Under the pieces are notes generated by a model that saw nothing but the letters and a program-made list of their open reading frames with translations, was not told the DNA's origin and did not search any database. Positions 1-64,000 of a stretch of 64,000 nucleotides of DNA are shown here, one piece after another. The stretch is taken from NCBI GenBank assembly GCA_964633865.1, contig CAZWIJ010000002.1:628-64627 (forward strand), written 5' to 3'. Within the stretch, counting starts at the first letter, position 1; every line of letters starts with the position of its first letter. The DNA is from an uncultured Candidatus Saccharibacteria bacterium. Its GTDB lineage: Bacteria > Patescibacteriota > Minisyncoccia > SW-4-49-11. The position numbers and the translations under genes were made by a program.

Positions 1-1612
1 AAATAAAGAAGTTTTAATCTTATGCCATACTGTGGAGATCTTAGATCAACTTAGTGACAGATTAGAGAATTACTGGGAAATTAAGGTGAACAGATTTTAT
101 GGGAATAAATTAGATCATAATTCTAATTTTACCGTAGCATCTTTTCAATCCGTGCATAGCTTACTAAAAAATGGAGGTTCCATTAATTGTGATTATTTAG
201 TTGTAGATGAATCACACCATTCTAGTGCTGAGACTTATAAATCTGTGCTAAATAATATACAATCTGAATGGAGATTAGGGCTTACTGCCACTCCAAACCG
301 ATTAGATGGCAAGGATATCCGAGAACAATTTGGGGAAGAAGTTGTTAATTTAGATATTACAACTGCTATCCAAAACAATTATCTTACTCCTTGTAAGATA
401 AAAATTATGTCTTGCGATCTCACTCAAGAGAAATTAGATCTAATTCGTAAAGAATTAAGAAGAAAAGATTTTAGCTTAAAAGATCTCGATAAATTAATTT
501 TTATTAAGCAAAAATTAGAATCTGAAGCTAAAACTATTCAAGAAGAATGTGGGGATAAGCAAGCAATTATCTATTGCTCTAGTATTAACCATATTATTCA
601 ATTAGGGAAATATTTGCCAAATTCTAACTCTATTCATGTTGGAAAAGAACTCAAAGATAATCAAAGAATTCTGGAAGATTTCCGAGAAGGGAAATTTCAA
701 TTCATTCTGAGTATAAATAAGTTGAATGAAGGAATTGATATCCCTAGTGTTCCCTATGGTGTTTTTATGAGAAGCACTCAATCTGAAAGAATTGTCTTAC
801 AGCAATTAGGAAGGATTCTAAGAAAATTTGAGGGGAAAAAAGAATCTATTATCTTAGATTTTGTTTCTAACTTGAAACATCTTAAATTTTTGAGAGATTT
901 AGAGTTGAAATTTAGTCAAGTTAATAATTCTGTAGATTCTGACAGTGAGGAAGATTTTCAAACTGATATTATCATCTCTAACCAAAACCTAATTTTTGAA
1001 TGGAGTCAAGAAGTTCTAGATCTCTTAGATTTACTAGATTCTCTAGATAAATATGAGACTTTGGAAGAAAATCGAGAGGCTTGGTTAAAATTAGTGATTG
1101 AGCATAATTTGGATAATGTTATAAGAAGTTATTGTAAAAATTATAGATTAGATCCTAAGCTTTTGTGTTGGTATTCTATCAAAGATAACTTTGGGATTAC
1201 TGGTTGGAATGAATTTTTAGATCAAGTTAAATACCAATCTATTGAGGAACATCGAGAGGCTTGGCTAAAGTTAGTATCTTTACATAATTTGGAGAATAAT
1301 CGAACAAGTTATCTCAATAACTATAAACTTGATCCTAAGCTCTTATCTTTTTATGCTGTCCAAAATAAATTTGAGATTAATAGTTGGGAAGAATTTATTA
1401 CTGGTAATAAAAAAGTTAAAGTTAAAGTTAAAAAATACCAAACCCTTGAGGAACATCGAGAGGCTTGGGAAAAATTAGTGATTGAGCATAATTTGGATAC
1501 CAATATAACAAATTATCCCAAGAATTATAAACGAGATCCTAAGCTTTTGTCTTGGCAAGCTATCCTAAATAAATTTGGGATAGCTGGTTGGAAAGAATTT
1601 ATTAATTCATAA
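1..1612 (+). CDS. SF2 DExH-box helicase, C-terminal portion (5' end cut by window edge), with three tandem ~60-67 aa C-terminal repeats
   Basis: The frame stays open from position 2 up to the GTG at 32, so the gene starts upstream of the window. Helicase motifs DESHH (II), LGLTATP (III) and QQLGRILR (VI) are present. Three repeat units of the form EE(N/H)REAWLKLV..HNL....Y..NY.LDPKLL begin at about nt 1067, 1247 and 1448. Confidence 0.7.
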   Translation, partial: NKEVLILCHTVEILDQLSDRLENYWEIKVNRFYGNKLDHNSNFTVASFQSVHSLLKNGGSINCDYLVVDESHHSSAETYKSVLNNIQSEWRLGLTATPNRLDGKDIREQFGEEVVNLDITTAIQNNYLTPCKIKIMSCDLTQEKLDLIRKELRRKDFSLKDLDKLIFIKQKLESEAKTIQEECGDKQAIIYCSSINHIIQLGKYLPNSNSIHVGKELKDNQRILEDFREGKFQFILSINKLNEGIDIPSVPYGVFMRSTQSERIVLQQLGRILRKFEGKKESIILDFVSNLKHLKFLRDLELKFSQVNNSVDSDSEEDFQTDIIISNQNLIFEWSQEVLDLLDLLDSLDKYETLEENREAWLKLVIEHNLDNVIRSYCKNYRLDPKLLCWYSIKDNFGITGWNEFLDQVKYQSIEEHREAWLKLVSLHNLENNRTSYLNNYKLDPKLLSFYAVQNKFEINSWEEFITGNKKVKVKVKKYQTLEEHREAWEKLVIEHNLDTNITNYPKNYKRDPKLLSWQAILNKFGIAGWKEFINS

Positions 1613-1640
1613 ATCTTTTCACTAATTAAATATTATTTCT

Positions 1641-1667
1641 CTTCACTTAGGTGAGGGGATTTTTTTA
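1641..1667 (+). terminator. Rho-independent terminator after helicase gene
   Basis: Hairpin cttcac-ttag-gtgagg followed by ggattttttta. Confidence 0.45.
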
Positions 1668-1739
1668 TTTAGATTCTCCATTTAAAAAATCCTATAAATA
1701 TGTTAGAATATAGTTATAAAAATTAAATAATTTATATTT

Positions 1740-2036
1740 ATGGAAAAAACAGATTTAAACAGTCTATCCAATCTATCTTATCTAAATATACCAGAACAAG
1801 ACTTTGCGAATTTTGAAAATTCATTTAATAGTATTATAGATTATATTCAGGAATTAGACTCTATTAATGTCAATACAGATGCTATCAAACCGACTTATTA
1901 TAATCAATATTTAAGAGAAGATATAGAACTAGAAGATAATTTGGCATTCGATGGAGATATAAGATCAAAAATCATAAGTGCTATGCCTCAAACAAAAGAT
2001 AATTATCTTGTTGTAAAAACTATTTTAAATAAATAA
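1740..2036 (+). CDS. gatC: Asp/Glu-tRNA amidotransferase subunit C
   Basis: 98 aa. Lies immediately upstream of gatA with a 2-nt spacer. Conserved YLREDIELED-type segment and GatC-like length. Confidence 0.7.
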   Translation: MEKTDLNSLSNLSYLNIPEQDFANFENSFNSIIDYIQELDSINVNTDAIKPTYYNQYLREDIELEDNLAFDGDIRSKIISAMPQTKDNYLVVKTILNK

Positions 2037-2038
2037 TT

Positions 2039-3478
2039 ATGTCACAAATTAACTCCATAACCGAACTCCATAAAGCTTATATAGATAAAGAAATTAAACC
2101 TTCTGAATTTATTTCAGATATTATCAATAAAATTGAAGAAAAAAATCCAAAACTAAATGCATATTTATCAGTATTTAAAGAAGAAGCTATAGAAAAATCT
2201 TTAATTTTAGATAAAAAAATTTCTAATAATCAAGATATATCTCTTTTGGAAGGAGTTCCTATTTCTATCAAAGATGCTATTTTAGTAGAAGGTCACAAAG
2301 TCACATCTTCTTCAAAAATTTTGGAAGATTATACTGCTGTTTATGATGCTACTGTTATCCGAAAACTAAAAGAAAAAGGTGTTATCTTGATGGGAAAAAC
2401 TAATCTTGATGAATTTGCTATGGGATCTTCTACAGAGAATTCTGCTTTTGGGCCAACCTTAAATCCAGTTGATGAGTCAAGAGTACCAGGAGGTTCATCT
2501 GGAGGTTCTGCCTCTAGTGTCAAAGCAGGATTATGTCTAGCTTCTCTTGGATCAGATACAGGAGGTTCTATAAGACAACCAGCTGCTCTTACCGGTATTG
2601 TCGGATTAAAGCCTACTTATGGTAGAGTTTCAAGATTTGGGTTGATAGCAATGGCATCTTCGCTAGATCAAATCGGACCTTTTACCAATAATATTTTGGA
2701 CTCTGCTTATATCCTAGAAGCAATTGAGGGAAAAGATTCAATGGATGCAACTTCTGTAGAATTAACTTTGGATCAAAAATTAAATTTTGACACCATTCAG
2801 AATAAATCTATACAAGGAATGACTATTGGATTACCAAAAGAATACTTTATTGATGGAATTAGTCCTGAGATAAAAGAGGCTATCAATAATACAATTGAGC
2901 AATATAAATCTTTGGGGGTTAATTTTAAAGAAATTTCTCTCCCCTACTCAAAATATGCAATTCCTACTTATTATATTCTTATGCCAGCCGAGGTAAGCAC
3001 AAATCTTGCTCGCTTTGATGGGATTAGATATGGATTATCTGAATTTGAAAAATCAAAAGATTTAAGAGATTTATATTTTGATAGTAGAACCAAGGGATTT
3101 GGTAAAGAATCTATGAGAAGAATTATGCTAGGATCTTATGTATTATCTAGCGGATATTATGATGCATATTATTCCAAAGCAAAAAAAATTCAATCTTTGA
3201 TCAAACAAGATTTTGATAAAGCATTTTCGGAAGTAGATGCTATCTTGACTCCGACTACACCAAACACAGCCTTCAAATTAGGTGAAAAAACTAATGATCC
3301 ATTAGCAATGTACTTGGAAGATATTTTTACGGTGGCTACTAATATTGCTGGTATTCCTGGTATTTCAATTCCAACTAAAACAAATTCAGGCCTACCGATT
3401 GGATTTCAGTTAATGACAAAACATTTTGATGAGAATACCCTACTTCAAATTGGACATAATATAGAAAAAATTTTATAA
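2039..3478 (+). CDS. gatA: Glu-tRNA(Gln) amidotransferase subunit A (amidase signature family)
   Basis: Amidase signature GGSSGGSASSV. KDAILVEGHKVTSSSKIL and GKTNLDEFAMGSSTENSAFGPT motifs. 479 aa. Confidence 0.9.
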   Translation: MSQINSITELHKAYIDKEIKPSEFISDIINKIEEKNPKLNAYLSVFKEEAIEKSLILDKKISNNQDISLLEGVPISIKDAILVEGHKVTSSSKILEDYTAVYDATVIRKLKEKGVILMGKTNLDEFAMGSSTENSAFGPTLNPVDESRVPGGSSGGSASSVKAGLCLASLGSDTGGSIRQPAALTGIVGLKPTYGRVSRFGLIAMASSLDQIGPFTNNILDSAYILEAIEGKDSMDATSVELTLDQKLNFDTIQNKSIQGMTIGLPKEYFIDGISPEIKEAINNTIEQYKSLGVNFKEISLPYSKYAIPTYYILMPAEVSTNLARFDGIRYGLSEFEKSKDLRDLYFDSRTKGFGKESMRRIMLGSYVLSSGYYDAYYSKAKKIQSLIKQDFDKAFSEVDAILTPTTPNTAFKLGEKTNDPLAMYLEDIFTVATNIAGIPGISIPTKTNSGLPIGFQLMTKHFDENTLLQIGHNIEKIL

Positions 3479-3488
3479 AGCTAAATAT

Positions 3489-4010
3489 ATGTGGGCAGAA
3501 TTTATTTTAATCTTAGAAACAACGGTTTTTATCTTAAAAATAATTTCTGCTATTGTTTCTATTATAATGCTAGTTTTAATTGTATGGTTAATAAAAGAAA
3601 CAAATTTTTATGAAAGTAAGATCAAAAAAATATTCTTTACATATAAAGAAGCTAAGTCTTCTGAATTAGAAATCAAAAATAATGAGTTCAAAAAATTTAT
3701 CCAAGAAAAATGGGCTGAAATCAAGGCTCAATCTACAAAAGGAGATATGGTTCATTGGAAACTTTCTATTATTGAAGCTGATAAATTAATTGATACTGTT
3801 CTAAAAGAACTTGGATTTATTGGGAATACTATGGGAGAAAGATTAAAGACAGTCACCGAAAAAGATCTCCCCTCCATAAATAGTCTTTGGCAAGTTCATA
3901 ATCTAAGAAATAATCTGGTTCATACTTCCGACTTTAATATAAATAAAAGTCAAGCTGAAAAGGCTATCTCAATTTTTGAAAAAGCATTAAAAGAGTTTAA
4001 AGTTATATAA
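3489..4010 (+). CDS. Hypothetical N-terminally membrane-anchored protein with a C-terminal helical domain carrying an R-x4-H (RNNLVH) HEPN-like motif
   Basis: One N-terminal TM segment (ILKIISAIVSIIMLVLIVWLI). C-terminal LWQVHNLRNNLVHTSD. No other recognisable family. Confidence 0.3.
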   Translation: MWAEFILILETTVFILKIISAIVSIIMLVLIVWLIKETNFYESKIKKIFFTYKEAKSSELEIKNNEFKKFIQEKWAEIKAQSTKGDMVHWKLSIIEADKLIDTVLKELGFIGNTMGERLKTVTEKDLPSINSLWQVHNLRNNLVHTSDFNINKSQAEKAISIFEKALKEFKVI

Positions 4011-4011
4011 T

Positions 4012-4446
4012 ATGTATTATAACACTGACTCATATTCTGGAGAAGACTTTATTATAAAACACTATATAATTTCTTTACTTGTTGCAAGTGCTATTTTTAT
4101 ATGGACCGCTATACCTATTGTTCAAGAAGCTTATAAATTAATTTATATTTATACAAATTATAATGAGACTTCTGGAGATATAACAAAAGAAGAATATGGA
4201 CGACTGACTACTTGTTATTATAAATATACAGTCAAAGATATAATTTATGAAGGGAAATATACTGTTGGTGGTTCTTGTCCACATTCTTTTGAAGAAACTG
4301 TAGTTTCTTATAATAATCAAAATCCTAAAATATCAATATTAAAAGGTGAAATGCTTGTACATATATACTTAGTAGGGTTAGTAATAAATATATCTATGTT
4401 ATTCCTTATACTTAATATAATAAGTTATAGAATAAAGTATTATTAG
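4012..4446 (+). CDS. Hypothetical small membrane protein (TM helices near both termini)
   Basis: Hydrophobic segments ISLLVASAIFIWTAIPIV and IYLVGLVINISMLFLILNII. Start is 2 nt after the previous stop. Confidence 0.3.
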   Translation: MYYNTDSYSGEDFIIKHYIISLLVASAIFIWTAIPIVQEAYKLIYIYTNYNETSGDITKEEYGRLTTCYYKYTVKDIIYEGKYTVGGSCPHSFEETVVSYNNQNPKISILKGEMLVHIYLVGLVINISMLFLILNIISYRIKYY

Positions 4447-4508
4447 TACAACCACTTGCATAACTAACCTTTTTTTGGTAATATATTATATGTAAAGTAT
4501 GTATTGAT

Positions 4509-4583
4509 GGTGTCTATAGTTTAATGGTAAAACATCGGGTTGTGGTTCCGACGTTACGGGTTCAATTCCCGTTAGACACCCCA
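4509..4583 (+). tRNA. tRNA-His (anticodon GTG) with encoded G-1 and 3' CCA
   Basis: Cloverleaf read by eye. 8-bp acceptor stem GGTGTCTA/TAGACACC (the G-1:C73 pair typical of tRNA-His). Anticodon stem TCGGG/TCCGA. Loop TTGTGGT gives anticodon GTG. T-arm GGGTTCAATTCCC. Terminal CCA. Confidence 0.8.
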
Positions 4584-4607
4584 ATGTATATTTTAAAATT
4601 AGAATAA

Positions 4608-5750
4608 ATGAAAAAAATAGGGATAGATGCAAGGTTTTTCGGTACAATAGGAAAAGGATTAGGAAGATATACCCAAAAATTAATTGAAGAATTAGAAAAA
4701 ACAGATAAAGATAATCTTTATTTTATTTTTATTAGAAAAGAAAATTTTGATGAATATATTCCACAAAACCCTAATTTTACCAAAGTTTTAGCTGATATAT
4801 CTTGGTATTCTTTGGAAGAGCAGATTAAAATGACTATTCTTTTAAATAGATATAATTTGGATTTAGTTCATTTTCCACACTTTAATGTTCCTTTATTTTA
4901 TAGAAAAGATTATGTGGTCACTATCCATGATTTAATTTTGATAGAATACCCTACAAGAAAAGCTTCTAAGCTAAATTCTTTTATGTATTATTTTAAAAAT
5001 TTAGTTTATAAAATTGTTATTAGAAATGCTATATTTACTTCCAAAAAAGTTATAACTATTTCAAAATACACGGAAAAATCTATCCTAAAAAATTTTAATA
5101 TAAAAAAATCTAAAATTAATATGATCTATGAAGGAGTAGATTTAGAAAAATTCAATCTCCAAAATGAAGAAGAATTTGATTATAAAAAATTTAATATAGA
5201 AAAAAATAATTTCTTATTATATGTAGGAAATGCCTATCCTCATAAAAATATAGATGGATTAATATTAGCATTTAAAAAATTAATTCAATCCAAAGACATT
5301 AACCCTAATTTAAAACTACTTTTAATTGGCAAACATGATTATTTTTATAAACAAATTATTCAATTAGTAAAGAAAAATGATTTACAAGAAAGAGTAATTT
5401 TACCCGGATTTGTAAATGACAATCAATTAATTTCATTATTCCATAACTGTAAACTTTATATTTTTCCTAGTTTTTATGAAGGATTTGGATTACCTCCATT
5501 AGAAGCTCTTGCTCTTGATGCCAAATTAGTCTTATCTAATGCCACTTGCTTACCTGAAATATTTGAAGACTCAGCCACTTATTTTGATCCGAATAATGAA
5601 CCTAGTATTATTAAAGCTATTAAAGAATCCCTAACCACCAATAAAAAGCTAGACCCGATTATTAAAAATAAAATTTTGAATAAATATTCTTGGGAAGATA
5701 TGGCAGAAAGAACAAAAACAGTGTATAATAAAATAAGAGAAATCAATTAA
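4608..5750 (+). CDS. Glycosyltransferase, GT-B fold (family 4/GT1-like)
   Basis: C-terminal FPSFYEGFGLPPLEALA motif typical of GT4 retaining glycosyltransferases. Confidence 0.75.
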   Translation: MKKIGIDARFFGTIGKGLGRYTQKLIEELEKTDKDNLYFIFIRKENFDEYIPQNPNFTKVLADISWYSLEEQIKMTILLNRYNLDLVHFPHFNVPLFYRKDYVVTIHDLILIEYPTRKASKLNSFMYYFKNLVYKIVIRNAIFTSKKVITISKYTEKSILKNFNIKKSKINMIYEGVDLEKFNLQNEEEFDYKKFNIEKNNFLLYVGNAYPHKNIDGLILAFKKLIQSKDINPNLKLLLIGKHDYFYKQIIQLVKKNDLQERVILPGFVNDNQLISLFHNCKLYIFPSFYEGFGLPPLEALALDAKLVLSNATCLPEIFEDSATYFDPNNEPSIIKAIKESLTTNKKLDPIIKNKILNKYSWEDMAERTKTVYNKIREIN

Positions 5751-5765
5751 CATAAAATAGTATTT

Positions 5766-8360
5766 ATGATAAAAAAGTCTTCCAATATAGTTAATTTAAA
5801 GGAAGTTTATCAAGAAAAGTTAAATCAACAAAGATCTAAATTAACAGCATTAAACTTAAAAGAACTAAAACCTAAACTACCTTCTCAAAAAAAAGAAATT
5901 GAAGAAAGTAAGTCTTTTGATTTTACAGAAAATAATAATACCACTAAGGATGTATACGAAATAAATACTGAATTTGAAATAGATTTAAATTATGATATAA
6001 ATTTCGATCTTAATTTAGAGAAAGATTTCATAGATAATGAAAATTTAAATATCACCCCGAATCAAACAATAACTCCTACTATATTCGAAGAAGAAGTTAT
6101 TCCAGAGAAAATAATTCCTACTCCACAGATAGAACAACCTCCTATAATTAATCCAAAACATCCAATATTTAAAAAATTTGATTTTTCTTTTTATATCCAA
6201 AAGTTTAATTTTTTTAAAAATACAATCTCTCCAATATACCAAAAATTATTTCATCAATCACAGAATAATTTTAATCTAAAAAAGAACGGTTTATCTTTTA
6301 TACCAATAGAAAATAAATATAATTTTGAATTTAATGACATCAAAAAACAATATAAAACTAGATTTTCATTAAATGATTTTACATCATATGTTCAAAATTT
6401 ATCATTTTTATACCCTAAAAATAAAAAAGTTGCTATATCTTTTTTATCAATTACATTATTAACTAGCTTTTCATTCCCTAGCTTCAAATTAATGTATGAT
6501 GGATTAACTGTTAAAGATAATATTAATCTACAAATCGCAGCTAGTAAAGAGCTTTTTTCTAGAACAAATGATAATACCGATTTATATCTAACCCAAAATC
6601 TATTAGCTCTATCAAATGGACTAGATAAAACATCTAACGATATTGACTTATTACAAGGAAATCTATCTGGTATAATAAATTTATTACCTATACTATCTAG
6701 TGTTGGTGCTGGTGAAGAAGTATCTAAAGATCTTGCTAAAATTGCTTCACTATCAGCGGAATTATCAATAGCCATCAAACCATTGCTAGAAGAAAATTTT
6801 GATATGTTTGATATGAAAAATGCTAACACTACTACTGATACCATAAAAAAAACAAAATATATCTCTAAACAAATTCATGAAGAATTAAAATCACTAGAAA
6901 AAAACATGTCTAAAATAAATACTTCTGTCCTCCCAAAATCCAGTGTAGATGAAATAATATCAACAAAAAAAGCTTTACCTATAATTATAGATTTAACATC
7001 TGATACTGACAAATACTTTGATCTATTGCTAAATTTTATTGGTGAGAAAAGAGAAAAAAACTATTTATTTATTTTCCAAAACAACCAAGAATTAAGACCT
7101 ACTGGTGGATTTATAGGTAGTTATGGATTAGTCAAATTAGATCGTGGAATAATAAAAAAACTAGATATAAAAGAAATTTATAGTGCTGATGGGCAATTAT
7201 CCAAACAAATATTGTCCCCCACTCCTCTTCAAGAATTAAGCCAAAGATGGTTTTTCAGAGACTCCAATTGGTTTGCTGATTTTTCTTTAAGTTCAGATAA
7301 AATGATGAGATTTTATGAACAATCAGGTGGAATATCTACAGAGGGAGTTTTATCAATAACTCCAACTATTATAGAGAGAATTTTAAAAATTACTGGGCCT
7401 ATAACTTTAGAAAAATATAATGTAACAATATCTTCTGAAAATTTTATTGAGATAACTCAATTTCAAACAGTTCAAGAGAATGCTTTAGAATATAATAAAC
7501 CAAAGCAATTCTTGGCAGATTTAGCTCCTGTTCTTTTAAAAAAAATTATATCTTTAGAAATACCAAAACTAATTGAAGTCTCAGAGGTATTAAAACAAGG
7601 TATTCAAGAACGACTTATATTAGCTAACTTCAAAGATGAGGATTTACAAAACTTTGTAGAAGAGATCAATATGTCTGGCTCATTATATGATACAAAAAAA
7701 GATTATTTATCAGTAGTTAATACCAATCTAGGAGGATATAAAACTGATGGAGTCATAGATAATAATATAAAAATTGAAACAAGAATTGAAGAAAATGGAG
7801 CTATAATCAATAAAGTATCCATAAAAAGAAGTCACAACGGTGGCGATAAACAATATAAATGGTGGAATGTCCCTAATATTAATTATCTTAGATTGTATGT
7901 TCCTAAAGGAGCAAAAATTATAAAAGCAGAAGGATTTGAGGAAAGAGAAAAAGTTCAACTACCAGAATATACTAAAGATTATACTATAGATAAAGATCTA
8001 GAAGAGATTTATAAATCTGAAAAATTCATAGAAGAATTTAATATTACAGAAAGTATAGAATCTAATAAAACTGTATTTGGTGGTTGGAAAACTACAGGAA
8101 CTAAACAAACATCGGAAGTAAGTATAGAATATGAATTACCTTTCAAATTAAAAAAGAAAGATCTATATTCAATAATATTACAAAAACAAGCTGGAGATAT
8201 TAGATCTAAATACAATCAAAATATTGTATTAGATCCTAGCATAAAATTATCTTGGAGGAAATCGGCTGATGAAATATCAATCAACAAAAATAATATAAAT
8301 ATTAAAGAAAGTTTATTTAATAAAGATAAATTTTTAGTACTTGAATTGGATAGAAAATAA
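5766..8360 (+). CDS. Large DUF4012-like protein (N-terminal anchor, long extracellular region)
   Basis: Segment FQNNQELRPTGGFIGSYG resembles the NNAE.R.TGG signature I associate with DUF4012. 864 aa. Co-operonic with the glycosyltransferase and murB. Confidence 0.5.
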   Translation: MIKKSSNIVNLKEVYQEKLNQQRSKLTALNLKELKPKLPSQKKEIEESKSFDFTENNNTTKDVYEINTEFEIDLNYDINFDLNLEKDFIDNENLNITPNQTITPTIFEEEVIPEKIIPTPQIEQPPIINPKHPIFKKFDFSFYIQKFNFFKNTISPIYQKLFHQSQNNFNLKKNGLSFIPIENKYNFEFNDIKKQYKTRFSLNDFTSYVQNLSFLYPKNKKVAISFLSITLLTSFSFPSFKLMYDGLTVKDNINLQIAASKELFSRTNDNTDLYLTQNLLALSNGLDKTSNDIDLLQGNLSGIINLLPILSSVGAGEEVSKDLAKIASLSAELSIAIKPLLEENFDMFDMKNANTTTDTIKKTKYISKQIHEELKSLEKNMSKINTSVLPKSSVDEIISTKKALPIIIDLTSDTDKYFDLLLNFIGEKREKNYLFIFQNNQELRPTGGFIGSYGLVKLDRGIIKKLDIKEIYSADGQLSKQILSPTPLQELSQRWFFRDSNWFADFSLSSDKMMRFYEQSGGISTEGVLSITPTIIERILKITGPITLEKYNVTISSENFIEITQFQTVQENALEYNKPKQFLADLAPVLLKKIISLEIPKLIEVSEVLKQGIQERLILANFKDEDLQNFVEEINMSGSLYDTKKDYLSVVNTNLGGYKTDGVIDNNIKIETRIEENGAIINKVSIKRSHNGGDKQYKWWNVPNINYLRLYVPKGAKIIKAEGFEEREKVQLPEYTKDYTIDKDLEEIYKSEKFIEEFNITESIESNKTVFGGWKTTGTKQTSEVSIEYELPFKLKKKDLYSIILQKQAGDIRSKYNQNIVLDPSIKLSWRKSADEISINKNNINIKESLFNKDKFLVLELDRK

Positions 8361-8370
8361 TTTATAGATT

Positions 8371-9321
8371 ATGAATGATTTAATCAAAGAAAATATTAAT
8401 TTAGCTAATTATTCCACATTTAAAATTGGTGGTGATGCTAAATTTTTTGCTATTATAAATAATATAGATGATTTGGTGAAAGCTATTCGATTTAGCAGAG
8501 AAAAAAATATACATACAGCAATTATTGGAGCTGGATGCAATCTTGTTATTGATGACTCTGGAATTGATGGTTTAGTTTTAAAAATGAATATGCAAGGAGT
8601 AGAAGTTATAGATAAAACTTTAATTGCAGAAGCTGGAATATCATTTAGTTCTTTAGTAGGTAGAGCTCATTCTAAAAATCTAGTTGGGTTAGAATGGATG
8701 GCATCAGTTCCATCTAGCTTAGGTGGAGGAATACGAGGAAATGCTGGAGCTTTTGGAGGTGAAACAAAAGATTTACTAAAATCTATAGTGGTTTATCGCG
8801 AAGATAAAATACAAGAAATTGATTCTTCTGAATTCAAGTTCAATTATAGATATTCTACTTTTAAAGAAATTGATAATAAAGACATTATTCTTGGTGGTAA
8901 ATTCGAACTTAGAGCTGGAGATATTAAGGAAGCTAGACAAAATGTAGTCTCCTTTATAACAAAAAAAAGAGAATCTCAACCAACTGGATTTGCTTGTTCT
9001 GGTTGTATTTTTAAAAATTATCAGAAAGAAATTTTGGATAAAAATATTTTAGATAAATATCCTGAAATAATAGAGTTTAATAAAAAGAAGATAATTCCAG
9101 CTGGTTACTTGATTGAAAAAGTAGGACTCAAAGGTTATCAAATTGGATACTGCCAAATTAGTGAAAAACATGCAAACTACATTTTAAATCTAGAAAATAA
9201 AACCTCTTACTCTGATTTAGTTAAACTAATTGAATTGATAAAAGATAGTGTTTATAATGAATTTAGAGTAAATATAGAAGAAGAAGTATCTTATTTACAT
9301 AAACAACTTAAGTTTTATTAA
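8371..9321 (+). CDS. murB: UDP-N-acetylenolpyruvoylglucosamine reductase
   Basis: FAD-binding N-terminus (LANYSTFKIGGDAKFF...IIGAGCNLVIDDSGIDGLVLKM). MurB-like C-terminal domain. Confidence 0.85.
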   Translation: MNDLIKENINLANYSTFKIGGDAKFFAIINNIDDLVKAIRFSREKNIHTAIIGAGCNLVIDDSGIDGLVLKMNMQGVEVIDKTLIAEAGISFSSLVGRAHSKNLVGLEWMASVPSSLGGGIRGNAGAFGGETKDLLKSIVVYREDKIQEIDSSEFKFNYRYSTFKEIDNKDIILGGKFELRAGDIKEARQNVVSFITKKRESQPTGFACSGCIFKNYQKEILDKNILDKYPEIIEFNKKKIIPAGYLIEKVGLKGYQIGYCQISEKHANYILNLENKTSYSDLVKLIELIKDSVYNEFRVNIEEEVSYLHKQLKFY

Positions 9322-9328
9322 AAATAAA

Positions 9329-9357
9329 AGCCCTACACTTTAAGTAAATGTAGGGCT
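9329..9357. terminator. Bidirectional hairpin terminator between murB and minus-strand small ORF
   Basis: Perfect 9-bp inverted repeat AGCCCTACA...TGTAGGGCT. A/T runs on both sides (the minus-strand reading gives the hairpin followed by TTTATTTT). Confidence 0.55.
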
Positions 9358-9366
9358 AAAATTTGA

Positions 9367-9612
9367 TTATTTTACAGTATCATCAATGATAATAATACCA
9401 TTATTGTTGTCTGCAACAAATTTGTCACAGACTGGATTGGACTCGTTATATAATTGGTAGTAACGAGCACAACCATAACTGATTGCATCAAATTGGCTCT
9501 TATTGTAGACAACTTTTTCTTCTGAAGAAGAAATTTGATTAGAAAAAACTACAGTGTCAATAATCTCAAATACCTTAGTATTGAGAACAAACAAATAAAG
9601 TAATAGATCCAT
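9367..9612 (-). CDS. Hypothetical small protein (81 aa)
   Basis: ORF with its own downstream hairpin terminator. No recognisable domain. Confidence 0.3.
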   Translation of the reverse strand: MDLLLYLFVLNTKVFEIIDTVVFSNQISSSEEKVVYNKSQFDAISYGCARYYQLYNESNPVCDKFVADNNNGIIIIDDTVK

Positions 9613-9755
9613 AGTCTATTTATGTTTTGATAAATTACATTTTCATTATATATTAGTATATTATTTTTGTCAATCTTATGTACGAGATGAATACATAAAC
9701 TTTATAAATCAACTCATATATGATATAATAAAATATATTTAAATAAATAAACTTT

Positions 9756-11486
9756 ATGATTGCACTGTACAGGAAATATCGTCCCCAAAACTTCAATCAA
9801 ATTTTTGGACAAAATGACACAAAAATAACCCTACAAAATGCTATCCTAACTAATAGAACAGTGCATTCCTATCTTTTCTCTGGTCCAAGAGGAACTGGTA
9901 AAACTACCATGGCAAGAGTATTTGCTAAATCTCTTAATTGTGAGAATAGAAAATTTGATGAATTTGAACCTTGTAATAAATGTTATGCCTGTAATTCTAT
10001 TAATGATAATTCTTTTGTTGATCTAATTGAGATTGATGCTGCTTCTAATCGTAAAATTGAAGATATAAGAAATCTACAAGAACTGATTCGTTTTGCTCCA
10101 AGAAAATCTAATGGCTATAAAATTTTTATCTTAGATGAAGCTCATATGCTCACTAAGGAAGCTGCTAATGCTTTCCTAAAAACTCTTGAAGAACCGCCAC
10201 ACAATGTTATTTTCATCCTAGCGACAACCGATCCCCAAAAAATGATACCGACTATTCTATCTAGAGTTCAACAGTTTAACTTTACTCCCCTATCCGCAAA
10301 TGATCTTTATCAAAAACTATCTTACATATTGGAGCAAGAAAAAGTGACTTTAGATAAACAAATTCTAAATCAAATTATAAACCTTTCAATGGGAGGTGCC
10401 AGAGATGCTGAGAGTATCTTGGGAAAAATTCTTTCTTATAAATCTGAGTCTATATCAACTGAAATAGCAGAAATGATTATAGGGAAAAACACATATCAAG
10501 CTAGTCTAGATATTCTAAACTTTATTTCATCTGATAAAATAACAGAAGCTCTGCAATTTATTAATTCTTTATCAGATTCAGGATATGATATAAATGACCT
10601 TAATAATAATCTAATCAGAAATACACATACTCTATTTTTATTAAGTATCTCAACTAATTTAATTAATACAAACTCTTTATTAGAAGATGATAAGAATTTA
10701 TTAATCAATTTATCACAAAAAAAAGATACCAAATTTTGGTCTTCCCTATTAAATTCTCTTGAGTCAAGAAAAGAATTCATCCCAAAATCTTATCTTCCTC
10801 AAATTCCAATAGAAATTGCTATTGCAGAAAATACATTATACAAATCTGATTCCATAATTATAGTTAATCCTGAACTTATCAAAGAGACATCAGAAACTAA
10901 ATCAAATCCCCAAATAATACCAAATCAAAACTTGAGTCTTCCCAAGAAACCAATTATAGAAGAAAAACCTACTCCCATAATTCCAAAGCCAGATTTAATA
11001 CCAAAGACTTCCAAAGGTTATGATAATCCTTTTAGAGCTAAAGATTTCAAACCAAAACCCAATATAGAAGTGGTACAAGAAGAGAATCAAGAGATAGATA
11101 TTTATTTTATAAAACAAAAATTTAATGATGTAAAACAAGTTTTAAATAGAAAATTCAAAACTTTTATTCCGATCATCAAAGTAGCTGAACCTATTAAATA
11201 CTTAGACAATACTCTTACTGTCTCACTACCTACTGTATTCTATAAAAATAGATTAGCAAAATTAGCTCCAGAGATTGAGCTAGTTCTAAAAGATATTTTT
11301 AATCAAGAGATAAAAGTAGATTGTATTATTGAAACAAATCCTAACTCCACGATTGAAACAAGTCTACCTATAGAAAATATTCAAGATAAAAGTCAAATAA
11401 TTGATCTTGTAGATTTAGAAGAGAATCAAGAGAAAAAAATTGTCTCCGTAGAAGATATAAAAGAAGAATTTAAAGATTTTTTATAA
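9756..11486 (+). CDS. dnaX: DNA polymerase III subunit gamma/tau
   Basis: Walker A GPRGTGKTT. Zinc module CNKCYACNSI. IEIDAASNRKIEDIRNL. Clamp-loader AAA+ layout. Confidence 0.9.
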   Translation: MIALYRKYRPQNFNQIFGQNDTKITLQNAILTNRTVHSYLFSGPRGTGKTTMARVFAKSLNCENRKFDEFEPCNKCYACNSINDNSFVDLIEIDAASNRKIEDIRNLQELIRFAPRKSNGYKIFILDEAHMLTKEAANAFLKTLEEPPHNVIFILATTDPQKMIPTILSRVQQFNFTPLSANDLYQKLSYILEQEKVTLDKQILNQIINLSMGGARDAESILGKILSYKSESISTEIAEMIIGKNTYQASLDILNFISSDKITEALQFINSLSDSGYDINDLNNNLIRNTHTLFLLSISTNLINTNSLLEDDKNLLINLSQKKDTKFWSSLLNSLESRKEFIPKSYLPQIPIEIAIAENTLYKSDSIIIVNPELIKETSETKSNPQIIPNQNLSLPKKPIIEEKPTPIIPKPDLIPKTSKGYDNPFRAKDFKPKPNIEVVQEENQEIDIYFIKQKFNDVKQVLNRKFKTFIPIIKVAEPIKYLDNTLTVSLPTVFYKNRLAKLAPEIELVLKDIFNQEIKVDCIIETNPNSTIETSLPIENIQDKSQIIDLVDLEENQEKKIVSVEDIKEEFKDFL

Positions 11487-11501
11487 AATAATCCCCTTAA
11501 T

Positions 11502-12044
11502 ATGAATTTACCTAAATATTTTGCCACTTCGAATTACAATAAATTAAAGGAGTTTAATCAAATTTTAAACACAGATTTATTACAAATTGATATTGATTTA
11601 CTAGAACCTCAAAGTTTAGATTTGATAGAAATAGCTAAAATAAAATCCAAAGATGCTTATACAAAGACAAATAAAGTTGTTTTGATCGAAGATACCAGTT
11701 TAGAATTTTTAGCTTGGGGCAAATTACCTGGGACACTCATCAAATGGTTCTCAAATTCACTTTCTAATCAGGATTTAATTAATATGCTAATTAGTTTTGA
11801 GGATAAAAGAGCTATTGCAAAAACTATTGTATCATTTTTTGATGGTGATAAATTTTATTATGCTATTGGAGAAATAGAAGGATCTATATCTTCTACTCCC
11901 AAAGGTTCAAATGGATTCGGTTGGGACTCAATATTTATACCAAATAGTAGTTCAAAAACTTTTGCTCAGATGGAATCACAAGAGAAAAATTTATTTTCTA
12001 TGAGAAAATTAGCTTTGGAAGAGTTAAAAAAGAAATTGAGTTAA
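11502..12044 (+). CDS. rdgB: Non-canonical purine NTP pyrophosphatase (Ham1/RdgB family)
   Basis: IEDTSLEFLAWGKLPGTLIKWF matches the EDSGL..AL.G.PG.YSAR motif. ATSN.NKL N-terminal motif. Confidence 0.7.
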   Translation: MNLPKYFATSNYNKLKEFNQILNTDLLQIDIDLLEPQSLDLIEIAKIKSKDAYTKTNKVVLIEDTSLEFLAWGKLPGTLIKWFSNSLSNQDLINMLISFEDKRAIAKTIVSFFDGDKFYYAIGEIEGSISSTPKGSNGFGWDSIFIPNSSSKTFAQMESQEKNLFSMRKLALEELKKKLS

Positions 12045-12084
12045 ACCTGAACTTTTAGAAATATCTATTTTCTATTTAGTAAAT

Positions 12085-12118
12085 CAAAAAAAGAGGGTGT
12101 TGTATTACCCCCTTTTTA
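12085..12118. terminator. Bidirectional hairpin terminator between convergent genes
   Basis: aaaaaaagagggtg-ttgtatta-ccccctttttag. A-run on one side and T-run on the other. Confidence 0.45.
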
Positions 12119-12143
12119 GTTTATTAACACTTATATTCTAAGC

Positions 12144-12767
12144 TTATTTCAAGACTCCTCCCCATTCCACAACTGTAAATCCTTTTCTTTCAGGAGTTTT
12201 AATTTTATAGCCTTCAACCTCAATTGGTTTATCTAGTGGTATATAATCCATCAAAACTCTAATTGTAGTATCTGGTTTTGGATTAATTTCTAATGGAGCA
12301 ATAGAATCCATTTCTTTATTTCCAAGAAAAGTAACAAAATAATAAGGTTTTTCTTGCATTTTTGGCTCCCAAAATTCTAAGAAATCCGCTATCTCTTTTT
12401 GATTTAGACCTAATTCAGTCAATTTATCGGTTAAGAATTTATTCAAGTTTTTGGTTTCTGTAATAAATCCTCTTTTAGGAGTCTTATAAATCCCCCCTCT
12501 TCCTTCCCAGAATAGGTATGGATATTTTTTATTAGAGCTAATCTCAGTCAATTCTCCTTTTGGTGTAGCCATAACTTTCCAACCATCATTATATTCAGGT
12601 TCTGTAAAGGTAAATCCTCCTTTTGGATAAACTTTAACATCAATTTTAGAAGTTTTTTCTGGGTACAAATAAATCACTGGTTTTCCACATTCGGCTGCTG
12701 GGATAAATTCCATACTAGTAAATTTGATTATTCTATCAAATGGATCAATATTTTTATCATTTCCCAT
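12144..12767 (-). CDS. Hypothetical protein (207 aa)
   Basis: Long ORF with no recognised motif. Convergent with rdgB. Confidence 0.35.
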   Translation of the reverse strand: MGNDKNIDPFDRIIKFTSMEFIPAAECGKPVIYLYPEKTSKIDVKVYPKGGFTFTEPEYNDGWKVMATPKGELTEISSNKKYPYLFWEGRGGIYKTPKRGFITETKNLNKFLTDKLTELGLNQKEIADFLEFWEPKMQEKPYYFVTFLGNKEMDSIAPLEINPKPDTTIRVLMDYIPLDKPIEVEGYKIKTPERKGFTVVEWGGVLK

Positions 12768-12860
12768 ATTCTATAAATTTTAGTTATATTTTTATAAGTA
12801 CATTTATATTATATCACTTATTTCTAAAAATATAATAAAGTTATCAACAAGAGGTATAAT

Positions 12861-14651
12861 TTATAAAGTTAACTCAAACTCTTTTATACCCTCCAAATCT
12901 TGTAGCAACTTTTCTTCATTGAGTTTATCCATATAATCTACTTGCAGATTTTTACTTTGGAGTACTGTTAGATGATATTTTATCTGATTATTATCTATAG
13001 TAATTTCTAAACTCAAACCTTGCTGGGTATCTGAAGAAAAAGTCTGATCAAAAATAAAATTACCTAAAGAATAAAAAATAGCTTTTCCATTGTAAATTTC
13101 AATTGGCTGTATCACATGAGGATGATGTCCAATCACAATATCAGCTCCTGCATCTATAAATTGATGAGCTTTTGATTGTTGAGAATTTGAGAAAACTTTT
13201 TTATATTCTATTCCCCAATGTGGATTTACAATAATAAGGTCTGTTTTGTCTGACAAATTCTTTATCTCTGCCAAAATTGGTGCCAAATCTGGATTACTAA
13301 ATTCATGATATCCCACAAAACCTATCTTATAACCTTTAATTTCTTTTATTAAACTTAAATCTTGATTCAAAGGATCTCCAAAATATTCTATTTGATTTTG
13401 GCTTAAATATTCTCTAGATTGAGCTAAGCCTTCTTTCCCAAAATTGAGTGAATGGTTATTAGCAAGTCCAAACAATCCAAAGTTTAATTCCTTTAGAGTT
13501 GGGACAATTTTAGGATCAAAAGTAAAAGACATATTATTTGGAGCAAGAGCTTTGGGTTTATAATCAGTAAAAGATCCTTCCAAATTAGCAATAACCAGAT
13601 CTTTTTCCAACAATTTTTCTTTTAGATTCACAAAAGAATATTCTACTCCTTTTTGATTAATAATTTGCCTAACATATCTATCCAACATCATATCTCCAAA
13701 AAACCATAAGTTGACTTTGTCTCGACTTTGTTTTGTTGGCTCACCTTTACTAAAATAACCTACAAGATAGCTGACAACTTCTTCTAAATCTGGATTGTTT
13801 AGTATTTTGGTAGAATTTGTATTTTTCAGTAATTCAAACTTTTTATATCCAACTTTTTCCAATATTTCCATATTAATTTTCAATGTTTTTGGAGAATCCA
13901 CATCCACTTCGGAGAAATTAGCATAGTCAAATTTTTGGATAATATTTAGACTTTTCTCGTCATTTCGATCACATAAATCACTGTCTGTATTGTGACAAAA
14001 ATCTAGCGAAGCCACAAAAAGATATTTTTCTGGTAAATTATCTGATAAAGTCTCAATAAAATTTTGTAAATCTGATTCTCTTGTTATGTCTTTGGTGATA
14101 ATGGGTAGAATCTTAGCATTAGGTAGATTTCGCTTGATAAATGGAACAATTCCAGAAATTCCATGCTCATTCAAAAAAGGCTTCTCGTCTATATTAATTA
14201 CTTGATCTCTTTTTAATAAATTAATCATATCCAAATCTGGTTCCAAAGTTCCATAGGGAGTTTTCCAACTATATTCAGAAGTTATCAAGCCCCCACTACC
14301 AGCTCCAAAATGATTTGGACTCATCAAAAACACTGTTAGCTCTTCATTAGTTTTCACTTGATTAAAATTTTCTGCTATAAGGTTTTTAGCAATCAAATGA
14401 TGAGGAACGATAATGGCTTTAATATCTTTTTTCTCTGTTGGCACTGATAAATTTTGGAAAGCTTCTTCAAAAAAATTTTTATCTTTAAGATAAGAATAAT
14501 GAATATTTGGATTTTCTGTACTTATAACAGACCCTAGTTGAACTAAATTATCTTTGTTATTTATTGTTTGATTTTTATTCCAAAGGTACACAACACTGAA
14601 ACTTAGAGCAGATATTAGTAGCAATATTATATATTTTAATTTTGTTTGCAT
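12861..14651 (-). CDS. Signal-anchored fusion: Memo1/AmmeMemoRadiSam-B-like domain + CapA/PGA_cap metallophosphatase-like domain
   Basis: N-terminal TM. AIIVPHHLIAKNL...LMSPNHFG...WKTPYGTL (Memo-like). C-terminal LWFFGDMMLDRYV...NPHWGIEYK...IGHHPHVIQP...YSLGNFIFDQ (CapA-type). Confidence 0.5.
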   Translation of the reverse strand: MQTKLKYIILLLISALSFSVVYLWNKNQTINNKDNLVQLGSVISTENPNIHYSYLKDKNFFEEAFQNLSVPTEKKDIKAIIVPHHLIAKNLIAENFNQVKTNEELTVFLMSPNHFGAGSGGLITSEYSWKTPYGTLEPDLDMINLLKRDQVINIDEKPFLNEHGISGIVPFIKRNLPNAKILPIITKDITRESDLQNFIETLSDNLPEKYLFVASLDFCHNTDSDLCDRNDEKSLNIIQKFDYANFSEVDVDSPKTLKINMEILEKVGYKKFELLKNTNSTKILNNPDLEEVVSYLVGYFSKGEPTKQSRDKVNLWFFGDMMLDRYVRQIINQKGVEYSFVNLKEKLLEKDLVIANLEGSFTDYKPKALAPNNMSFTFDPKIVPTLKELNFGLFGLANNHSLNFGKEGLAQSREYLSQNQIEYFGDPLNQDLSLIKEIKGYKIGFVGYHEFSNPDLAPILAEIKNLSDKTDLIIVNPHWGIEYKKVFSNSQQSKAHQFIDAGADIVIGHHPHVIQPIEIYNGKAIFYSLGNFIFDQTFSSDTQQGLSLEITIDNNQIKYHLTVLQSKNLQVDYMDKLNEEKLLQDLEGIKEFELTL

Positions 14652-14687
14652 AGATTTATTTTAGTATCTTATAAAAATATTTTTTTA

Positions 14688-17600
14688 TCAACCTAAAATT
14701 TTTCCACCTAATACTCTTTCTACTTCTTTTATATCAGTAATTCCTTTTAAAACAGCCATTATTCCAGCCATTTCTAAAGTTATCATACCTTCTTTAATTG
14801 CAATATCTTTTAATTCCTGAACATTTGTCATCTTTGGGATTAGTTTTTTTATTTCATCAGATATCACAAATATTTCGTAGATAGCTTGGATTCCCGAATA
14901 TCCGCTTTGATTTTTAAGAGATGGTGATGATTCATAGATAAAATCTTTCATATGATGACTATATTTTATACCTAATTTTTGTTTCAAAATTTCTTTTTCA
15001 CTATCTGTTAGCATTCTTTTTTGTTTGGTTTGTTCATCTAATTTTCTAATAATTCTTTGGGCTACACTAACATTTACAAAAGTTGCTATTTCTGTGAGCC
15101 CAATACCTAAATCGACTAATCTAAGTATTGCCGATGCTGCATCATTGGTGTGAAGTGTAGATAAAAGCAAATGACCTGTGGCTGCTGCTTGAATTGAAGT
15201 CTCAGCTGTCTCTTTATCTCTAATCTCTCCTATCAAAACAACATTTGGATTTTGTCTCAAAAGAGCACGAAGAGCATTAGAAAAAGTATAACCTGATTCA
15301 TTATTTACTGAAGTTTGAAGTATACCTGACATTTTATACTCAATTGGATCTTCAATGGTAATAATTTTTACACCTGGTTGATTGATTGTGTTTAGAGCTG
15401 CATATAATGTTGTAGATTTACCTGCTCCTGTTGGACCTGTGACTAAGATTAATCCTGTTGTTTTCTTTACTTCTTTTTCTAAAATAGCAAGATTATACTC
15501 ATCCATACCAAGTTCTGTCAAAGTTACTCCTTCAATATCTGATCTTAAGATTCTAAGTACTATAGTCTGTCCATATCCACCAGGAACAATTGAGACCCTA
15601 ACATCAAAATTTTCTTCTCCAAAAATTGTAAATCTTCCCTCTTGAATTTCATTAGCTATATCCAATCTCATTCCTGACATTATTTTTACTTGTCCTAGAA
15701 TCTGAGGATAAACTGATTTGGATAATCTAACAGCTTCCATCAAAACTCCATCTACTCTAAATCTGATTATAAGGTTAGCATTGTCTGGTTCTATATGAAT
15801 ATCTGTAGCTTTAGATTGAACTCCTGTTGCCATTATGATTTGTAATTGTTCGTCAATACTCATATCTTCCTTAATTTGATTAATTGTATCTAAAGTTACA
15901 TTTGTCTCTTTGTATTTCTTTAATCTCACTCCTCGGGATAGAGATGATGTCAAACTAGCTTCATAAAGATCATCTATATAATTTGTATTACCAGCAACTG
16001 ACTCAACTTCTACAAGTGAAGTTTCACCATCTAATGCATGCAAAACTCCATCTTGATAAAGTGTGATCATACCATTTTCGATGGATTTTCTAAAAATTTT
16101 AAATTCTGATTCATTCTTTAAGATTAAATCTGCAATATTCTCTTTCATCTCAAAAAGTTCATAAATTGCAAATCTACCTTTATATCCAATCCCTAAACAT
16201 TCTGGACATCCAACTGGTTTATATAAAGTATCCAAATCTCTTGGAATTGTAAGCCCTGATTTAGGAGAAATAACAGCCAAAGCTTTATTGATTTTTTCTT
16301 TTTCTATTTCATCTGGATGATATTCTTCCTTACAATGAGGACATAATCTTCTTAATAATCTCTGTGCCACAAAAAGATTCATAGCAGACACAACAACATT
16401 CGTATCCACATTAAATTCCTTCAATCTGGTCACAATTCCAATAGAATCATTTGTATGAATAGTAGAAAAAACTAAATGACCTGTAATCGCAGCATTGACA
16501 GCTATATTAGCTGTCTCCTTATCTCTAATCTCACCTACCATAACGACATCTGGATCTTGTCTCATAATAGCACGAAGTCCACTAGCAAAAGTATATCCTC
16601 TTTTTACATCTATTTGAGTTTGATTTACACTTTTAAGCCTATATTCAATTGGATCTTCAATTGTAATTATATTCACATCCGAGTGATTGATATAATTAAG
16701 AAAAGCATAAAGGCTCGTTGTTTTACCTGAACCTGTTGGACCTGAAAGCATTACTAAACCTTGTGGTTTATCTAAATTTCTAATAATTTTATCCAAAAAA
16801 ACATCTCTTATCCCAAAAGTATGCACATCTAATTTTTGCATATCTGGATTTAATAATCTCATAACAATCACCTCTCCATTTTTACCTGGAAGAATAGATA
16901 CCCTAACATCAATTGTTTTTAGTTTTACTCCATCCTCATCAGTAAGTACAATTGAAAATCTACCATCTTGAGAAGAAGTGGTAATATTAAGCATTAAAGA
17001 GGCTAAATTTTTTATTCTAGCCACAATAGATTTATAAAAAGTTTTATCAAAATTAATTATATCTTGTAAAACTCCGTCCACTCTATATCTCACCAGTGTA
17101 GAGGTTTCTTTTGGCTCTAAGTGAATATCACTTGTACCAGTAGCTAATGCTCCAGCACAAAAAGTTTGCATAAATTCTGAAATATCAGCTCCTTTTAATT
17201 TACTTGCCAAATATCCTAGACTCTCTATATTTTCTTCAAAAGTTGTCACTAACTTTTCTGGAACCAATAAAGTTTCTTTTAGGACTGGGGTTTTATCTTG
17301 AATAAATTTATATGCATCTAAACCTTTTTTTAAGCTCCTAGATGATATTAAATAGATATCCAAATTATATCCTTCTTGATAAAAGTATTGTAATAAATTT
17401 TTAGTTGTAGGATTATTTACATCCAAGAGGGCTATTTTTAGATTCATACCACCTCTTTGGAAAATAAGCATATTTGTAGCTTTAGCTTGCTCAATTGTAA
17501 TCAATTTTAAAGCTTCAGGATTGATTGGAATAAATTTAAGATTCAGATAAGGTATCCCTATTTCTTCTGCTCTTTTTTCTACAGCTAATTCTTCTGCTCT

Positions 17601-17693
17601 TACTTTCATATCAGAAAGAGTGTTAGTAAGATCTTTATCTTGCCTTAATCTTTGATGAAAACTTTTCCTTTCCCTTTCTTTTAGATATGCCAT
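14688..17693 (-). CDS. Tandem-duplicated (fused) GspE/PilB-type secretion/pilus ATPase, 1001 aa
   Basis: Two complete ATPase cores, each with Walker A (LSGPTGSGKTT; VTGPTGAGKSTT), IEDPIEY, a GEIRDKETA Asp box and an STIHTND/STLHTND His box. The first core carries the CPHC...CPEC tetracysteine; the second lacks it. A GspE_N-like N-terminal domain is present. Confidence 0.8.
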   Translation of the reverse strand: MAYLKERERKSFHQRLRQDKDLTNTLSDMKVRAEELAVEKRAEEIGIPYLNLKFIPINPEALKLITIEQAKATNMLIFQRGGMNLKIALLDVNNPTTKNLLQYFYQEGYNLDIYLISSRSLKKGLDAYKFIQDKTPVLKETLLVPEKLVTTFEENIESLGYLASKLKGADISEFMQTFCAGALATGTSDIHLEPKETSTLVRYRVDGVLQDIINFDKTFYKSIVARIKNLASLMLNITTSSQDGRFSIVLTDEDGVKLKTIDVRVSILPGKNGEVIVMRLLNPDMQKLDVHTFGIRDVFLDKIIRNLDKPQGLVMLSGPTGSGKTTSLYAFLNYINHSDVNIITIEDPIEYRLKSVNQTQIDVKRGYTFASGLRAIMRQDPDVVMVGEIRDKETANIAVNAAITGHLVFSTIHTNDSIGIVTRLKEFNVDTNVVVSAMNLFVAQRLLRRLCPHCKEEYHPDEIEKEKINKALAVISPKSGLTIPRDLDTLYKPVGCPECLGIGYKGRFAIYELFEMKENIADLILKNESEFKIFRKSIENGMITLYQDGVLHALDGETSLVEVESVAGNTNYIDDLYEASLTSSLSRGVRLKKYKETNVTLDTINQIKEDMSIDEQLQIIMATGVQSKATDIHIEPDNANLIIRFRVDGVLMEAVRLSKSVYPQILGQVKIMSGMRLDIANEIQEGRFTIFGEENFDVRVSIVPGGYGQTIVLRILRSDIEGVTLTELGMDEYNLAILEKEVKKTTGLILVTGPTGAGKSTTLYAALNTINQPGVKIITIEDPIEYKMSGILQTSVNNESGYTFSNALRALLRQNPNVVLIGEIRDKETAETSIQAAATGHLLLSTLHTNDAASAILRLVDLGIGLTEIATFVNVSVAQRIIRKLDEQTKQKRMLTDSEKEILKQKLGIKYSHHMKDFIYESSPSLKNQSGYSGIQAIYEIFVISDEIKKLIPKMTNVQELKDIAIKEGMITLEMAGIMAVLKGITDIKEVERVLGGKILG

Positions 17694-17694
17694 A

Positions 17695-18444
17695 TTATTG
17701 ATTCTTTTTCTTAATTCTGAAGTAAATAAATACTCCTAAACCAATTACTAATAATACTATTCCTAAAATTAATGGCCAAATTGGTGTTTTTGTCTCTTCT
17801 GATTCTTCTACTGAATTTTGATTATTTTGTGTTGAATTTGAATCTTGAAATCTTAGTAAAGTTGTTCCCTCTTGATCTCTTATTATTCCATTATTTGCTT
17901 GTAGTGTTTGTTCTGTTTTGGTGGAGTAGACAATGGGTTTATTTATATTTTCATCATAATAACAATCCATTATACAGCTAAGTTCTGTTTCTCCTTGCTC
18001 ATATTCACAAACATTGTTTTGGTTACAAGTAGCATATGTAGTCAAATCTATGTTCAGTTTTGCTCCTGTAGGGCTAATTATATTCAACTGTTTTGCATGA
18101 GGATAATAAGGTAACTGAATTGTATTTACTCCATTTCTTAAATTTTCTTTTACATAAATTGTCCATTTATAATCTGGTGAAAAACCTTCAAAATTAAGTT
18201 CTAAGTAATTATTGTTATTTCTAAAATTTGGATCATCTTTAAAATAGAATTCATATTCTGACTTTATATTAATTTCAGATACTTTTATATTGTTAATATT
18301 TTTATCCAAAAATAGATTATTATTTTCACTATATATATTAATATGATAATATTGCATAGAACTAGTATCTGCCCTAGATATCCTAAGACCCAATATTAAT
18401 ACTAGAATAAATATTAATTTCAGTAAGTTTTTCATATATTTCAT
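17695..18444 (-). CDS. Secreted Cys-rich protein with C-terminal TM anchor plus basic tail (paralog of 19590-20345)
   Basis: N-terminal signal peptide. CNQNNVCEYEQGETELSCIMDC. C-terminus PIWPLILGIVLLVIGLGVFIYFRIKKKNQ. Confidence 0.5.
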   Translation of the reverse strand: MKYMKNLLKLIFILVLILGLRISRADTSSMQYYHINIYSENNNLFLDKNINNIKVSEINIKSEYEFYFKDDPNFRNNNNYLELNFEGFSPDYKWTIYVKENLRNGVNTIQLPYYPHAKQLNIISPTGAKLNIDLTTYATCNQNNVCEYEQGETELSCIMDCYYDENINKPIVYSTKTEQTLQANNGIIRDQEGTTLLRFQDSNSTQNNQNSVEESEETKTPIWPLILGIVLLVIGLGVFIYFRIKKKNQ

Positions 18445-19586
18445 TTACATTTACCACTAACTTCGTCTTCCATCATTTTTTTACAAATAGTATTTGCATC
18501 TGTAGTATTTGTTTTATTATTAGGCTGACTACAACCTTTTATACTAGCCCATTGACAAAGCTTTTCATTTATTTTATTAGCAGGATTATTAAATGCTTCA
18601 CAATCAGTTAATCCTTTAGAATTTAAAAATTTAGCTACTGCCAAGTCTTGATTAGCTGGAGACATATCATAATCCATAGTACCAACTCCCCAGCCACTTC
18701 CTCTTCCTACTGTTGTTCTAGGAACATTTTTTGGAATACCAGCCGCCGCGGCCCATCCTGTCCATGTTGTATCTATCATTTGATATCTACCATAAGCTGT
18801 ACTATTACTTGCTGTTATTTTTCTAGGATGAAAATTTGGTGTATTTTTTATTGTTGAACCACCTACTGCAATATAATACGAATCCGCACTAACATTAGTA
18901 TGCTCATAAAAGTTTATCGTTCTCATAACTGCTTTTACTCCATCTGAAGCTGTTGAATCACTTAACTCTAGACAAGCTACATTTTCAGCTCCTACAGTAC
19001 TACTATTTCCTGTACCTGTTGCACCAGTATTACTTCCACTTACAGCTCCTCCCAAATTAACTTCTCTTGCCAAAAAATATGATGTACTATCACATTTCAC
19101 TCTAAATAAGCTAAAATCTTCTCCTTCTTGCTCAAATTGTAATGCATCAGATTCCGTTCCTCCTCCTCCAAATCCTATATTACTTACTTGAAATCCTAAC
19201 CCTACTAATATAAAATTAAACATTATGAATGCGGATAATGTTAATACTATTCCTAGTATTGCATTCTTAATTATGTCTACTCCTTGCTTATATTTACCTT
19301 GATCTCCTGAGGAGATTACCATATAAAATCCTCCTATTACTATACTTATTACTGCCATTACTCCTAATAATTGAAATAAAAAATTCATTATATCTCTTAC
19401 TAATATAAACATATCACATACTGTACAATCTCTTCCTACTCCACATTGTACCAATCCTCCTTCCGCTCCATACATTATATTGGGGAGCCAAATTAAACTT
19501 AGTATTACTTTTTGTATTATTTTTCTCATATAATATTTATAACTTATATTCAATTTAATTATATCATAGATTTCCTTCATCTTCAT
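18441..19586 (-). CDS. Fusion: signal peptide + VirB2/TrbC-like two-TM hairpin + Gly-rich linker + Rpf-like (transglycosylase-like/lysozyme-fold) domain
   Basis: TM hairpin IMNFLFQLLGVMAVISIVIGGFYMVISSGDQGKYKQGVDIIKNAILGIVLTLSAFIMF. C-terminal AYGRYQMIDTTWTGWAAAAG resembles the Rpf motif YYGGLQF..STW..YGG. Confidence 0.5.
   Translation of the reverse strand: MKMKEIYDIIKLNISYKYYMRKIIQKVILSLIWLPNIMYGAEGGLVQCGVGRDCTVCDMFILVRDIMNFLFQLLGVMAVISIVIGGFYMVISSGDQGKYKQGVDIIKNAILGIVLTLSAFIMFNFILVGLGFQVSNIGFGGGGTESDALQFEQEGEDFSLFRVKCDSTSYFLAREVNLGGAVSGSNTGATGTGNSSTVGAENVACLELSDSTASDGVKAVMRTINFYEHTNVSADSYYIAVGGSTIKNTPNFHPRKITASNSTAYGRYQMIDTTWTGWAAAAGIPKNVPRTTVGRGSGWGVGTMDYDMSPANQDLAVAKFLNSKGLTDCEAFNNPANKINEKLCQWASIKGCSQPNNKTNTTDANTICKKMMEDEVSGKCK
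19062..19500. repeat. ~440-bp near-identical direct repeat, copy 1 (copy 2 at ~20748-21190)
   Basis: Nucleotide sequence is almost identical across the 5' thirds of genes 18441-19586 and 20352-21221, with only a handful of substitutions visible. Confidence 0.8.
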
Positions 19587-19589
19587 TAT

Positions 19590-20345
19590 TTATTTTATTT
19601 TTTTCTTGATTCTAAAATAAATAAATACTCCCAAACCAATTATTAATAATACTATTCCTAAAATTAAAGGCCAGATAGGAGGATTTTTCTGATTTGTTTC
19701 AATTGAGTCATTATCTTGACTATTATCAGAACCAGAAATTCTAGTCAATGTAACTATTCCTTGATCATCTTTAATAAATCCATTTCCCTGATTTAACTTT
19801 TCTTGAGTTTGATCAGAATACACAATTGGCTCACCTGTATAATTAATACAATCTGGATTACACATAGAATCTTCATTTAGCTCGAATTCACAAATTAGAT
19901 TCTGATTGCAAGTAGAAAAATCTCCTACATCCAATGATAGAATATTTGTTTGAGTTTCTACTGACTTTATAGATAATTCCTGAACCCAATTAAGATAAGG
20001 GATTATAATTTCAAAAGATCCAACTTTTGGGTTAAACCCAAAATTATGTTTGTAAGTACCATCATTACCAATAAAATCTATATAAAACTTATATTTACTT
20101 GATTCATTTTCCCAATCCTTGTCACCTTCTACTCCTCTTGAAATCATACCTTGATAAGTATCTTCATCACTAATTTTAGAATTAAAAACTATATTAGGAT
20201 TAATACTTTTATCCAAACTTAGAATATTATTTGGCTCATCATAATATAAATATATTTTATAACCTTCAGCCCTAACAAAACTTGGAATCAAAAAACATAA
20301 TATTATAATGAAATTTAATAGATATTTTTTTAAAAAAGTATGCAT
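19590..20345 (-). CDS. Secreted Cys-rich protein with conserved C-terminal TM anchor (paralog of 17695-18444)
   Basis: CNQNLICEFELNEDSMCNPDC. C-terminus PIWPLILGIVLLIIGLGVFIYFRIKKKIK. Confidence 0.5.
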   Translation of the reverse strand: MHTFLKKYLLNFIIILCFLIPSFVRAEGYKIYLYYDEPNNILSLDKSINPNIVFNSKISDEDTYQGMISRGVEGDKDWENESSKYKFYIDFIGNDGTYKHNFGFNPKVGSFEIIIPYLNWVQELSIKSVETQTNILSLDVGDFSTCNQNLICEFELNEDSMCNPDCINYTGEPIVYSDQTQEKLNQGNGFIKDDQGIVTLTRISGSDNSQDNDSIETNQKNPPIWPLILGIVLLIIGLGVFIYFRIKKKIK

Positions 20346-20351
20346 AATTTT

Positions 20352-21221
20352 TTACTTTAAAATTTCCAATTTGACTTCTCCTGTACCATCAGCTTTCATA
20401 CCAATAGATTCTGCTGAACCTTGCGATAAATCTATAATTCTAGCATAATTACCAGCACCATCTTTAGTAAATGGACCTCTATCATTAATTCTAACTTCTA
20501 CAGATTTTCCAGTTTTTATATAAGTAACTTTTATTTTAGTTCCAAAAGGTAAACTTCTATGAGCTGCTGTCATTGCATTCTGATCAAAAGTCTCGCCATT
20601 AGCAGTTTTCCTCCCATGAAATCCTGGACCATAATAAGATGCTACTCCTTTTATTGTAGAAACCACTTCTCCGGAATCTGCCGTACTACTTCCTGTTCTT
20701 GCTGTAACACTTTCGCCCACTACACTTGTACCACCACCAACTAAATTCACCTCTCTTTCTAAGAAATATGAAGTACTATCACATTTCACTCTAAACAAGC
20801 TAAAATCTTCTCCTTTTTGCTCAAATTGTAATGCATCAGATTCTTCCCCACCTCCTCCAAATCCTATATTACTTACCTGAAATCCTAACCCTACTAATAT
20901 AAAATTAAACATTATGAATGCGGATAATGTTAATACTATTCCTAGTATTGCATTCTTAATTATGTCTACTCCTTGCTTATATTTACCTTGATCTCCTGAG
21001 GAGATTACCATATAAAATCCTCCTATTACTATACTTATTACTGCCATTACTCCTAATAATTGAAATAAAAAATTCATTATATCTCTTACTAATATAAACA
21101 TATCACATACTGTACAATCTCTTCCTACCCCACATTTTACCAATCCTCCTTCTGCTCCATACATTATATTGGGGAGCCAAATTAAACTTATTCCTATTAT
21201 TTTTTGTAAATACTTTTTCAT
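20352..21221 (-). CDS. Fusion: signal peptide + VirB2/TrbC-like two-TM hairpin + RlpA-type double-psi beta-barrel (DPBB) domain
   Basis: N-terminal ~150 aa nearly identical to 18441-19586. C-terminal ASYYGPGFHGRKTANGETFD...MTAAHRSLPFGTKIKVT...VEVRINDRGPF matches RlpA/DPBB_1. Confidence 0.6.
   Translation of the reverse strand: MKKYLQKIIGISLIWLPNIMYGAEGGLVKCGVGRDCTVCDMFILVRDIMNFLFQLLGVMAVISIVIGGFYMVISSGDQGKYKQGVDIIKNAILGIVLTLSAFIMFNFILVGLGFQVSNIGFGGGGEESDALQFEQKGEDFSLFRVKCDSTSYFLEREVNLVGGGTSVVGESVTARTGSSTADSGEVVSTIKGVASYYGPGFHGRKTANGETFDQNAMTAAHRSLPFGTKIKVTYIKTGKSVEVRINDRGPFTKDGAGNYARIIDLSQGSAESIGMKADGTGEVKLEILK
20748..21190. repeat. ~440-bp near-identical direct repeat, copy 2
   Basis: See copy 1. 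Confidence 0.8.
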
Positions 21222-21225
21222 ATTT

Positions 21226-22449
21226 TTAATGATGATGAGTATGAGAAATTTCTCCTTTTTTATTCTTCTTTAATTTTATTTTAGGGTGGGTATATACTTT
21301 TGCTGAAATAAAAGTAGTAATCGGCACTGCTAGCACTATTGCGAAACTACCTGCCATTGTCCTGATAATCTCTTGAGAAATATATTCTGAATTAAGGATA
21401 ACCCAAAGAGGATCATTTCTTTCATTTACATATAAAGTAAGAAATAAAGGAAGAGAAGCACCAACATAAGCCAAAGCAAGAGTATTAATCAAAGAAGCAA
21501 TATGTTCTCTACCAATAGAAACTCCTGCTAGATAAAGTTGTTTGAACTTAATCTTAGGATTAGCTCTTTTTATCTCATCTAAAGCTGAAGATTGAGCTAT
21601 AGTTACATCATCTAAAACCCCAAGCATACCGATCATTATTCCAGCAAGATATAGACCTTTTAGATCTATCGTAACATTATTTAGATCTTGAATTAAATAT
21701 TGAGTATAAAATGCTCCTTCTTCACCAGCCCCAAACATCAAAGAAATATTAGCAAAAAACCAAGATACAAAATATGAAAAAATAAAGGTTATCATCAAAC
21801 TAATAAAAGCTATTGTAGTTCTTAATCTAAATCCATGAGCCATAAACAAACTAATCGATGCTATAAATAAAGTACCTATTAGGGTCACTATTAAAGGATC
21901 TTGTCCTTTAATAATAGCTGGTAGTATATAACTCATTAAAACTAAAATACTCAAAAATAAACCTATAATTGAACCCAAACCTTTTAGTTTAGTCACAATC
22001 ATAGCAAATAAAAAGAAGATTCCAGTAACCATTAAAATACCATTTATTCTATCCCTATCATAAACAGAATAAGTTATTTCATTAGAATATTTATTTTCTG
22101 AGACAATTAATCTATCACCTTCTCTGTAAGTTTGACTTTTATCAAGATTTATAGAATTTGAACCCAAAACTTCAATCTGATCACCTTTTCTATCTCCATT
22201 TAAAATTTCAACCCTCAAATCTTGCTTTTTATAAAGAGTCCCATTAATTTCTTCTTCTATAGATTTAACCTCAATTACTTTAGCTTTTATAAATTTAGTT
22301 TCTGGAAAAGTATTTTCTTCCATAGATTCAACTTGGATATTAGGGATATCTTCTATATCTTCTATTATCTCTGTAGCAAAAACAAAATTAGAACTAATAC
22401 TTAGTAAAATTATTCCAAATATAATTATTATATTTTTTTTCATAAACAA
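21226..22449 (-). CDS. YibE/F-like polytopic membrane protein (N-terminal extracytoplasmic domain + multiple TM helices)
   Basis: Signal peptide, ~130 aa soluble domain, then at least 7 TM helices, then a His-rich C-terminus. Architecture fits YibE/F. Confidence 0.4.
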   Translation of the reverse strand: MFMKKNIIIIFGIILLSISSNFVFATEIIEDIEDIPNIQVESMEENTFPETKFIKAKVIEVKSIEEEINGTLYKKQDLRVEILNGDRKGDQIEVLGSNSINLDKSQTYREGDRLIVSENKYSNEITYSVYDRDRINGILMVTGIFFLFAMIVTKLKGLGSIIGLFLSILVLMSYILPAIIKGQDPLIVTLIGTLFIASISLFMAHGFRLRTTIAFISLMITFIFSYFVSWFFANISLMFGAGEEGAFYTQYLIQDLNNVTIDLKGLYLAGIMIGMLGVLDDVTIAQSSALDEIKRANPKIKFKQLYLAGVSIGREHIASLINTLALAYVGASLPLFLTLYVNERNDPLWVILNSEYISQEIIRTMAGSFAIVLAVPITTFISAKVYTHPKIKLKKNKKGEISHTHHH

Positions 22450-22524
22450 AAGTCTTATTTTAACCAGAATTCTAATTTAAATCTTTAATTAATTCTAACA
22501 TTTTTTATACTGAATGACAAATTT

Positions 22525-23838
22525 TTACTTTATCAAATCCTTATTTAAATATTTTTGTAAAATTTTTGGAACTCTAATATAACCTTCTTTTGTCTGATAA
22601 TTTTCCATAATAGCAATCAAAATTCTACCAATTGCAAAGACAGTAGCATCATTCATATGAGCAAATTCTCTATTTCCACTTTTATCTAAATATTGAGTTT
22701 TAAGCCTCCTTGACTGAAAATCTCCCATATAATCAGAAGTATGAGTTTCTCTATATTGATTTTGGCCAGGCATCCAAGTCTCTATATCAAGAGCTCTTAT
22801 ATCTGGATTTCCCATATCTCCTGTACATTTAAGGACCATCTGATATGGTAATTCTAATTGTTGGACTAAATATTCTTGAATAGCCACAATAAAATCTTGT
22901 TCCACAAAACCATTTTCTTTGGTTGTAAATGTCTCGATTTCTATCTTATCAAATTGATGAAGCCTCAAAATTCCCTTCATATCTTTACCATATGTTCCAG
23001 CTTCTCGCCTGAATGCTGTTGAATATCCTACATATCGTATTGGATTCTCTTTTATATTAATAAGCTCATCCATATGAAGAGGTCCTAATGTATGCTCAGC
23101 ACTACCAACCAACATAAGTCCATCAATAGTAGTTTGATACCGCTCATCCATCGGATGAAGTCTACCCATTCTATCCATAACTTCTGGTCTCATTAGAACA
23201 GGGGGAATTACAGGAATAAATGGAGTATCTGATACTTCTAAATTATTTTTTTGCATAATTTCTTTTAAAATTTTTTGATTAGTCAAAGTATCGAATACCA
23301 TTTGAACAATACTAAATTGTAATCTAACTAAATCACCCACAAGATAAGCAAATCTAGAACCAGAGATAACTGCAGATTTTTGGGTATTAATCAAATTCAA
23401 TTTCTCACCCAATTCCCAATGTTCCTTTGGGTCAAAATCAAATTGAGAAATTATTCCAACTTGTCTTAAAATTTTATTCTCAGTCTCATTCTTACCTATT
23501 GGAGTGTCTTCTGAGTAAAAATTTGGTACCTTTAACATGATATCAAGATATTCTTTATCTATAATGTCCAAATCTGACTCAAGCTTGTTTAAATTTTGTT
23601 TAATATCCTTACCTTTGTTTATCAAATCTATTTTTTCATCCTGAGCCAAATCTTTAATATTCTTCATTTGATCAGCAATTTGATTCTTATTTTTTCTTAA
23701 GACTTCAACCTGATTCAATAAATTTTTTCTCTTATCATAAATAGACAATAAATCATCAATAGAAATCTTACTATTCTTATTAATCAAAACTTGCTTCATA
23801 TAAGAGGCATTATTTTTGATAAATTCTATATCCAACAT
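22525..23838 (-). CDS. serS: Seryl-tRNA synthetase
   Basis: Class II motifs FRREAGTYGKDMKGILRLHQF and GSAEHTL. N-terminal coiled coil. Probable true start is MLDIEFIKNN at 23838, since the ORF-track start at 23877 adds 13 aa. Confidence 0.9.
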   Translation of the reverse strand: MLDIEFIKNNASYMKQVLINKNSKISIDDLLSIYDKRKNLLNQVEVLRKNKNQIADQMKNIKDLAQDEKIDLINKGKDIKQNLNKLESDLDIIDKEYLDIMLKVPNFYSEDTPIGKNETENKILRQVGIISQFDFDPKEHWELGEKLNLINTQKSAVISGSRFAYLVGDLVRLQFSIVQMVFDTLTNQKILKEIMQKNNLEVSDTPFIPVIPPVLMRPEVMDRMGRLHPMDERYQTTIDGLMLVGSAEHTLGPLHMDELINIKENPIRYVGYSTAFRREAGTYGKDMKGILRLHQFDKIEIETFTTKENGFVEQDFIVAIQEYLVQQLELPYQMVLKCTGDMGNPDIRALDIETWMPGQNQYRETHTSDYMGDFQSRRLKTQYLDKSGNREFAHMNDATVFAIGRILIAIMENYQTKEGYIRVPKILQKYLNKDLIK

Positions 23839-24067
23839 ACTAAAAAATTTTAAACTTTTATGATAATATATTAACATCTTAATCAGAAATTTACAAATAA
23901 AAATTATTATGTTTAAAAAATAATAAAAGCTAATTTGGTATATTATAAGTAAAATATCAAATTAGATATATAAATACTAAATTAAATTTATTATCGAAAT
24001 TACAAAAAAATTATTTATTTTGTAATTTTCTATTTTAACTCTAACTTAATTTAAAAAAAACTTACAA

Positions 24068-24156
24068 ACCCCTACCCCCTTCAAAAAAGGTGGATAAAAA
24101 CTAAAGACTCTTAAATACACCTTTTGAAGGGGTAAAAATCTCTGATTTTTGGGGTT
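24068..24156 (+). repeat. GC-rich structured repeat element, copy A (5' flank of toxin gene)
   Basis: Shares ccccc-ttcaaaaaagg.gga and the 26-bp block aaggggtaaaaatctctgatttttgg with copy B. Contains inverted repeat cccttcaaaa...ttttgaaggg. Confidence 0.5.
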
Positions 24157-24326
24157 GTAGAATTTTAATTTAAAGTATTATTAATTTGATTTTTGGGGTT
24201 GTATTATTTGAAATTTTACCAATCTTATTTTTGGGATTTTATATTATGGCGACAGGGTGTCGCCTTTTCTTCTTTGACCAAATCCGACTTTTTAAGTATA
24301 ATATACACAAGATTAATTTATTTCTT

Positions 24327-24728
24327 ATGCAAAACTTTATTAAAAATTTCCAAGATTGGTTTTCTTTGAAACCTAAATTAGATAATAACAATCATAAACC
24401 ACCTTTTGTGTCAGAAAGAGATCTCTGGTGGTGCCATCTTGGGGAAAATATTGGAACTGAAATTAGTGGTAAATCTAATAGATACACAAGACCTGTTATT
24501 ATTTTTAAGAAACTTTCTAATTATACTTATTTAGTTATACCTACTTCTACAAAAATCAAATCTGGTTCTTGGTTTATAAATTTTGTCTATAAAAATACAA
24601 ATATGATAGCTTGTCTCAACCAAATAAGAGTTATTGACTATCGTAGAATACAAAATCAAATTGGAAAATTAGATATAAATGATTTTAAATCTATTAAAAC
24701 TGGATTTAAAAAATTATACAATTTGTAA
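24327..24728 (+). CDS. MazF/PemK-family toxin-like protein
   Basis: RPVIIFKKLSNYTYLVIPTSTK...ACLNQIRVIDYRRI matches PemK/MazF core motifs (RP.vv......vv.PlTs......dQir.vD..Rl). Start placed at the internal ATG at 24327, because a hairpin plus T-run (ggcgacagggtgtcgcc ttttcttcttt at 24249-24276) lies inside the longer called ORF. Confidence 0.6.
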   Translation: MQNFIKNFQDWFSLKPKLDNNNHKPPFVSERDLWWCHLGENIGTEISGKSNRYTRPVIIFKKLSNYTYLVIPTSTKIKSGSWFINFVYKNTNMIACLNQIRVIDYRRIQNQIGKLDINDFKSIKTGFKKLYNL

Positions 24729-24850
24729 AAAAAAGCCTCCTATCTCTAGGAGGGACGCGACTAGTGTCGAATACAAAATTATTATACCACACCCTTTCTC
24801 CCCTGTCAAATTTAAAATTTTAAAGGATTCACACTCTCTCTATCCTTTTA

Positions 24851-24992
24851 CAACCCCCGTCTCTTACGAGACACCCCCCTTCAAAAAAGGGGGATGAGAT
24901 ACAACTGCTTTAAATTCCCCTCTTGAGGGGTGGCACCGAAGGTGACGGGGTGGATTTCCGAAAAGGGGTAAAAATCTCTGATTTTTGGAGTT
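24851..24992 (+). repeat. GC-rich structured repeat element, copy B (3' flank of toxin gene), with ~60-bp internal insertion
   Basis: Same terminal blocks as copy A. Extra hairpins cccctcttgagggg, caccgaaggtg and gtctcttacgagac. Locally much higher GC than surroundings. Confidence 0.5.
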
Positions 24993-25007
24993 TTAAATAA
25001 CAAAAAA

Positions 25008-25033
25008 GACAGATGATTTCTCATCCGTCTTAA
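25008..25033 (-). terminator. Terminator of pilin-like gene 25057-25668
   Basis: 11-bp stem with 1 mismatch (aagacagatga/tcatccgtctt). On the minus strand it is followed by TTTTTTG. A related copy sits downstream of the next paralog at ~25811-25836. Confidence 0.5.
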
Positions 25034-25056
25034 TCTGAAGATTTTATTTTTTAGTA

Positions 25057-25668
25057 TTATTGGAATGATCCAGTTTGAACTCCTCCAAATACGAATGTTA
25101 AGATTGTATTGGAAGCTGTGAATGCAAAGAATAAGATAACCATACCGATAACTGCATTGGTCATTCTCTTCTGAGCTGTTTCTGTCTTTCCTGCATCTCC
25201 TCCTGCTGTTGCATATTCGAATCCAGCGATCAAGAAGATACCGAATACGATAATTCCCACAAATCCTAAGAACCAGTTAATTACTGTTGATATAGTTCCT
25301 ATCAAATCTTGTGATTGATTAAGCTCTGTGCTTACTAATACTCCAACTTGTCTTGTATTATCTCCTGTTAGATTTACACCTGTACTTCCTGAAGCACCAC
25401 CTACACATCTATTAGCAGTACATATATCAGATGCACACTCCCCATTAGTTGAACAATTCTGATTAGCTGCATATCTACATTTTCCAGCTACACCTGCTGT
25501 TGCATTCTTACATGCAGTTCCTGCTGTACACGTATTACCAGTAGGGCCTCCACAGTCTGCCCCATAATCAACAACTGCAGCATAACCATAGTTAGGAGCT
25601 ACTAATACTAGAGCGAATAGGAACATTGAAGCTATTCCTAAGCTTTTTAATAAATTAAGTTTTTTCAT
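25057..25668 (-). CDS. Secreted Cys-rich protein ending in a VirB2/TrbC-like two-TM hairpin (pilin-like family)
   Basis: Sec signal peptide. Cys-rich insert CGGPTGNTCTAGTACKNA...CSTNGECASDIC. C-terminal INWFLGFVGIIVFGIFLIAGFEYATAGGDAGKTETAQKRMTNAVIGMVILFFAF. Confidence 0.55.
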   Translation of the reverse strand: MKKLNLLKSLGIASMFLFALVLVAPNYGYAAVVDYGADCGGPTGNTCTAGTACKNATAGVAGKCRYAANQNCSTNGECASDICTANRCVGGASGSTGVNLTGDNTRQVGVLVSTELNQSQDLIGTISTVINWFLGFVGIIVFGIFLIAGFEYATAGGDAGKTETAQKRMTNAVIGMVILFFAFTASNTILTFVFGGVQTGSFQ

Positions 25669-25867
25669 ATTATATAATATTAATTATAATAAATTACAGA
25701 AAGTACTATCTTCAGTTTGTACTTCTGATTCAGATTTTATCAAATTCTTTAATTTTTGTCAATTCAATTTGACCTGTGGATAATTAAAGTTTTTGTGGAT
25801 AAGTATATAAACAAAAAAGACAGATGATTTCTCACCTATCTTTTTTTGAAGATTTTATCTTTTAGTA

Positions 25868-26290
25868 TTATTGGAATGATCCTGTCTCAACTCCTCCAAA
25901 TACGAATGATAATATTGTATTAGAAGCTGTGAATGCAAAGAATAAGATAATCATACCTATTACAGCATTTATCATTCTCTTTTGAGCTGTTTCTGTCTTT
26001 CCTGCATCCCCTCCTGCTGTTGCATATTCAAATCCAGCAAGTAAGAAAATTAAGAATACGATAATTCCCACAAATCCTAAGAACCAATTAATTACAATCG
26101 AAATTGTTCCTATCAAATCTTGAGATTGATAAAGTTCTGTACTGACAAGTACTCCAACTTGTCTTGTATTGTCTGGCTGTAAATTTACACCTGATCCATC
26201 AGCATATCCATAACTAGGAGCTCCTAATAATATAGGAAATAGGAACATTATAGTTATTCCTAAATTTTTCAATAAATTAAATTTTTTCAT
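25868..26290 (-). CDS. Pilin-like two-TM hairpin protein (short paralog lacking Cys-rich insert)
   Basis: Signal peptide and C-terminal 100 aa ~90% identical to 25057-25668. The Cys-rich segment is replaced by DGSGVNLQPD. Confidence 0.55.
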   Translation of the reverse strand: MKKFNLLKNLGITIMFLFPILLGAPSYGYADGSGVNLQPDNTRQVGVLVSTELYQSQDLIGTISIVINWFLGFVGIIVFLIFLLAGFEYATAGGDAGKTETAQKRMINAVIGMIILFFAFTASNTILSFVFGGVETGSFQ

Positions 26291-26610
26291 ATTGTATAAT
26301 ATTAATTATAATAAGGCTTATAGATGTACTATCTTCAATTTGTACTTCTATATTATATCAGTTTTTTTAATTTTTGTCAATTTTTATTAACTTACAAATA
26401 AATCTTGTATTTAATTTTTATTTAAAAATATTTATTTTATAAGGAAACGTATCTTATTTTTTTGTCAATTTAAATTAACTTATGAACAAAAAGTATTTGA
26501 GAAAGATTTGAGTAAATTTAAAAATTTTTTGATTAAAAAATAATATTTAAGTATTATTTTCTGGTTTTTGATTTACAAATTTATTTTTTTGTGTATAATA
26601 AATCATAATA

Positions 26611-26683
26611 GGGTATATAGCTCAGTCGGTAGAGCAGAGGACTCTTAATCCTTTGGTCGGTGGTTCGAACCCACCTATGCCCA
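26611..26683 (+). tRNA. tRNA-Lys (anticodon CTT), no encoded CCA
   Basis: Acceptor GGGTATA/TATGCCC (one G-U). D-arm GCTCAGTCGGTAGAGC. Anticodon stem GAGGA/TCCTT, loop CTCTTAA. T-arm GGTGGTTCGAACCCACC. Discriminator A then CAA. Confidence 0.8.
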
Positions 26684-26771
26684 CAAATATTATTTATGTT
26701 TTAAAAAATAAAAAAATAAGTACTTTGTAGAATATACTTATTATTATATTTTATAATTTTTTAGTCATTTA

Positions 26772-27104
26772 CTAAACTTGGAAAACAAACCCTATAATTG
26801 CATTTGTGAGAACAAAGGCAAAGAATAAAATTAAGGCTCCTATCACTGTATTTGTCAATATCTTTACTGAAGACTCTGCTTGTCCTTGATTTCCTCCTGC
26901 TGTTAGATACATGAATCCTGCATAAATTATTAAAATAAATACTATTATTCCTATAAAACCTAGAGTCCAATTAATAGTATTCTGAATATAATCTAAAAGA
27001 GTGCCTTGTGCTACTCCGGTAACACCTGGGTCAGGAATTGCTCCTACTGGAGGAAGTGACTCTTGACCTACAGTTGATGCTAATAATTTTATTGTATTTT
27101 CCAT
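26772..27104 (-). CDS. Pilin-like two-TM hairpin protein (110 aa)
   Basis: IQNTINWTLGFIGIIVFILIIYAGFMYLTAGGNQGQAESSVKILTNTVIGALILFFAF, the same module as the neighbours. Confidence 0.5.
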   Translation of the reverse strand: MENTIKLLASTVGQESLPPVGAIPDPGVTGVAQGTLLDYIQNTINWTLGFIGIIVFILIIYAGFMYLTAGGNQGQAESSVKILTNTVIGALILFFAFVLTNAIIGFVFQV

Positions 27105-27108
27105 ATTA

Positions 27109-27588
27109 TTATACTGCTAATACAGCACTTATTACATAATTTGTTATTAAAAAAGCTCCTATCATCAAAACTAGACCTATTGTAGCATTACTTATACTAG
27201 ATAGAGATTGTTTTGCTTTATTACTATCATCACCTGCTGTCATATAATTAAATCCACTCATCAATACTAAACCAAAAAACACAGTACCCACAAGTCCTAA
27301 TGCCCATCTTATAATTTGAGCTATATAACCTATCAGAGTACCTTCTGTTCTGATACCTGGATTAACTCCTAAAAATTCTCCAAGACCATCTTGTACTGGA
27401 GTTTCTGAGTTAGAATTTCCACCACCATCTTCTGAGGTAGTATCAACACATGTAGAAGTATCTTCGTCACAAACTTTTGGGTCAACACATGAGGGATTAC
27501 AAACAGCATAAACAGAGTTTATATTTATTCCTAAACTACATATTGATAATAAAGTCAGAGTAAAAAATATTTTTTTAGATAAGTTCAT
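27109..27588 (-). CDS. Secreted Cys-rich protein ending in pilin-like two-TM hairpin (159 aa)
   Basis: Signal peptide. CNPSCVDPKVCDEDTSTCVD. IAQIIRWALGLVGTVFFGLVLMSGFNYMTAGDDSNKAKQSLSSISNATIGLVLMIGAF. Confidence 0.5.
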   Translation of the reverse strand: MNLSKKIFFTLTLLSICSLGININSVYAVCNPSCVDPKVCDEDTSTCVDTTSEDGGGNSNSETPVQDGLGEFLGVNPGIRTEGTLIGYIAQIIRWALGLVGTVFFGLVLMSGFNYMTAGDDSNKAKQSLSSISNATIGLVLMIGAFLITNYVISAVLAV

Positions 27589-27630
27589 ATATAGATTTTT
27601 AGATTATATAAAAATTATAACATAAATAAA

Positions 27631-28962
27631 TTATTTCACAAATTCACTTACACTATCTGTAATATTTTGTTCTCCCTTCAGAATACTATCTATGGACTCC
27701 ACTATTCTTTTGTCTTCCTCATAATTATTGGGTTGTTTCCAACTCTGAGCTGTCAATATTTGATCTGCAAATACTCCATAAGTTGGATCCTGTTTTATCG
27801 TATTAACAAGATCTATCCTTGGACTAACTCTTTTAGTGAGTTCAAAATATTTTTGAGATGCTTCTTTGGAAGTAAGAAATTTCAAAAATTTATAAGATGA
27901 TTCAGAATTTTGTGATCTTTTAGCTACAGTATATCCCCAATAATTAGCATAATTAACAGGCAATATACTTGGATCATCTGATATCTGAGGTATTTTGGAT
28001 ACTCCATAATTTAATCTTGGTGATAATGTGGCTAATTGCTCTATATGATATCCATATCCTATCATCATAGCAGCTCTCTTTTGAGCGAACACATCTAGAG
28101 AGTAATTCTGAGCCAAATTCCAAGTATAAAGTGTACTTCTAGGATTAGCAAAATCTGTATAAAATTTTAAAACATTTTCAGCTGATGAAAGATAGTTTTT
28201 TGTTATTTCACTTCCTTCTCTATATTGTATAGTTCCACTTAAATCTATTCCTCCTTGTAACATAAGGAGAGATATAATATCTGGAGATCTTGCAATATTT
28301 GCACCAGCACCCATAGTTATACCAGCTTGAACAATATTTCCATTTAAATCAATTTTTGTTAATTGTTTAGATAAATTTTGAACTTCTTCCCAAGTTGTGG
28401 GTGGATCTTGTATATTTTCAATATAATATAAGTCCTTATTATAAAAGAATGCTAGTGTATCTATAAATAAAGGGAATCCCCAAATTTTTTCATCTTTTAT
28501 AAAATCATTAGGAACTACTTTCACAAAAGAACTGTAATACTCATCAAGAGTCATGACTGAATCTGGCATTGGTTGAGCTAGATTCATTATAGATGCCTGA
28601 TATGGCCATGTATGATGTATAGCAAATATATCAGGGCCTCTATCCTCAGCTAAAGCCTGTACTAACTCTTTTTCATAATCCGTAATTGCAACTTTTTTAT
28701 AGGTAATTTTTATTGTAGGATCTATAGACTGATAAGAGGTCGCTAGTTCATCTATAACTGATGATTCGTCCCATAATCCCCACATAATAATTTCTGTTTG
28801 TGGTACTTCTTCACCTTTTTTAACAACTGGTTCTTTATCTTTATTTTGAAACTGAGGACCTATAAATATCATACCTGCCACTGCTATTGCCATTACTAAA
28901 CCTGCAACAATAAACAACCATTTATTTTTTTCAAATGTATTTAATGAATGATTTGATGCCAT
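27631..28962 (-). CDS. Membrane-anchored extracellular solute-binding protein (ABC-type, family 1-like)
   Basis: N-terminal TM anchor, then IIMWGLWDE...ITYKKV..., length and composition typical of sugar-type SBPs. No cognate permease or ATPase adjacent. Confidence 0.45.
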   Translation of the reverse strand: MASNHSLNTFEKNKWLFIVAGLVMAIAVAGMIFIGPQFQNKDKEPVVKKGEEVPQTEIIMWGLWDESSVIDELATSYQSIDPTIKITYKKVAITDYEKELVQALAEDRGPDIFAIHHTWPYQASIMNLAQPMPDSVMTLDEYYSSFVKVVPNDFIKDEKIWGFPLFIDTLAFFYNKDLYYIENIQDPPTTWEEVQNLSKQLTKIDLNGNIVQAGITMGAGANIARSPDIISLLMLQGGIDLSGTIQYREGSEITKNYLSSAENVLKFYTDFANPRSTLYTWNLAQNYSLDVFAQKRAAMMIGYGYHIEQLATLSPRLNYGVSKIPQISDDPSILPVNYANYWGYTVAKRSQNSESSYKFLKFLTSKEASQKYFELTKRVSPRIDLVNTIKQDPTYGVFADQILTAQSWKQPNNYEEDKRIVESIDSILKGEQNITDSVSEFVK

Positions 28963-29028
28963 ATATTGTTTTTATTTAAAAATTTTATCTGCAAATATAT
29001 TATATCATTAATAAGTATATTTACAAAA

Positions 29029-31512
29029 TTATTCTTCTTCCCCCTCCATATCCTTGTCAGATATAGCTATTGAAGCCACTATATCATCTTTTGATAATCT
29101 CATAACTTTAACTCCTTGGGTATCTCTTCCTAGTGTAGGAATATCTTTTTTGATATTCACTTTTATAATATTACCACCTTTAGAAATAGCAATAACTTCA
29201 TCATTTGTTTTATTAACAACCCTTGCTCCAACAACTAACCCTGTTTTATCTGTTACTTTAGATACTCTTACTCCCATTCCTCCTCTATTTTGGACTTTAT
29301 AGTAATTTAATTTACTCTTTTTACCATAACCTTTTTCAGTCATAATCAAAAGCCAACCTTCTTCATCATTACTGTTGATTTTTTCCATACCAATAATCTC
29401 ATCTTCACCTTTTAGGGACATAGCTTTTACACCTCCTGTAGTTCTTCCCATTGCTCTTAAATCTAATTCTGCGAATCTAATTGCTTTTCCTAATTTAGTA
29501 AATATAAATACATCTGTTTTTTCACCATGAGAAATTGCATTTACAAGTTCATCATTTTCTTTTAGGTTAATCGCAATAATTCCACCTTTTCTAACATTAT
29601 CATAAACTGATTCTTCACTTTTTTTGATTGTAGCATTCTTAGTAACAATAGTTATATACTTTCCATCATTTTGCTCGGTTGGTAAAATAGATTTAATACT
29701 TTCTGTTTTACCCAATTCTAAGAAATTAACTATAGCTTGTCCTTTAGATATTCTTGATCCTTCTGGGATTTCATATGCCTTTAATTTCAAAACTCTCCCT
29801 GTATTAGTAAAGAATAATAATTTTGTATGTGTAGTAGTACTTAAGAAAATAGATACAAAATCATCATCTCTAGTCTTAACACCAGAGATTCCAACTCCAC
29901 CTCTTCTTTGAGATCTATATTCTTTGGGATCAACTCTTTTAATATAACCATCATTTGTCAAAATTATAATTGTAGGTTCATTTGGAATAAAGTCTATTTC
30001 CCTAAAATCATCTAAACTATGATCAAATACTTTAGTTTTTCTATCATCTCCATATACCTCAATCACTTCTCTCAAATCATTTTTAATTATATCTAAAATT
30101 CTTTGATCAGATGCTAAAATAGATTCCAATTCTTTAATTAATGCCATGAGTTCAGCTAACTCATAAAGAATCTTTTGTCTTTCCAAACCTGCCAAAGTTT
30201 GAAGTCTCATATCCAAAATAGCCTGAACTTGAATCAAACTAAACTCAAACCTCTTAATCAAATTTACTCTAGCTATCTCTTTTGTCTCAGAACCTCTAAT
30301 TATAGAAATTACTTCATCAATAAAATCTAATGCTTTTTTTAATCCCTCTAAGATATGAGCTCTATCTTTAGCTTGTTTTAATTCGAAAGCTGTCTTTCTT
30401 ACAATCACTTCTTTTCTATGAGCAATATAATATTCCAAAGCTTGTTTCAAAGACAAAGTTCTTGGCTCGATTCCATTTACTAGAGCTAACATATTTACAT
30501 GATAAGTCTTTTGTAAATCAGTTAACTTATAAAGTTTATTTAAGACCTTCTGTGGATAAGCATCTGGTTTTAACTCAATCACAACCCTTACACCATCTTT
30601 ATCTGATTCATCTCTCAAGTCTTTAATTCCATCTAATCTTTTGTCTCTTACCAAATCTGCCATCTTCTCTATCAAAGTAGCTTTATTAGTCTGATAAGTC
30701 ATTTCAGTAACTATAATATTAAAGCCTTTTTTCCCTCTCTCTACAATATCTGCTTTAGCTCTTGTAACTATAGGGCCTCTACCAGTAGAATAAACTTGTT
30801 GGATATTCTGAAAATTATAAATTTCTCCTCCAGTAGGAAAATCTGGACCTTTTACAAATTTTAATAATTCATCGACTGTGATATTAGGATTTTCAATAAT
30901 TGCTATTGTTGCATTACAAATTTCTCGAAGATTATGAGGAGGAATATTTGTAGCCATACCAACAGCAATACCAGTAACTCCATTAATTAAAAGTTGTGGG
31001 ATTCTTGAAGGCAATACTGTAGGCTCTGTCTCACTACCATCATAATTAGGAATGAAATTAACTGTATCTTTCTCAATATCAACAAGCATCTCTCTTGCTA
31101 TCTTGTCCATCTTTGACTCTGTATACCTCATAGCAGCCGCTGAGTCTCCATCCATAGAACCGAAGTTACCTTGACCTTTTACCAAAGTATATCTCAAAGA
31201 AAAATCTTGAGCCATTCTAACCAAAGAATCATAAACAGCAGTATCCCCATGAGGATGATATTTACCAAGCACTTCTCCAACTATGGTAGCTGATTTTCTA
31301 AATTTAGCTTCAGGTTTTAACCCCAATTTATGCATAGCATAAAGAATTCTTCTATGAACTGGCTTTAACCCGTCTCTAACATCAGGTAAAGCTCTATCAA
31401 CAATCACACTCATAGAATAATCAAGATAAGATCTCTCCATCTCTAATACAATATCTGTCTCTTCGATATAACCTAATTTTTCTATAAATTCTCTTTTATT
31501 TGAATTTTCCAT
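29029..31512 (-). CDS. gyrA: DNA gyrase subunit A
   Basis: [20 protein letters not shown]. Catalytic Tyr region AAMRYTE. GyrA-box QRRGGVG in the C-terminal beta-pinwheel. Confidence 0.9.
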
Positions 31513-31520
31513 ACTAATTC

Positions 31521-32153
31521 TTAAATTTCAACTGATAATAATTTCACTTCCGTTGTGTCATAAGGTAATTCAGACTTCTTAACTGCATATTCACTCGCAA
31601 AATCTTTTTTGAATCCATACTCATTAGCAAATCCATCTATAGGATTTTTTTCAACTGAGAAATCCTCATACTGATAATTCATAGGAACCACTACTCTTGG
31701 TTCAATTGAATTGACTAAAGAATTTGCTTTATTACTATTTAGGACTCCAGATCCACCTACTGGAATAAATAGTATATCAGGGTTTCCAACAAACCCAATA
31801 TCTTCACCATCAAGCTCTCTATCTAGGGAACCTAAATAAACAATTAACATATTATTAATTGACATAGAAACTATATTTGTTTTTAAATTATCTAATCTTT
31901 TAATTGATTTTACAATAATAGTTGCTGATTTATAAGAATATTCTCCTGCCCCATCTATCAAAAAACAACCTGATTTATTAACTTTTTCTTGTATAAAATG
32001 ACTATATGTTATTAATTTATAAGGTAGTATCAAAAGAGAATCTTTATCTATGACAACTGTTAACTTATTATTATGTTCATATAAACCAAAGACTACTTTA
32101 ACATTTGATGTCTTTATTGAAACTGATTCCTCACCATGCCACTTAATTTTCAT
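31521..32153 (-). CDS. Hypothetical protein, possibly degenerate MBL-fold (UPF0173-like) without metal-binding His motif
   Basis: [13 protein letters not shown]...[32 protein letters not shown] resembles the ends of MBL-fold hydrolases, but no HxHxDH motif is present. Confidence 0.3.
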
Positions 32154-32162
32154 ATTCTTATT

Positions 32163-33659
32163 CTAATTTAAAGTTTTTTCTAATAATTCTCTTGCTATTT
32201 GAGGATTAGCACTTCCCCTACTTGTCTTCATAACCTGACCAACCAAAAACTGAACTGAATTTTGATTGCCAGATTTATAGTCATTCACAACCTTTTCATT
32301 ATCTATAATAACTTGATCAACTATAGACTGTAAAGCTCCTGCATCATTTACTTGCCTCAAACTTTTTTCTTCAATAATATCACTTGGATCAGAGCCTTTT
32401 TGGAACATTTCTGCAAGAACAGTCTGAGCACCAGAAGAGGATATTTCACCACTAGCAACAATTGTAATAAATTCAGCATAATTTTCTGCAGTAATTCTTG
32501 GATCAACAAAATCAGATCTATTCTCTCCATTCATTCGAATAAGCTCAGTCAAAAGGTAGTTAGTAGCTAGCTTCACTAATTTTAGATATTTATCACTTTT
32601 AAGAGGATTTTCTATATCTTGATTATTTATACTAAACCACTCTAATAATTCAGAAATAGTATTTTCATAATAATTTGCCAAATATCTATCTTTGGTAATA
32701 GTCTCTGCTTGTTGTTTTGTCAAACCATATTCAGATACAAATCTTTTTCTCTTAGAAAAAGGTAATTCTCTCATACTTTGATTAGCTTCCAGAACAATTT
32801 CTTTAGTATCAAAAGGTGGAATATCTGGTTCCATAAAATACCTATAATCTTTGGCATTCTCTTTTTTTCTTTGAGAAAAAGTCTCTGATTTATTATCATC
32901 CCAACCTCTAGTTTCTTGAATAATTTTTTCTCCATTTTCTAATAATGCAGTTTGCCTTTCTATCTCATAATTAATACAATTCTCTACAACTTTAAAAGAG
33001 TTTAGATTTTTAATCTCAACTTTAGTACCAAAGACTTCTGTTCCCACTTCTCTGAGTGAAATATTAACTTCACATCGCATTTGACCTTTACTCATATCAG
33101 CATCAGAAATATCTAAATGTTGCAAAATTAACTGCAATTCTTCACAAAAAACTCTAGCTTCCTCACCATCTCTAATATCTGGTTCTGTTACAAGCTCCAT
33201 CAAAGGTATTCCTGCTCTATTGTAATCTACATAGCTATTAGAATCTCCAGTGATATGAGTAAGTTTACCAGTATCTTCTTCCATATGAATTCTGGTAATT
33301 CTAATATTTTTTTCTCCTTTACTTGTCTCAATAGTCATATTTCCTTCATAACACATTGGTTTTTCGTACTGTGTAATCTGATAACCTTTAGGCAAATCTG
33401 GGTAAAAATAACTTTTTCTTTCAAACCAAGTATATTCTTCTAGTTTACAATTAAGAGCTTTCCCAAATCTTGCAATCTGAACTAAAGCTTGCTTGTTAGG
33501 AACAGGCAAAGTCCCAGGATGAGCAGTACAGACAGGACAGATATGTGTATTTGGAGTTTCATCTAATCCTTTGTTATTTTTACAAGAACAAAACATTTTT
33601 GACTTAGTATTGGCTTCAACATGAACTTCCATACCAATAATAGCTTCGTATTTAGGCAT
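32163..33659 (-). CDS. gatB: Asp/Glu-tRNA amidotransferase subunit B
   Basis: N-terminus YEAIIGMEVHVEANTKSKMFCSC. Tail domain ending with a YqeY-like region. Confidence 0.9.
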   Translation of the reverse strand: MPKYEAIIGMEVHVEANTKSKMFCSCKNNKGLDETPNTHICPVCTAHPGTLPVPNKQALVQIARFGKALNCKLEEYTWFERKSYFYPDLPKGYQITQYEKPMCYEGNMTIETSKGEKNIRITRIHMEEDTGKLTHITGDSNSYVDYNRAGIPLMELVTEPDIRDGEEARVFCEELQLILQHLDISDADMSKGQMRCEVNISLREVGTEVFGTKVEIKNLNSFKVVENCINYEIERQTALLENGEKIIQETRGWDDNKSETFSQRKKENAKDYRYFMEPDIPPFDTKEIVLEANQSMRELPFSKRKRFVSEYGLTKQQAETITKDRYLANYYENTISELLEWFSINNQDIENPLKSDKYLKLVKLATNYLLTELIRMNGENRSDFVDPRITAENYAEFITIVASGEISSSGAQTVLAEMFQKGSDPSDIIEEKSLRQVNDAGALQSIVDQVIIDNEKVVNDYKSGNQNSVQFLVGQVMKTSRGSANPQIARELLEKTLN

Positions 33660-33757
33660 AATTCTATTTAACTATTTATTATATGTATTTAGTATATCAA
33701 ATAACAATGACTTTATCAAATTATTTTTAAAAAGTTAAACTTGAATCAAAATAAAAA

Positions 33758-33787
33758 GCAACTCTTTTTTGGAGAGTTACTTTTTTT
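33758..33787 (-). terminator. Hairpin terminator downstream of 33798-34658
   Basis: aactct-ttttttgg-agagtt flanked by A/T runs. The minus-strand reading ends gctttttatttt. Confidence 0.45.
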
Positions 33788-33797
33788 ATGAATTTAT

Positions 33798-34658
33798 TTA
33801 TTTCTCAGACAGTATTTTATCGAAATTTTCTACAAATTCTATACTTTGATAAAAAGATATATTAAATCCAGCATCATCTTTATTTTTAAATCCAGCCAAT
33901 GCTGAACCATCTTGGCCTAACTCAATAAAAAAATATTTTGTCTTACTTTTATCAGATGAATCAAAGAAAAAGCTTGCTCCACCAGCTAAAGCATAAGACT
34001 TTGCACTATTTGGACAATTAATTTCTGAAGCTAAATAAGGGTTATCTTCAATTTCTTTTTCTGTTCTACCAAATTGTGTTGCTTCAATATATACTGTTTT
34101 AAAAAACTCATTATTTTGTTTTGCTAAACATTTTTTAGGATCAGCTCCACTTAAAAAATCTTTTTCTACAGTTTGTAATAAAGTTAAATTTGTATCTTTT
34201 TGTAATACTTCAATAGTATCATCATCTCCCACAGTCAATATATTTCCTGATTCTTTGACAGAATAATTTGAATACATATTATTATAAGGATCACTTGGAA
34301 GATAAGTAAAACCTATTCCCAAATTTTCTGAATAGAATATTTTTGTTCCTTCAACTTTATTCTTAAGGTCAAATATTTCTTCTAATTCAGCTTGAGTATA
34401 TTCTTTTTTAACCTCCTCGACTACAGGACCTTCATCTGTCTCCATAGAATCAACCATAGAACTTTCTTCTGTATTAGAAGGTTCTTCTAATGTATTTTCT
34501 TCGGTATCTACCATTACCATTTCTGTTGTTATATTCTTTTTATTTAAATCAAGATGATTTTCACCAGATATAGCTAATAATAGAAACATTGGCACCATTA
34601 ACAATAATGCTATTACTAAAAAGGGTACTTTGACATGTGCTTCTAATAAATTTTTCAT
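33798..34658 (-). CDS. Secreted/signal-anchored acidic protein (paralog A)
   Basis: N-terminal 45 aa identical to the next gene. Acidic low-complexity linker. Shared EEVKKEYTQAELEEIFDLKNKVEGTKIFYS block. Confidence 0.45.
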   Translation of the reverse strand: MKNLLEAHVKVPFLVIALLLMVPMFLLLAISGENHLDLNKKNITTEMVMVDTEENTLEEPSNTEESSMVDSMETDEGPVVEEVKKEYTQAELEEIFDLKNKVEGTKIFYSENLGIGFTYLPSDPYNNMYSNYSVKESGNILTVGDDDTIEVLQKDTNLTLLQTVEKDFLSGADPKKCLAKQNNEFFKTVYIEATQFGRTEKEIEDNPYLASEINCPNSAKSYALAGGASFFFDSSDKSKTKYFFIELGQDGSALAGFKNKDDAGFNISFYQSIEFVENFDKILSEK

Positions 34659-34674
34659 ATATATTATTTTTAAT
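34508..34674. repeat. ~170-bp near-identical direct repeat covering the 5' coding end, start codon and upstream leader, copy 1 (copy 2 at ~35352-35520)
   Basis: The two paralog genes have identical N-terminal 45 codons plus a conserved catatatattattttt leader. Confidence 0.75.
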
Positions 34675-34685
34675 TATTATAATTG

Positions 34686-35504
34686 TTATTTTAGAAATCT
34701 TATTGACTCTGTAAAATGTTGTTTTTCAATACCATTAGAAATATATCCATCTTGTGTACTATATAATACATAAGAATATTTAGAAGCATTTAATTTATCT
34801 TCGATAAAATAACTAGCAGCATTAGTGACAGCATAAGGTTCTGCTGAAGAACAATTATAAGCACTTTCCCAATATGGGATATCATTATCTTCTGTGGTTA
34901 TATAATTTATCCTTAAAATATTATGTGCTTCATTATTTATAAACCCCCAATCTTGTGGCTCAACAAAACATTTTTCAGGATTAATTCCTTTTAAAAATCT
35001 ATCTTCTATAGCTTGTTGTAAAGTCTGATCAGATTTCTTTTCAAATACTTCAATTCTAGGAACATTATCAAATTCACTACCTTGAATCCTTACCACATTA
35101 CCAGCTTCAATAAATTTAATTTCTTGTTTATCATTACCATATGGATAAGGTAAATAAGTAAACCCTATTCCTAAATTCTTTGAATAAAATATTTTTGTTC
35201 CTTCAACTTTATTCTTAAGATCAAATATTTCTTCCAATTCTGCTTGGGTATATTCTTTTTTTACTTCTTCTACTGGTGTATCAATATTTTTAGTATCCGT
35301 AATAGTACTTTCTTCTGTCTCCATAGAATCAAGCATAGAGCTTTCTTCTCTATCTACCATTACAACCTCCGTTGTTGTATTCTTTTTATTTAAATCAAGA
35401 TGATTTTCACCAGATATTGCTAATAATAGGAACATTGGTACCATTAACAATAATGCTACTACTAAAAAAGGTACTTTGACATGTGCTTCTAATAAATTTT
35501 TCAT
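34686..35504 (-). CDS. Secreted/signal-anchored acidic protein (paralog B)
   Basis: Same N-terminus and central block as paralog A. Divergent C-terminal domain. Confidence 0.45.
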   Translation of the reverse strand: MKNLLEAHVKVPFLVVALLLMVPMFLLLAISGENHLDLNKKNTTTEVVMVDREESSMLDSMETEESTITDTKNIDTPVEEVKKEYTQAELEEIFDLKNKVEGTKIFYSKNLGIGFTYLPYPYGNDKQEIKFIEAGNVVRIQGSEFDNVPRIEVFEKKSDQTLQQAIEDRFLKGINPEKCFVEPQDWGFINNEAHNILRINYITTEDNDIPYWESAYNCSSAEPYAVTNAASYFIEDKLNASKYSYVLYSTQDGYISNGIEKQHFTESIRFLK

Positions 35505-35701
35505 ATATATTATTTTTTTATAAATTTGTAATTATTTTTTGATTACTGTAGATTACTATCAATAACTTATTTATTTTGTTCACATATCTTTAGATTATTA
35601 TTTTTAATATTTTATAACTATATATTCTCTTCATATTTTAGTATATAATTATATCTTGTTTTTATTTTAACATATTTTTGATATTTTCAAAATATATTAT
35701 A

Positions 35702-36865
35702 TTAATTCAAAGCTTTAAGCACTTCATACACCAAATATAAAACATAGCTAGACATGAGAACAATAGAAATTAATTTACCTAGATTAAATCTTTTGGCTAT
35801 CAAGACAGCTATTAGAGTGCTTGCAGAAGCAATTAATAAAATTATAGAGCTATCTAAATTACTAGTATCTACTGGTATAGGCTCAAACCCAAAAAGTACT
35901 AATCCAAAAAACCATGTTAGACCTAAATTTGCTAAAATATCAAAAATATTTGAACCAACTGCATTACTAATTGCAGTATCACCATAACCTTCTCTAGCAG
36001 TCTTTACTGAAGCTAATAAATCTGGAACACTCGTACCTACCGCTAATACCGTCAAACTAATTACTACTGGACTAATACCCAGAATATTTGAAAATTCTAC
36101 TGCAGAATTTACCATCAATGTACTAAATAATATTACAAATCCAACACTAAGTAAAACATTAAAAATCAATTTGAAATAATTAAAAGTTTTATTATCTACT
36201 CTAAAAAACAAAAAACTGAATATTTTAGCTACTAAATGATCTAAACTAATAAATGGATTTTTATTCTTATCTAAAGTCCAATTCTGATCTTTGATATGGA
36301 TCAAAATTTCTTCTTCTGTATCTTTTTCTTTAGCTAACTCTTTTCTAGTCTCTTCTTCTTCGTCAATAAAACTACTATGAACTTTATCATTTAAGAATTG
36401 TAATATAAATTTCCATTTTAGAACTATTCCAAAATAAATTCCAAATGATACCAAAAGAAACAAAGATTCTGTTAAAGTTACTAGTGAATCTTTTACTACA
36501 AACCAAACTAATAAAACTGAAAAAACATAATATAATAAATCTCTGATTGTTGATGGCCAAGATAATTTTTTTGAACCAAACCAGCTAGAAGCTCCCACTA
36601 TAAATAATATTGAGAATAATGCTGAACCAATAACAGTTCCGGGCCCCATAGAAGCTTGATTCCCTCCTGTAGTAGCTGCCAGAAATAAGCTGATCGCTGA
36701 TACAGATAATTCTGGAGCAGAAGAAACAAAGCTAATAATTGTACCTGTTTGGTCATCAGTCCAACTTTGTCTATATTTAAGAGTATAAATATTAGGTATC
36801 AAAAATCTATCTACTATCAAGCTAAGCCCCCAAAATGTAAGTATAATTACGAATAAATAAAACAT
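35702..36865 (-). CDS. Na+/Ca2+ exchanger family (CaCA) membrane protein
   Basis: Alpha-repeat GTSVPDLLASVKTAREGYGDTAISNAVGSNIFDI. A second alpha-repeat sits near the N-terminus (GTVIGSALFSILFIVG). Confidence 0.7.
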   Translation of the reverse strand: MFYLFVIILTFWGLSLIVDRFLIPNIYTLKYRQSWTDDQTGTIISFVSSAPELSVSAISLFLAATTGGNQASMGPGTVIGSALFSILFIVGASSWFGSKKLSWPSTIRDLLYYVFSVLLVWFVVKDSLVTLTESLFLLVSFGIYFGIVLKWKFILQFLNDKVHSSFIDEEEETRKELAKEKDTEEEILIHIKDQNWTLDKNKNPFISLDHLVAKIFSFLFFRVDNKTFNYFKLIFNVLLSVGFVILFSTLMVNSAVEFSNILGISPVVISLTVLAVGTSVPDLLASVKTAREGYGDTAISNAVGSNIFDILANLGLTWFFGLVLFGFEPIPVDTSNLDSSIILLIASASTLIAVLIAKRFNLGKLISIVLMSSYVLYLVYEVLKALN

Positions 36866-37015
36866 AAGTATATATTATTAATATTTTAATTAAAAATGTA
36901 GCGATTCATTTATTTTGTTTTTGAATCATACTCTATATGATAGCATATTTTTTGATTTTTAGTAATTTATTTAAAATGAAATATACAAAATTAATGTTAT
37001 TAAGAATATAATACT

Positions 37016-37996
37016 TTAATTCATCTTTAGTCTTTTATCCAAATTTACAGAAAAATAACCAAGACCAATAAATACAAATCCTAAAATAATCAAAGAAATT
37101 GGCCATCCCAATGAAGAAGCAAAATATCTATTTGTAATATAAATTATATACCCTGCTAGGAATAATGAGTTAATAATTAATATCCATCTACTCTTTAAGT
37201 ATAAAGACAATGAATATACTCCTATACTAATTAGAATATATAAAAACTGCCAAAAGACAATTTCTACTTTTGAGATAGAACCTCCAAGAATAAAAATAGT
37301 ACCGAATATATTAGTCAATGGAATCAAATATTTATTAAATGTATTCTCAAAATATTTAGATAAAATTATATAAATAAAACCAATTAATACGAACACCATA
37401 AAAATAGTATCTTGTATTATAAAATTATTATCATCTAATACAAAGAAATATGTCATAAAGAAAAATATTGTCAAATTAAGTAAAGTAAAAAAAGTTAATA
37501 CAGCTTGCTTCATTGAGTAATTGATTCCAAGATAAAATAAAGAAATTACACCAAAAGCCAGCATAGGAACTAATAAAGTATTCTCAGCTAAAATGAAATT
37601 TTTATTTAATTCATAAATTAAAACTGATGTTCCAATCAAATTAACAATTCCTCCTATAAAATAAAATACTATACTTAATAAATTCTTATTCTTTCTTTGA
37701 AGAAAAATTGAATTGAATGTAAAGATAATTCCTAATCCCAATGTTATTAAAATTCTGAGAAAAGAAGGGACATCAACCCAAATATTATTTAAAAATACTA
37801 CTATTCCAATTAAAGCAATAATTATTCCTAAAATATATAAAACTATATTCAAAGATAATTTATAAGTTCCAGTATTTGTTAGATTAACAATATTTAGAAT
37901 TTCTGCCCTAGAAATTTCTTTCTTTTCTAATCTAATTTTTAAATCTTGTAAAAATTCTTCTTTATTCATGATATTATTATTTATTCTTTTATCCAA
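37016..37996 (-). CDS. Hypothetical polytopic membrane protein
   Basis: At least 8 hydrophobic helices. Overlaps the upstream gene by 16 nt (operon). Confidence 0.35.
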   Translation of the reverse strand: MDKRINNNIMNKEEFLQDLKIRLEKKEISRAEILNIVNLTNTGTYKLSLNIVLYILGIIIALIGIVVFLNNIWVDVPSFLRILITLGLGIIFTFNSIFLQRKNKNLLSIVFYFIGGIVNLIGTSVLIYELNKNFILAENTLLVPMLAFGVISLFYLGINYSMKQAVLTFFTLLNLTIFFFMTYFFVLDDNNFIIQDTIFMVFVLIGFIYIILSKYFENTFNKYLIPLTNIFGTIFILGGSISKVEIVFWQFLYILISIGVYSLSLYLKSRWILIINSLFLAGYIIYITNRYFASSLGWPISLIILGFVFIGLGYFSVNLDKRLKMN

Positions 37997-38547
37997 CCTA
38001 AAAATTTATAATTATTATCACCATAATAAAACTCATTATTTGGCAACTTAAGATCTAACTTTTTGCTAAGATTATCTTTGACTAAATAATATTGTCTTTC
38101 TCCACCAGAGCTAAAAGGTCCACCATAACTGTTTTTATTAACAACTTCATAACCATCATCTGAAGTAATTTTAGGATTTATATTTAATTTTTCTAATTCT
38201 TCTATAGTGAGCTCAGTACTTAAATTTTCTTTATTATTATGCTTAAAGAATTTAACCTCCTTATTTTCATCTTTATCTAAAATTTTGTTACCATTTATAT
38301 CCTGATCTTGTCCAATTTCTTGTACAACTAATTTATTATTTTCTATTCTATAGTTATTTTTTATAAAATTACATATTGGTTCTCCATTACTATAACCTGA
38401 ATCCTTACAAGTAAGATATATAAAGTTATAATCTGTTTTCACATAATAAGATGGAATATATACTACACCAAGCATTACTAAAATAAATACTATAGGAAGA
38501 GAAAAAGATATGATTATTATAAGATTGTCTTTCAAGAATTTTTTCAT
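37981..38547 (-). CDS. Hypothetical signal-anchored secreted protein
   Basis: Single N-terminal TM, then a polar domain. Confidence 0.35.
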   Translation of the reverse strand: MKKFLKDNLIIIISFSLPIVFILVMLGVVYIPSYYVKTDYNFIYLTCKDSGYSNGEPICNFIKNNYRIENNKLVVQEIGQDQDINGNKILDKDENKEVKFFKHNNKENLSTELTIEELEKLNINPKITSDDGYEVVNKNSYGGPFSSGGERQYYLVKDNLSKKLDLKLPNNEFYYGDNNYKFLGWIKE

Positions 38548-38644
38548 ATATATAAAAATTAAATATGTTATTAATTTTATTATACTCTTTTTTATTAAAA
38601 ATAAAAGAAAAGAAGATTTATATAAATCTTCTTTTTACTAAAAA

Positions 38645-39079
38645 TTAATTTCTTAAATTAAAAGTATTAACTTTTAATTCTGTTATTGAATCTTTAATAT
38701 CCAACTCTTCTGCTACAGCAGAAGTTATTACTAAGTCAGATTTGTTTTCGTAATTTAATCTAGCACTGACTCTTACTATTACTGACCTAGAATTTTTTAA
38801 GTTAGTAAGAATTATTGTCTCTCCAATAGACAAATTTTTATGAGCGGCAATAAATTTCTCAGTATTTAAAGTTTTTCCATTAAAAAAACTCTCATTAGAA
38901 TTTTTCTGACTAACACTAACCTTATATATGTACTCTTCTGTTCTTATTATATCTTCTTTCAAAGAATCTTTAATAAGTAGAACTGCAGACACAGCCATGC
39001 TTATACAAATCAGAAATACCATAAGTGATTCCAATGTAGTAATTTTTCTTATCTTTCTTTTTAGTCTTCTAAAAGACAT
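38645..39079 (-). CDS. RlpA-like DPBB domain protein, N-terminally anchored
   Basis: GKTLNTEKFIAAHKNLSIGETIILTNLKNSRSVIVRVSAR...ITSAVAEELDI matches the RlpA pattern TASGE.fd...tAAH..LpfGt.v.V.N..NgrsvvvRvNDRGP....r.iDLS..AA..L. Confidence 0.6.
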   Translation of the reverse strand: MSFRRLKRKIRKITTLESLMVFLICISMAVSAVLLIKDSLKEDIIRTEEYIYKVSVSQKNSNESFFNGKTLNTEKFIAAHKNLSIGETIILTNLKNSRSVIVRVSARLNYENKSDLVITSAVAEELDIKDSITELKVNTFNLRN

Positions 39080-39114
39080 ATGATACTCCTATCAAATAAA
39101 ATGTACTCTTAATT

Positions 39115-39143
39115 ATATTACACTAAAAATATCTATATGTCAA
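39115..39143 (-). promoter_or_regulatory. Sigma70-type promoter (TTGACA-17 nt-TAATAT) embedded in conserved 23-bp palindromic motif
   Basis: The minus strand reads TTGACA tatagatatttttagtg TAATAT, 36 nt upstream of the ATG at 39079. SD aggagt follows. The -35 lies in the palindrome tgtcaa-tattaa-ttgaca. Confidence 0.55.
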
Positions 39144-39250
39144 TATTAATTGACTAAATTACAAAAACCATCAGTGTATATTGAAATGTATCAAAAAAGA
39201 AGATTTTTTAAAAATCTTCTTAAACTTAAAAAAATTACTTATTTTTATAA

Positions 39251-39754
39251 CTATTCAGCAATAGTTATGACTTTAGTTTTAAGCTCAGTAATAGCTTCTC
39301 TGATATCAAGAGCTTGTGCAGCTCTTTCAGACAATATTAATCCATCTGTACTTCTATCATTTATCCTTACCTTGATCATATGACTATTCTCAGGATTAAT
39401 AACTATAATCTCTGTGCCAAATGCCAAAGTGGGATGGGCTGCGGTGAAACTATTGGAATCAAAAAATTCACCACTTGCAGTTAGTTTCCCATTAAAGAAA
39501 GAATCACTCCATGAGGTAGAGATTAATATAATGTCACTTTCTATATTCTCATAATATGGATATTTTGAGACATTTTCTTTTTGTTCTGGCTTAAATAAAG
39601 CTCCAACAATATATATTGTAAAACCAGAAATAATAATTGCTAATACAAGATAACCCACATAGAAATATCTTGTATTTCTATTAATATAATTTTCTTGATT
39701 CTCTTGTTTTCTTTTCTCAAATTTTCTTCTTGATCTAGATCTTGATATTGACAT
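39251..39754 (-). CDS. RlpA-like DPBB domain protein, N-terminally anchored (paralog)
   Basis: GKLTASGEFFDSNSFTAAHPTLAFGTEIIVINPENSHMIKVRINDRSTDGLILSERAAQALDI. Confidence 0.65.
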   Translation of the reverse strand: MSISRSRSRRKFEKRKQENQENYINRNTRYFYVGYLVLAIIISGFTIYIVGALFKPEQKENVSKYPYYENIESDIILISTSWSDSFFNGKLTASGEFFDSNSFTAAHPTLAFGTEIIVINPENSHMIKVRINDRSTDGLILSERAAQALDIREAITELKTKVITIAE

Positions 39755-39784
39755 AAAAACTTGTTTTTTCTAATGTACAAAAAA

Positions 39785-39813
39785 ACTATATCATAATATA
39801 TTATTATTGTCAA
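39785..39813 (-). promoter_or_regulatory. Second copy of the same promoter/palindrome upstream of 39251-39754
   Basis: Minus strand TTGACA ataataatatattatga TATAGT. The 23-bp block tgtcaatattaattgactaaatt is identical to the first copy. Confidence 0.5.
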
Positions 39814-39839
39814 TATTAATTGACTAAATTTTAATAAAC

Positions 39840-39866
39840 AAAAAAGTGAGTATATATATACTCACA
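39840..39866 (-). terminator. Rho-independent terminator downstream of 39891-40232
   Basis: Perfect palindrome gtgagtata-ta-tatactcac. On the minus strand it is followed by TTTTTTG. Confidence 0.55.
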
Positions 39867-39890
39867 AATTAAAATTAAATTATTTTACCA

Positions 39891-40232
39891 CTATTCACCT
39901 GAAGGAGCACAAGTGGTTTTTAAGTGGAGAAAATTGTCTTCACCTGCCCCCACAATAGAAGGTGAAGAATTAAAGCAGGTGGGCTGATGAACCCAACCTG
40001 ATTTAAACTGTTCCAAAGTCCACCGAGCATAAAATCCTACTAAGTAGGGATTAGATAACAAAAGAAGAAAGAATAAACTATTCCAAACCTTAATTAAAAG
40101 ATACCAATTAATTTTTGGGAAAGAAATATTTGATTTTCTTTTTTTCTTAGCAATTTCTTTTTGCTCTTGCCCTTGGCTAAGGTTAACATTTTCTAAATTA
40201 TAAACTTCTCTTTCTTTTTCTTTAATGTTCAT
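39891..40232 (-). CDS. Hypothetical small membrane protein (113 aa); coding status uncertain
   Basis: Lys-rich N-terminus, one TM helix. The 3' third is unusually GC-rich with several inverted repeats. Confidence 0.3.
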   Translation of the reverse strand: MNIKEKEREVYNLENVNLSQGQEQKEIAKKKRKSNISFPKINWYLLIKVWNSLFFLLLLSNPYLVGFYARWTLEQFKSGWVHQPTCFNSSPSIVGAGEDNFLHLKTTCAPSGE

Positions 40233-40365
40233 ATTTTATCTCTACTAAGATAAATTTACATTCATAAGTATATCATATCTTTATAATTTTGTCAATATAT
40301 ATTTACAATTTTAAAAAGACTCTTTTCATTGAGTCTTTTTAAAATATATAGTTTTATACGATAGA

Positions 40366-41877
40366 CTACTCTTTATCTAAATCTTTTATAAATCTATATA
40401 ATGATCTCACTGTCTGTCCTGTTGCTCCGTTAGCTAAGATAGAGTTCTTTTTATTATTATAAGCAGAACCTGCTATGTCCAAATGAACCCAACTATAGGC
40501 TTTTGGAGATTTAATTTTTAGATTCTTATTCCTAAATAAAGTTTGATCTACAAAATGGCTCAAGAATAACCCAGCAGTAATATGTCCACCAACCATAGAA
40601 TCTTTGGAGGTGTTAATCAAATCAGAGATTTCTCCATTTACTTGATCTCTTAGAACTTCTGGCATAGGTACATAAATAGTCTTTTCTTGCTCATCTTTGA
40701 AAACTTTATCTAATTTATCTATCAGATCCTTATCATTACCCATCATAGCTGTAAAATGCTCTGTTATAGCTCTCACACAAGCTCCTGTTAATGTGGCTGT
40801 GTCTATAATATAATCTGGATCTTGTAATGTCGCATAAGCTAAAGCATCTGCCAATGTAAGTCTACCTTCAGCATCAGTATTCAAAACTTCAATGGTTTGT
40901 CCAGAATATGACTCTAGAATATCATCAGATTTATAAGCATTTCCTCCCACCATATTCTCTACAAAAGCAGATATCCAATGAATTTCTGTACTTTCCAAAT
41001 CAATCATAGATAAAGCCTTGATTGTCCCAAACATTGTCGCTGATCCTCCCATATCCATTTTCATTGACTTCATAAATCCACCAATTTTGATATCTAATCC
41101 TCCTGAATCATAGGTTAAACCTTTACCAACCAAAACAACTTTATGTTTTACTTTACCTGATGGTTTCAAAATAATATGTGCCAAAACTGGATTATGAGAA
41201 CTAGCTCTACCTACTGCTAGAATTGCATTCATACCCATTTTTTCTAAATTAGTTTTGTCTATTAGATTTATACTAATATTTTTATTATTACCAAGCTCAT
41301 CTTGAATAATTTGTTTTATACTTGTGGGATTTAAATTCTCAGGGATTTCTTCAATCAAAGTTCTTGTCAAAGTTACACCAGTATTTAGTGCTAATAACTC
41401 TTTTTGACCTTTCTCTGTAATTAAGTCTTTGTCTTCTTCTTTAATAAATATTTCTAATTCTTTAACTGTAGATTTTTCTGCTGTAATATATTTATCAAAA
41501 GACCAATTACCTTGAAGCATACCTAGTACAAATAAATTCAATGATTTTTTATCATCTTCCAATTCTAAATTTTTAATACCTGAAATTAAAAATTTTGTTA
41601 TATTGACTTTACTAAGAGATTTTATAACAAGAGCTCCTAATTCATAGAAATCAACTTTATTCCACTCATCATAAGACTTAATAGAATCTTTTTTTGTAAT
41701 TCCTACTAGAATAAGATTTGATTCTTGTAAAAACAGTATTTGTTTATAATGTCCTTTAAATTTATTTATAGAAGCTAATTTTTCATCTATAAATGAAGTG
41801 TAATTTTTATCATTCACAAAGATAACCTTTGTTATATTTTCATCATTTTTTTTCAATACTTGTATAATGTTTTTCAT
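40366..41877 (-). CDS. pepA: Leucyl aminopeptidase (M17 family)
   Basis: NTDAEGRLTLADALAYA and VGKGLTYDSGG motifs. Confidence 0.85.
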   Translation of the reverse strand: MKNIIQVLKKNDENITKVIFVNDKNYTSFIDEKLASINKFKGHYKQILFLQESNLILVGITKKDSIKSYDEWNKVDFYELGALVIKSLSKVNITKFLISGIKNLELEDDKKSLNLFVLGMLQGNWSFDKYITAEKSTVKELEIFIKEEDKDLITEKGQKELLALNTGVTLTRTLIEEIPENLNPTSIKQIIQDELGNNKNISINLIDKTNLEKMGMNAILAVGRASSHNPVLAHIILKPSGKVKHKVVLVGKGLTYDSGGLDIKIGGFMKSMKMDMGGSATMFGTIKALSMIDLESTEIHWISAFVENMVGGNAYKSDDILESYSGQTIEVLNTDAEGRLTLADALAYATLQDPDYIIDTATLTGACVRAITEHFTAMMGNDKDLIDKLDKVFKDEQEKTIYVPMPEVLRDQVNGEISDLINTSKDSMVGGHITAGLFLSHFVDQTLFRNKNLKIKSPKAYSWVHLDIAGSAYNNKKNSILANGATGQTVRSLYRFIKDLDKE

Positions 41878-41906
41878 ACAATTTATTTATTTAAATTAAT
41901 AATAAA

Positions 41907-43184
41907 TTACTTAAGAGAATCATAATCTCTTGTAATGATTTGTGAATCTATCTGTTTTCTAGTTTCCAAAATCACAGATACCACAATCAAAAGAGAAGTT
42001 CCTCCAATTGCCAGAGAACTATTTCCTGTAAATCCTGTTACAACAAAAGGTAATATTGCAATCAGACCTAAAAATATAGCTCCGAATAAAATTATTCTAT
42101 TTCCAACATATTTCAAATAATCTGCTGTCTTTTTACCAGGTCTAATTCCAGTAATAAATCCTCCTTGTCTTTGTAAATTCTCAGAAACTGAATCTGGTTC
42201 GAATACAATAAATGTGTACAGATAAGTAAATAATATAACCATAACAAAATACATAGCTGAATAAATTACTTGATTTTGAAACAAATCATTTATCAATGTT
42301 GCTGTCTGATTCAACCAAGCTATACTAAGATTAGATTGTAATACAAATCCAGCAATCATTTGAGGTAAAGACACAACAGATACTGCAAAGATAATAGGCA
42401 TAACTCCAGCTTGATTAACTTTCAGAGGTAAATATGTATCTACATGGTTTCTAGCTACAACTCCTCTTGAGCCTTTACTGTATGATATTGGGATATTTCT
42501 TTGACCTTCTGTTACAAATATTATTGCATAAATTACAGCTACCAATAAAACTAAATACACAAGATATAATGGGATATCTGACCTATCTGAGTTTAATATG
42601 AACTGATAAATTTGAGTTGGTAGACTAGAAACTATACCCGCAAAGATAAGTAAAGAAATACCATTTCCTATATTTTTCTCTGTAATAATTTCTCCTATCC
42701 ACATTAATAATACTGCTCCAGCTGTTATAACAGATATAACTGTAATTGTCTGTAAAGCATCCAAATCATTCAATATTCCTTGAGATTTAAATAAATTAAT
42801 CATTAATGTTGACTGAAATATAGCTAGAGGAACAGTTAACATTCTAGTATATTGATTAAACTTTTGTCTCCCAGCTTCCCCTTCTTCTTTATACAAATTA
42901 TGTAAGGTTGGAACTGCCATAGTTAATAATTGCATAACGATAGAAGCTGTAATATAGGGCCCAATTCCAAGTAAGACTATAGAAAAATTAGAAAATCCTC
43001 CTCCAGAGAATAGATCAAAGAATTGAAATATTTGATTTCCACTAGTAAAATTTCTTATAGTTTCAACATCTACACCAGGAACTGGTATTGATGCTAAGAA
43101 TCTATAAACAACTAAAAGACCAAGAACAAATAAAATTCTCTCTCTTAGCTCTTTTATTTGAAATATTTTTTGCCATCTATTCAT
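41907..43184 (-). CDS. secY: Preprotein translocase subunit SecY
   Basis: 10-TM topology. GIGPYITASIVMQLL. Sits at the end of the spc ribosomal operon. Confidence 0.9.
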   Translation of the reverse strand: MNRWQKIFQIKELRERILFVLGLLVVYRFLASIPVPGVDVETIRNFTSGNQIFQFFDLFSGGGFSNFSIVLLGIGPYITASIVMQLLTMAVPTLHNLYKEEGEAGRQKFNQYTRMLTVPLAIFQSTLMINLFKSQGILNDLDALQTITVISVITAGAVLLMWIGEIITEKNIGNGISLLIFAGIVSSLPTQIYQFILNSDRSDIPLYLVYLVLLVAVIYAIIFVTEGQRNIPISYSKGSRGVVARNHVDTYLPLKVNQAGVMPIIFAVSVVSLPQMIAGFVLQSNLSIAWLNQTATLINDLFQNQVIYSAMYFVMVILFTYLYTFIVFEPDSVSENLQRQGGFITGIRPGKKTADYLKYVGNRIILFGAIFLGLIAILPFVVTGFTGNSSLAIGGTSLLIVVSVILETRKQIDSQIITRDYDSLK

Positions 43185-43269
43185 ATTAGATCAATTATAT
43201 TATTACTTTTAAACAAAAATAACTATGTATTTTTAAAGAATATCATAGTTATTTCATATAGTAAGTTTT

Positions 43270-43707
43270 TTATAGAGAATATTTTTCTTGTACTGTTTTA
43301 GACAACTCTAAGTTTTCAAATACAAATTTATTTTTACTCTCTCCTTTTGCTAAAATTTTTACAATATTAACTCTTTTTTTGATCAAACCTCTTTCAATTA
43401 AAGATTCAATATTGACTGTCTCACCTTTACTAAATACTTTATCAATATCTTTGATATTCAATATAGTTGTATTATTTTTTTTAGTTAAATTAACAATATT
43501 TTTTTGTCCTCTCATGATATGAGTTGTTTGTGATCCTTGTCCCATCAATGTTGGAGCTCCTCCAGCAAATAAAGGTGATATATGTGCTCCTGATCTAGCT
43601 TTTTGACCTTTCATTCCTTTACCACTGTATGTACCTTTTTTACCTCCTCTACCTATTACTTTTCTAGATTTTAATGGAGTTTTAGGTTGTAAACTGTGAA
43701 TATCCAT
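43270..43707 (-). CDS. rplO: 50S ribosomal protein L15
   Basis: RGGKKGTYSGKGMKGQKARSG. Gly/Lys-rich N-terminus. Confidence 0.9.
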   Translation of the reverse strand: MDIHSLQPKTPLKSRKVIGRGGKKGTYSGKGMKGQKARSGAHISPLFAGGAPTLMGQGSQTTHIMRGQKNIVNLTKKNNTTILNIKDIDKVFSKGETVNIESLIERGLIKKRVNIVKILAKGESKNKFVFENLELSKTVQEKYSL

Positions 43708-43708
43708 A

Positions 43709-44161
43709 TTATTGTATACTTATTAAAGCTTTTATTGTCGCCTTAGCATTATTAATTTTATTATTACTTCCTAACATTTTTGAGGTAATATTTTGGATTC
43801 CAGCAAAGTCTACAACAGTTCTAATAGTTCCTCCAGCTACAATACCTTTTCCTTCTTTTGCCGGCTTTAATATAATTTTAGCACTACCAAATTTAGATGA
43901 CACATCTACTGGAATTGTTCCTTTAACTATATTAACTTTTATCATCTTTTTCTTAGCAGCATTTATAGCCTTATCTATTGCAATAGCAGTATCAGCTCCT
44001 TTCCCTGTGCCAACTCCTACTTTACCGTTTCTGTCTCCTATAACTACAGTTGCTCTAAATGAGAATCTTCTACCTCCAGACATAACTCTAGCTACTCTAG
44101 CTATATCTATGACCTTATGATCATACTCTTTTTTTTCAAATGGTTTTCGTTGTTTAATCAT
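43709..44161 (-). CDS. rpsE: 30S ribosomal protein S5
   Basis: Position between L18 and L15. VVVGDRNGKVGVGTGKG. No L30 gene follows. Confidence 0.9.
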   Translation of the reverse strand: MIKQRKPFEKKEYDHKVIDIARVARVMSGGRRFSFRATVVIGDRNGKVGVGTGKGADTAIAIDKAINAAKKKMIKVNIVKGTIPVDVSSKFGSAKIILKPAKEGKGIVAGGTIRTVVDFAGIQNITSKMLGSNNKINNAKATIKALISIQ

Positions 44162-44165
44162 AGAA

Positions 44166-44522
44166 TTATATTTTAAGACCTACTTCTCGAGCTCCTTCTG
44201 CTACAGCAGATACTCTACCTGTATATTTTCTTCCACCTCTATCAAATACCACTCTCTTTATATTGTTATCAAGAGCTTTTTGTCCTATTATTTTACCTAA
44301 TTCAAAAGCTGACTTTAAATTCACACTTTTTTCTTTAGTTAAGGATTTTGAGCTTATTCCTAATAAAGTATTTTGCTTTGAATCATCAATAATCTGACAA
44401 TACAAAGACATATTAGATTTACTAACTGATAGTCTAGGAACTGAACTTGTTCCAAATATTTTTCCTCTCACTCTAGATTTTCGTCTTGTAAGACGAATAC
44501 TCTTTTTTAATAATTCTTTCAT
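44166..44522 (-). CDS. rplR: 50S ribosomal protein L18
   Basis: RLSVSKSNMSLYCQIIDD...KRVVFDRGGRKYTGRVSAVAEGAREVG. Confidence 0.9.
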   Translation of the reverse strand: MKELLKKSIRLTRRKSRVRGKIFGTSSVPRLSVSKSNMSLYCQIIDDSKQNTLLGISSKSLTKEKSVNLKSAFELGKIIGQKALDNNIKRVVFDRGGRKYTGRVSAVAEGAREVGLKI

Positions 44523-44558
44523 AAATTAATTTAATAAGTTAAATTTTTACTTATAATA

Positions 44559-45098
44559 TTAAGAACCTGCCTTCTTACCTACTTTCATTCTTACTACTTC
44601 ATCGTTATAACGAACACCTTTACCTTTATAAGGTTCTGGCTCTCTTTTTGATCTAATATCTGCTGATACTTGACCTACTAATTCTTTATCAATACCTGAT
44701 ACAGATATAATATTTTTTTCTACAGATAATGTTATTCCTTCAGGTGCTACAAAATCAATTGGATGAGAATAACCTAAATGTAACAAAATACCTTTTCCTT
44801 GCATTGCAACTTTATAACCAACTCCCTCTATTCTTAATTTTTTTTCAAATCCTTCAGATACTCCAATAATCATATTTTGTATCAAAGATCTATATAATCC
44901 CCAATAAGCACTGATATTTTTGATATCATTTGAAGATGGAGTTACAAAAAGTTCTGTATCAGTAACTTCTACCAAAATTGGATGATTAATAGTTCTAGAT
45001 AAAGAACCTTTTTTCCCTACAACAGTAATTATAGAATCTTTATATTCTACTTTTACTCCCTCTGGAATTATAATTGATTTTTTTCCTACTCTAGACAT
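44559..45098 (-). CDS. rplF: 50S ribosomal protein L6
   Basis: MSRVGKKSIIIPEGVKV... Confidence 0.9.
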   Translation of the reverse strand: MSRVGKKSIIIPEGVKVEYKDSIITVVGKKGSLSRTINHPILVEVTDTELFVTPSSNDIKNISAYWGLYRSLIQNMIIGVSEGFEKKLRIEGVGYKVAMQGKGILLHLGYSHPIDFVAPEGITLSVEKNIISVSGIDKELVGQVSADIRSKREPEPYKGKGVRYNDEVVRMKVGKKAGS

Positions 45099-45124
45099 AA
45101 TATTTAGTTAATACCATTATTTTA

Positions 45125-45505
45125 TTACCAAACTCTAAAAAGAATTTCTCCACCCAGTTTGGATTTCTTTGCTGTTTTGGAATCTAATATTCCTTGAGAA
45201 GTGGAAACAAACACAAACCCTTTACCATATTTATAGTTAACATCTAAATCTTGAGATTTAACATAAATTCTTTGTCCAGGCTTACTAACTCTATCAATAG
45301 CTTTTATACCATCTTTTTTTAAAGTTATCAATATAGAATCAAATGATTCTCCTTTTATTTTTTTAACTCCTGATACGAACTTGTTTGTTTTTAATAGCTT
45401 AGCAATCTCAAATTTTATATTAGAGTAAGGCATCAAAACCTCTCTATTATTAACAATTTGAGCATTTCTAATTCTTGTAAGCATATCTGAAATAGGATCT
45501 GTCAT
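45125..45505 (-). CDS. rpsH: 30S ribosomal protein S8
   Basis: MTDPISDMLTRIRNA. Confidence 0.9.
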   Translation of the reverse strand: MTDPISDMLTRIRNAQIVNNREVLMPYSNIKFEIAKLLKTNKFVSGVKKIKGESFDSILITLKKDGIKAIDRVSKPGQRIYVKSQDLDVNYKYGKGFVFVSTSQGILDSKTAKKSKLGGEILFRVW

Positions 45506-45520
45506 ATATTTAAAATTAAA

Positions 45521-45706
45521 TTACCAACTTGATTTTTTTACACCTGGAATAACTCCATTAGAGACCATTTCTCTAAAACAAATTCTACAGACACCGAAAT
45601 CTCTTATGTACCCTCTGTGTCTACCACACTCAAAACATCTGTTAACCTTTCTAGTGGAAAACTTTTGCTTCTTTTTAGATTTTGCAATTTGTGCTTCTGT
45701 TGCCAT
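45521..45706 (-). CDS. rpsZ: 30S ribosomal protein S14, zinc-binding type Z (61 aa)
   Basis: [23 protein letters not shown] with a C-x2-C...C-x2-C zinc module. Confidence 0.9.
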
Positions 45707-45712
45707 AATATT

Positions 45713-46264
45713 TTATACTAATTGATTACTCTTAAATGGGAATCCCAATCCTCTTAATAATACTTCTGATTTTTTCTTATCAGAATTTGAAACGGTAATA
45801 TTAATTTGCATACCAAAGTTTATTCCTAATTCATCATTAGATAATTCTGGAAATATTATTTGCTCTTTAATACCAAAGTTTACATTACCTTTATCATCAA
45901 TTTTAGTAATTTCTATTCCTTGAAAATCTCTTGTTCTTGGTAATGAAATAGATACTAATCTATCTAAAAATTCATACATTCTATCTTTTCTCAAAGTCAC
46001 TTTAAGAGCAATAACCATACCCTCTCTTGTTTTAAACTGAGCAATAGAAGATTTAGCTTTTACAGATATCGGTTGTTGTGATGCTATTGTAGATAAAACT
46101 GATTTAACTTTTTCAAATTTATTAGCATCTCTAAAATTTTTACCAGTACCAACATTCAAAGTAATTTTGGTGATTTTTGGTAAAGCATGTATATTACTAA
46201 CTCCAAATTTTTTTGATAACTTAGGAGATAGTGATTCTTTATATAACTGTTTTAATCTAGACAT
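45713..46264 (-). CDS. rplE: 50S ribosomal protein L5
   Basis: Position and length. Conserved central region. Confidence 0.9.
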   Translation of the reverse strand: MSRLKQLYKESLSPKLSKKFGVSNIHALPKITKITLNVGTGKNFRDANKFEKVKSVLSTIASQQPISVKAKSSIAQFKTREGMVIALKVTLRKDRMYEFLDRLVSISLPRTRDFQGIEITKIDDKGNVNFGIKEQIIFPELSNDELGINFGMQINITVSNSDKKKSEVLLRGLGFPFKSNQLV

Positions 46265-46267
46265 ATT

Positions 46268-46573
46268 TTATAACTCTTTATTCAACTTATAACTATATCT
46301 AACCTTCTTATTATCAACAATTTTATAAGAAACCTTAGTTTCTTTAGATGATTCCACATCAAAGAAAACCACATTAGATACATCTATCTTGGCAGATTTT
46401 TCAATAATTCTACCTTTTTCACCTTGTTGTTTAGGTTTTACATGCTTTTTCACTAACTGAACTCCCTCTACCATAAGTTTATTTTCCATAGGAAAACATC
46501 TCAAGACTTTACCTGTCTTTCCCTTATCTTTACCAGCTATAACCTTAACTATATCATTTTGCTTAATTTTCAT
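46268..46573 (-). CDS. rplX: 50S ribosomal protein L24
   Basis: MKIKQNDIVKVIAGKDKGKTGKV (KOW motif). Confidence 0.9.
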   Translation of the reverse strand: MKIKQNDIVKVIAGKDKGKTGKVLRCFPMENKLMVEGVQLVKKHVKPKQQGEKGRIIEKSAKIDVSNVVFFDVESSKETKVSYKIVDNKKVRYSYKLNKEL

Positions 46574-46590
46574 AATAAAAACATTATTAT

Positions 46591-46959
46591 CTATAAAACT
46601 TCTGGAGCTAAAGATATAATTTTCATATATCCTTTCTCTCTAATTTCTCTTGCTATAGGACCAAACACACGAGTTCCAATAGGCTCTTTATTATTATTTA
46701 TAATAACAGCTGAATTTTCATCAAATCGAATATAAGAACCATCTTGTCTCCTAATTTCTTTTGTTTGCCTAACAATAACAGCTTTAACAACTTCTCCTTT
46801 TTTTACAGAAGATCTTGGCTCTGCACTTTTTACAGAAGCGACTATAATGTCACCTACTTTAGCATATCTTTTTCTAGTACCTCCTAAAACGCCAAAGCAT
46901 TCTATTAATTTTGCTCCTGAGTTATCAGCTACTTTTAACTTGGTCTCTTTTTGAATCAT
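46591..46959 (-). CDS. rplN: 50S ribosomal protein L14
   Basis: [17 protein letters not shown]. Confidence 0.9.
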
Positions 46960-46970
46960 AATATTTAATA

Positions 46971-47216
46971 CTAAATTTTATTAACTACAACCCATCTCTT
47001 TGTCTTAGAAAGTGGTCTTGATTCTTTTATAACTACCTTATCTCCTAATTTATAAACATTATCTGAATTATGTGCTTTATATTTTTTCACAGAATTGATT
47101 CTCTTCTTATAAATTGGATGAGATTTTGCTTTTGTAACAGCAACTACAACAGTTTTATCCATTTTATCAGATACAATTATACCTGTTACTTCTCTGCTTG
47201 ATTTTAATTGACTCAT
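46971..47216 (-). CDS. rpsQ: 30S ribosomal protein S17
   Basis: [16 protein letters not shown]. Confidence 0.9.
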
Positions 47217-47229
47217 ATAAATATAAACT

Positions 47230-47418
47230 TTAAAAATTCTCTCTTAAAACTGTGTTTATTCTAGCAACATCTTTCTTTAAGTTTTTTGAGCTCCTTAATT
47301 CAGATTTAATAGATGGATCTTTCGACATGAAAGTAGCTTTTCCTATCTCTACTTTAAGTTCATCTAATTTTTTTAATAACTCTTTCTGAGTCATATTCTT
47401 GTATGATAATTGCTTCAT
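47230..47418 (-). CDS. rpmC: 50S ribosomal protein L29
   Basis: 62 aa. ELLKKLDELKVE. Lies between L16 and S17. Confidence 0.85.
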   Translation of the reverse strand: MKQLSYKNMTQKELLKKLDELKVEIGKATFMSKDPSIKSELRSSKNLKKDVARINTVLRENF

Positions 47419-47503
47419 AAATAAGTTTAAAAATTATTATTTTACTATAACTATAATGAATAGTATATATTATAATAAACACTAAGTCAAGTACAAATGT
47501 CTA

Positions 47504-47926
47504 TTATATCTCTTTTTTGATAAATTTAGTTCTAACTGGTAGCTTATCACCTGCTCTTTTTAAAGCCTCTTTTGCTATTTCTTCAGTTACACCTGATATT
47601 TCAAATAGAACTTTTCCTGATTTTAGATTCACTATATAATGATCTACTGCTCCTTTTCCTTTTCCCATACCGACTTCTGCACTTTTTGCAGTAACTGGTT
47701 TATGAGGAAAAACCCTAACCCATATTTTACCTCCTCTAGAGGTATATCTTGAAATAGCTCTTCTAGCTGACTCAATTTGTCTTGCAGTAATCCATTTGGC
47801 ATCTAATGATTGTAATCCATATTCTCCAAAAGAAACTGTAACTCCTCTTGTTGCTACTGTTAGTTTGTGAGAAGGTTTCCCTTTGTGAGCTTTTTTATGC
47901 TTAGTCTTTCTTGGTGCTAATAACAT
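47504..47926 (-). CDS. rplP: 50S ribosomal protein L16
   Basis: MLLAPRKTKHKKAHKGK. Confidence 0.9.
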   Translation of the reverse strand: MLLAPRKTKHKKAHKGKPSHKLTVATRGVTVSFGEYGLQSLDAKWITARQIESARRAISRYTSRGGKIWVRVFPHKPVTAKSAEVGMGKGKGAVDHYIVNLKSGKVLFEISGVTEEIAKEALKRAGDKLPVRTKFIKKEI

Positions 47927-47935
47927 ATTTTTAAA

Positions 47936-48595
47936 TTATCTTAATGTATTCTTATTACCTTGAAGAATATCTCCTTTATATATCCAAACTTTCACTCCAA
48001 CTGTGCCATATTTTGTATGAGCAGTTTTTTTAGAAAAGTCAATGTTTGCTCTTAATGTAGCTAGAGGTATTTTTCCTTTTGTCAAATATTCTGATCTTGA
48101 CATCTCTGCCCCATCAAGTCTACCAGACAACATAACTTTAATACCCTTAACACTATTAGATTCAAAAACACTCGTAATAGTCTGTTTCAAAACTCTCCTA
48201 AAAGGAATCCTTTTTTCTACTTGCCCAACAATGTTTTCTGCTACAATTGAAGCATCTTCATTAGGTTTCTTAACTTCTTCTACGGTTATTCTTAGTTCAG
48301 TTCCTGAACCAATAATTTTTTTCAAATTTTTCTTTAATAACTCTACCCCAGAACCTCCCTTTCCTATAACTATACCCGCTTTAGATGTGTTTATAATAAC
48401 ATTAATCAATTTAGGTTGTCTTTCTATACCAAAAGAACTTATGCCTAATTTAGGTAATTGCTTATTTAGATATCTTCTAATTTTTGCATCACTAATTAGA
48501 TTAATTTTCATTGTTTTTCTATCACCAAACCAACGAGATGTCCAATCTTGTGTTATTCCTAATCTATATAAGTTTGCTTGAATCTTATTTCCCAT
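47936..48595 (-). CDS. rpsC: 30S ribosomal protein S3
   Basis: MGNKIQANLYRLGITQDWTSRWF. KH domain. Confidence 0.9.
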   Translation of the reverse strand: MGNKIQANLYRLGITQDWTSRWFGDRKTMKINLISDAKIRRYLNKQLPKLGISSFGIERQPKLINVIINTSKAGIVIGKGGSGVELLKKNLKKIIGSGTELRITVEEVKKPNEDASIVAENIVGQVEKRIPFRRVLKQTITSVFESNSVKGIKVMLSGRLDGAEMSRSEYLTKGKIPLATLRANIDFSKKTAHTKYGTVGVKVWIYKGDILQGNKNTLR

Positions 48596-48606
48596 AAAAA
48601 TATTTA

Positions 48607-49068
48607 TTATTTACCAATATTATTATTGGTCTTGTCTACTTTTTTAGATGATTTCTTTAAAGTAACTTTAGTATCTGATTTTTTTGAAACAGAAGAGTCT
48701 TTTTCAGACTTTAAAGATTCTCTTTTCTTCACAGATTCTAATAAAGAAAGTGTCATAACTATGTGAGAAGTTCTTTTTCGAATTGTATAAGCTCTACCAA
48801 AAGCTCTAGGCCTAAATCTTTTTAAAACTGCACCACCATTAACATATATTTCTGATACTTTTAATTGTGATGCTAATATATTTTGTGTATTCTGAGCATT
48901 AGCTATAGCTGACTTTAAAAGACCATAAATTGGTGTGGCTGATTTTTTATTCAAAACTTCCAAAATGCCTTGAGCTTGTTTTACTGATTTACCTCTAATT
49001 GTATCAGCTACTAGTCTTACTTTTCTAGGACTAGTTCTAAAGTTATTTAATGATACTTTAAATTCCAT
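48607..49068 (-). CDS. rplV: 50S ribosomal protein L22 (Lys-rich C-terminal extension)
   Basis: RTSPRKVRLVADTIRGK. Confidence 0.9.
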   Translation of the reverse strand: MEFKVSLNNFRTSPRKVRLVADTIRGKSVKQAQGILEVLNKKSATPIYGLLKSAIANAQNTQNILASQLKVSEIYVNGGAVLKRFRPRAFGRAYTIRKRTSHIVMTLSLLESVKKRESLKSEKDSSVSKKSDTKVTLKKSSKKVDKTNNNIGK

Positions 49069-49083
49069 ATTAAAAACGATTAA

Positions 49084-49338
49084 TTATTTCTTTGCATGAG
49101 CAACAAATTTTCTTGTAGGAGCAAACTCACCCAACTTATGACCAACCATATCTTCTTGAATATAGACTGGAACATGTGTTCTCCCATTATGCACAGAAAA
49201 TGTATACCCTACCATCTCAGGACTTATTGTACTATGTCTAGCCCAAGTTTTAATAGGATCTCCTCCTGCTTTTCCTTTGGAAACTTTGACAAGTAATTTT
49301 TCATCTATAAATGGTCCTTTTTTAAGACTTCTTGACAT
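49084..49338 (-). CDS. rpsS: 30S ribosomal protein S19
   Basis: [12 protein letters not shown]...GRTHVPVYI...[11 protein letters not shown]. Confidence 0.9.
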
Positions 49339-49349
49339 ATTAAATTAAA

Positions 49350-50177
49350 TTACTTTCTTCTACTAATAATAAACTTGTTACTTGCTTTCTTCTTCTTTCT
49401 AGTTTTCTTACCTAAAGCAATTTTACCCCAAGGAGTTTTTGGTGATTTCAATCCAATAGGTTGTTTTCCTTCTCCTCCTCCATGTGGATGATCAACTGGG
49501 TTCATGGCACTACCTCTAACTGCAGGCCTTATACCTTTCCATCTATTTCTTCCAGCTTTACCAATATTTTCCAACATGTGAGCTTCATTACTAACTTTTC
49601 CTATACTTGCATAAACAGTTTTATGAACTTTTCTCACTTCTCCAGATGGCATTTTAACCAAAGCATACATACCTTCTACAGCTAACACCTGAGCTGAACT
49701 TCCAGCAGATCTTATTATTTGACCACCTTTTCCTGGAAATAATTCTAAGTTATAGATAGATGTACCTACAGGAATATTCTGAATCATAAGTCTATTACCT
49801 GTCTTTAATGGTGCATTTTCAGAAACAATAAGTCTATCTCCTACTTGCAAACCATTTGGAGCTAATATATAAGATTTTATTCCATCAGTGTAAGTAACAA
49901 GAGCTATAAAAGCTGATCTATTAGGATCATACTCAATTGATTTTACAATACATTCTATATCAATTTTCTTTTGCTTAAAATCAACTAGTCTGTACATCCT
50001 CTTATGTCCACCCCCTTTATGTCTAACAGTTATTATTCCTCTATTATTTCTACCAGAACCTTTTTTCAAAGGAGTCAAAAGACTTTTCTCTGGTTTAGAT
50101 TTGGTAATAACTTTATTATAATCTATCACTGAACTGTCTCTAGTTCCTGGTGTGATTGGTTTACGTTTTTTAATCAT
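49350..50177 (-). CDS. rplB: 50S ribosomal protein L2
   Basis: [28 protein letters not shown]. Confidence 0.9.
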
Positions 50178-50180
50178 AAT

Positions 50181-50519
50181 CTATATATTGATGCTAAATC
50201 CTGGCTTAACAGATATAACTGCTTTCTTATATCGTGAGGTTTTTCCTTTTTTCCCTCTTACAAATGTATTTCTTGGTTTAGAAATAATAATATTAATACT
50301 ATCAATTTCAATAGAATATAAAGATTCTATTGCTTTCTTAATTTCAATCTTATTAGCTTCATTTGAAACTACAAATGTATACTGATTATTTTTAGTCAAA
50401 TGATATGTTTTTTCTGTAATTACAGGGAATTTAACTATCTGATAAGAGTGACTGTTATGATTAACTGTCTTTCCCTCAACTAAAGAATTATCATTATTTT
50501 TAACTGCTTCTTTACTCAT
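50181..50519 (-). CDS. rplW: 50S ribosomal protein L23
   Basis: Position between L4 and L2. VKFPVITEKT. Confidence 0.85.
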   Translation of the reverse strand: MSKEAVKNNDNSLVEGKTVNHNSHSYQIVKFPVITEKTYHLTKNNQYTFVVSNEANKIEIKKAIESLYSIEIDSINIIISKPRNTFVRGKKGKTSRYKKAVISVKPGFSINI

Positions 50520-50529
50520 ATAATTTCAT

Positions 50530-51162
50530 TTATACTTTATAAGTATCTTTTATAACTTCTATTGATGGTACAGTCATAATAAGACTATTATATTTCAATA
50601 AATCTTCCACATTCAAAGAATTAGCTAAAATAACTTTAACATTTTGTAAATTACTAAATGTCTTTTCAACTAAATAATCCTTAGTACTCACCACTAAAAG
50701 TGTTTTCTCAGTATCTGATTTGACTACATTCTTTAATAATTCAATACCATCTTTTGTTTTTGGAGTAGATATGGAGATATCATCTACCAAATATAACTTA
50801 TTACTTATAATAAAATCTGACAACATCATAAACAAAGCTTTTCTCTTCATTTTTTTATTGATAGACACTGAATAATTTCTATCATTTCTTGGTCCAAAGG
50901 TTATTCCTCCTTTTCTCCAAATAGGAGATCTAGATGAACCATGTCTTGCTCTACCAGTACCTTTTTGCTTCCAAGGTTTCTTACCTCCTCCACTTACTTC
51001 CGCTTTAGTTTTGGTATGAGCTACTGGAGTTAATCTATTCAAAGATATAGCTCTTAATACTTGATGTACAAGGTCTGTGTTTAGTTCAACATCAAAAATA
51101 TACTTAGGTAAATCGTATTCACCATTCTTTTCTCCTTTTATTGTAAAAATATCCCATTTCAT
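50530..51162 (-). CDS. rplD: 50S ribosomal protein L4
   Basis: KPWKQKGTGRARHGS. Confidence 0.9.
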   Translation of the reverse strand: MKWDIFTIKGEKNGEYDLPKYIFDVELNTDLVHQVLRAISLNRLTPVAHTKTKAEVSGGGKKPWKQKGTGRARHGSSRSPIWRKGGITFGPRNDRNYSVSINKKMKRKALFMMLSDFIISNKLYLVDDISISTPKTKDGIELLKNVVKSDTEKTLLVVSTKDYLVEKTFSNLQNVKVILANSLNVEDLLKYNSLIMTVPSIEVIKDTYKV

Positions 51163-51178
51163 AATATTGCAAAAAACA

Positions 51179-51760
51179 TTACCCTATAATTTGTATAATT
51201 GAGCCTCTAGCTCCAGGAACAGGTCCTTTAATAACCAAAATGTTATTTTCTTGATCCAAAGATACAATTTTAACATTTTTTATACTTTGAGTAACTGACC
51301 CCATTTTCCCAGGCATTTTTCGACCTTTAAGAACATGTTGAGGAAATCCTGACCCAATAGATCCTCCAGCTCTTTCAACATGTTTTGTACCATGGGTTGC
51401 ATTAGCTCCATGAAATCCATGTCGCTTCACTACTCCTGCAAAACCCTTACCCTTTGATACAGATTTTAATGTAACTTTATCACCTACATTAAATTGAGTA
51501 ATTAAAAGTTCGTTTCCTTCATTAATTCCAGAGATATCTTTTACTCTAATTTCTTTTATAATAGAAGGTAAGATTTTATCTTTAACCTTTTTATCAAACT
51601 TTGCACCAGCTCTAACAGCTGTATAACCATTTTTTTCTTCAGAAAGAAGAGCGAATACTTTCACATCATCAAATAATTTGATTTTTGTGACAGGAATCAC
51701 ACGACCTTCATCACTAAAAATTTGGCTCATTTCTAATTTTTTTCCAAATAAAAACTTCAT
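51179..51760 (-). CDS. rplC: 50S ribosomal protein L3
   Basis: MKFLFGKKLEMSQIF matches the L3 N-terminus, so the start is placed at 51760 rather than the track start at 51778. Confidence 0.85.
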   Translation of the reverse strand: MKFLFGKKLEMSQIFSDEGRVIPVTKIKLFDDVKVFALLSEEKNGYTAVRAGAKFDKKVKDKILPSIIKEIRVKDISGINEGNELLITQFNVGDKVTLKSVSKGKGFAGVVKRHGFHGANATHGTKHVERAGGSIGSGFPQHVLKGRKMPGKMGSVTQSIKNVKIVSLDQENNILVIKGPVPGARGSIIQIIG

Positions 51761-51784
51761 ATTCGCTCTATAAATCATTTATAA

Positions 51785-52117
51785 TTAATTTAGATACTTT
51801 ATGGATACATCTACCCCTACAGGTAAATTTAAATTCATAAGAGCATCTATTACTTTTGCACCCGGTTCAGAAATATCAACTAATCTTTTATGTATTCTCA
51901 TCTCAAATTGATCTCTTGAGTCTTTGTGAACAAAAGTAGATTTCAACACAGTATATTTTTTTATTTCAGTTGGAAGAGGAATTGGCCCTACCGCATCCGC
52001 TCCAAACTTCAATATAGTATTAACAATCTGTGAAGCTGACTGATCAACTAATTTGTGATCATAAGCTTTAATCTTAATTCTGATTCTAGATTTTAAATCT
52101 TCTTTCTTATTAGCCAT
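51785..52117 (-). CDS. rpsJ: 30S ribosomal protein S10
   Basis: [21 protein letters not shown]. Confidence 0.9.
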
Positions 52118-52125
52118 ATATAATA

Positions 52126-53322
52126 CTATTTTACAATTTTTGTAACAACACCTGCTCCAACAGTATGACCACCTTCTCTAATAGCAAATCTTTGTTGATC
52201 AGATAAAGCAATCGGGGATACTAACTTAACATTAACTGTAACAGTATCTCCAGGCATAACTAATTCAGATCCTGGTGCTAATGTTATTTCTCCAGTTACA
52301 TCGGTTGTTCTAATATAGAATTGTGGCTTATATCCAGATACGAATGGAGTATGTCTTCCTCCTTCTTCTTTTGTCAAAACATAAACTTCAGCTTCAAATT
52401 CTGTGTGTGGAGTTATAGAACCTGTTTTTGCTAAAACCTGACCTCTTTCAACATCATCTTTTTTAACACCTCTAAGTAATAATCCAACATTATCTCCAGC
52501 AATACCTGAGTCTAATAATTTATTAAACATCTCAACTCCTGTAACAACAGTTTTTGCAGTAGGTCTAATTCCAACAATTTCAACTTCTTCATTAACTTTA
52601 ACTGTTCCTTTTTCAATTCTTCCCGTAACAACAGTTCCTCTACCTTCAATTGAGAAAATATCTTCAATAGGCATCAAGAAATCTTGGTCAACATCTCTTT
52701 TTGGTTCTGGAATAGATTTATCTAATGCTTCAATAAGTTCTAGAATAGGTTTTGCAGCATCAGAATTAACATCTGTTGTTTCTACAGCTTTCAATGCTGA
52801 ACCTTTTACAATAGTAACATTATCTCCATCAAATTGATATTTTGATAACAATTCTCTTACTTCAGCTTCTACTAGCTCAACTAATTCAGGATCATCTACC
52901 ATATCTACTTTGTTTAAGAAAACAACGATTTCTGGTACACCAATTTGATTTGCTAACAAAATATGCTCTCTTGTTTGAGGCATAGGACCGTCAGCAGCTG
53001 AAACTACTAAAATAGCTCCATCCATTTGAGCAGCACCTGTAATCATGTTTTTGATATAGTCAGCATGACCTGGACAATCGATATGAGCATAGTGTCTTGT
53101 ATCTGATTCATACTCAACATGAGCAACAGAAATAGTAATTCCTCTTGCTTTTTCTTCTGGAGCAGCATCGATTTCATCTACTGCTTTTTTTGTAACAACA
53201 TTTCCTCTTAAGTTTAAAACATTAAGAATAGCTGCTGTTAAGGTTGTTTTTCCATGGTCTACATGACCAATAGTTCCTACATTAACATGTGGTTTTGTTC
53301 GTTCGTACTTTGCTGTTGCCAT
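52126..53322 (-). CDS. tuf: Elongation factor Tu
   Basis: [25 protein letters not shown]. 398 aa. Confidence 0.95.
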
Positions 53323-53487
53323 AATATGTATTTAATTGTACTTATATTTTATAAATAAAAGTCTTGTTTAACAGAAATTAATATAGAAACAATTATATTA
53401 TTTTATTCTACTAAACTAACTAGGATTAATTGTAACCTAATTTTACAAATCAGTCAAGTATTTATGATTTAAAATTCATTTATATAC

Positions 53488-54291
53488 TTAATTATAATAA
53501 TTTGAGCTATTTGATATATCTGATTCCGTTTTAATATTGTATCTTTTTTTAATATTTGATGGAGAATTATGGTTCCATGAAGCTATACTTATTAATATAT
53601 TCAGAAATACTGCCAAAAACTCTACGACTATTTTAATTGCTCCATGAAAACTTTCTTTAAGATGATTCTCTGTATACATATCATTTATAGTATTATTTGT
53701 TTTTAATAAATCTATTTGATGAGCTGTGTTTCTAACAAAAACCCAGATAAAAAATATTGAGATTAAATGTATGAAAATATTTTTATCATTATAATAATTA
53801 AAAAATATTGTAGTAATAATCAATGGTATTCCTATACCAAACATATATTCTTTCTTATATAATATATTATTCTTTATAAAAATAAAAAATATAGATAATA
53901 AATATCCAAAAGCCAATATAAAACAAAGGTAACTCACTATATTAGATTTTGTTAAAAAAAGCAGTAATGTTAAGTTTACTCCTATTGTTAAGGTTGATAA
54001 AAAGAAAAAAAACAACATCGTAAAAAACCAATTAAAATATTGGACTATATTTGTAATATTTAATGTTAATGGAATTAAAATATGATCAAGAAAAAAAATA
54101 AGGTATACCAAACTAGAACTAGTTAATTCACCTCTATATCTAGTTTTTGTATCTAAAAAATTTAAAAAATCAAAGTTATTCATAAGATAATAGGAAACTA
54201 ATCCAGAGAGAATCATAGCTAGAAACATCCAAATATACACTTTGACAAAATAATCTCTATTATCATGTTTTTCTACAGTTAAAAAATCCAT
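53488..54291 (-). CDS. Hypothetical polytopic membrane protein
   Basis: At least 6 TM helices. No motif recognised. Confidence 0.35.
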   Translation of the reverse strand: MDFLTVEKHDNRDYFVKVYIWMFLAMILSGLVSYYLMNNFDFLNFLDTKTRYRGELTSSSLVYLIFFLDHILIPLTLNITNIVQYFNWFFTMLFFFFLSTLTIGVNLTLLLFLTKSNIVSYLCFILAFGYLLSIFFIFIKNNILYKKEYMFGIGIPLIITTIFFNYYNDKNIFIHLISIFFIWVFVRNTAHQIDLLKTNNTINDMYTENHLKESFHGAIKIVVEFLAVFLNILISIASWNHNSPSNIKKRYNIKTESDISNSSNYYN

Positions 54292-54300
54292 ACTACAACT

Positions 54301-54984
54301 TTAAATTAATCTTTTTTCTATCTTATTTGTATTTTTGTTATACTCTAATACTACTGGAACTCCAAATTCTATATGTTCATTTATTGTATCTTCTGGAGAA
54401 AGGTCATTAATATATTGCATAAAGACTCTAAATGTATCTTCATGAATAGAAATTAAAATTTTTTTATCATCTTCTAATAGAGGAACACATATTTCTTGAA
54501 AAAATGCTACTATTCTTTTTTTTACATCCTCTATACTTTCTCCTAAAGTATCAAGATCAGTACATTTTGAATATCTATAGCTATTTTTAGGATTCCTTTC
54601 ATCTGATTCATTCAATAATGGAGGTTTTTCAAAAAAGTCATTTTGTATCTTATCTATCTTATCTTTTCCGTACAAACCTATAGATTCTTCTAAAGTTAAC
54701 CCTTGCAAAACTCCATAATGCCTTGGATTTAACCTCCAATCTCTGATCTCATCTATCCATATTAAATTCATACTTTCGATAACTTCCCATCCACTTATAA
54801 TTGATCTTTGTAGATAAGATGTAATTAAAACATCAAATTTATACAAATCATTAAGAAGTTTTGATCCAAGAGTTGTAAGCTGTATCTTTGCATTATTATC
54901 AAGTGGAATATCATCCCATCCATTAAATCTTTTTTCTTGACTTAAAATACTATTCCCATGACGAATAAAAACTATTTTCGGCAT
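54301..54984 (-). CDS. Histidine-phosphatase superfamily protein (divergent phosphoglycerate mutase-like paralog)
   Basis: IVFIRHGNS...RFNGWDD. Second His in ISIHED. Tandem with gpmA. Confidence 0.6.
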   Translation of the reverse strand: MPKIVFIRHGNSILSQEKRFNGWDDIPLDNNAKIQLTTLGSKLLNDLYKFDVLITSYLQRSIISGWEVIESMNLIWIDEIRDWRLNPRHYGVLQGLTLEESIGLYGKDKIDKIQNDFFEKPPLLNESDERNPKNSYRYSKCTDLDTLGESIEDVKKRIVAFFQEICVPLLEDDKKILISIHEDTFRVFMQYINDLSPEDTINEHIEFGVPVVLEYNKNTNKIEKRLI

Positions 54985-54986
54985 AT

Positions 54987-55745
54987 CTATTTTTTTAATT
55001 TATTAAGGAAGGAAAACCATCCATTTGATTCTTGAACACTTTTTAGTGAATCTTTTAAATAATATTTTTTCACTACTTTTAATGAGTTTTTATCTAACTC
55101 ATATACTAATGGTTGCCCAGTTGGTATTTCTAAATTTATAATCTTCTCATCAGACATATTTTCTATGTTTTTTACTAAAGCTCTTAGACTATTTCCATGA
55201 GCTGCTATTAAGATTTTTTTTCCTGATTTTATAGCTGGCTTTAATTCTTCTTCCCAATAAGGTAAAACTCTCAACAAACAATCTGACAATGATTCTCCTA
55301 TTGGCAAATCTTTATCAGATACATTTTTATATCTAATATCTTTACCTGGATGTCTAGAATCATATAATGACAATAATGGTGGCCTTACTATTGAGTCTCT
55401 TCGCCATATTTTAACTTCTTCTTCACCAAATTCCTCAATTGACTCCTCTTTATTTCTACCTTGCAATGCTCCATAATGCCTTTCATTTAATCTCCAACTT
55501 TTTACTATAGGTAAATATGTCATTTCAGAAGACTTCAAAAGATATTGAGAGGTCTTAATAGCTCTTTTTAAAACCGATGTATAGACTATATCAAATTTCA
55601 ATCCTTTTTCTTTTACTAATAGACCAGCGTTATGAGCTTCTTGCACACCCTGCTCTGACAAATCAACATCAGACCACCCAGTAAATCTATCTAATCTATT
55701 CCATATACTTTCTCCATGTCTAATTAGAACTAATTTATATGTCAT
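54987..55745 (-). CDS. gpmA: 2,3-bisphosphoglycerate-dependent phosphoglycerate mutase
   Basis: LVLIRHGESIWNRLDRFTGWSDVDLSEQG. AAHGNSLRAL. Confidence 0.85.
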   Translation of the reverse strand: MTYKLVLIRHGESIWNRLDRFTGWSDVDLSEQGVQEAHNAGLLVKEKGLKFDIVYTSVLKRAIKTSQYLLKSSEMTYLPIVKSWRLNERHYGALQGRNKEESIEEFGEEEVKIWRRDSIVRPPLLSLYDSRHPGKDIRYKNVSDKDLPIGESLSDCLLRVLPYWEEELKPAIKSGKKILIAAHGNSLRALVKNIENMSDEKIINLEIPTGQPLVYELDKNSLKVVKKYYLKDSLKSVQESNGWFSFLNKLKK

Positions 55746-55754
55746 GTTTTTTAA

Positions 55755-56837
55755 TTATTCCACTAATGATTCTTCTGCTATCACATCTTCTTCATTATTA
55801 TCTATAGATACGGGAGATACAACTATACTAGCTTCTTTTACTTTTTCGTATAAAGTATTAAACATTTCTCTATTTTCTTTTAGGTTTTTTCTAGCAGCTT
55901 CTAATCCTTGACCAACAGTATTTCCTTCTAAATCTTTGATATATGCTCCACTTTTTTTCAATAAACCTAATTTGATTGCTATACTAATTAAATCAGCTTC
56001 AAGAGAAACACCTTCATTATACATAATATCAAATTCTGCGACCTTGAATGGAGCTGCAACTTTATTTTTAACAATTTTTGCTTTGGTTCTTGCTCCTATA
56101 ATCTCTTCACCCTTTTTAACTTGAGCTATTCTTTTGATTTCAATTCTAACTGATGAATAAAATTTCAAAGCCTTTCCTCCTGGGGTTTCTACTGGTGAAC
56201 CATATCCCATCATTCCTATTTTCATTCTAACTTGATTTGTAAAAATAATTGTGGTATTTGCTTTGGCAGATATAGCAGTTAATTTTCTTAAAGCTTGAGA
56301 CATAAGTCTTGCTTGTATTGCAACATGAGAATCCCCCATATCTCCTTCTATTTCAGCTTTAGGAACAATAGCAGCTACGGAGTCAACAACAATAACATCT
56401 ACACTTCCAGTTTTTACCAAAGTCTCAACAATTGACAGAGCTTCTTCTCCTGTATTTGGCTGTGAGATCAATAAATCATTTACATTTACTCCTAATTTTC
56501 TTGAATATTCTGGATCTAATGCATGTTCGGTATCAATAAAAGCAGCTACACCACCTTCTTTTTGAGCATTAGCAATAACTTGTAAACAAATTGTTGTCTT
56601 ACCACTAGATTCTGGTCCATAGATTTCAATTATTCTTCCTTGAGGAATTCCTCCTACACCTAATGCTGCATCAAGGGATATTGAACCTGTAGAATAAGCT
56701 TTTATATCAACTTTCTTTACTTCTCCTAATTTCATCATTGATTCATCTCCAAATTGAGATTTAATTTGATCTAGGACTGACTGTATTTTATCTTCTCTAG
56801 AATCTGATTTTGTATCAACTTTCTTTACTTTAGCCAT
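55755..56837 (-). CDS. recA: Recombinase RecA
   Basis: [52 protein letters not shown]. Confidence 0.95.
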
Positions 56838-56949
56838 ATCTATAAATTTAAATTGTAATTATTTTAATTATACCATTATTTAGTATTCTATTCAATCAAG
56901 AAAATTTATTTTAATTATGCAAATAGCCTAATTTTACTTTTTAGGTAAT

Positions 56950-57276
56950 TTATATTTTTAATCCTTTTGCTTTATTTGATGCGATAATTTTAATTTGGTT
57001 TAGAATCTCAGTTTCAGAATCTTTTTCTCCAATCTTATTTTTTTTCTCTATACCACAAATTTGACACTTATGAATTATTGAGTCTACAAAACCATTCTTA
57101 AAAAGAAATTCTACTGGTTTCATTTTACCTAAACAGGTATTCTCTCTATCTCCAGGATTATTATCTACATGTAAAGACCATAGACATACAGGACAATGAT
57201 TAGTATACCCATTTCCTTCAACAAAATTTCCACAATTTGTACAAGAAAAAGATTCAATTTTTCTTACAAATGACAT
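56950..57276 (-). CDS. RNHCP-domain zinc-ribbon protein (108 aa)
   Basis: CTNCGNF...YTNHCPVCLWSLHVD carries the R/T-N-H-C-P motif. C-x2-C pairs. Confidence 0.5.
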   Translation of the reverse strand: MSFVRKIESFSCTNCGNFVEGNGYTNHCPVCLWSLHVDNNPGDRENTCLGKMKPVEFLFKNGFVDSIIHKCQICGIEKKNKIGEKDSETEILNQIKIIASNKAKGLKI

Positions 57277-57277
57277 T

Positions 57278-58444
57278 TTAATAATCTTTTAGTTTTTTTA
57301 TATTTAGATGATATCTAATTTTTTCTAATGCCTTCACTTCAATTTGTCTAATCCTTTCTCTTGTAACACCAAACTCTGCACCTACTTCTTCTAAAGTATG
57401 TGTAATACCATCTTCCAATCCAAACCTCATTTTTAATATTTTTTGCTCTCTACTGTTTAAATCATCTAGAATTTCATTTAGATGAATTCGTAATAAATTC
57501 CTACTAGCCATTTGAGTTGGACTCAAAGATTCCATATCTTCAATAAAATCTCCTAATGAACTTCCTTCGTCACTATCACCAACCGGGGATTGTAATGAAA
57601 TTGTATCTTGGTTTATTTTTATTATTTGATGAACTTTTTCTATCTCCATATCCATCTCGGCAGCAATTTCTTCTGGCAAAGGTTCTCTACCTAATTCTTG
57701 TACAAGAGTTCTTACTACCTGAGTATATCTATTAATAGTTTCTACCATATGAACAGGAATCCTAATTGTTCTTGCTTGGTCTGCTAATGCTCTTGTAATA
57801 GACTGTCTTATCCACCAAGTAGCATAAGTTGAAAATTTAAATCCTTTAGAATAATCAAACTTATCTATTGCTTTAAATAAACCAAGATTACCTTCTTGAA
57901 TTAAATCTAGAAGACTTAAACTAGAACTTCTACCAACATACTTTTTAGCAATAGAGACAACTAATCTCAAGTTAGCTTCAGCCAATTCTTGTTTTGCAGA
58001 ATCATCTCCAGACAAAATTCTTTTAGACAATGATATCTCCTTATCTTTGTTAATCAGTGGTATATTACCAATCTCTTTTAAATACATTTGTACTGGATCA
58101 GATAATTCTTCCTCCCACTTCTCTTTTGTTTTAACAGCATCAAAGCTATCCAAACTACCTTCTGTAACTCCAGTCAAAAACTCCAATGATTCTTTAACTT
58201 TTATCCCTTCTTTTCCTAATCTATCATAAATTTCTTCTAATAATTCTATATCATCTTCTAATTGCGGAACAGCATACATTATTTCTGTATCAGAAACAAA
58301 TCCTCTAGATCTACCTTGTTTTATTAAAGATTTAATTGCTGGTTCTAATTTTGCTGGTATCTTAACAGTTTTTTGGGTAAGATCTGGCATAATATCTGGA
58401 TTAACATCCAAATCATTATCATTGATTTCCTCTTGATTTGACAT
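57278..58444 (-). CDS. rpoD: RNA polymerase sigma factor, primary sigma-70 type
   Basis: Region 2 [40 protein letters not shown]. Region 4 helix-turn-helix. Confidence 0.9.
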
Positions 58445-58451
58445 AAAAAAT

Positions 58452-60203
58452 TTACTTAGAGCTTATAATCTGGATTTTGTTCAAAATTTCTTTTACTTTT
58501 TCATTATCATTATTTAACTTAGACTCTTTTAATTGCTTTCTTAAAGAATTTATAACTGATCTCTTAAAATGACTTTTTAGTAAATTAATAGATTCTAAAA
58601 GAGTTTGAGAAATATCATCTTGTGTGAAATTATTTTCTTGAATTTCTTTTTGTACTTCAAAGTAAATATTTTCTAGCTCTTTTTTTTCTTCTTCTATTAA
58701 TTGATTTGATATTTTATCAAATGTAATGCTTTTGTCTTCTGACAAAATTTTTATAATTTTTGTGAATATTGTTCTTAGTAAATCGTTATTAAAAACAAAA
58801 CTCTCTAATTCTAGTATATCATTATTTTTAGAATTGAAAAGTGTATAACCTATAATTAGTCTCTGGAGTTTTAACATAGGTGATTCTTTTGGCTTAGATA
58901 CAACGAATTTTGTATTTGTATTTTTAAGTAAAGAATAAATTGTTTTCTCAGATAAATTCAGTTTATCAGCAAATTTTCTGACATAAATATCTTGCTGACT
59001 TTTATTCAAAATATCTTGTATAAAGTCAACTCCTTGTAATAAAATTTTTTCACTTATTATGGGATTTTTTGTGTCCGCATTTTGGGTTATATATTCTATA
59101 TAATAATCCATAAAATCAATTGCCTCACTAGCCATATAACCCCACTCGGAAGGTGAGTTTAATACAATATCTGCAGTATCTTTCCCAGTATTAATTGGGA
59201 TTACTTTTACTATTCCTCCATGTTTTAAAATTAATTTGGTTGATCTAATACAAGCATTTAGTCCCGCTTCATCATTGTCAAAAGCTAAGAGGTAATTTTT
59301 TGTATATCGATTAATGATTTTAATATGCTTTTCTGTAAGAGCAGTCCCTGAGACACCTATAGTTTCAATAACACCAGCTTGATGAGACATAATTACATCC
59401 ATTTGCCCTTCCACCAAAACAACTCTATCTTTTTCTTTGATAGCTAATTTAGATTCAGATAAACCAAATAACAAACTTCCTTTATCGAATAATTTACTTT
59501 GCGGAGAATTTATATATTTACCCATTTTTTTATCATCAAATTCTGGCAAAACCCTTCCCGTAAAACCAACCGGCCTACCTAAAGAATCTTTAATTGGAAT
59601 CATTATTCTTCCTCTGAATCTATCATACACTTTCCCATTTTGACTTTTAAGGCTAATTCCTGATTCTAATAAAGAGTTCTGATTCACTTTTTTGGATAAT
59701 AGAGCTTTTGTTATTGATTCGAAATTGTTAAGAGCAAATCCTATTTCAAATTTTTTGACCATTTCAGGAGATATTCCCCTACTTTGGATATATTGTCTTG
59801 CTATTTCACCGTATTTTTCATGCGATAAAATTTTTTGATAAAATTTACTAGCAAAATTTATAATTTTGAATAAATCTTGTTTATTATCTTCTGTAGTATT
59901 TTTTTTATTATAAGAATTATTTTCTAGCCTAACTCCAGCTTTATCAGCTAAAATTTGCAATGCTTCTCTAAAATTTACTCCTTCTATTTCCATTATAAAA
60001 GTGAACATATCCCCTACTTTATCTCCTCCAAAATCTTTGAATATTTGTAATTCTGGATTTACCATAAATGAAGGTGTCCTCTCACTTCTAAAGGGAGATA
60101 GTGCTCTATAATTGCTACCTGCTTTGGTTAATGTAATGTATTCTCCTATAATATCTACAATATCTAGTTTTGACTTAATTTCTTGTACTATATTGTCTTG
60201 CAT
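58452..60203 (-). CDS. dnaG: DNA primase with degenerate (ligand-less) zinc-binding domain
   Basis: TOPRIM motifs ([18 protein letters not shown]). The N-terminal segment aligns to the DnaG zinc ribbon, but CPFH is replaced by SPFR and HCFGCG by KDFGGD. Confidence 0.85.
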
Positions 60204-60671
60204 CTTTGAAGCTAGTTTAAGTATGTTTTATATGTCTATTATATCAGGCTATTGAAGGTTTATCAAATAAAGTACTCTCTTTTTTCTTCTAACTTTATAT
60301 TAGGATTATTATTAACTTGGTCTAAATATTGTTGTTCTGCTTGATAAGAAAAAATTTGGTATATCCATAAAAAGATATTAGTAAAACTAAAGTTAATATT
60401 ACTAAAATTGTTACTATCTTTAATATTCTTTTTAAAATTTTGTTTTGCATAGGATTTATAGTTATTGATTATCTTCTATTCATTGATTTCACACCGTTGT
60501 ATTAGATTTCTGAAGAGAAGGTTACATTATACATACTTGTTATTTTGACTTACATTTTATTTATAACACATATTGATTTTTCTTTCAATCTAAACATATA
60601 TTTATTAATTTATATTGTTTTTATTTTTCACCTATGTTATTATAATTATGTTCTTTATGAAATTTAAAGTG

Positions 60672-61991
60672 ATGAAAGTACTTGTAATTAACTCTCCCTT
60701 ATTTATTAATTCTATTGAAAACTACTCTGACGATTCTTTACCTCCTTTAGGTTTAGGATATATCGTAAATGAATTAAAAAAGATTAAATTAGATGTTATA
60801 TTTCTAGATGCATTTAATAAAAATTTGTGTGTAACTCAAATTTTAGAACACATATTAATAATTAACCCACAATACATAATTTTAAATGTATTTTCTGTTA
60901 ATTTATTAGTTGTGAAAGAGATAATTAAACAATCTCCAGAAAATATTCAATTTATATTGGGAGGTGGAACTCAAGATATATATAAAGACATATTTAATTG
61001 GGATGATATATATCATAAAATTGACATTATAGTAGGTGAAGGAGAGATTATTGTTCCTCTTATAATTCAATCTTCTGACTCTATTATTCATAATTTTTAT
61101 AAAGTAAACAAAAGAGTCATTATTATAAATAATAATTCTGAATATTTCCCAAAAGATTTATCAAAATATGAAGTAGATCACTCTATATTTGAAAATGAAC
61201 CATTATTTCATCACCATGGACTCTGGGAAGCTTATATTACAACTAATAGAGGTTGTATATATAGTTGTGCATTCTGTGGATCTGCCAGATCTATGAATTC
61301 GCATATTTTAGTTAGAGAAAGGAATATTCCTTCGATTAGAAATGAGCTAAATACACTTCTATTTAATCATCCTAACATTCAAACTATTAGAATCTTAGAT
61401 GACTTATTTCTTAAAGATAGACTTAGTGTAATAAAAGCTTCTCAGATATTTGAAGGATTTAATTTATCATGGAGAGCAATGGCACATATATTATCTGTAT
61501 CTAACCTCAATTCAGAAGAAATTATAGATTTAAAAAAATCTGGTTGTAGAGAATTGTTTATAGGTATAGAATCAGGCTCTCAAGATATACTAAAAATGAT
61601 CCACAAAGTAACTAATATAGGATTAATAAGAAAAACTATATGCAGACTTATGGATATAGGTATAAATGTTAAAGGATTTTTCATTGTAGGATTTCCTAAT
61701 GAATCTTATAATGATGCTGTAAAAACTTTAGAGTTAGCTATCTTTCTAAAAAAATATTCTCAAAATGTATATGGTAATTTTAGAACAAGTGTATTTCAAT
61801 TTAGACCTTATGCAGGAACTGAACTATATAATAAATTAATGTTAGAAAACATTAATTATAAAATTAATTTAGATCTTTCCGCAACTATAGGTAGACATCA
61901 ATTTAATACAAGTTCAGATAACTATTCTTTTATAGATACCTTAGATCTGCAACAAATTATTAAAGAAATTAATGATCTTAATCAATGTTAA
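60672..61991 (+). CDS. B12-binding-domain radical SAM protein
   Basis: Cx3Cx2C motif NRGCIYSCAFCGS. N-terminal Rossmann-like B12-binding-type domain (MKVLVINSPLF...). Start placed at the MKVLVIN Met; the ORF track starts at 60615. Confidence 0.6.
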   Translation: MKVLVINSPLFINSIENYSDDSLPPLGLGYIVNELKKIKLDVIFLDAFNKNLCVTQILEHILIINPQYIILNVFSVNLLVVKEIIKQSPENIQFILGGGTQDIYKDIFNWDDIYHKIDIIVGEGEIIVPLIIQSSDSIIHNFYKVNKRVIIINNNSEYFPKDLSKYEVDHSIFENEPLFHHHGLWEAYITTNRGCIYSCAFCGSARSMNSHILVRERNIPSIRNELNTLLFNHPNIQTIRILDDLFLKDRLSVIKASQIFEGFNLSWRAMAHILSVSNLNSEEIIDLKKSGCRELFIGIESGSQDILKMIHKVTNIGLIRKTICRLMDIGINVKGFFIVGFPNESYNDAVKTLELAIFLKKYSQNVYGNFRTSVFQFRPYAGTELYNKLMLENINYKINLDLSATIGRHQFNTSSDNYSFIDTLDLQQIIKEINDLNQC

Positions 61992-62449
61992 TACTATGGG
62001 TAGGATTATCAGCTAAATATTCTAAAGCTGGGGGAATTCTTCCTGCATTAGATACCTCTACATTATCAGGTAAATTAGTATCAGAAATTGAGTTGTCTTT
62101 ACCACAATATACTTTTAAAAGAGTTAATTTAGTATCTTTTCCACCTTTAAATAAAGACGGAAAATTAAGGTATCCAACAATATCTGAATGTAATAACGAG
62201 TTTTCTAATTTCTGGACTAACTTACAAAATACAAAACCTAAAATAATATTTATGTTAGGTGATAGAGTTTCTAAATATTTGATTAAAAAGATAGATATGC
62301 AATTATTTGAAAAGAATATCTATTTATTTAATCAAATATACTTTATATCAATTGAACATCCTTCTTATATAATGGTTTATAAAAAACAATATAAGCAAAT
62401 TTATATTGATAAAATAAATCAACTTACAACTAAATTTTATTCAAGATAA
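61985..62449 (+). CDS. Hypothetical protein, possibly uracil-DNA-glycosylase-superfamily fold
   Basis: C-terminal SIEHPSYIMVY resembles UDG motif B (HPS...). N-terminal WVGLSAKYSKAGGILP loosely resembles motif A. Overlaps the radical SAM gene by 7 nt. Confidence 0.3.
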   Translation: MLILWVGLSAKYSKAGGILPALDTSTLSGKLVSEIELSLPQYTFKRVNLVSFPPLNKDGKLRYPTISECNNEFSNFWTNLQNTKPKIIFMLGDRVSKYLIKKIDMQLFEKNIYLFNQIYFISIEHPSYIMVYKKQYKQIYIDKINQLTTKFYSR

Positions 62450-62620
62450 TGATAAATATCATTATCTTTTATTTTTATTTAAATTGATAATATAATTAAA
62501 AAGGTCAATTAAAATAATATAACTGACCTAAAATTAAATTTTTATGATAAAGTATAAACTAACAAATTATCTAATCTTGATAATAAAAAATTAATATTAA
62601 TCAAATTTATATAGATAACC

Positions 62621-63205
62621 TTAACTTTTCAATGACATTATAATTTCATAAATATCATCTGTTACTTGTGAAATTTGCTTTGTATTTTCAATCCAAACAA
62701 CATTCCATCCTTTAGACTTCAAAAATTCACTTGCTTCTTCAGTATATTGAATTTCTTTAACCCTTATTTCAGATTTTTTCAATCTACTTAGCGATAATCT
62801 AGATTCAAGCCTTTGATTTCTTATATTATCGTCAACAGTTATAATTATAGTTATATTTGGTACTAAAAAGTGTTCGTTTTTCGACCAAATATATTCTAAG
62901 TCTAGACCATCTAATCTTTGAAAAACTAAAGAAGATAGTACATATCTATCAGATATAATTATATTTCCTTCTTTTATCGAGGGAAGAATCTGTCTTTCAA
63001 TGTGATTTTTTCTGTCATCTAAAAGTAATTTAAATAAATTATTACCAAATATAATATCCTCATTTCTTAATTCAAAATCAGATGTAGGCTCTTTCGTAAA
63101 AATAACTTTATTATTAAATCTAAGTTTTAAATTTTGAATTATACTTGACTTACCAACACCACTAGCTCCTTCAATAGCAACAAATAAACCTTTTGTAAAA
63201 TTCAT
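62621..63205 (-). CDS. tmk: dTMP (thymidylate) kinase-like nucleoside monophosphate kinase
   Basis: P-loop VAIEGASGVGKSS. DRYVLSSLVFQ (the DRY..S..AYQ-type motif). Confidence 0.6.
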   Translation of the reverse strand: MNFTKGLFVAIEGASGVGKSSIIQNLKLRFNNKVIFTKEPTSDFELRNEDIIFGNNLFKLLLDDRKNHIERQILPSIKEGNIIISDRYVLSSLVFQRLDGLDLEYIWSKNEHFLVPNITIIITVDDNIRNQRLESRLSLSRLKKSEIRVKEIQYTEEASEFLKSKGWNVVWIENTKQISQVTDDIYEIIMSLKS

Positions 63206-63370
63206 CTTATCCTTTTATGAAAATTATGTGTTTACAAATTAAGTTTACCTTATTTCTTGTTTTTTGTAAATAATATATATTTAATACTTATTTCATTAGT
63301 TCTTTTACTCTCTCTAATCCATCAAAAGCAATATGATAAATTAAATTGGCATCTCCATTTTCTGGTAACT

Positions 63371-63619
63371 CTAAACTAAATTTTTATTTATATTCCTGAT
63401 GTTTTCTTGAATCAAAAAATCCTTGTATTTTTTCTGAAAAGAATTATAACTTAGAAATCCCACTATACATACCTTAATTTGTTCTATCTTTTCTGCTTCT
63501 TTATTAAAAATAATTATATCATTTAGATTAAGTTGCTGTCTTTTTTCATCGAATAATCTAAGTTCAATAGTCTTTGATCCATTTTTTATTTTATCAAAGT
63601 ATTCAGCTTGTAAGTTCAT
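63371..63619 (-). CDS. ASCH-domain protein (82 aa as called; possibly truncated or frameshifted at the C-terminus)
   Basis: EYFDKIKNGSKTIELRLFDEKRQQLNLNDIIIF matches the ASCH N-terminal beta-barrel motif (..i..GkKt.E.R). Confidence 0.45.
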   Translation of the reverse strand: MNLQAEYFDKIKNGSKTIELRLFDEKRQQLNLNDIIIFNKEAEKIEQIKVCIVGFLSYNSFQKKYKDFLIQENIRNINKNLV

Positions 63620-63654
63620 TTGGATTTTACTAATATATTTCTATTGATTTACTT

Positions 63655-63978
63655 CTACTCTTTTGTCCATATTCTTTTGTTATTTATTTCTTCTTTATCT
63701 CGAAAAGCTTTCTCCAAATCAATATTGTATTGGTTTGCGATTGTGCAAATATAAATAAAAACATCAGCAACCTCTTCCTCTATATTATGAATATCTGAAT
63801 TACTATCTGTTCTCATCTTTTCAGTTTTTCTGATAGCTTTGAATAACTCTCCAATTTCTTCACCAAGCATTAATGAATTTTGTAATACAGTGTTTTTGGT
63901 AAATCCTCTTTCTCTTATCATATCTCTGACATAGTATTGAAAATCACTGAGTTTTGGATCTTTTTTTAGATTTGGCAT
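63655..63978 (-). CDS. MazG-like nucleotide pyrophosphohydrolase (all-alpha NTP-PPase)
   Basis: GEEIGELFKAIRK and EEVADVFIYICTIANQYNIDLEKAF are the two EExxE/D metal-binding helices of the MazG family. Confidence 0.55.
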   Translation of the reverse strand: MPNLKKDPKLSDFQYYVRDMIRERGFTKNTVLQNSLMLGEEIGELFKAIRKTEKMRTDSNSDIHNIEEEVADVFIYICTIANQYNIDLEKAFRDKEEINNKRIWTKE

Positions 63979-64000
63979 AAAAATATATATTATAAATAAA

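Follow-up and report, generated by a model that had tools for sequence, protein, structure and literature searches.

A two-gene cassette of a VirB2-like pilin-hydrolase fusion and an anchored four-cysteine protein in Patescibacteria

The VirB2-like pilin arrays of Patescibacteria are a part of their type IV secretion system (T4SS) and are essential in Southlakia, and VirB1 homologues are mostly missing from this T4SS (PMC12102498, PMC10633639, PMC12857230). Such arrays (PF18895/PF04956; Southlakia SEML1_0014-0019; Quinonero-Coronel et al. 2025) are multi-gene sets of divergent paralogues with Sec-type signal peptides; Southlakia has short pilins, with the hydrolase SEML1_0006 encoded apart from them as a multidomain protein. 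The VirB1-like hydrolases of Gram-positive systems (PrgK, TraG of pIP501, TcpG, CD419/TrsG) are membrane-anchored muramidases or lytic transglycosylases, also with cysteine peptidase domains, which are presumed to open the wall locally for a trans-envelope structure. Polymorphic effector-immunity cassettes (T6SS Tae/Tge-Tai/Tgi, T7SS LXG, CDI) combine a constant N-terminus and variable wall-degrading C-termini with an adjacent fast-evolving gene that changes together with the C-terminal domain. PilB/GspE motors are known to drive class-III pilins through a PilC-type platform, and VirB2-type pilins need a VirB4-type system.

In the window analysed here, that is, the whole stretch of 64,000 nt, an initial annotation had placed six tightly spaced minus-strand ORFs, and these are found with gaps of 4, 6, 3, -4 and 1 nt. 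Nearly all of its domain calls are borne out by Pfam and other searches, the exception being an 'Rpf-like' label. The most upstream gene (21226..22449, minus strand) encodes a YibE/F-family membrane protein (Pfam YibE_F, 5e-66). A promoter-like site precedes it (22492..22520, minus strand; TTGTCA, 17 nt spacer, TG, TAGAAT), which is a consensus match only, promoter-like sites being no more numerous in the window than in shuffled sequence. From 22.4 kb to 12.1 kb, the minus strand has a single terminator-like site, which is weak and falls within the ATPase gene (17022-17001). As the minus strand carries almost all genes from 12 to 60 kb and this stretch is poor in terminators, the head-to-tail order is weak evidence for a six-gene unit.

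Two of the six genes encode fusions of a pilin and a predicted peptidoglycan hydrolase. The fusion of cassette 1 (20352..21221, minus strand) joins a pilin (T4SS_pilin 4.6e-9, 36.7 bits, cutoff 26.6) to an RlpA-type DPBB lytic transglycosylase (DPBB_1 1e-21 in Pfam; TIGR00413 rlpA 136 bits, cutoff 82). It has a Sec signal peptide, a CGxxxxCTxC motif and a two-TM VirB2-like pilin module (aa 46-108), followed by a conserved Cys-containing neck and the DPBB domain (aa 191-284) with an NDRGP motif noted by eye, and its orthologue in the close relative L001 is 90% identical. Its counterpart in cassette 2 (18441..19586, minus strand; Pfam T4SS_pilin 4e-9) ends in a domain of putative muramidase or lytic transglycosylase type (aa ~195-381), which is better called lambda-R/phage-endolysin-like than 'Rpf-like' (phrog_90 endolysin 6e-9; BLASTP against lambda R 2e-7). 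Alignment of the paralogues suggests that this protein probably starts at Met20, about position 19529, and the corrected start would open one gap to about 60 nt. The two pilin modules are about 97% identical and lie in a common 300-nt repeat of 94% identity, and the anchored proteins beside them are related; the duplication of the cassette is real. Both of the two-helix modules, first described as VirB2/TrbC-like hairpins with ordinary Sec signal peptides, are PF18895 (T4SS_pilin) VirB2-like domains, and a Sec signal peptide is assigned. The reading as a 'VirB2+VirB1 functional fusion' holds, because true PF18895 modules are fused to domains predicted to cleave peptidoglycan. Unlike in Southlakia, hydrolase domains of 150-230 aa are attached to these modules, and a dedicated anchored protein accompanies each fusion as its partner.

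This partner is the product of the second gene of each cassette. In cassette 1 (19590..20345, minus strand), it consists of a signal peptide, a beta-sandwich ectodomain, a four-Cys motif (C146, C152, C162, C166), a linker, and a TM helix with a basic tail. Comparison with this protein places the product of 17695..18444 (minus strand, cassette 2) in the same family; the two are 37% identical overall with TM tails nearly the same (111 nt, 82%), and both (about 230-250 aa) have the signal peptide, four invariant Cys and the C-terminal TM helix. Neither has a match in Pfam. A profile of the Cys protein retrieved 208 representatives, uniform in length and architecture. By their sequences, the anchored four-Cys proteins form a new family of about 200 representatives.

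The conserved unit is the two-gene cassette made of the pilin-hydrolase fusion and the anchored four-Cys protein. Besides the window, it was followed in 38 metagenomic loci (326 kb), with genes called crudely as longest ORFs and with a window-derived pilin HMM that loses sensitivity with distance. In the 34 usable cases, the same-strand gene upstream of the Cys gene carries a T4SS_pilin module 28 times; the other six are ORFs cut by a contig start, and all complete upstream genes (28/28) have the module. Among the long pilin proteins, 33/34 exceed the Pfam gathering threshold for T4SS_pilin, and their C-terminal domains include SLT, SLT_3, DPBB, Peptidase_C39-like, CHAP and C70. Cysteine peptidase domains are common to the cassette relatives and the Gram-positive VirB1-like hydrolases, as is the membrane-anchored glycan-cleaving type, but here a VirB2-type pilin hairpin takes the place of a simple TM helix as the anchor, each protein has a single, freely exchanged catalytic domain, a conserved partner gene is present, and the cassette lies outside a virB4 cluster. 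Downstream of the Cys gene, a short pilin follows in 15/22 cases, and in other genomes the cassette stands at the head of short VirB2-like pilin arrays, often with a solute-binding protein (SBP) gene upstream. The SBP gene is directly upstream of the cassette or the pilin array in several lineages (L001, L004, L090, L124). A survey of synteny recovered the six-gene order in L001 only; it is not found in the 38 cassette loci, and a T2SSE ATPase or YibE/F gene is present in 0/38. The YibE/F gene, also found in L001, adjoins the cassette only in the lineage of the window and is a lineage-specific neighbour outside the conserved cassette.

The window has a short VirB2-like pilin array of its own (25057..27588, minus strand) with four Pfam T4SS_pilin genes, namely 25057-25668 (1e-7), 25868-26290 (3.5e-7), 26772-27104 (3.2e-5) and 27109-27588 (1.5e-7), all on the minus strand, and a family-1 SBP gene (27631..28962, minus strand; Pfam SBP_bac_1/8 2e-20). 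The array lies on the same backbone as L087-L099; for example, the order in L090 (Lactamase_B_3, GyrA, (methyltransferase), SBP, fusion, Cys, pilins) matches the window at 25-32 kb. The initial annotation had overlooked the array and the SBP gene, which are relevant context for the cassette.

The hydrolase domain and its partner do not evolve like the pilin module. Between the window and L001, the pilin modules are 91% identical, yet the C-termini of cassette 2 are unrelated, and the partners are 44.5% identical in cassette 2 and 71% in cassette 1; the reference level given by the ATPase and SerRS is 92-93%. Inside a single clade, the partners have a similarity of 0.84 where the hydrolases are alike and 0.43 where they differ, the pilin-module similarity being equal in both groups (0.89 and 0.91). 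The co-variation of hydrolase and partner is significant (partial Mantel r=0.51, p about 5e-4), with L093 as an exception in which the partner is conserved despite a swapped hydrolase. The pilin module evidently stays constant while the hydrolase domain and the Cys partner are exchanged as a pair, a pattern shared with the polymorphic effector-immunity cassettes. However, the joint swapping could reflect adjacency, with a single recombination tract extending over hydrolase and partner.

The gene that closes the block (14688..17693, minus strand) encodes a tandem PilB/GspE-type ATPase of 1001 aa with two T2SSE stretches and an MshEN N-domain (Pfam). Each half aligns over the N2 and C-terminal ATPase domains of extension ATPases (M. 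xanthus PilB 3jc8, G. metallireducens PilB 5tsg, V. cholerae GspE 4ksr; PilB matches in PDB 2.5e-96 and 6e-76) and has all of their nucleotide-binding motifs, with Walker A, Asp box, Walker B and His box intact in both; the two halves are apparently both active. Like PilB/GspE, the first half has an MshEN-type N-domain and a tetracysteine zinc motif (CxxC...CxxC), which the second half lacks. The earlier GspE/PilB/VirB11 placing stands for PilB/GspE and not for VirB11 (95 bits, cutoff 250). Unlike in the described motors, one chain of 1000 aa contains two complete units, so that the usual ring, if formed, would be a trimer acting as a pseudo-hexamer, and the gene is an orphan at a distance from pilC, pilM and prepilin genes. 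The family is large (118 of the best 120 matches are 950-1110 aa), and its members normally stand alone among housekeeping genes, usually as PGK beside ATPase-TsaE-PfkB-FemAB or as ATPase-RuvB. Class-III prepilins are nearby in 1/23 tandem-ATPase loci against 38/61 single-PilB loci, so that no type IV pilus partner is obvious. Likewise, T4SS_pilin genes are absent within 10 kb in 19/22 other tandem-ATPase loci, among them the 60-62% identity clade, which follows L001 in closeness to the window. Tandem ATPases of this kind make up a family of their own, which is widespread in Patescibacteria and occurs as a single gene. The ATPase gene starts 1 nt from the cassette in the window and L001, a five-gene pilin array is directly upstream of it in L004 (Moraniibacteriota), and one pilin is close to it in L005; therefore some functional link with the cassette is possible. 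It lies outside the conserved cassette and is probably co-transcribed with it in this lineage only.

As to the role of the cassette, the fusion would be exported by Sec, and its VirB2-like hairpin is predicted to adopt the topology of VirB2/TrbC pilins, whose C-terminus points outward; the hydrolase would therefore be held at the outer side of the membrane or be carried into a VirB2-type pilus. The second protein would sit membrane-anchored at the surface and, being exchanged along with the hydrolase domain, most likely binds it as its cognate partner, be it for regulation, inhibition or docking. The cassette heads pilin arrays of a kind that belongs to the Patescibacteria T4SS. Its job is most likely VirB1-like, the local cutting of glycan strands by which a pilin or T4SS structure would cross the cell wall. 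VirB4, VirB6 and other T4SS core genes are found neither in the window nor in the cassette loci examined, so the evidence for a tie to the T4SS comes from the Pfam family and from co-occurrence statistics in the literature.

The cassette may act on the host wall instead, and this alternative is live, though we regard it as rather unlikely in its full form: a polymorphic effector whose pilin module would mount exchangeable lytic 'warheads' on a VirB2-type pilus for breaching the wall of the host bacterium, with the Cys protein as cognate immunity guarding the wall of the producer. The constant, homogenised N-terminal module with enzymes swapped between close relatives would fit, as would a partner that evolves fast and in step with the enzyme domain, the several cassettes or fusions with different enzymes per locus (window, L103, L118, L120, L122), and a repertoire of glycan-cleaving enzymes and cysteine peptidases like that of T6SS/T7SS wall effectors. 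Moreover, cultivated Patescibacteria are obligate episymbionts, and epibiotic growth of Southlakia requires the T4SS and its pilins. However, the scheme presupposes that PF18895 proteins polymerise and that the pilus tolerates a C-terminal domain of 150-230 aa; SLT and CHAP domains also occur in Gram-positive VirB1-like proteins, whose target is the wall of the producer, and adjacency alone would explain the joint replacement. The N-terminal module is a conjugative-type pilin, and the partner is an anchored beta-sandwich protein of a single family, unlike the unrelated small immunity proteins of polymorphic effectors, and it resembles no known lysozyme inhibitor or immunity protein.

Housekeeping autolysins, with the two-TM module as a mere anchor, the Cys protein as regulator and no secretion or pilus tie, are improbable. 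The RlpA family is one of septal lytic transglycosylases (TIGR00413), wall-related or housekeeping genes flank the block (PGA_cap/Memo, SerRS, GyrA), and T4SS core genes are absent nearby, but the anchor passes the T4SS_pilin threshold in nearly all fusions, the cassette is consistently contiguous with short pilin arrays, and such fast swapping of enzyme domains would be unusual for housekeeping autolysins. Least credible, and largely refuted on co-conservation, is the model of the initial annotation that the six genes are one minimal machine whose tandem PilB-type ATPase extrudes the pilin fusions: the gaps of -4 to 6 nt with no convincing terminator between, the identical order in L001, the pilins of L004 and L005 and the want of a type IV pilus partner speak for it, but the co-conservation of ATPase and pilin-like genes, set beforehand as the refuting test, fails in related loci from the cassette side and from the ATPase side, PilC, prepilin peptidase, VirB4, VirD4 and VirB6 were not found across the whole window (the absence of the first four had been claimed correctly), and neither the PilC-type platform and class-III pilins needed by such a motor nor the VirB4-type system on which VirB2-type pilins rely is present.

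The block is probably a juxtaposition of three independently conserved elements, namely two copies of the cassette, the tandem ATPase and the YibE/F gene. A literature search found no papers describing the pilin-hydrolase fusion, the Cys-rich partner family or the tandem ATPase. The cassette is a conserved and apparently undescribed property of ultrasmall Patescibacteria.

The fusion and partner cassette is real and conserved, an apparently undescribed accessory of VirB2-like pilin arrays. It consists of a VirB2-like pilin fused to a wall hydrolase (the fusion) and a C-terminally anchored protein with a Cys motif (the Cys partner), and the window carries two copies on the minus strand. Cassette 1 comprises a 289-aa pilin-DPBB fusion (20352-21221) and its Cys partner (19590-20345), and cassette 2 a 381-aa pilin-lysozyme-like fusion (18441-19586) and its Cys partner (17695-18444). 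The duplication reported in the initial annotation was borne out and proved to be modular. The pilin modules of the two copies show about 97% identity and share a 300-nt repeat (94%), the catalytic ends are not related to each other, and the two anchored Cys proteins share 37% identity and a near-identical TM tail.

VirB2-like pilins of family PF18895, frequently encoded in arrays of 2-11, are a well-established peculiarity of the T4SS of Patescibacteria, and the T4SS with its VirB2-like pilins is essential for the epibiotic growth of Southlakia epibionticum, the one genetically tractable Patescibacterium (PMC12102498, PMC10633639, PMC12857230). The two fusions score 36.7 and 36.9 bits against the T4SS_pilin model (PF18895; gathering cutoff 26.6), and 33 of 34 related long proteins also match it in Pfam. 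The VirB2-style hairpin proposed earlier is evident in the sequence and in the alignment with four short pilins: behind a Sec signal peptide, two TM segments form a hairpin whose loop is short and basic. The class-III leader motif is absent, as had been claimed. When the 162-aa pilin module served as query in a word-indexed search for homologues, there were no matches, as the module is too divergent for the method.

The initial annotation overlooked four further T4SS_pilin genes (25057-27588), which form an array behind a solute-binding protein (SBP) gene (27631-28962). Two of these pilins (25057-25668 and 25868-26290) are 89% identical over the hairpin, one of them with 60 additional, Cys-rich residues inserted behind the signal peptide. 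Both genes have a near-consensus promoter of their own (26380-26352 and 25762-25734), and their terminator hairpins are similar (25846-25813 and 25031-25006). A tRNA-Lys(CTT) gene (26611-26684, plus strand) lies inside the array on the opposite strand, between the second and third pilin genes. In several distant lineages a family-1 SBP gene again directly precedes a VirB2-like pilin array or a cassette, with no ABC permease or ATPase genes adjacent. In addition to the window, it occurs in the related loci L001 (1-1287), L004 (3560-4948), L090 (4740-6089) and L124 (5132-6508). Published data place a pilin near virB4 in about 58% of pilin-bearing assemblies; no virB4, virB6 or virB3 was found anywhere in the 64-kb window or in the distant cassette loci scanned.

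The hydrolase domains of the two fusions belong to different families. The 289-aa fusion combines T4SS_pilin with DPBB_1/RlpA in Pfam and NCBIfam (DPBB_1, 1e-21; RlpA model TIGR00413, 135.9 bits against a cutoff of 82.15). It carries no SPOR domain, and the catalytic-Asp motif NDRGP can be read by eye in its translation as RINDRGPF. A second, stand-alone RlpA-like DPBB_1 protein of 167 aa is encoded at 39251-39754 on the minus strand, without a pilin module. The C-terminal domain of the 381-aa fusion had been called Rpf-like; no Rpf hit (Transglycosylas PF06737) was obtained at E<=0.1 in Pfam or NCBIfam, and the domain is instead probably of the phage-endolysin type. It matches the phage endolysin family phrog_90 (6e-9, domain aa 16-186) and lambda R lysozyme (BLASTP 2e-7), the latter alignment covering HPRK and GRYQ and leaving the candidate catalytic Glu (FYEHT) outside. 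The same lysozyme-like domain has no Pfam hit, and phmmer against PDB reached no better than E=0.45. Among the 34 long pilin proteins the C-terminal wall hydrolases rotate, with SLT, SLT_3, DPBB, C39-like, CHAP and C70 domains found by Pfam.

Neither of the two Cys proteins of about 250 aa has a family match in Pfam or NCBIfam. A word-indexed search returned only 4 hits, so that the family looked very narrow; an exhaustive profile search recovered 208 representatives, of which 97 reached E<=1e-10. The members are all 200-260 aa long and share a single architecture: signal peptide, beta-rich domain, Cys motif (invariant CNxNGICExExGExxxTCxxDC), a YS..T..L..NNG.I.D segment, a linker, and a TM helix with a basic tail. 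Anchoring by LPXTG and sortase was considered and rejected, as TIGR01167 reached 15.8 bits against a cutoff of 15.9 by matching the TM and tail only; likewise, no sorting motif is conserved before the TM helix in an alignment of 50 sequences. The family profile gave no hits to PDB sequences at E<=10, and a first AF2 model from five sequences (pLDDT 52; Foldseek noise only, E>0.1) was discarded. In one related locus, L118, a DsbA-like thioredoxin gene (7025-7759) lies directly upstream of long pilin fusions and a Cys-family gene, which fits a need for disulfide formation in these Cys-rich exported proteins.

A scan of metagenome contigs yielded 38 cassette loci (326 kb in total), which are biased toward relatives of the window, since the 50-sequence alignment was too diverse for the scan and a 10-sequence subset of it was used. 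In 28 of 34 usable cases, the gene directly upstream of the Cys gene on the same strand encodes a T4SS_pilin-bearing protein of 266-681 aa; in each of the other six, the ORF is truncated by the start of the contig. Downstream, a short T4SS_pilin gene follows in 15 of 22 cases. In one clade the order is Lactamase_B_3, GyrA, methyltransferase, SBP, fusion, Cys and then five pilins; this is the backbone of the window at 25-32 kb, with the cassette heading the array. The order SBP, fusion, Cys is found in the distant locus L124 too. Candidates for VirB4 upstream of the cassette were rejected: an 830-aa protein in relatives is GyrA by Pfam, and proteins of 895-932 aa in distant loci match nothing in Pfam, with no P-loop family reported, hence there is no sign of VirB4 identity. 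Stacking also occurs elsewhere, as Cys, fusion, Cys in L120 (10-1632) and as runs of three to five long pilin fusions in L118 (7746-15628) and L122 (4372-8315), so the multiplicity of cassettes is a trait of the family rather than a peculiarity of the window.

Comparison with L001, a close relative, points to an exchange of domains in pairs. Pilin modules are essentially identical within each genome and 91% identical between the two, and the C-termini of cassette 2 are unrelated. Identity between the window and L001 is 93% for the ATPase, 92% for SerRS, 90% for the pilin-DPBB fusion, 75% for YibE/F, 71% for Cys partner 1 and 44.5% for Cys partner 2, which accompanies the swapped hydrolase. Likewise, in the clade of loci L087-L099 the mean similarity of partners is 0.84 for loci with similar hydrolase domains and 0.43 for those with different ones, with equal pilin-module similarity in both groups (0.89 and 0.91). 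For a set of 30 pairs, the partial Mantel correlation is 0.51 (p ~5e-4). L093 is an exception to this joint variation. From these sequence comparisons, the hydrolase and the Cys partner are likely cognate pairs, a grading that is kept because adjacency alone could also give joint replacement.

The initial annotation had proposed that six genes at 14688-22449 constitute one secretion-like or pilus machine powered by the ATPase. The six minus-strand ORFs are present, with gaps of 4, 6, 3, -4 and 1 nt, and Pfam and NCBIfam confirmed YibE_F, T4SS_pilin, DPBB_1/RlpA and two T2SSE units. The YibE/F gene (PF07907; 21226-22449, minus strand) matches at 5e-66 and 223 bits over profile positions 1-240 of 241. 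The head-to-tail order is weak evidence for a unit, as the minus strand holds almost all genes at 12-60 kb and no convincing terminator was found between 22.4 and 12.1 kb. Because shuffled sequence yields promoter-like sites at least as often, no operon boundaries were drawn from them. The machine is not supported, because the tandem ATPase and YibE/F adjoin the cassette in this lineage only: the full order is kept in L001, the sole close relative, and none of the 38 cassette loci has a T2SSE or YibE/F hit.

Other features of this region include a MazF/PemK-like toxin gene (24186-24897), among the very few plus-strand genes at 12-60 kb. A perfect -35/-10 match on the minus strand (24809-24781) has a terminator-like hairpin (24753-24736) about 30 nt behind it; the pair may specify a very short antisense transcript or may have arisen by chance. 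The minus-strand gene at 34686-35504 matches Tox-REase-2, a toxin with the fold of a restriction endonuclease, only weakly and below threshold (1.2e-4; 22.8 bits, cutoff 27.6).

The 1001-aa ATPase (14688-17693) consists of an MshEN N-domain and two T2SSE units by Pfam and NCBIfam. Its tandem architecture is widespread: 118 of the 120 best database hits are 950-1110 aa long at 40-62% identity, labelled Minisyncoccia, Moranbacteria or Parcubacteria by their source. The earlier assignment to the GspE/PilB/VirB11 superfamily holds for PilB/GspE (TIGR02533, 818 bits, and TIGR02538, 800 bits, each the sum of two stretches; halves against PilB 3jc8, 2.5e-96 and 6e-76) and fails for VirB11 (TIGR02788, 95 bits against a cutoff of 250); the TrbB profile likewise stays below its cutoff (103 against 305 bits). 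Both halves retain intact Walker A, Asp box, Walker B and His box motifs, and the tetracysteine motif occurs in the first only. PilB/GspE extension ATPases work with a PilC/GspF platform and class-III prepilins, whose genes are often nearby. As claimed before, PilC, prepilin peptidase, VirB4 and VirD4 are absent from the 64-kb window scanned; VirB6 is absent too, and there are no PilC/GspF platform or class-III prepilin genes. Within 10 kb, a class-III leader was found at 1 of 23 tandem ATPase loci versus 38 of 61 single-PilB loci. In the next-closest ATPase clade (four loci at 60-62% identity) the order PGK|ATPase-TsaE-PfkB-FemAB is fixed and T4SS_pilin is lacking, and a relative at 43% identity lies between guaA and ruvB. 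Most of the 16 species-representative genomes with a tandem ATPase have the order ATPase-RuvB, and only two Moraniibacteriota loci among them have T4SS_pilin nearby, L004 with a five-gene pilin array directly upstream and L005 with one pilin. An ancestral synteny of SBP, pilin array and tandem ATPase, suggested by L004, was not retained because too few loci show it. The tandem ATPase, which likewise lies outside T4P clusters, is an orphan.

Across this large Patescibacteria family (the window and loci L002-L018, L023 and L084-L086), pilC, prepilin or T4SS_pilin genes almost never adjoin the tandem ATPase, and ruvB is the commonest neighbour. A Memo-like and PGA_cap fusion protein is encoded 36 nt downstream of the ATPase in the window (12861-14651, minus strand), with no terminator between; in L001 it lies further away, behind four inserted genes. 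No description of a tandem or fused PilB ATPase was found in the literature. The motor is well studied, but this architecture of it is widespread, apparently undescribed and has no obvious partner genes.

Most probably, the pilin module would tether the hydrolase for VirB1-like wall cutting. Judged from their sequences, both fusions have the traits of a VirB1-like protein of the Gram-positive type, namely a membrane anchor and a predicted glycan-cleaving domain (DPBB/RlpA or lambda-lysozyme-like); a further trait, position inside a virB4 cluster, is absent in the window. A serious alternative is a host-directed effector with an immunity partner. The constant N-terminal module, variable C-terminal enzyme and adjacent co-varying gene resemble polymorphic effector/immunity cassettes, L093 excepted. 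A wider proposal, which appears rather improbable, would combine VirB2-type pilins bearing exchangeable peptidoglycan-degrading domains with a cognate membrane-anchored immunity or docking partner as a modular kit, mounted on the T4SS pilus, by which the episymbiont would open the wall of its bacterial host; its less likely part is that the orphan tandem PilB ATPase might be a dedicated motor of pilin arrays whose genes lie away from virB4.

A 2025 survey found the VirB1 wall hydrolase missing in most Patescibacteria with VirB2-like pilins. In the literature VirB1 homologues are described as largely lacking, and 'other glycosidases' have been suggested (PMC12102498, PMC10633639, PMC12857230). 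Pilin-hydrolase fusions, the Cys partner family and a PilB link are unmentioned in these three papers. Southlakia has short pilins and, as a protein of its own, a multidomain hydrolase, whereas here the hydrolase is fused to a pilin. The cassette offers a concrete answer to the missing VirB1 in at least part of the phylum, namely a hydrolase fused to a pilin paralogue, which was probably counted as a pilin. With the cassette come a partner family that is new and conserved and the swapping of domains in pairs, a pattern which makes the question of own wall versus host wall testable with a handful of recombinant proteins.

Follow-up and report, generated by a model that had tools for sequence, protein, structure and literature searches.

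Introduction

The motor ATPases PilB, GspE and PilT have been studied as homohexamers, and a two-fold (CCOCCO) pattern has been described for homohexameric PilB. PilB of the type IVa pilus (TIGR02538; Myxococcus xanthus 3JC8, Geobacter 5TSG, 5TSH and 5ZFR) has the domain order N1-N2-CTD and possesses a Walker A motif, an Asp box, an atypical Walker B (GE), a His box and a tetracysteine subdomain, all shared with the protein described here; GspE/EpsE of type II secretion (TIGR02533; Vibrio 1P9R, 4KSR and 4PHT) has the same fold and motifs. Rings of PilB and PilT consist of six packing units, each formed by N2D(n) and CTD(n+1), with flexible linkers between them, and it is still debated whether their six sites fire with two-fold or three-fold symmetry (PMC6858323). 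In CPR bacteria, pili are regarded as central to host attachment and DNA uptake, and the outer-membrane secretin PilQ has been reported to be absent (PMC6744442).

In contrast to PilB, the tandem protein of the present locus adds a second complete N2-CTD core within the same chain. Thermus thermophilus PilF (6F8L, 913 aa) is likewise a long PilB-type ATPase that gains its extra length by internal domain repetition, but there it is the N-terminal GSPII/N1-like domains that are repeated, next to a single motor core, whereas the tandem protein repeats the motor core and keeps a single N1. The PilF chain gave only one matched stretch in our sequence search. KaiC and the type II AAA+ proteins (p97, NSF, ClpB) also carry two ATPase modules per chain through internal duplication; with these modules, six chains build two rings, one stacked on the other. 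Engineered linked dimers of Msp1 provide a ring ATPase in which three covalent dimers come together to make a pseudo-hexamer (PMC12793716), which is the assembly we propose below. Those AAA+ constructs were made in the laboratory, whereas the tandem protein belongs to the PilT/VirB11-like RecA-fold family and is encoded by a gene that is natural and conserved.

Results

A single chain contains two complete motor cores

The gene lies on the minus strand at 14688..17693 (stop codon included) of the window, the whole 64-kb stretch of DNA that was analysed, and was delineated from the open reading frame list, Pfam T2SSE and the NCBIfam GspE/PilB models. It encodes one chain of 1001 aa, exactly as an earlier note on this DNA had claimed, laid out as an N1 domain, an N2-CTD core (core A), a 47-aa linker and a second N2-CTD core (core B). 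The claim of two full GspE/PilB cores, each with its own N2, was also borne out. Pfam T2SSE (PF00437) matched the protein in two stretches with 695.7 bits against a gathering cut-off of 24.9 (E = 1.4e-209), and alignment of core A with core B gave 38% identity over 400 residues (E = 8e-92); these two values place the double core far beyond chance. The motifs that mark the superfamily (Walker A, Asp box, atypical Walker B ending in GE, His box) each occur twice: GPTGSGKT at residue 318 and GPTGAGKS at 753, IEDPIE at 345 and 780, GEIRD, the end of Walker B, at 387 and 822, and T(I/L)HTN at 411 and 846. The two N2 segments read SDIHLEP...RYRVDGVL (residues 188-209) and TDIHIEP...RFRVDGVL (residues 630-651).

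Conservation was assessed in an alignment of 119 tandem-family sequences, and all coordinates that follow are on the minus strand. The N-terminal region (residues 1-130; 17304..17693), assigned from Pfam MshEN and an AF2 model, comprises a helix (residues 12-45) and an N1 domain of the T2SSE_N/MshEN type (residues 46-127). The MshEN profile scored 22.0 bits on the latter, marginally below its cut-off of 23.1; the cut-off is passed in relatives (38.5 bits in P0127, for example), and the AF2 model shows a confident alpha/beta domain. As in PilB, N1 precedes N2-CTD, with one copy per chain, placed before core A only. An N1-N2 linker follows (residues 131-170; 17184..17303), taken from AF2 secondary structure and with low pLDDT at residues 132-138. 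The N2 of core A (residues 171-295; 16809..17183) has R202, R204, D206, G207, R264 and R279 as invariant residues, and its fold matches the N2-CTD of PilB, PilF and GspE. The CTD of core A (residues 296-568; 15990..16808), defined by motif positions and by invariance over the 119 sequences, bears Walker A at 318-326, the Asp box at 345-351, an RQDPD-Walker B segment at 378-391, the His box at 405-415 and four cysteines (C451, C454, C496 and C499). The latter delimit a tetracysteine, zinc-binding subdomain, CPHC...CPEC (residues 451-499; 16197..16343), and are invariant in 119/119 sequences.

The inter-core linker, which contains a conserved helix, spans residues 569-615 (15849..15989), as judged from the linker alignment and the single open frame. 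It measures 43-52 aa in all 119 sequences, with Y577 kept in 117, E578 in 108, L585 in 117 and R587 in 99 of them. The conserved length and the conserved helix are both compatible with a pseudo-hexamer. The N2 of core B (residues 616-722; 15528..15848) aligns with that of core A and has R644, R646, R687, R699 and R714 invariant. The CTD of core B (residues 723-1001; 14691..15527), again placed by motif positions and conservation in the 119 sequences, carries Walker A at 753-761, the Asp box at 780-786, an RQNPN-Walker B segment at 813-826 and the His box at 840-850. Within it, alignment of relatives and the AF2 model locate a cysteine-less counterpart of the zinc-binding subdomain at residues 886-928 (14910..15038).

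The tandem gene is real and conserved

The earlier note had raised the possibility of a joining artefact, in which a frameshift fused two neighbouring genes, and had placed the junction at about 16200-16300. That interval is in fact the tetracysteine region of core A, and the true junction is the linker at 15849-15989. There, one frame is open and the other two are full of stops; a search of the junction and the gene revealed no frameshift and no long homopolymer run. The same 1001-aa protein, letter for letter, is present on 12 independent contigs from three repositories (NCBI, JGI and ENA). DNA identity between the two cores is only about 73%, over short stretches, and 119 collinear homologues share the conserved linker. 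No point in favour of an artefact, be it a frameshift or a collapsed repeat joining two single-core genes, was found, leaving it a negligible probability. Homologous fused ATPases, which the earlier note had suggested seeking in other CPR genomes, were found in quantity: at least 120 clusters (at 90% identity) of homologues of about 1000 aa are 95-100% collinear with the protein at 40-97% identity, in Parcubacteria, Minisyncoccia, Moranbacteria and Paceibacterota. The tandem-core gene is thus real and is conserved in ultra-small CPR/Patescibacteria.

The protein appears in databases as 'GspE/PulE family protein', with the second core unmentioned, and the searchable literature, which omits most subscription journals, yielded no account of a PilB or GspE with tandem cores. 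It is a variant, so far undescribed, of a familiar machine and no new kind of system.

Both cores are of the PilB/GspE class

Each half was run against PilB, PilT and VirB11 profiles, as the earlier note had proposed, and both halves proved to be PilB/GspE-class. Core A scored 444 bits with PilB, 439 with GspE and 168 with PilT; core B scored 390 bits with GspE, 368 with PilB and 179 with the PilT family. Each core singly falls below the equivalog cut-offs of PilB (TIGR02538, 675.65 bits) and GspE (TIGR02533, 630.25 bits), and the full-length score of 799.7 bits with TIGR02538 exceeds the cut-off only because the two cores add up. GspE is the top family for core B, but the protein differs from GspE in its tandem core and in having no type II secretion genes nearby. 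The closest sequence relatives of solved structure are PilB, GspE and PilF, with PilB at the top (326 bits). PilB is also among the best fold matches of the two cores, and comparison of the predicted cores with the N2-CTD structures of PilB and PilF gave target-normalised TM scores of at most 0.92 with an rmsd of about 3 Å.

The earlier note had read the two halves as a division of labour, PilB-like plus PilT-like or regulatory, so that one chain would join an extension motor to a retraction or regulatory motor and do both jobs. Like PilT/PilU (TIGR01420), core B is without N1 and, in the clade of our protein, without zinc cysteines. However, its 179 bits with PilT compare with 390 for GspE and with a PilT cut-off of 319 (319.1) bits, the C-terminal AIRNLIRE-like motif of PilT is absent, the catalytic residues checked are invariant or nearly so over the 119 sequences, and the C-terminal subdomain that matches the zinc-binding region of PilB and GspE, which PilT lacks, is retained. 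With a PilT-type profile built from the PilT-type ORFs of the fetched loci, B cores of our clade scored 137 bits, against 412 bits with a profile of Moran-type B cores, and the best non-self HMM was the Moran-type B core for 28 of 35. A neighbour-joining tree of 329 cores drew the B cores of our clade toward PilT and placed them beside it. We rejected this grouping as long-branch attraction; it is contradicted by the HMM cross-scoring and by mean distances, which are 1.46 from these B cores to PilT and 0.98 to other B cores.

The earlier observation that only the first core keeps the tetracysteine holds for our protein, whose CxxC motifs are confined to residues 451 and 496 and whose second half contains no cysteine at all, but it does not extend beyond a subclade. 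In the corresponding columns of core B, 85 of the 119 sequences have four cysteines, 30 (the clade of our protein) have none and 4 have two. Our protein has D886, T889, S925 and N928 in their place, and the AF2 model retains the strand-helix-strand fold of the subdomain. Judged from these alignments, loss of the zinc-binding cysteines in core B is clade-specific, and retention in the other relatives tells against a PilT-like core B. By profile scores, core B is PilB/GspE-class without PilT character; a fusion of extension and retraction motors is already largely refuted by such comparisons and is exceedingly improbable.

Both cores retain the residues for ATP binding and hydrolysis

The earlier note had also called for a check of the catalytic Glu, Walker B and arginines in each half, and all are retained in both. 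The Walker A lysines (K324/K759), Walker B glutamates (E388/E823), Asp-box glutamates (E346, E350/E781, E785; E781 in 118 of 119), His-box histidines (H406, H413/H841, H848) and the N2 arginines of both cores are invariant or nearly so over the 119 sequences. At 72 columns the same residue is at least 90% conserved in both cores, and at only 2 does each core conserve a residue of its own. Core B has an invariant, B-specific asparagine, N815, shortly before Walker B, where core A has D380; in our protein the next Asp after 815 is Asn as well (N817).

Such substitutions could be read as marks of decay, with core B a degenerate, non-catalytic pseudo-ATPase serving as mere scaffold or allosteric partner of core A. 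Core B is also the more divergent (between-clade distance 0.98, against 0.78 for core A) and has fewer strongly conserved columns (113 versus 128). Its retention of the Walker A lysine, the Asp-box glutamate pair, the Walker B glutamate, the His-box pair and five N2 arginines nevertheless makes this reading very unlikely. Every checked residue required for ATP binding and hydrolysis is present in each core, and both are apparently active.

Origin and recurrence of the core duplication

Tandem proteins are rare: among 1.84 billion cluster representatives, only 14 rank before single-core proteins dominate. The listed matches in GTDB genomes, a set that we used as an outgroup and not as a census, are mostly single-core PilBs from many phyla, with L004 (Moraniibacteriota) the only tandem. 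At one locus (L091), a single-core A-type PilB occupies the same slot between DHH and RuvB genes and shows no remnant of core B. Because this orthologue shares the syntenic slot, the data fit an origin by internal tandem duplication of the N2-CTD module in an isolated ancestral pilB gene. The A-core HMM scores best in 82 of 84 Moran-type B cores. The single-origin tree for the cores is not clean. Two candidates for free-standing B cores, P0188 (390 aa) and P0136 (540 aa), were rejected as probable fragments; since their genes start less than 60 nt from a contig end, we take them as truncated and not as a split form.

Core duplication appears to recur, to judge from P0129 and P0130, whose two cores are 56% and 75% identical to each other, respectively, from P0135 and from a relative with three cores (P0030). 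P0135 (NCBI GCA_964384625.1, Logan SRR7048224) is a non-CPR protein that likewise has two PilB/GspE-class cores per chain, but its N-terminus is a GspF/PilC-type domain (PF00482, 78.5 bits) in place of N1, giving the order T2SSF-T2SSE-T2SSE, and its gene adjoins an ECF sigma and anti-sigma pair. It probably had a separate origin, since each of its cores lies nearest to single-core proteins from outside the CPR.

Genomic neighbourhood

Unlike pilB, the tandem gene does not adjoin pilC, pilM or pilT. No pilC, pilM or pilT, no gene for a prepilin peptidase and no ORF resembling a prepilin was found in the 64-kb window, nor within 10 kb at eight further loci with a tandem orthologue (L001, L002, L003, L004, L084, L085, L086 and L092). 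With no pilus genes near the gene at these nine loci, its link to the pilus comes from homology alone. Its start lies 1 nt after a same-strand gene run that includes two T4SS_pilin-hydrolase fusions, and four further T4SS_pilin (PF18895) ORFs are found within 10 kb of it in the window; a T4SS_pilin gene also accompanies the single-core orthologue of L091, at a distance of about 1.5 kb. These neighbours invite the reading that the protein is a VirB11-like traffic ATPase serving the T4SS_pilin proteins, with no role in a type IV pilus. That is hard to sustain, and we give it little credence: VirB11/TrbB profiles (TIGR02788, TIGR02782) scored 46-57 bits per half, under cut-offs of 250 and 305 and against about 370-444 bits for PilB and GspE, the T4SS_pilin neighbourhood does not recur at L001, L002, L003, L085, L086 or L092, and no VirB4, VirD4 or VirB6 was detected among the window ORFs scanned.

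Discussion

We propose a PilB-type motor for type IV filament assembly in a Parcubacteria/Minisyncoccia bacterium, which arose by core duplication in an isolated pilB and in which, as the earlier note had suggested, three chains would make up a pseudo-hexamer. This would be a single ring of six cores, A and B in alternation. Contacts within a chain would account for three of its six N2D(n):CTD(n+1) packing units, and the ring would have three N1 domains instead of the six of a homohexamer. Both kinds of site would hydrolyse ATP so that a PilC-type platform polymerises pilins, as with single-core PilB. We put the probability of this joint reading, from origin to pilin polymerisation, at roughly 0.6. 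By analogy with described rings, a trimer of chains as a six-core ring is plausible, and the core copy numbers 2 and 3, the latter in P0030, both divide six.

The main rival would have six chains form two stacked hexameric rings, with the N1-bearing A ring by the membrane platform and the B ring beneath it. The linker of 43-52 aa is long enough for such an arrangement, natural tandem ring ATPases usually stack, and the AF2 monomer model (pTM 0.50), in which relative domain placement is of low confidence, gives no confident side-by-side packing of the cores. However, the rings of this family are joined through N2D(n):CTD(n+1) packing units (PMC6858323), so that a covalent dimer in the plane of the ring fits naturally. 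Stacking would also require three rings for the three-core P0030, and would leave a B ring that has no N1, lies far from the PilC platform and has no obvious job, yet keeps all of its motor residues. We thus regard stacked rings as unlikely.

A bolder version of the three-chain ring is an obligate (A-B)3 pseudo-hexamer whose A and B cores have become non-equivalent. Marks of such non-equivalence, which we consider doubtful, would be N815 in core B, the quicker divergence of this core, the loss of its zinc site in our clade and the presence of three N1 domains. If true, three-fold alternation would be built into the ring, in contrast to the two-fold CCOCCO pattern, one motor would possibly do both extension and retraction in lineages without PilT, and nature would have performed an experiment on the number and identity of the sites that a pilus motor needs.

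With two motor cores joined covalently in a natural, conserved protein, two sites are set as neighbours. If the trimeric ring is true, the number of N1 adaptor domains per ring is also halved. One class of sites can be changed by mutation while the other stays intact, something that would otherwise take engineered linked constructs. The motor module tolerates repeated duplication, to two cores, to three cores and in at least one apparently independent non-CPR event, and this recurrence bears on ring assembly. For the biology of CPR bacteria, the tandem protein would, as its sequence suggests, represent a lineage-specific form of a key pilus motor.

Two motor cores in one chain

The tandem ATPase is encoded by a single uninterrupted ORF of 1001 aa (window 14688..17693, minus strand), in which Pfam places T2SSE (PF00437) in two stretches (E = 1.4e-209) and matches residues 46-127 marginally to MshEN/T2SSE_N. 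The A and B halves align at 38% identity over 400 residues (E = 8e-92), bearing out the two-core chain proposed in the earlier note. An N-terminal helix and the single N1 domain (residues 1-130) are followed by a linker, N2-A (171-295), CTD-A (296-568), an inter-core linker (569-615, window 15849-15989), N2-B (616-722) and CTD-B (723-1001). Walker A (residues 318 and 753), IEDPIE (345 and 780), GEIRD (387 and 822) and T(I/L)HTN (411 and 846) each occur twice, as had been noticed before. CxxC is found only at residues 451 and 496, both in core A, and the second half holds no cysteine at all.

A frameshift or assembly error joining two adjacent genes had been considered, with the junction put at ~16200-16300. 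That region is the core A tetracysteine region; the true junction lies at 15849-15989, where one frame is open and the other two are full of stops. No long homopolymer runs were found in the gene. The identical 1001-aa sequence is present on 12 contigs (NCBI, JGI/IMG, ENA), the longest of 129 kb. A large protein database yielded at least 120 clusters of 978-1024-aa tandem proteins with 95-100% query coverage and 40-97% identity, a lower bound with clusters defined at 90% identity. These are labelled 'GspE/PulE family protein' (Minisyncoccia, Moranbacteria, Parcubacteria, Patescibacteria), and more divergent tandem clusters bear Parcubacteria-group and Paceibacterota names, such as KKU82539.1 'General secretory pathway protein E'; the nearest named relatives are ~60% identical. 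These relatives place the window (~29% GC) in a CPR/Patescibacteria genome of Parcubacteria/Minisyncoccia type. The single open frame, the 12 contigs and the homologue clusters refute the artefact, and public records already contain the architecture, named generically as GspE/PulE.

The architecture is rare. A family profile run against 1.84 billion 50%-identity cluster representatives retrieved 23,992 T2SSE proteins at E <= 1e-30, with only 14 full-length tandem representatives before the ranking reached single-core PilBs of ~550 aa; this list covers PilB/GspE-class cores only (tandem PilT, VirB11 or FlaI-class cores score too low to appear). Among the matches listed from GTDB species genomes, one ORF was tandem (L004, a Moraniibacteriota MAG) and 91 others, from many phyla, were single-core. 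No description of a tandem-core PilB/GspE was found in the literature searched, which was covered incompletely.

Both cores resemble PilB and GspE

When the halves were scanned separately, the N-half scored 444 bits against PilB, 439 against GspE and 168 against the PilT family, and the C-half 390 against GspE, 368 against PilB and 179 against the PilT family, for which the cut-off is 319 bits. VirB11/TrbB profiles gave ~46-57 bits. By these scores both cores are of PilB/GspE class. The suggested division into a PilB-like and a PilT-like core is not supported, because core B scores as GspE rather than PilT, lacks the AIRNLIRE motif and keeps a C-terminal subdomain matching the zinc-binding region of core A. 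The closest solved-structure sequences were M. xanthus and Geobacter PilB, Vibrio GspE and Thermus PilF, with PilT far weaker, and no solved chain in this search matched at both cores. An AlphaFold2 model built on the 119-sequence alignment had confident domains (mean pLDDT 84.8), while relative domain placement was not confident (pTM 0.50). In Foldseek, it matched PilB/PilF/GspE N2-CTD structures with target-normalised TM up to 0.92 (rmsd ~3 A); solved chains span at most ~1/3 of the model, and query-normalised TM was at most 0.36.

Conservation within the tandem family

Conservation was counted across 119 tandem proteins. Invariant or nearly so in both cores were the Walker A lysine (324 / 759), Asp-box glutamates (346, 350 / 781, 785; E781 in 118/119), Walker B Gly-Glu (387-388 / 822-823), His-box histidines (406, 413 / 841, 848) and the RQxP arginine, as were N2 arginines 202, 204, 264 and 279 in A and 644, 646, 687, 699 and 714 in B. 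Both halves thus keep the catalytic Glu, Walker B and the arginines, which indicates that selection maintains A and B alike as working ATPases.

The same residue was conserved at 90% or more in A and B at 72 columns, and only two columns were conserved yet different, I376/L811 and D380/N815. Of the strongly conserved differences, only the second is polar: every A core and 94% of single-core PilBs have Asp at position 380, whereas all 119 B cores have Asn at position 815 (window ~15249-15251). Just before Walker B, the A cores accordingly all carry RQDPD, as do 94% of single-core PilBs, and the B cores all carry RQNP(D/N); within the query's clade, the Asp that would follow N815 is Asn as well (N817). 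Strongly conserved columns number 113 in core B and 128 in core A, so that by this count B is somewhat less constrained.

The loss of the second tetracysteine, remarked on earlier, holds for the query and its clade but not for the family. The four B-core columns matching the tetracysteine carry four Cys in 85 of the 119 proteins, two in four and none in 30, these last being the query together with relatives 58-97% identical to it, so that the alignment makes the loss clade-specific. In every one of the 119 proteins the inter-core linker spans 43-52 residues and includes a conserved helix (Y577 in 117, E578 in 108, L585 in 117 and R587 in 99), indicating that it is constrained.

Origin of the second core

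Of the 84 B cores of Moran-type proteins, the family branch outside the query's clade, 82 scored best with an A-core HMM, and of the 35 in the query's clade, 28 did so with a Moran-type B HMM. Mean distances of the query clade's B cores were 0.98 to Moran-type B, 1.09-1.23 to A cores and 1.46 to PilT. Given this scoring and these distances, the NJ grouping of the query clade's B cores with PilT is best explained as long-branch attraction.

Locus L091 (NCBI GCA_041643235.1, 1400-3097) encodes P0134, a 565-aa single-core A-type PilB. Its slot, DHH - pilB - RuvB, is the one that tandem genes of Moran type occupy in L003 and L086, and no B-core remnant was found downstream. P0134 may represent either the pre-duplication state or a lineage that lost core B secondarily. 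A single-core gene in the same slot without a B remnant makes internal N2-CTD tandem duplication inside an isolated pilB gene a better fit than fusion of two genes.

A-B core identity is 75% in P0130, 56% in P0129, ~50% on average in Moran-type proteins and 38% in the query's clade. P0130 (L092 3226-6213), whose cores share 76% DNA identity over 1133 nt, adjoins TsaE as other family members do. From the high core similarity in P0130 and P0129, it seems that duplication recurs, with recent re-duplication here, or that the halves undergo gene conversion. P0030 (1460 aa; L003 10001-14383, on a 77-kb JGI contig, JGI 3300022698) is a relative in which three T2SSE cores are complete (Walker A at 314, 761 and 1211): the first is A-type, the last B-type and the middle one intermediate. 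It was found in a single record, and DNA identity of 67-69% between its cores rules out an assembly repeat. P0135 (1047 aa; L089 8001-11144 and L090 3275-6418; an NCBI MAG and a separate Logan assembly) looks like a tandem that arose independently outside the CPR. Its two PilB/GspE-class cores are preceded by a T2SSF (GspF/PilC-type) domain (78.5 bits) at the N-terminus, and its gene directly follows an ECF sigma factor and an anti-sigma gene.

Genomic neighbourhood

A duplicated two-gene cassette on the minus strand (window 17695-21221) precedes the ATPase gene with a 1-nt gap. Each copy (20352-21221 with 19590-20345, and 18441-19586 with 17695-18444) encodes a T4SS_pilin (PF18895)-hydrolase fusion and a ~250-aa protein carrying a signal peptide and, at its C-terminus, a membrane anchor. 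The two copies are nearly identical over the first ~150 aa of the pilin fusions and in the C-terminal anchors of the ~250-aa proteins. The 20352-21221 protein also has a C-terminal DPBB_1 lytic-transglycosylase domain. Six T4SS_pilin ORFs, all on the minus strand, fall within 9 kb (18441-27588): these two fusions, 25057-25668, 25868-26290, 26772-27104 and 27109-27588. The window ORFs that were scanned included no VirB4, VirD4 or VirB6. Immediately downstream of the ATPase gene (12861-14651, minus strand) lies a 596-aa fusion of Memo-like (PF01875) and PGA_cap (PF09587, capsule synthesis) domains.

A PemK/MazF-type toxin ORF (24186-24728, plus strand) sits on the opposite strand, flanked by the T4SS_pilin cluster and a serine-tRNA-ligase-like ORF (recognised by eye only). 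Nearly all ORFs at 12000-60300 are on the minus strand, plus-strand GC skew there is persistently negative, and the stretch holds a ribosomal protein operon, EF-Tu, RecA, sigma-70 and DnaG.

Type IV pilus genes are reported to be widespread in CPR genomes (PMC6744442). No pilC, pilM, pilT or prepilin-like genes were found in the 64-kb window, and pilus genes were absent within 10 kb in eight other loci with tandem orthologues; the locus therefore stands alone, and the ATPase is assigned to a pilus by homology. The neighbours that recur are housekeeping genes rather than pilus genes: TsaE, DHH, RuvA/B/C and PGK. TsaE is near the tandem gene in five loci among L001, L003, L086, L002, L085 and L092, and Moran-type loci have a DHH phosphoesterase, RuvA/RuvB/RuvC and an LTD-domain protein nearby. 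This ruv linkage may reflect a role in DNA uptake or just inherited synteny.

A proposed six-core ring

PilT/VirB11-like ATPase rings consist of six rigid packing units, N2D(n)+CTD(n+1), with flexible linkers between them (PMC6858323). A covalent A-B pair could supply two adjacent positions of such a ring, so that a closed ring of six cores would take three chains, its A and B sites alternating and its N1 domains numbering three. Two- and three-core versions would both fit, since both numbers divide six. At the sequence level, two PilB/GspE-class cores keeping the residues for catalysis, one N1 and a constrained linker are established. The main rival, two stacked rings of six chains, would liken the protein to KaiC and p97, in which stacked rings are a feature; we consider it unlikely. 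We favour the picture as a whole, in which three chains would form a six-core A/B ring, with a probability of about 0.6.

The protein is a duplicated-motor PilB, not a new system, and its biochemistry is expected to be PilB-like. A tandem PilB would be somewhat surprising to pilus-motor specialists, and it gives a naturally occurring means of studying how sites are coordinated.

Follow-up and report, generated by a model that had tools for sequence, protein, structure and literature searches.

The DNA between serS and a T4SS-type pilin gene in the 64,000-nucleotide stretch analyzed here (the window) raises the question of how a MazF/PemK-like toxin gene can be maintained with no visible protein antitoxin beside it. 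That the encoded protein is a MazF/PemK-fold toxin, as the initial annotation held, is confirmed by its match to the Pfam family PemK_toxin (PF02452; score 34.2 bits, cut-off 23.1, E = 3.1e-8) and by an AlphaFold2 model (pLDDT 81.5) with a predicted MazF/Kid β-barrel, for which the best 50 Foldseek matches in the PDB, B. subtilis YdcE and B. anthracis MoxT among them, are MazF-family toxins throughout (probability 1.0, TM-scores 0.59-0.80). Searches with NCBIfam gave just a weak MazF match, far under the cut-off, a search of the PDB with the toxin sequence gave only spurious viral polymerase matches, and no PADLOC model matched the toxin locus. Alignment with hhalign places R55-P56 at the position of R25-P26 of B. 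subtilis MazF and S74/T75 at that of T48; R25 and T48 are catalytic residues of the Bacillus enzyme, and R55 is invariant across the toxin family. The family also has an N-terminal helix of its own, in which F8 and W11 are invariant and K15 nearly so. A sequence-specific RNase activity and toxicity are predicted.

The coordinates first assigned to the toxin gene hold, but its length is 402 nt, not 403 bp. Transcription is predicted to start at about 24309, and the block of hairpin and promoter upstream of the gene (Table 1) also occurs at locus L001, with a similar hairpin and -10 region at L005 and L009. In GTDB species-representative genomes, tblastn confirmed 372 gene copies of the subfamily, which forms 1,750 clusters at 50% identity (E <= 1e-10), and homologs carry the NCBI label 'type II ... 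PemK/MazF family toxin'. The adjacent, co-transcribed protein antitoxin of type II MazEF and PemIK systems is, however, absent. No gene of the MazE, PemI, or AbrB/RHH type was found up- or downstream of the window toxin, none of the small ORFs adjoining it in the window has a Pfam domain, and in about 75 homologous loci no neighboring small ORF is conserved, other than extra copies of the toxin; the initial statement that an antitoxin ORF is lacking is therefore upheld.

Table 1. Positions of the features of the toxin locus within the window
Feature	Position	Strand	Basis or remarks
serS	22525-23877	-	Pfam
Variable cassette, serS to pilin-gene terminator	24035-25000		collinearity with L157 and L158 broken here
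Repeat A, GC-rich mosaic palindromic repeat	24052-24159	+	shared 26-mer, fold, alignment with three other family copies
Three same-strand copies of ATTTTTGGRRTTKTA, weak tandem array	24145-24241	+	starts at 24145, 24189, and 24227; spacing ~44 nt
Palindrome GGCGAC-N5-GTCGCC and T-run	24248-24274	+	terminator-like insulator upstream of toxin promoter; also a recurring interspersed element
Toxin promoter, TTGACC-17-TATAAT	24274-24302	+	11/12 consensus matches
PemK/MazF-family endoribonuclease toxin gene	24327-24728	+	402 nt, 133 aa, extra N-terminal helix; Pfam, predicted fold
Convergent sRNA of ~47 nt, putative RNA antitoxin	24774-24727	-	fold, covariation, model R1
sRNA promoter (sigma-70), TTGACA-17-TGnTATAAT, extended -10	24809-24781	-	12/12 consensus match
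Repeat B, family of repeat A	24846-24995	+	two extra internal GC-rich hairpin modules; ends at right cassette border
Pilin-gene terminator	25006-25031	-	conserved flank adjoining cassette
T4SS-type pilin gene, 203 aa	25057-25668	-	Pfam

The partner that the locus does contain is a small-RNA (sRNA) gene convergent with the toxin gene. The predicted RNA consists of a 5-nt 5' leader (GUAUU), hairpin 1 (24769-24758), the linker CGUC, terminator hairpin 2 (24753-24736), and a U-run that extends to the toxin stop codon (24726-24728); on the minus strand the hairpins are followed by a T-run, and on the plus strand they are not. The covariance model R1 recognizes it as the sole significant match in the window (50.7 bits, E = 4e-9). 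The family is new to Rfam: at the gathering threshold only two tRNAs are found in the 64 kb, and the search that had been proposed around the toxin for ToxI-like and other sRNA models returned only noise (23850-25100, up to E = 10), with a match to neither the sRNA nor the repeats.

The model R1 finds the element at the 3' end of the toxin gene in 86 of 88 homologous loci, mostly from Patescibacteria and in unrelated gene neighborhoods. In the alignment, 91.9% of cells are paired, all 12 base pairs have changed on both sides, and there are 137 compensatory cells; none of 500 shuffles reached these values, and controls slid along the sequence pair in 42-60%. Most loci have a promoter at the position equivalent to that of the window sRNA, 63 of 64 loci have exactly 11 nt between the -10 box and hairpin 1, and the predicted +1 nucleotide is a purine in the loci inspected. 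G-U wobble pairs in the hairpins number 38 for the minus strand versus 24 for the plus strand, a test of strand that is only moderately decisive. Little or no variation is seen in the unpaired UU before hairpin 1 and in the CG that follows it, and the loop of hairpin 1 is conserved across phyla. The sRNA initially seemed much more conserved than the toxin, a view to be tempered because the nucleotide identity of the sRNA core rises with toxin identity, from 0.59 to 0.86.

When the search was conducted from the RNA side, 64 metagenome loci with the sRNA core were obtained, of which 56 have a convergent toxin gene and 4 are truncated at the edge of a contig, so that the toxin is present in 56 of 60 evaluable loci. 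In the remaining four (three distinct sequences) the sRNA gene is an orphan, and one of them, L132, retains a clear remnant of the toxin C terminus; the orphan copies retain the promoter, and further orphan or pseudogene cases are L159 and plasmids of C. coli. Together with the co-occurrence in the homologous loci, these indicate that the sRNA outlasts the toxin and that the toxin essentially never occurs without the sRNA. A scan of viral contigs with the 17-nt sRNA core gave four matches, none with a toxin nearby, and the two that were inspected lie inside GC-rich coding DNA. Thus, an sRNA gene with a promoter, fixed start geometry, covarying hairpins, and a terminator is co-inherited with this toxin family in Patescibacteria, some Alphaproteobacteria, and Limisphaerales. 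The literature on RNA antitoxins of MazF/PemK and on toxin-antitoxin systems of Patescibacteria yielded no account of such a toxin-sRNA module.

A similar arrangement exists in Campylobacter. The protein pVir0047, from plasmid pVir of C. jejuni 81-176, is a solitary PemK/MazF protein and a distant homolog that aligns with the toxin family over 120 columns at 30% identity (hhalign 99.3%, E = 3.8e-20) and falls in the subfamily of the window toxin, N-terminal helix included. A CjrA/CjpT pair of pVir was reportedly described by Shen et al. 2016 and is said to be of type I. The supplements of Dugar et al. 2013 (PMC3656092) list a 77-nt minus-strand sRNA, CJpv3, located 3' of pVir0047 and detected by Northern blot, and among the pVir entries retrieved from the supplementary table it has the top transcription-start signal. 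CJpv3 occupies 31119-31043 and the pVir0047 stop codon 31036-31038, the sRNA ending 5 nt past the stop. Like the window sRNA it is convergent, ends at the toxin stop codon, and finishes with two hairpins, but it is longer than the ~47-nt window sRNA and has an extra 5' hairpin; pVir0047 is encoded on a conjugative plasmid, whereas the window toxin lies in a chromosomal cassette, and the host phyla differ. The model R1 has no match at the pVir, CJIE4, H. suis, or Nitratiruptor loci, and it is the architecture alone that is shared. PMC10470494 and PMC7826846 both cite CjrA of pVir as a type I RNA antitoxin, and CJpv3 and pVir0047 are probably this published CjrA/CjpT pair. According to PMC3995785, the MazF homolog of CJIE4 is detectable in growing, healthy C. 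jejuni that lack MazE.

The other conspicuous elements of the window locus are its repeats. Two GC-rich repeats sharing an identical 26-mer do bracket the toxin gene, as was recognized initially: AAGGGGTAAAAATCTCTGATTTTTGG has exactly two copies in 64 kb (24127-24152 and 24963-24988), where shuffles predict none, and a 21-mer, CCCCCTTCAAAAAAGG(T/G)GGAT, recurs at 24075 and 24875 with 95% identity. Repeat A contains a long hairpin (CCCCCTTCAAAAAAGGTG...CACCTTTTGAAGGGG) and a small one (AAAAATC-TCT-GATTTTT) within CCCC/GGGG and has a fold z of -3.25; repeat B also folds stably and is the GC peak of the window (57% in the top 60-nt stretch against an average of 28%). In the weak array that follows repeat A, Tandem Repeats Finder reports a 22-nt period with 61% matches (24143-24211), and a fourth copy of ATTTTTGGRRTTKTA (24981-24995) closes repeat B, with no others in the 64 kb. 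The hairpin and T-run that had been noted before the toxin gene are present as well; the hairpin, GGCGACAGGGTGTCGCC (24248-24264), is single copy in the window, and the GGCGAC-N5-GTCGCC palindrome recurs near the toxin modules of L001, L005, L009, L013, L016, and L020 and twice in L158, which has no toxin.

The suggestion that a cassette is inserted in the serS-pilin intergenic region proved correct. The window is collinear with L157 and L158, whose SerS proteins are 97% and 92% identical to that of the window, up to 24034 and again from about 25001, and between these borders the two relatives have a different gene, of 238 and 240 aa, respectively, without a Pfam domain (no homology was found between the 238-aa gene of L157 and a 240-aa gene beside the toxins of L001). 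The family of repeats A and B is confined to a Paceibacteria subgroup and is missing at the toxin locus of the relative with 92% identical SerS, but at another locus of that relative, L158, it brackets an unrelated DUF1016 gene in a cassette adjoined by an identical pilin-gene terminator sequence. Viral contigs scanned with a 24-mer of the repeat gave no matches. Judged from these comparisons of sequence, repeats A and B are an interspersed, mosaic palindromic family that borders exchangeable single-gene cassettes by pilin-gene terminators in this lineage, and they are not part of the toxin-antitoxin mechanism. They resemble integron attC sites, REP/BIME elements, and MITEs in having conserved ends that pair around a variable modular middle, in flanking single cargo genes as direct-orientation copies, and in carrying cargo that differs between close relatives. 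However, inspection revealed no GTTRRRY/RYYYAAC core sites of the attC type, and the cassettes with repeats A and B are at separate loci and not in a single array.

The reading that we consider probable is a two-gene toxin-antitoxin module of a MazF/PemK-fold RNase and a convergent sRNA antitoxin, the primary action of which would be cis-antisense and type I-like. The sRNA is most likely the antitoxin of the toxin. The toxin mRNA lacks a terminator ahead of the sRNA gene and should therefore extend through it, which would make the sRNA fully complementary to the mRNA's 3' end. A convergent sRNA encoded in cis at the 3' end of the toxin gene, with a promoter and terminator of its own, is the layout of a type I system, with a presumed overlap of transcripts. 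The duplex would lower the stability or expression of the toxin mRNA, and when the short-lived sRNA is no longer made, through loss of the module, transcription shut-off, or phage attack, the RNase would be released. Pairing with the translation-initiation region is not indicated, as cognate sRNAs (-16.4 kcal/mol) do no better than non-cognate ones (-15.5 +/- 6.3 kcal/mol) and have a median rank of 29.5 of 72. The sRNA might also bind the toxin protein directly and so add to the antisense action.

An RNA antitoxin had been proposed initially, and RNA remains the likely solution, but the RNA envisaged was that of the repeats, and the partner now identified is the convergent sRNA (24727-24809 on the minus strand, promoter included). 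That the flanking repeats, or the weak tandem repeats and terminator upstream, encode a ToxI-like antitoxin is scarcely credible. The order of repeats (24143-24241), terminator (24248-24264), and toxin is superficially that of a type III system and both repeats fold stably, but this order is not conserved upstream of homologous toxins, some of which have no upstream intergenic space at all, and a separate promoter, located after the terminator, serves the toxin gene. The comparison with relatives, which the initial annotation had called for, separates the two candidates: the toxin family is kept with the sRNA and not with the repeats, which are missing at the toxin locus of the 92% SerS relative and in L158 surround the DUF1016 gene, where the palindrome also occurs without any toxin. 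Rfam, too, offers no ToxI-like match. It is somewhat less improbable, but still very unlikely, that there is no antitoxin, the hairpins being merely a terminator or 3' stabilizer of the mRNA of a harmless or tightly repressed solitary RNase. The plus strand can form both hairpins too, and the G-U count is of moderate weight; against this, only the minus strand has a T-run after the hairpins, its promoter is conserved with fixed geometry and is retained by orphan copies, and the equivalent site of pVir yields an abundant, Northern-verified sRNA.

The main rival is a type III-like mechanism, in which the sRNA would bind the MazF-fold toxin protein and block its RNA-binding groove; it appears possible, although clearly less probable than antisense action. 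The 5' RYWUU leader or the linker could then be a pseudo-substrate, and the convergent layout would merely keep the two genes linked. The invariant or near-invariant unpaired UU and CG are not required by a purely cis-antisense role and hint at protein recognition, as may the hairpin 1 loop conserved across phyla, the rigid length of the 5-nt leader, the divergence of sRNA and toxin in step, and the toxin family's own N-terminal helix with F8, W11, and K15. In addition, RNA-inhibited toxins of the ToxN type have the MazF/Kid fold, according to PMC5086642, and a CJIE4 protein detectable in growing cells without MazE, as reported in PMC3995785, suits neutralization of the protein better than repression of its synthesis. 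On the other hand, the position of the sRNA across the toxin 3' end is strictly conserved, which is typical of cis-antisense antitoxins and needless for an RNA that binds protein, the sRNA has neither a repeat array nor signs of processing, and the probable relative in Campylobacter is referred to as type I.

With cis-antisense action as the preferred reading, the module bears on annotation in general. MazF/PemK genes that stand alone are routinely labeled type II with the antitoxin "missing," whereas the constant partner of this subfamily is an sRNA gene that Rfam lacks and gene callers do not see, and such modules are therefore systematically mis-described. The sRNA is a well-supported new family for Patescibacteria, which have tiny genomes and few known regulatory RNAs, and an sRNA partner would explain orphan MazF genes on plasmids and prophages of Campylobacter and Helicobacter; pVir or CJIE4 of C. 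jejuni would be a tractable system for distinguishing mRNA-level from protein-level control of a MazF-fold toxin. A so far undescribed mechanism of cassette exchange in Patescibacteria is suggested by the flanking repeats. Should the sRNA neutralize the MazF-fold RNase through the protein rather than the mRNA, which we regard as rather doubtful, this would be a new class of RNA-antitoxin system, in which a genuine PF02452 MazF toxin is the target of a convergent RNA that is single copy and transcribed independently. This would provide an evolutionary link between type II MazF and type III ToxN, and in Patescibacteria and Campylobacterota thousands of genes with the label 'type II PemK/MazF family toxin' would be mis-typed.

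Among known systems, MazEF and PemIK match the window toxin in fold and in the positions of the catalytic Arg and Ser/Thr, but the window toxin differs in its extra N-terminal helix and in having no gene of the MazE, PemI, or AbrB type. Type I systems with a convergent antisense RNA overlapping the toxin 3' end include txpA/RatA and bsrG/SR4 of Bacillus subtilis and the par system, Fst/RNA II. The window module is like these in having a convergent sRNA with a strong promoter of its own and no protein antitoxin, and the complementarity of their sRNAs to the 3' end of the toxin transcript is presumably shared. However, their toxins are small hydrophobic membrane peptides, whereas the window toxin is a soluble MazF-fold protein of 133 aa, and the window sRNA is much shorter than theirs and has a sequence conserved across phyla. 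Type I toxins other than membrane peptides are represented by SymE and RalR. ToxIN, CptIN, and TenpIN likewise combine an endoribonuclease toxin of a fold related to MazF/Kid with an RNA antitoxin, the window antitoxin being putative, and are often mobile and linked to abortive infection. Type III antitoxins are encoded as tandem repeat arrays that precede the toxin gene in a common operon, with a terminator between, and the RNAs are processed by the toxin and fold into pseudoknots (PMC5086642). The only upstream array in the window is the weak one at 24143-24211, which homologs do not share; the toxin is a member of PF02452 and not of the ToxN/AbiQ, CptN, or TenpN families, and its sRNA, unlike the type III RNAs, is single copy, convergent, independently transcribed, and composed of two hairpins.

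The initial annotation described a PemK/MazF-type toxin gene lying between structured repeats with no protein antitoxin in sight, and that observation is confirmed; the finding stands and is of greater interest than a toxin on its own would be, though for another reason than the one proposed there. In this AT-rich window (28.3% GC, Patescibacteria type), the AlphaFold2 model of the toxin built with 42 homologs (pLDDT 81.5) has a beta-barrel preceded by an extra N-terminal helix (residues 2-19) and followed by a C-terminal helix, and its best 50 PDB matches in Foldseek are all MazF-family toxins (50/50, probabilities 1.0), including S. aureus and E. coli MazF, B. subtilis YdcE and MazF-RNA, and M. 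tuberculosis MazF. In a profile alignment, the invariant R55-P56 falls on the catalytic R25-P26 of B. subtilis MazF, and S74/T75 on T48; judged from these fold matches and aligned positions, the toxin is very probably an active MazF-family endoribonuclease, one for which PADLOC offers no model. No Pfam domain was found in the small ORFs adjoining the toxin and no adjoining small ORF is conserved among homologous loci, so the absence of a protein antitoxin holds. What had been overlooked is a gene at the 3' end of the toxin, where a minus-strand promoter, two hairpins, and a U-run extending from the terminator hairpin to the toxin stop codon predict a convergent sRNA of ~47 nt (24774 to 24727). 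A covariance model made from an alignment of sRNA copies gives one significant match in the window (24718-24779, minus strand, 50.7 bits, E = 4e-9), and the suggested Rfam search with the window sequence for a known RNA family returned nothing comparable to the sRNA.

Coordinates of the toxin-sRNA module, its surroundings, and comparison loci (L-numbers) from other genomes and metagenomes
Feature	Position	Strand	Remarks
serS, toxin neighbor	22525-23877	minus	Pfam
Toxin ORF	24327-24728	+	402 nt, 133 aa; Pfam PemK_toxin above threshold
sRNA promoter	24809-24781	minus	TTGACA-17-TGnTATAAT, perfect; 3' of toxin stop codon
sRNA hairpin 1	24769-24758	minus	small; fold
sRNA terminator hairpin	24753-24736	minus	7 bp, GC-rich; fold
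Repeat B sub-module	24913-24955; L009, L010, L013, L016, L020, L022		CCCCTCTTGAGGGG-TGGCACC..GGTGAC-GGGGTGGA
T4SS-type pilin gene, other toxin neighbor	25057-25668	minus	Pfam
Replaceable segment	24035-25000; L157 279-995; L158 4134-4856		
Same repeat family around DUF1016/YhcG_C gene	L158 1628-1775 and 2945-3231	minus	
Tandem toxin-sRNA modules	L001 3001-4130; L013, L014, L020, L034		
Module within ribonucleotide reductase cluster	L006/L007/L008 3001-3480		begins 6 nt 3' of small-subunit gene
Orphan sRNA genes	L107/L136, L108, L132; L159 3504-3576; L163 ~1300-1345		promoter and hairpins kept; toxin deleted or pseudogenised
Solitary MazF gene with two-hairpin element	L161 1480-1990	minus (element)	C. 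jejuni prophage CJIE4-3
Solitary MazF gene with two-hairpin element	L160; L162	minus (element)	H. suis plasmid; Nitratiruptor plasmid

When one genome per GTDB species was scanned, 372 stretches coding for toxin relatives emerged, often several in one genome, mainly in Patescibacteria (Paceibacteria, Saccharibacteria, Peribacteria, Gracilibacteria) with a few in Alphaproteobacteria and Limisphaerales; at E <= 1e-10 the subfamily comprises 1,750 50%-identity clusters. The neighborhoods differ (glycosyltransferases, a Bro-N gene, or a position between ribonucleotide reductase subunits), and what homologs in such unlike settings have in common is the sRNA element 3' of the stop codon, in which hairpin 1 bears compensatory changes. 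The element is present in nearly all of 80 retrieved toxin loci, and the covariance-model match abuts the toxin in 86 of 88. In an alignment of 72 sRNA copies, standard pairs occupy 91.9% of paired-position cells and all 12 pairs show changes on both sides (137 compensatory cells), values matched by none of 500 shuffles, and slid controls pair at 42-60%; G-U wobble pairs on the minus strand number 38, versus 24 A-C. The unpaired UU 5' of hairpin 1 is invariant, and the CG 3' of it is kept in 71 of the 72 copies. A promoter agreeing with the consensus at 8 or more of 12 positions occurs in 64 of 72 loci, of which 63 place hairpin 1 exactly 11 nt from the -10 box, and in the loci inspected the 7th nucleotide after the -10 box is a purine, mostly preceded by a pyrimidine; this spacing and purine would mark a classical start site with a 5-nt leader, RYWUU. 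Toxin and convergent structured sRNA are a co-inherited gene pair, and the MazF/PemK RNases to which the toxin belongs form a large, mis-annotated subfamily whose constant partner is a convergent sRNA absent from Rfam. In tandem modules the two toxins are 33% identical and each has its own convergent sRNA, and one Peribacteria genome (CAYHXO01; L031, L033, L075, L080) has at least four copies; such multiplicity suggests diversification into pairs that would not cross-react.

The pair was also approached starting from the sRNA. When metagenomes were scanned with a 24-nt core of it, 64 loci were recovered, with a convergent toxin at the sRNA 3' end in 56 and a contig end cutting 4; the remaining 4 (three distinct sequences) are orphan sRNA genes with the promoter kept, and L132 retains a clear leftover of the toxin C terminus ("...RRVLEGFKNLYCFI" before the stop). 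In L163 the toxin is a pseudogene beside a retained hairpin element, and dozens of Campylobacter coli/jejuni plasmids, many of them from C. coli, share its two-piece tblastn pattern, pointing to toxin pseudogenes next to a persisting hairpin element. The sRNA thus survives alone and the toxin essentially never does, an asymmetry of the kind an antitoxin should show.

Distant toxin homologs (30-36% identity) come from plasmids of Helicobacter suis and Nitratiruptor and from the C. jejuni prophage CJIE4. Their annotation is that of solitary "type II PemK/MazF toxins," and all have an analogous minus-strand two-hairpin element 3' of the toxin, making these loci tractable for experiments. The MazF genes of L160, L161, and L162 lie between phage terminase and portal genes or directly 3' of a plasmid relaxase gene. 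The family profile also aligns, at an hhalign probability of 99.3%, with the PemK gene pVir0047 (30634-31038) of the C. jejuni 81-176 plasmid pVir. Among the pVir entries retrieved from Dugar et al. 2013 (PMC3656092), a minus-strand transcription start at 31119 is by far the strongest signal, and the supplementary tables list there a 77-nt sRNA, CJpv3 (31119 to 31043), "detected on Northern blot"; its end lies 5 nt past the pVir0047 stop codon. Two papers (PMC7826846, PMC10470494) cite Shen et al. 2016 for the antisense sRNA CjrA as RNA antitoxin of a type I cjrA/cjpT system on pVir. We infer that CjrA is CJpv3 and CjpT is pVir0047. The Campylobacter sRNAs resemble the Patescibacteria sRNA in position, strand, and architecture, whereas sequence similarity is not detectable, and the pVir system is probably an experimentally studied relative.

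The initial annotation had listed, as one of several possibilities, the flanking repeats as the RNA antitoxin of a solitary toxin. An RNA partner does exist, the convergent sRNA with its presumed antitoxin role, but it is not the repeats: upstream regions are not conserved among homologous toxins, and GC-rich hairpin repeats near toxin homologs are limited to a Paceibacteria subgroup. At L006/L007/L008 an RNA antitoxin upstream of the toxin is impossible because there is no intergenic space, and the toxin locus in the genome of L158, a close relative, has the sRNA, with an extra orphan copy beside the toxin, and no such repeats. The repeats are real and, on these comparisons, evidently not the antitoxin. 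Both fold stably and, as described, bracket the toxin; the 26-mer AAGGGGTAAAAATCTCTGATTTTTGG has exactly two copies in 64 kb, one on each side of the toxin (shuffles predict 0), and the hairpin GGCGACAGGGTGTCGCC with T-run 5' of the toxin is present at 24248-24274. The shared block CCCCCTTCAAAAAAGG(T/G)GGAT is 95% identical between repeats A and B, and repeat B holds the 60 nt of highest GC in the window, exceeding the tRNA genes. The repeats end in ATTTTTGGRRTTKTA, a motif of which the window has four same-strand copies, all within the cassette. Their conserved ends pair together around a modular, variable middle, which resembles attC or REP/BIME logic; no attC GTTRRRY core was seen in them. 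In several Paceibacteria genomes the repeat B sub-module recurs, in either orientation, <2 kb from toxin homologs, with a compensatory change from C-G to T-A in its inner hairpin.

The serS-pilin synteny is kept in L157 (SerS 97% identical) and L158 (92%), where a 238/240-aa gene with its own TTGACA promoter and no Pfam domain replaces the toxin module between 24034 and ~25001. The toxin segment is therefore a replaceable cassette (~966 bp, with repeats A and B at its ends), in line with the inserted cassette suspected in the initial annotation, and the site is a variable hotspot. L158 retains a ~60-nt block (aaattttaccaatct..ggcgac..gtcgcc) equivalent to ~24209-24266 upstream of the window toxin. 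Its DUF1016/YhcG gene is inserted between two pilin genes, at a site that is empty in the window (25669-25867). This gene has A-like and B-like repeat copies in direct orientation, one on each side, and an adjoining GGCGAC-N6-GTCGCC palindrome. The toxin and DUF1016/YhcG cassettes each adjoin a pilin-gene terminator, the two being near-identical (window 25006-25031 and ~25817-25842), and these terminators appear to be landing sites of repeat-bordered cassettes; the repeats point to a separate cassette system. The window has four T4SS-type pilin paralogs at 25057-27588 (203, 140, 110, and 159 aa), an array interrupted by a tRNA gene (26611-26683), with near-identical terminators in at least the first two.

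We infer that the sRNA is the antitoxin. The favored reading is that it would act in cis as an antisense, type I-like RNA on the 3' end of the toxin transcript, because the conserved overlap geometry of Patescibacteria-type loci is also seen in the four Campylobacterota homologs examined, the plus strand has no terminator before the sRNA gene, and the probable Campylobacter relative has been classed as type I. No pairing of the sRNA with the toxin translation-initiation region was detectable. Direct, type III-like binding of the sRNA to the toxin protein is a serious rival because four points speak against pure antisense action: the unpaired sRNA nucleotides and leader length are invariant or nearly so, the sRNA diverges in step with the toxin, the toxin family has its own N-terminal helix, and healthy, growing cells contain detectable CJIE4 toxin protein although the prophage encodes no MazE (Clark et al. 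2014, PMC3995785).

Type III, as outlined by Goeders et al. 2016 (PMC5086642), has an upstream repeat array, an operon, and a ToxN-family toxin, and the module falls outside it because it has no conserved upstream array or operon and its toxin is not of that family. Type II requires a protein antitoxin, and the module, having none, lies outside that definition also. Classical type I toxins are small membrane peptides, and from these the window module, with its MazF-fold toxin, departs.

Follow-up and report, generated by a model that had tools for sequence, protein, structure and literature searches.

Within 2.5 kb of the 64-kb window (the whole stretch of DNA analyzed, 64,000 nucleotides), four small genes interrupted only by a tRNA gene encode proteins that share a two-helix hairpin module. 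The explanation that we favor, with moderate confidence, is that they encode paralogous Patescibacteria T4SS_pilin subunits (VirB2-like; PF18895) that likely form a filament or conduit for host contact. The first-pass annotation had called four open reading frames here, and the ORF listing bears them out at the stated coordinates, all on the minus strand (Table 1).

Arrays of this type have already been published. A survey of Patescibacteria reported 441 VirB2-like arrays of 2 to 11 genes in 383 assemblies, with a pilin gene near virB4 in 1135 of 1948 assemblies and a maximum identity of 54% within the arrays (Quiñonero-Coronel et al. 2025, PMC12102498); in Ca. Southlakia epibionticum, a pilin array inside a T4SS cluster is essential (Wang et al. 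2023, PMC10633639; PMC12857230). The genes described here form an array under the published definition (at least two PF18895/PF04956 genes in tandem or one non-pilin gene apart; PMC12102498), and the locus is a further case of the Patescibacteria VirB2-like arrays, with which it shares a chromosomal site rather than a mobile element. It differs from them in that no virB4 cluster adjoins the array, two members are 84% identical (versus the surveyed maximum of 54%), one member carries a strain-specific hypervariable cassette, and two others bear fused lytic transglycosylase domains. What is new here is the conserved virB4-unlinked locus, the lytic fusions, the hypervariable cassette, and the status of the tRNA; no new kind of system is revealed.

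Table 1. Features of the hairpin locus, ordered by position in the window
Feature	Position	Strand	Description
Fused PilB/GspE + PilT/ComGA-like ATPase (1001 aa)	14688-17693		adjoins p249
p249 (249 aa)	17695..18444	-	p251 paralog, partner protein
p381 (381 aa)	18441..19586	-	signal peptide, Cys motif, hairpin, low-complexity linker, lambda-lysozyme-like lytic transglycosylase domain
p251 (251 aa)	19590..20345	-	signal peptide, ~190-aa ectodomain with 4 Cys, C-terminal TM, basic tail
p289 (289 aa)	20352..21221	-	signal peptide, CxxxxxCxxC motif, T4SS_pilin hairpin, C-terminal RlpA-type DPBB lytic transglycosylase domain
p203 terminator	25006-25031		3' of p203
p203 gene (203 aa)	25057..25668	-	p140 duplicate by sequence, with two-module, 8-Cys insert
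p203 hypervariable cassette	25385..25578	-	from just past signal-peptide cleavage site (YGYA) to about GVNL
p203 promoter-like site	25734-25762		own site
p140 terminator-like hairpin	25813-25846		3' of p140
p140 gene (140 aa)	25868..26290	-	minimal paralog: signal peptide + hairpin, zero Cys; monocistronic
Spacer, p140 to tRNA-Lys	26291..26610		320 bp, 14.4% GC; divergent promoter-like sites
p140 promoter-like site	26352-26380	-	TTGACA-17-TATAAT, 12/12, with TG
tRNA promoter-like site	26572-26599	+	TTTACA-16-TATAAT, 11/12
tRNA-Lys (CUU)	26611..26684	+	ARAGORN; strand opposite to pilin genes
p110 gene (110 aa)	26772..27104	-	hairpin paralog, no Cys, without canonical signal peptide
p159 gene (159 aa)	27109..27588	-	signal peptide; 4-Cys motif C30, C34, C40, C47; Gly/Ser/acidic linker; hairpin ~88-159
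Substrate-binding protein (SBP_bac_1)	27631..28962	-	membrane-anchored, sugar-type; first gene of conserved locus

An HMM built from the common module recovered exactly six copies in the window, with E values between 1e-34 (p159) and 1e-37 and the next best match at an E value of about 1. Six copies had been counted at first pass, and the search confirms that number, although they span about 9 kb and not 13 kb. The proposal that the module is pilin-like also stands: it belongs to a recognized family, PF18895 (T4SS_pilin), whose gathering cutoff of 26.6 bits is passed by five of the six copies (p381, 36.9 bits, E = 4e-9; p289, 36.7 bits, E = 4.6e-9; p203, 32.4 bits, E = 1e-7; p159, 31.8 bits, E = 1.5e-7; p140, 30.6 bits, E = 3.5e-7). 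The sixth, p110, falls slightly below this cutoff (24.3 bits, E = 3.2e-5) but is clearly homologous, because it matches the window-derived HMM at an E value of 6e-36 and its ortholog in the related locus L007 has a precomputed PF18895 match. The family is large (58,339 cluster representatives at 50% identity, E ≤ 1e-3). Homologs in Parcubacteria/Patescibacteria are named "type secretion system pilin" or "TrbC/VirB2 family protein," and one of them (P0066) carries both PF18895 and PF04956.

Homology to canonical VirB2/TrbC, in contrast, has no demonstrable support at the sequence level. The TrbC/VirB2 profile check proposed at first pass stayed below threshold: PF04956 reached 17 bits against a cutoff of 27.9, in p140 and p203 only, and hhalign of the family profile against eight annotated VirB2/TrbC proteins from conjugative plasmids gave a probability of 3% (E = 0.014). 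The family profile found no solved pilin among PDB sequences, and tblastn of p140 against plasmids and phages returned zero matches. Foldseek searches with both AlphaFold models against the PDB gave only generic helical-hairpin matches, and helical hairpins match many unrelated folds, so that such searches are non-specific for this shape; the best pilin match, the Aeropyrum pernix conjugation pilus (8dfu), had a probability of 0.85, a TM score of 0.68 on the target, and an E value of 3.1. Nor did we detect the marks of type IV pilins, which are a class III signal peptide with a G/FTLIE-type N-methylation motif and one N-terminal hydrophobic helix: there was no PF07963 (N_methyl) match and no class III signal, the leader of the proteins is type I-like, and their two helices are C-terminal. 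We found no report of a filament built from the PF18895 family in the literature on Patescibacteria arrays. What the proteins have in common with VirB2/TrbC/TraA (PF04956; MPF_T, MPF_F) is a signal peptide, two helices, a short net-basic loop, and termini outside, as well as, for p110 and p140, a small mature size. They differ in their sub-threshold similarity, in the absence of a virB3 or virB4 neighbor, in a host reported as monoderm (PMC12857230), in a longer and highly conserved loop, and in their N- or C-terminal passenger domains.

Hydropathy and alignment indicate that the small proteins consist of a leader and two transmembrane (TM)-like helices around a net-basic conserved loop; in the AlphaFold model of p203, the helices cover residues 122-154 and 159-195 (pLDDT 83-91). 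Each protein is predicted to insert into the membrane as a hairpin, with its N terminus outside (for three of the four, after signal-peptide cleavage), TM1 running inward, a loop of about 20 residues in the cytoplasm, and TM2 running back to leave the C terminus outside. Because both ends of the hairpin would lie outside, passengers at either end would be displayed outside the cell, namely, the N-terminal Cys-rich modules of p159 and p203 and the C-terminal lytic transglycosylase domains of p289 and p381. The most conserved stretch of the family is the predicted cytoplasmic loop (GFEYATAGGD..K....A..R..NA) and not the TM helices, which suggests an interaction with a cytoplasmic machine or lipid. 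All four array proteins had been described as secreted; classical Sec export is predicted for three of them and not for p110, because that protein lacks a canonical signal peptide. The short leader of p110 is conserved in orthologs of the 112-aa class.

Sequence comparison identifies p203 as a duplicate of p140: the two are 84% identical overall and 92% identical in the core, and their units form direct repeats (D1 and D2), flanks included. An identity of about 90% had been claimed for both ends of the pair, which is right for the core and wrong for the signal peptides (69% at the amino acid level). The Cys-rich block of about 60 aa said to be missing from p140 is indeed found in p203 only (63 aa, 8 Cys), and Cys counts of 8, 4, 4, 4, and 4 across alleles and paralogs, with zero in p140 and p110, agree with the modular nature proposed for these blocks. 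The isolated inserts matched nothing significant in Pfam, and the Cys-rich insert of p203 was not modeled (AlphaFold pLDDT <50).

Variation among related strains, which had been anticipated, takes the form of p203 orthologs that keep the signal peptide and hairpin and carry unrelated or highly diverged inserts. The flanks of the cassette (signal peptide and hairpin) are 88-92% identical in DNA to L007, L008, and L011, while the cassette DNA has no similarity to any of these three loci. In the cassette, dN is 0.66-1.1 and dS is 0.85-1.4, saturated at both site classes, versus 0.02-0.08 and 0.28-0.45 in the core (dN/dS of about 0.05-0.15); the 140-aa ortholog in L007 has a core dN of 0.031 and dS of 0.488. 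By these substitution rates, the hairpin core is under purifying selection. The combination of several pilin paralogs, a variable exposed segment, and a conserved assembly core is shared with the antigenically variable VirB2 families of Anaplasma/Bartonella and with the pilE/pilS variation of type IV pilins in Neisseria. Unlike in Neisseria, whose pilin fold is unrelated, no silent (pilS-like) cassettes of alternative inserts were found in the window, and the variation seen is between strains, by allelic replacement.

The remaining two copies of the module are joined to lytic domains. The C-terminal domain of p289 matched PF03330 (E = 1e-21) and TIGR00413 (rlpA; E = 1.7e-39). For p381, a profile of 11 homologs of the C-terminal domain matched lambda lysozyme (3d3d/1am7; E = 1e-4); the invariant Glu of the p381 family (YYEG) stands opposite the Glu of the lambda lysozyme SEG motif, the catalytic residue of that enzyme, and GRYQ is common to both. 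By this profile similarity, which includes the catalytic Glu region, the domain is of the lambda-lysozyme type, a putative lytic transglycosylase. Some of its homologs are named "muramidase (phage lysozyme)" by JGI; Foldseek (AlphaFold models versus the PDB) did not recover it. The true start of p381 is probably an internal ATG (M20, nt 19529), from which the N terminus matches the signal peptide of p289. A length polymorphism of p381 (381, 379, 363, and 344 aa) was considered as a set of real indels and discarded, as it reflects differences in start-codon calls and one p289/p381 N-terminal chimera. No Pfam or NCBIfam family matched p251, and p249 had no significant Pfam match; the features of p251 were read from hydropathy, and its homologs follow the fusion gene in L012, L013, L017, and L021.

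In this family, hairpins occur in fusion with peptidoglycan lytic domains of three kinds (RlpA/DPBB, lambda-lysozyme-like, and SLT). Such fusions mirror the virB1-virB2-virB3 gene order of classical T4SS plasmids; classical operons encode the VirB1 lytic transglycosylase beside VirB2, whereas here both functions are fused. The fusions could supply the "missing VirB1" function mentioned in the literature. They also speak for a different account, in which the hairpin serves Patescibacteria as a generic membrane anchor or scaffold of two helices, keeps extracellular domains (enzymes, Cys-rich binders, and giant adhesins) at the cell surface, and does not polymerize, the small copies being membrane partners or components of an oligomeric ring. 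We regard this as possible, with appreciable but minority weight. In many genomes the hairpin also stands at the N terminus of proteins of ~650 aa and 2700-3500 aa, and single polypeptides with 2-11 concatenated hairpins exist, which a membrane anchor fits as well as a pilin does; the relatives examined have no virB4 close to the conserved array, and homology to real VirB2 is statistically unsupported. A mere anchor, however, fails to explain why the passenger-free p110 and p140 are kept as distinct paralogs under purifying selection, and the greater conservation of the cytoplasmic loop than of the TM helices likewise counts against it. Enzyme fusions are in any case compatible with polymerization, because type IV pili include modular pilins onto which functional domains are grafted (e.g., Streptococcus sanguinis PilB/PilC). 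The concept in common would be a polymerization module that displays an extra domain on a filament, although the pilin superfamily and assembly machine are different and incorporation of p289 or p381 into a filament is hypothetical here. Finally, the family lies inside virB4 clusters in many other Patescibacteria and is essential there (PMC12102498, PMC10633639), which also argues against a role as an anchor.

If the hairpins are pilin subunits, as we prefer, p140, which has a consensus promoter and a terminator of its own, would be the minimal and probably abundant one; p110 and p159 would be conserved specialized paralogs; and p203 would be a duplicate of p140 with an exposed disulfide-rich tip that strains exchange by recombination via the conserved flanks. 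From the analogy to VirB2 pilins and to the Southlakia array, we infer that the hairpins most likely polymerize to form a surface filament or conduit for host-cell contact, or nucleate one, depending on a VirB4-type machine. The variable tip of p203 would then serve as a surface for recognition or evasion, and local cleavage of peptidoglycan would fall to the hairpins with enzyme domains. A large part of bacterial diversity belongs to the Patescibacteria, which apparently live attached to other cells, and VirB2-like arrays are among the few envelope systems proven essential for the attached lifestyle, in one cultivated species. The locus is a compact, well-delimited example of array evolution (a constant subunit, a swapped-tip duplicate, and enzyme fusions) and yields testable predictions about the abundant subunit, the surface-exposed part, and the host-range determinant.

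We take the window to come from an ultra-small (Patescibacteria-type), low-GC relative of Parcubacteria/Paceibacteria. The nearest genomic relatives are Parcubacteria/Paceibacteria MAGs, in which the locus is conserved as a substrate-binding protein (SBP), a hairpin-lytic-transglycosylase fusion, a partner of ~240 aa, and a fixed series of small hairpin paralogs. The SBP matches Pfam SBP_bac_1/SBP_bac_8 and NCBIfam carbohydrate SBP families; in relatives, its orthologs (about 44% identical) stand immediately before the hairpin genes, and in L013, L017, and L025 stop and start overlap by 4 nt. Each paralog has its own positional orthologs across these MAGs (for p159, in L012, L013, L017, L021, and L025), which fits the distinct "major/minor" classes suggested at first pass. 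The array lies between gyrA/SBP and serS, near a probable replication terminus, and just past the left end of the window is a genuine N_methyl type IV pilin gene (L102). Neither the window nor the ~5-9 kb of contig past each end contains virB3, virB4, virB6, or virD4, and in syntenic relatives the orthologous arrays have no virB4 cluster genes within 10 kb.

This virB4-unlinked locus of the relatives might be a self-contained surface device in which the hairpins act as "modular pilins," an idea that we hold to be unlikely. A filament or membrane array would then display peptidoglycan-cutting enzymes and a strain-specific, disulfide-rich recognition tip to breach and recognize the host wall, and the co-transcribed sugar-binding protein might capture released muropeptides or glycans. 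If true, the device would be a new functional class on the VirB2 fold and not a T4SS accessory.

Assembly of the hairpin proteins by the fused PilB/GspE + PilT/ComGA-like ATPase, in a type-IV-pilus/T2SS-like machine and not a T4SS, is very improbable in our estimation. The genes for p289, p251, p381, p249, and the 1001-aa double ATPase do run head to tail with gaps or overlaps of 1 nt to 6 nt, both in the window and in L007, but this linkage is lineage specific: hairpin clusters in L012, L013, L017, and L025 have no such ATPase within 10 kb. The hairpin proteins lack a class III (prepilin) signal and N-methylation motif, and the N_methyl pilin L102 is the more likely client of the double ATPase.

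By comparison of loci, the tRNA-Lys gene is a stable lineage-specific resident of the array. Its position and orientation are unchanged in L007 and L001, as are its neighbors in L007, and nine more distant syntenic loci have arrays without it. The AT-rich 320-bp spacer described beside it is real (14.4% GC, versus 28.3% for the window), and its composition is explained by the divergent promoter-like sites for p140 and tRNA-Lys. The accompanying claim of a recombination or integration hotspot did not hold up: the tRNA is in the same place in the syntenic L007, with no integrase or att-like repeat, and neither the window and flanks nor the comparison with L007 revealed a duplicated tRNA 3' end or variable content abutting the tRNA. 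The reading of the array as a tRNA-Lys-targeted genomic island, or as the neighbor of one, in which the tRNA drives copy and insert variation, was rejected as having next to no chance and is largely refuted; the tRNA does adjoin a very AT-rich spacer inside the array, and nearby accessory genes differ (the window has a PemK-like toxin, L007 a YhcG-like nuclease), but the tRNA and the pilin genes on both sides of it are collinear with L007 (about 84% identity), the variable points lie 0.4-2.5 kb from the tRNA, beyond p140, the toxin insert is bracketed by direct repeats of its own that bear no relation to the tRNA, and the tRNA is missing in distant arrays. Gene content differs at other points, namely, downstream of the 140-aa gene (in L007) and in the interval from the last pilin gene to serS. 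Within the array, p110 starts 4 nt past the stop of p159, and p140 and p203 each have their own promoter-like site and terminator.

The four small genes p159, p110, p140, and p203 (named by protein length in amino acids) lie on the minus strand between gyrA and a gene for a sugar-type substrate-binding protein (SBP) on one side and serS on the other, in a window of 28% GC that carries core chromosomal genes (gatCAB, murB, dnaX, gyrA, serS, secY and the ribosomal-protein operon, recA, rpoD, and dnaG). All four proteins end in a common module of about 75 residues, consisting of a helix, a conserved loop, and a second helix (the hairpin), which recurs in two larger hairpin-enzyme fusion proteins, p289 and p381. 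The window contains six matches, and no seventh, to an HMM built from this module (E values of 1e-34 to 1e-37); nothing else scored below an E value of about 1. The six-copy observation is thus genuine and well outside what chance would give. The first-pass annotation had placed these copies within 13 kb, and they span about 9 kb. It had also described the four array products as secreted proteins with a common end module; all four have the module, but p110 has no canonical signal peptide, and its orthologues have only a short leader in common.

Coordinates of the pilin-like genes and other features in the window
Feature	Position	Strand	Description
p159	27109-27588	-	small array gene
p110	26772-27104	-	small array gene
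p140	25868-26290	-	small array gene
p203	25057-25668	-	small array gene
p203 insert	25385-25578		Cys-rich
tRNA-Lys(CUU)	26611-26684	+	between p110 and p140
p289	20352-21221		hairpin copy outside small array
p381	18441-19586		hairpin copy outside small array
Double ATPase	14688-17693	-	1001 aa
Memo/CapA-like fusion	12861-14651	-	596 aa
Toxin insert	24062-24995		~0.9 kb
PemK/MazF-like toxin ORF	24186-24728	+	inside toxin insert
Direct repeat, first pair	24075-24095 / 24875-24895		exact
Direct repeat, second pair	24127-24152 / 24963-24988		exact
Surface-protein paralogue	33798-34658	-	286 aa
Surface-protein paralogue	34686-35504	-	272 aa
DPBB/RlpA-like protein	39251-39754	-	167 aa
Neighbor of DPBB protein	38645-39079	-	144 aa

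Five of the six hairpin proteins pass the gathering score of Pfam PF18895 (T4SS_pilin), and p110 falls just under it. When 5.8 billion proteins were searched with the hairpin family, PF18895 proteins were the only matches, the few named ones being labeled "type secretion system pilin" (Parcubacteria) or "TrbC/VirB2 family protein" (Patescibacteria); the hairpin profile matched 58,339 cluster representatives among 1.84 billion at E ≤ 1e-3. The genomic loci closest to the window belong to Parcubacteria/Paceibacteria MAGs. The hairpin is modeled confidently by AlphaFold, and the predicted topology is VirB2-like (type I-like leader, acidic prehelix segment, TM1, net-basic loop, TM2, and short tail). 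Direct comparisons did not establish homology to canonical pilins: Pfam TrbC/VirB2 scored 17 bits (cutoff, 27.9), hhalign against eight annotated VirB2/TrbC proteins of conjugative MPF_T plasmids gave a probability of 3%, the hairpin profile retrieved no solved pilin, Foldseek matches were generic (best pilin, the A. pernix conjugation pilus 8dfu, E = 3.1), and tblastn against plasmids and phages found no match. Neither the window nor ~5 to 9 kb of contig beyond each end contains virB3, virB4, virB6, or virD4. Membership in PF18895 is therefore secure, whereas the comparisons do not demonstrate canonical VirB2 membership. The earlier "pilin-like" call is essentially right for the curated family.

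The hairpin gene order is the same in all relatives compared (loci L012, L013, L015, L017, L020, L021, L023, and L025; about 40 to 55% protein identity): a hairpin-lytic-enzyme fusion, a ~240-aa gene, an ectodomain-plus-hairpin gene (150 to 260 aa), copies of ~113, ~130 to 134, and ~140 to 160 aa, and a 150- to 320-aa protein with a terminal hairpin. Where flanks were examined (L012, L013, L017, and L025), gatB, a lactamase_B-like gene, gyrA, a methyltransferase gene, and the SBP gene lie upstream and rpsL, rpsG, and fusA downstream at a distance; the SBP stop and fusion start overlap by 4 nt in L013, L017, and L025. In BLASTP comparisons, the first small gene of the relatives matches p159, their ~130-aa gene both p140 and p203, their fusion gene p289 and p381, and their partner gene the partner proteins p249 and p251; p110 is ambiguous, matching the ~113-aa or the ~150-aa gene. 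The cluster is split in the window lineage and likewise in the related locus L007 (about 82 to 84% DNA identity).

The lytic transglycosylase domain of the p289 fusion is of the RlpA type (DPBB), and a hairpin-SLT fusion occurs in L012. A profile combining the p381 C-terminal domain with ten homologues has phage lambda lysozyme (3d3d and 1am7) as a match (E = 1e-4); the invariant Glu of this domain family lies opposite the Glu of the lysozyme "SEG," the GRYQ motif is common to both, and several p381 homologues are labeled "muramidase (phage lysozyme)" by JGI. Given the predicted hairpin topology, the lytic domains would lie outside the cell. Classical T4SS operons place the gene for the lytic transglycosylase VirB1 immediately upstream of VirB2, whereas in the window a single polypeptide combines both functions. 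Most Patescibacteria with VirB2-like genes have no recognizable VirB1 (2025 survey, PMC12102498); the fusions are candidates for the VirB1 role. A literature search of limited coverage found no publication on such fusions. The 5' regions of p381 and p289 (19054-19531 and 20743-21223) are 94% identical, and a 363-aa protein from a JGI contig (P0078) joins the p289 signal peptide to the p381 body, either by recombination between these regions or as an assembly chimera. Elsewhere in the window, a membrane-anchored 167-aa protein has a DPBB/RlpA-like domain by Pfam, and its 144-aa neighbor, related by eye, has no Pfam match; in either case, at least one more small protein of the lytic-transglycosylase type is encoded besides p289.

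The genes p140 and p203 are tandem duplicates whose repeated unit includes promoter and terminator. Their cores are 92% identical and their signal peptides 69% identical, not ~90% as first annotated. Core dS is 0.50 between p140 and p203 and 0.49 between p140 and its L007 orthologue; the duplication is therefore about as old as the species split. In the p203 orthologues of three related lineages (P0004 in L007, P0002 in L008, and P0005 in L011), upstream region, signal peptide, and hairpin are kept at 84 to 92% DNA identity (in L007, 88 to 92% in the flanks versus 81 to 84% in neighboring genes), but the p203 insert has no detectable DNA similarity to these genes. Hairpin core dN/dS is about 0.05 to 0.15. 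In the insert, dN (0.66 to 1.1) and dS (0.85 to 1.4) are both near saturation, a pattern suggestive of old, divergent alleles being swapped in by recombination within the conserved flanks rather than of fast substitution in place alone. Cysteine number is even in every insert (eight in p203, as two 4-Cys modules; four in each orthologue). P0004 and P0005 have the pattern C-x13-C-x5-C-x13/15-C in common (42% identity); their resemblance to p203 is limited to a short C.AG.AC[KR][ND] motif. The suggested diversification of ectodomains holds between related lineages; same-strain contigs from several metagenomes are 99.9 to 100% identical across the array and so give no evidence of within-population switching, and the window contains no silent cassettes.

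We favor, with some confidence, the reading that the array encodes a set of nonredundant VirB2-like subunits. In it, p140 would be the minimal subunit, under a strong promoter; p110 and p159 would be specialized paralogues, p203 a variant whose exposed tip can be exchanged, and p289 and p381 the members that carry enzymes. Together they would assemble into, or nucleate, a filament or conduit on the cell surface for contact with the host. Filament formation is suggested by the architecture and by reports of virB4 linkage and of essentiality from other Patescibacteria: an internal pilin array is essential in the Southlakia T4SS cluster (Wang et al. 2023, PMC10633639; reviewed in PMC12857230), and a survey by Quiñonero-Coronel et al. 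(2025, PMC12102498) employed the same Pfam model. The window array is an instance of this published phenomenon, a kind of feature already known; its hypervariable cassette, hairpin-lytic-transglycosylase fusions, and conserved SBP-linked, virB4-unlinked locus are details worthwhile for specialists, and none overturns current understanding.

The main rival, in which the hairpin serves generally as a membrane anchor, seems to us rather doubtful. It would accommodate proteins of ~650 aa and 2700 to 3500 aa that open with a signal peptide and hairpin (Uhrbacteria-like and other genomes, loci L026 to L093), as well as single PF18895 polypeptides in which 2 to 11 hairpins are concatenated with no signal peptide between them (six in the 552-aa P0104; P0114 is a further example). 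This clade also lacks virB4 linkage. The conservation of paralogues without a passenger and the exceptional conservation of the cytoplasmic loop argue against an anchor.

Assembly of the hairpin proteins by the adjacent PilB-like ATPase is unlikely. In the window lineage the fusion-partner pairs are duplicated and now come after serS and a YibE/F gene; the gene directly downstream of the pairs encodes a fused PilB/GspE and PilT/ComGA-like ATPase, but this linkage is lineage specific. The double ATPase, a single polypeptide conserved in L007, comprises a full PilB/GspE-type ATPase with an MshEN domain (residues ~1 to 570) and a second, ComGA/PilT-like ATPase (residues ~600 to 1000). It most likely serves type IV pili, since a bona fide type IV pilin gene (N_methyl; L102, 1662-2267) lies 2 to 3 kb past the left window end. 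Directly downstream is a Memo/AmmeMemoRadiSam-B-like and CapA/PGA_cap-like fusion.

A tRNA-linked genomic island is very improbable: position, orientation, and flanks of tRNA-Lys, proposed earlier as a recombination or integration hotspot, are unchanged in L007, and the variable points lie elsewhere. One, between p140 and the variable copy, holds a YhcG/DUF1016 nuclease gene in L007; the other, between the variable copy and serS, holds a PemK-like toxin gene in the window, another gene in L007, and nothing in L008 or L011. Since it is kept in L007, whereas the arrays of nine relatives at greater distance lack it, tRNA-Lys is specific to this lineage but stable within it; the same rearrangement that divided the cluster probably put it there. 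The spacer of 320 bp (14.4% GC) has, for p140, a perfect TTGACA-17-TATAAT promoter-like site with an extended -10 TG and, facing tRNA-Lys, an 11/12 match. A 17-nt inverted match (16/17) between the tRNA-Lys 5' end (26608-26624) and the p159 coding sequence (27317-27333) is probably chance. The toxin insert, missing from L007, L008, and L011, is bounded by direct repeats containing GC-rich hairpins and resembles a small cassette of mobile or accessory type, for which no antitoxin was identified; a related repeat (L007 9566-9766) adjoins the nuclease insert of L007.

The window also contains a local duplicate pair of tandem surface-protein paralogues (286 and 272 aa; no Pfam family), near-identical over the first ~45 residues (an N-terminal membrane anchor) and diverged in the acidic or ectodomain parts. 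Cumulative GC skew peaks at ~9000-12500, and genes run convergently, plus strand on the left and minus on the right, together suggesting a replication terminus there, about 13 to 15 kb from the pilin array.
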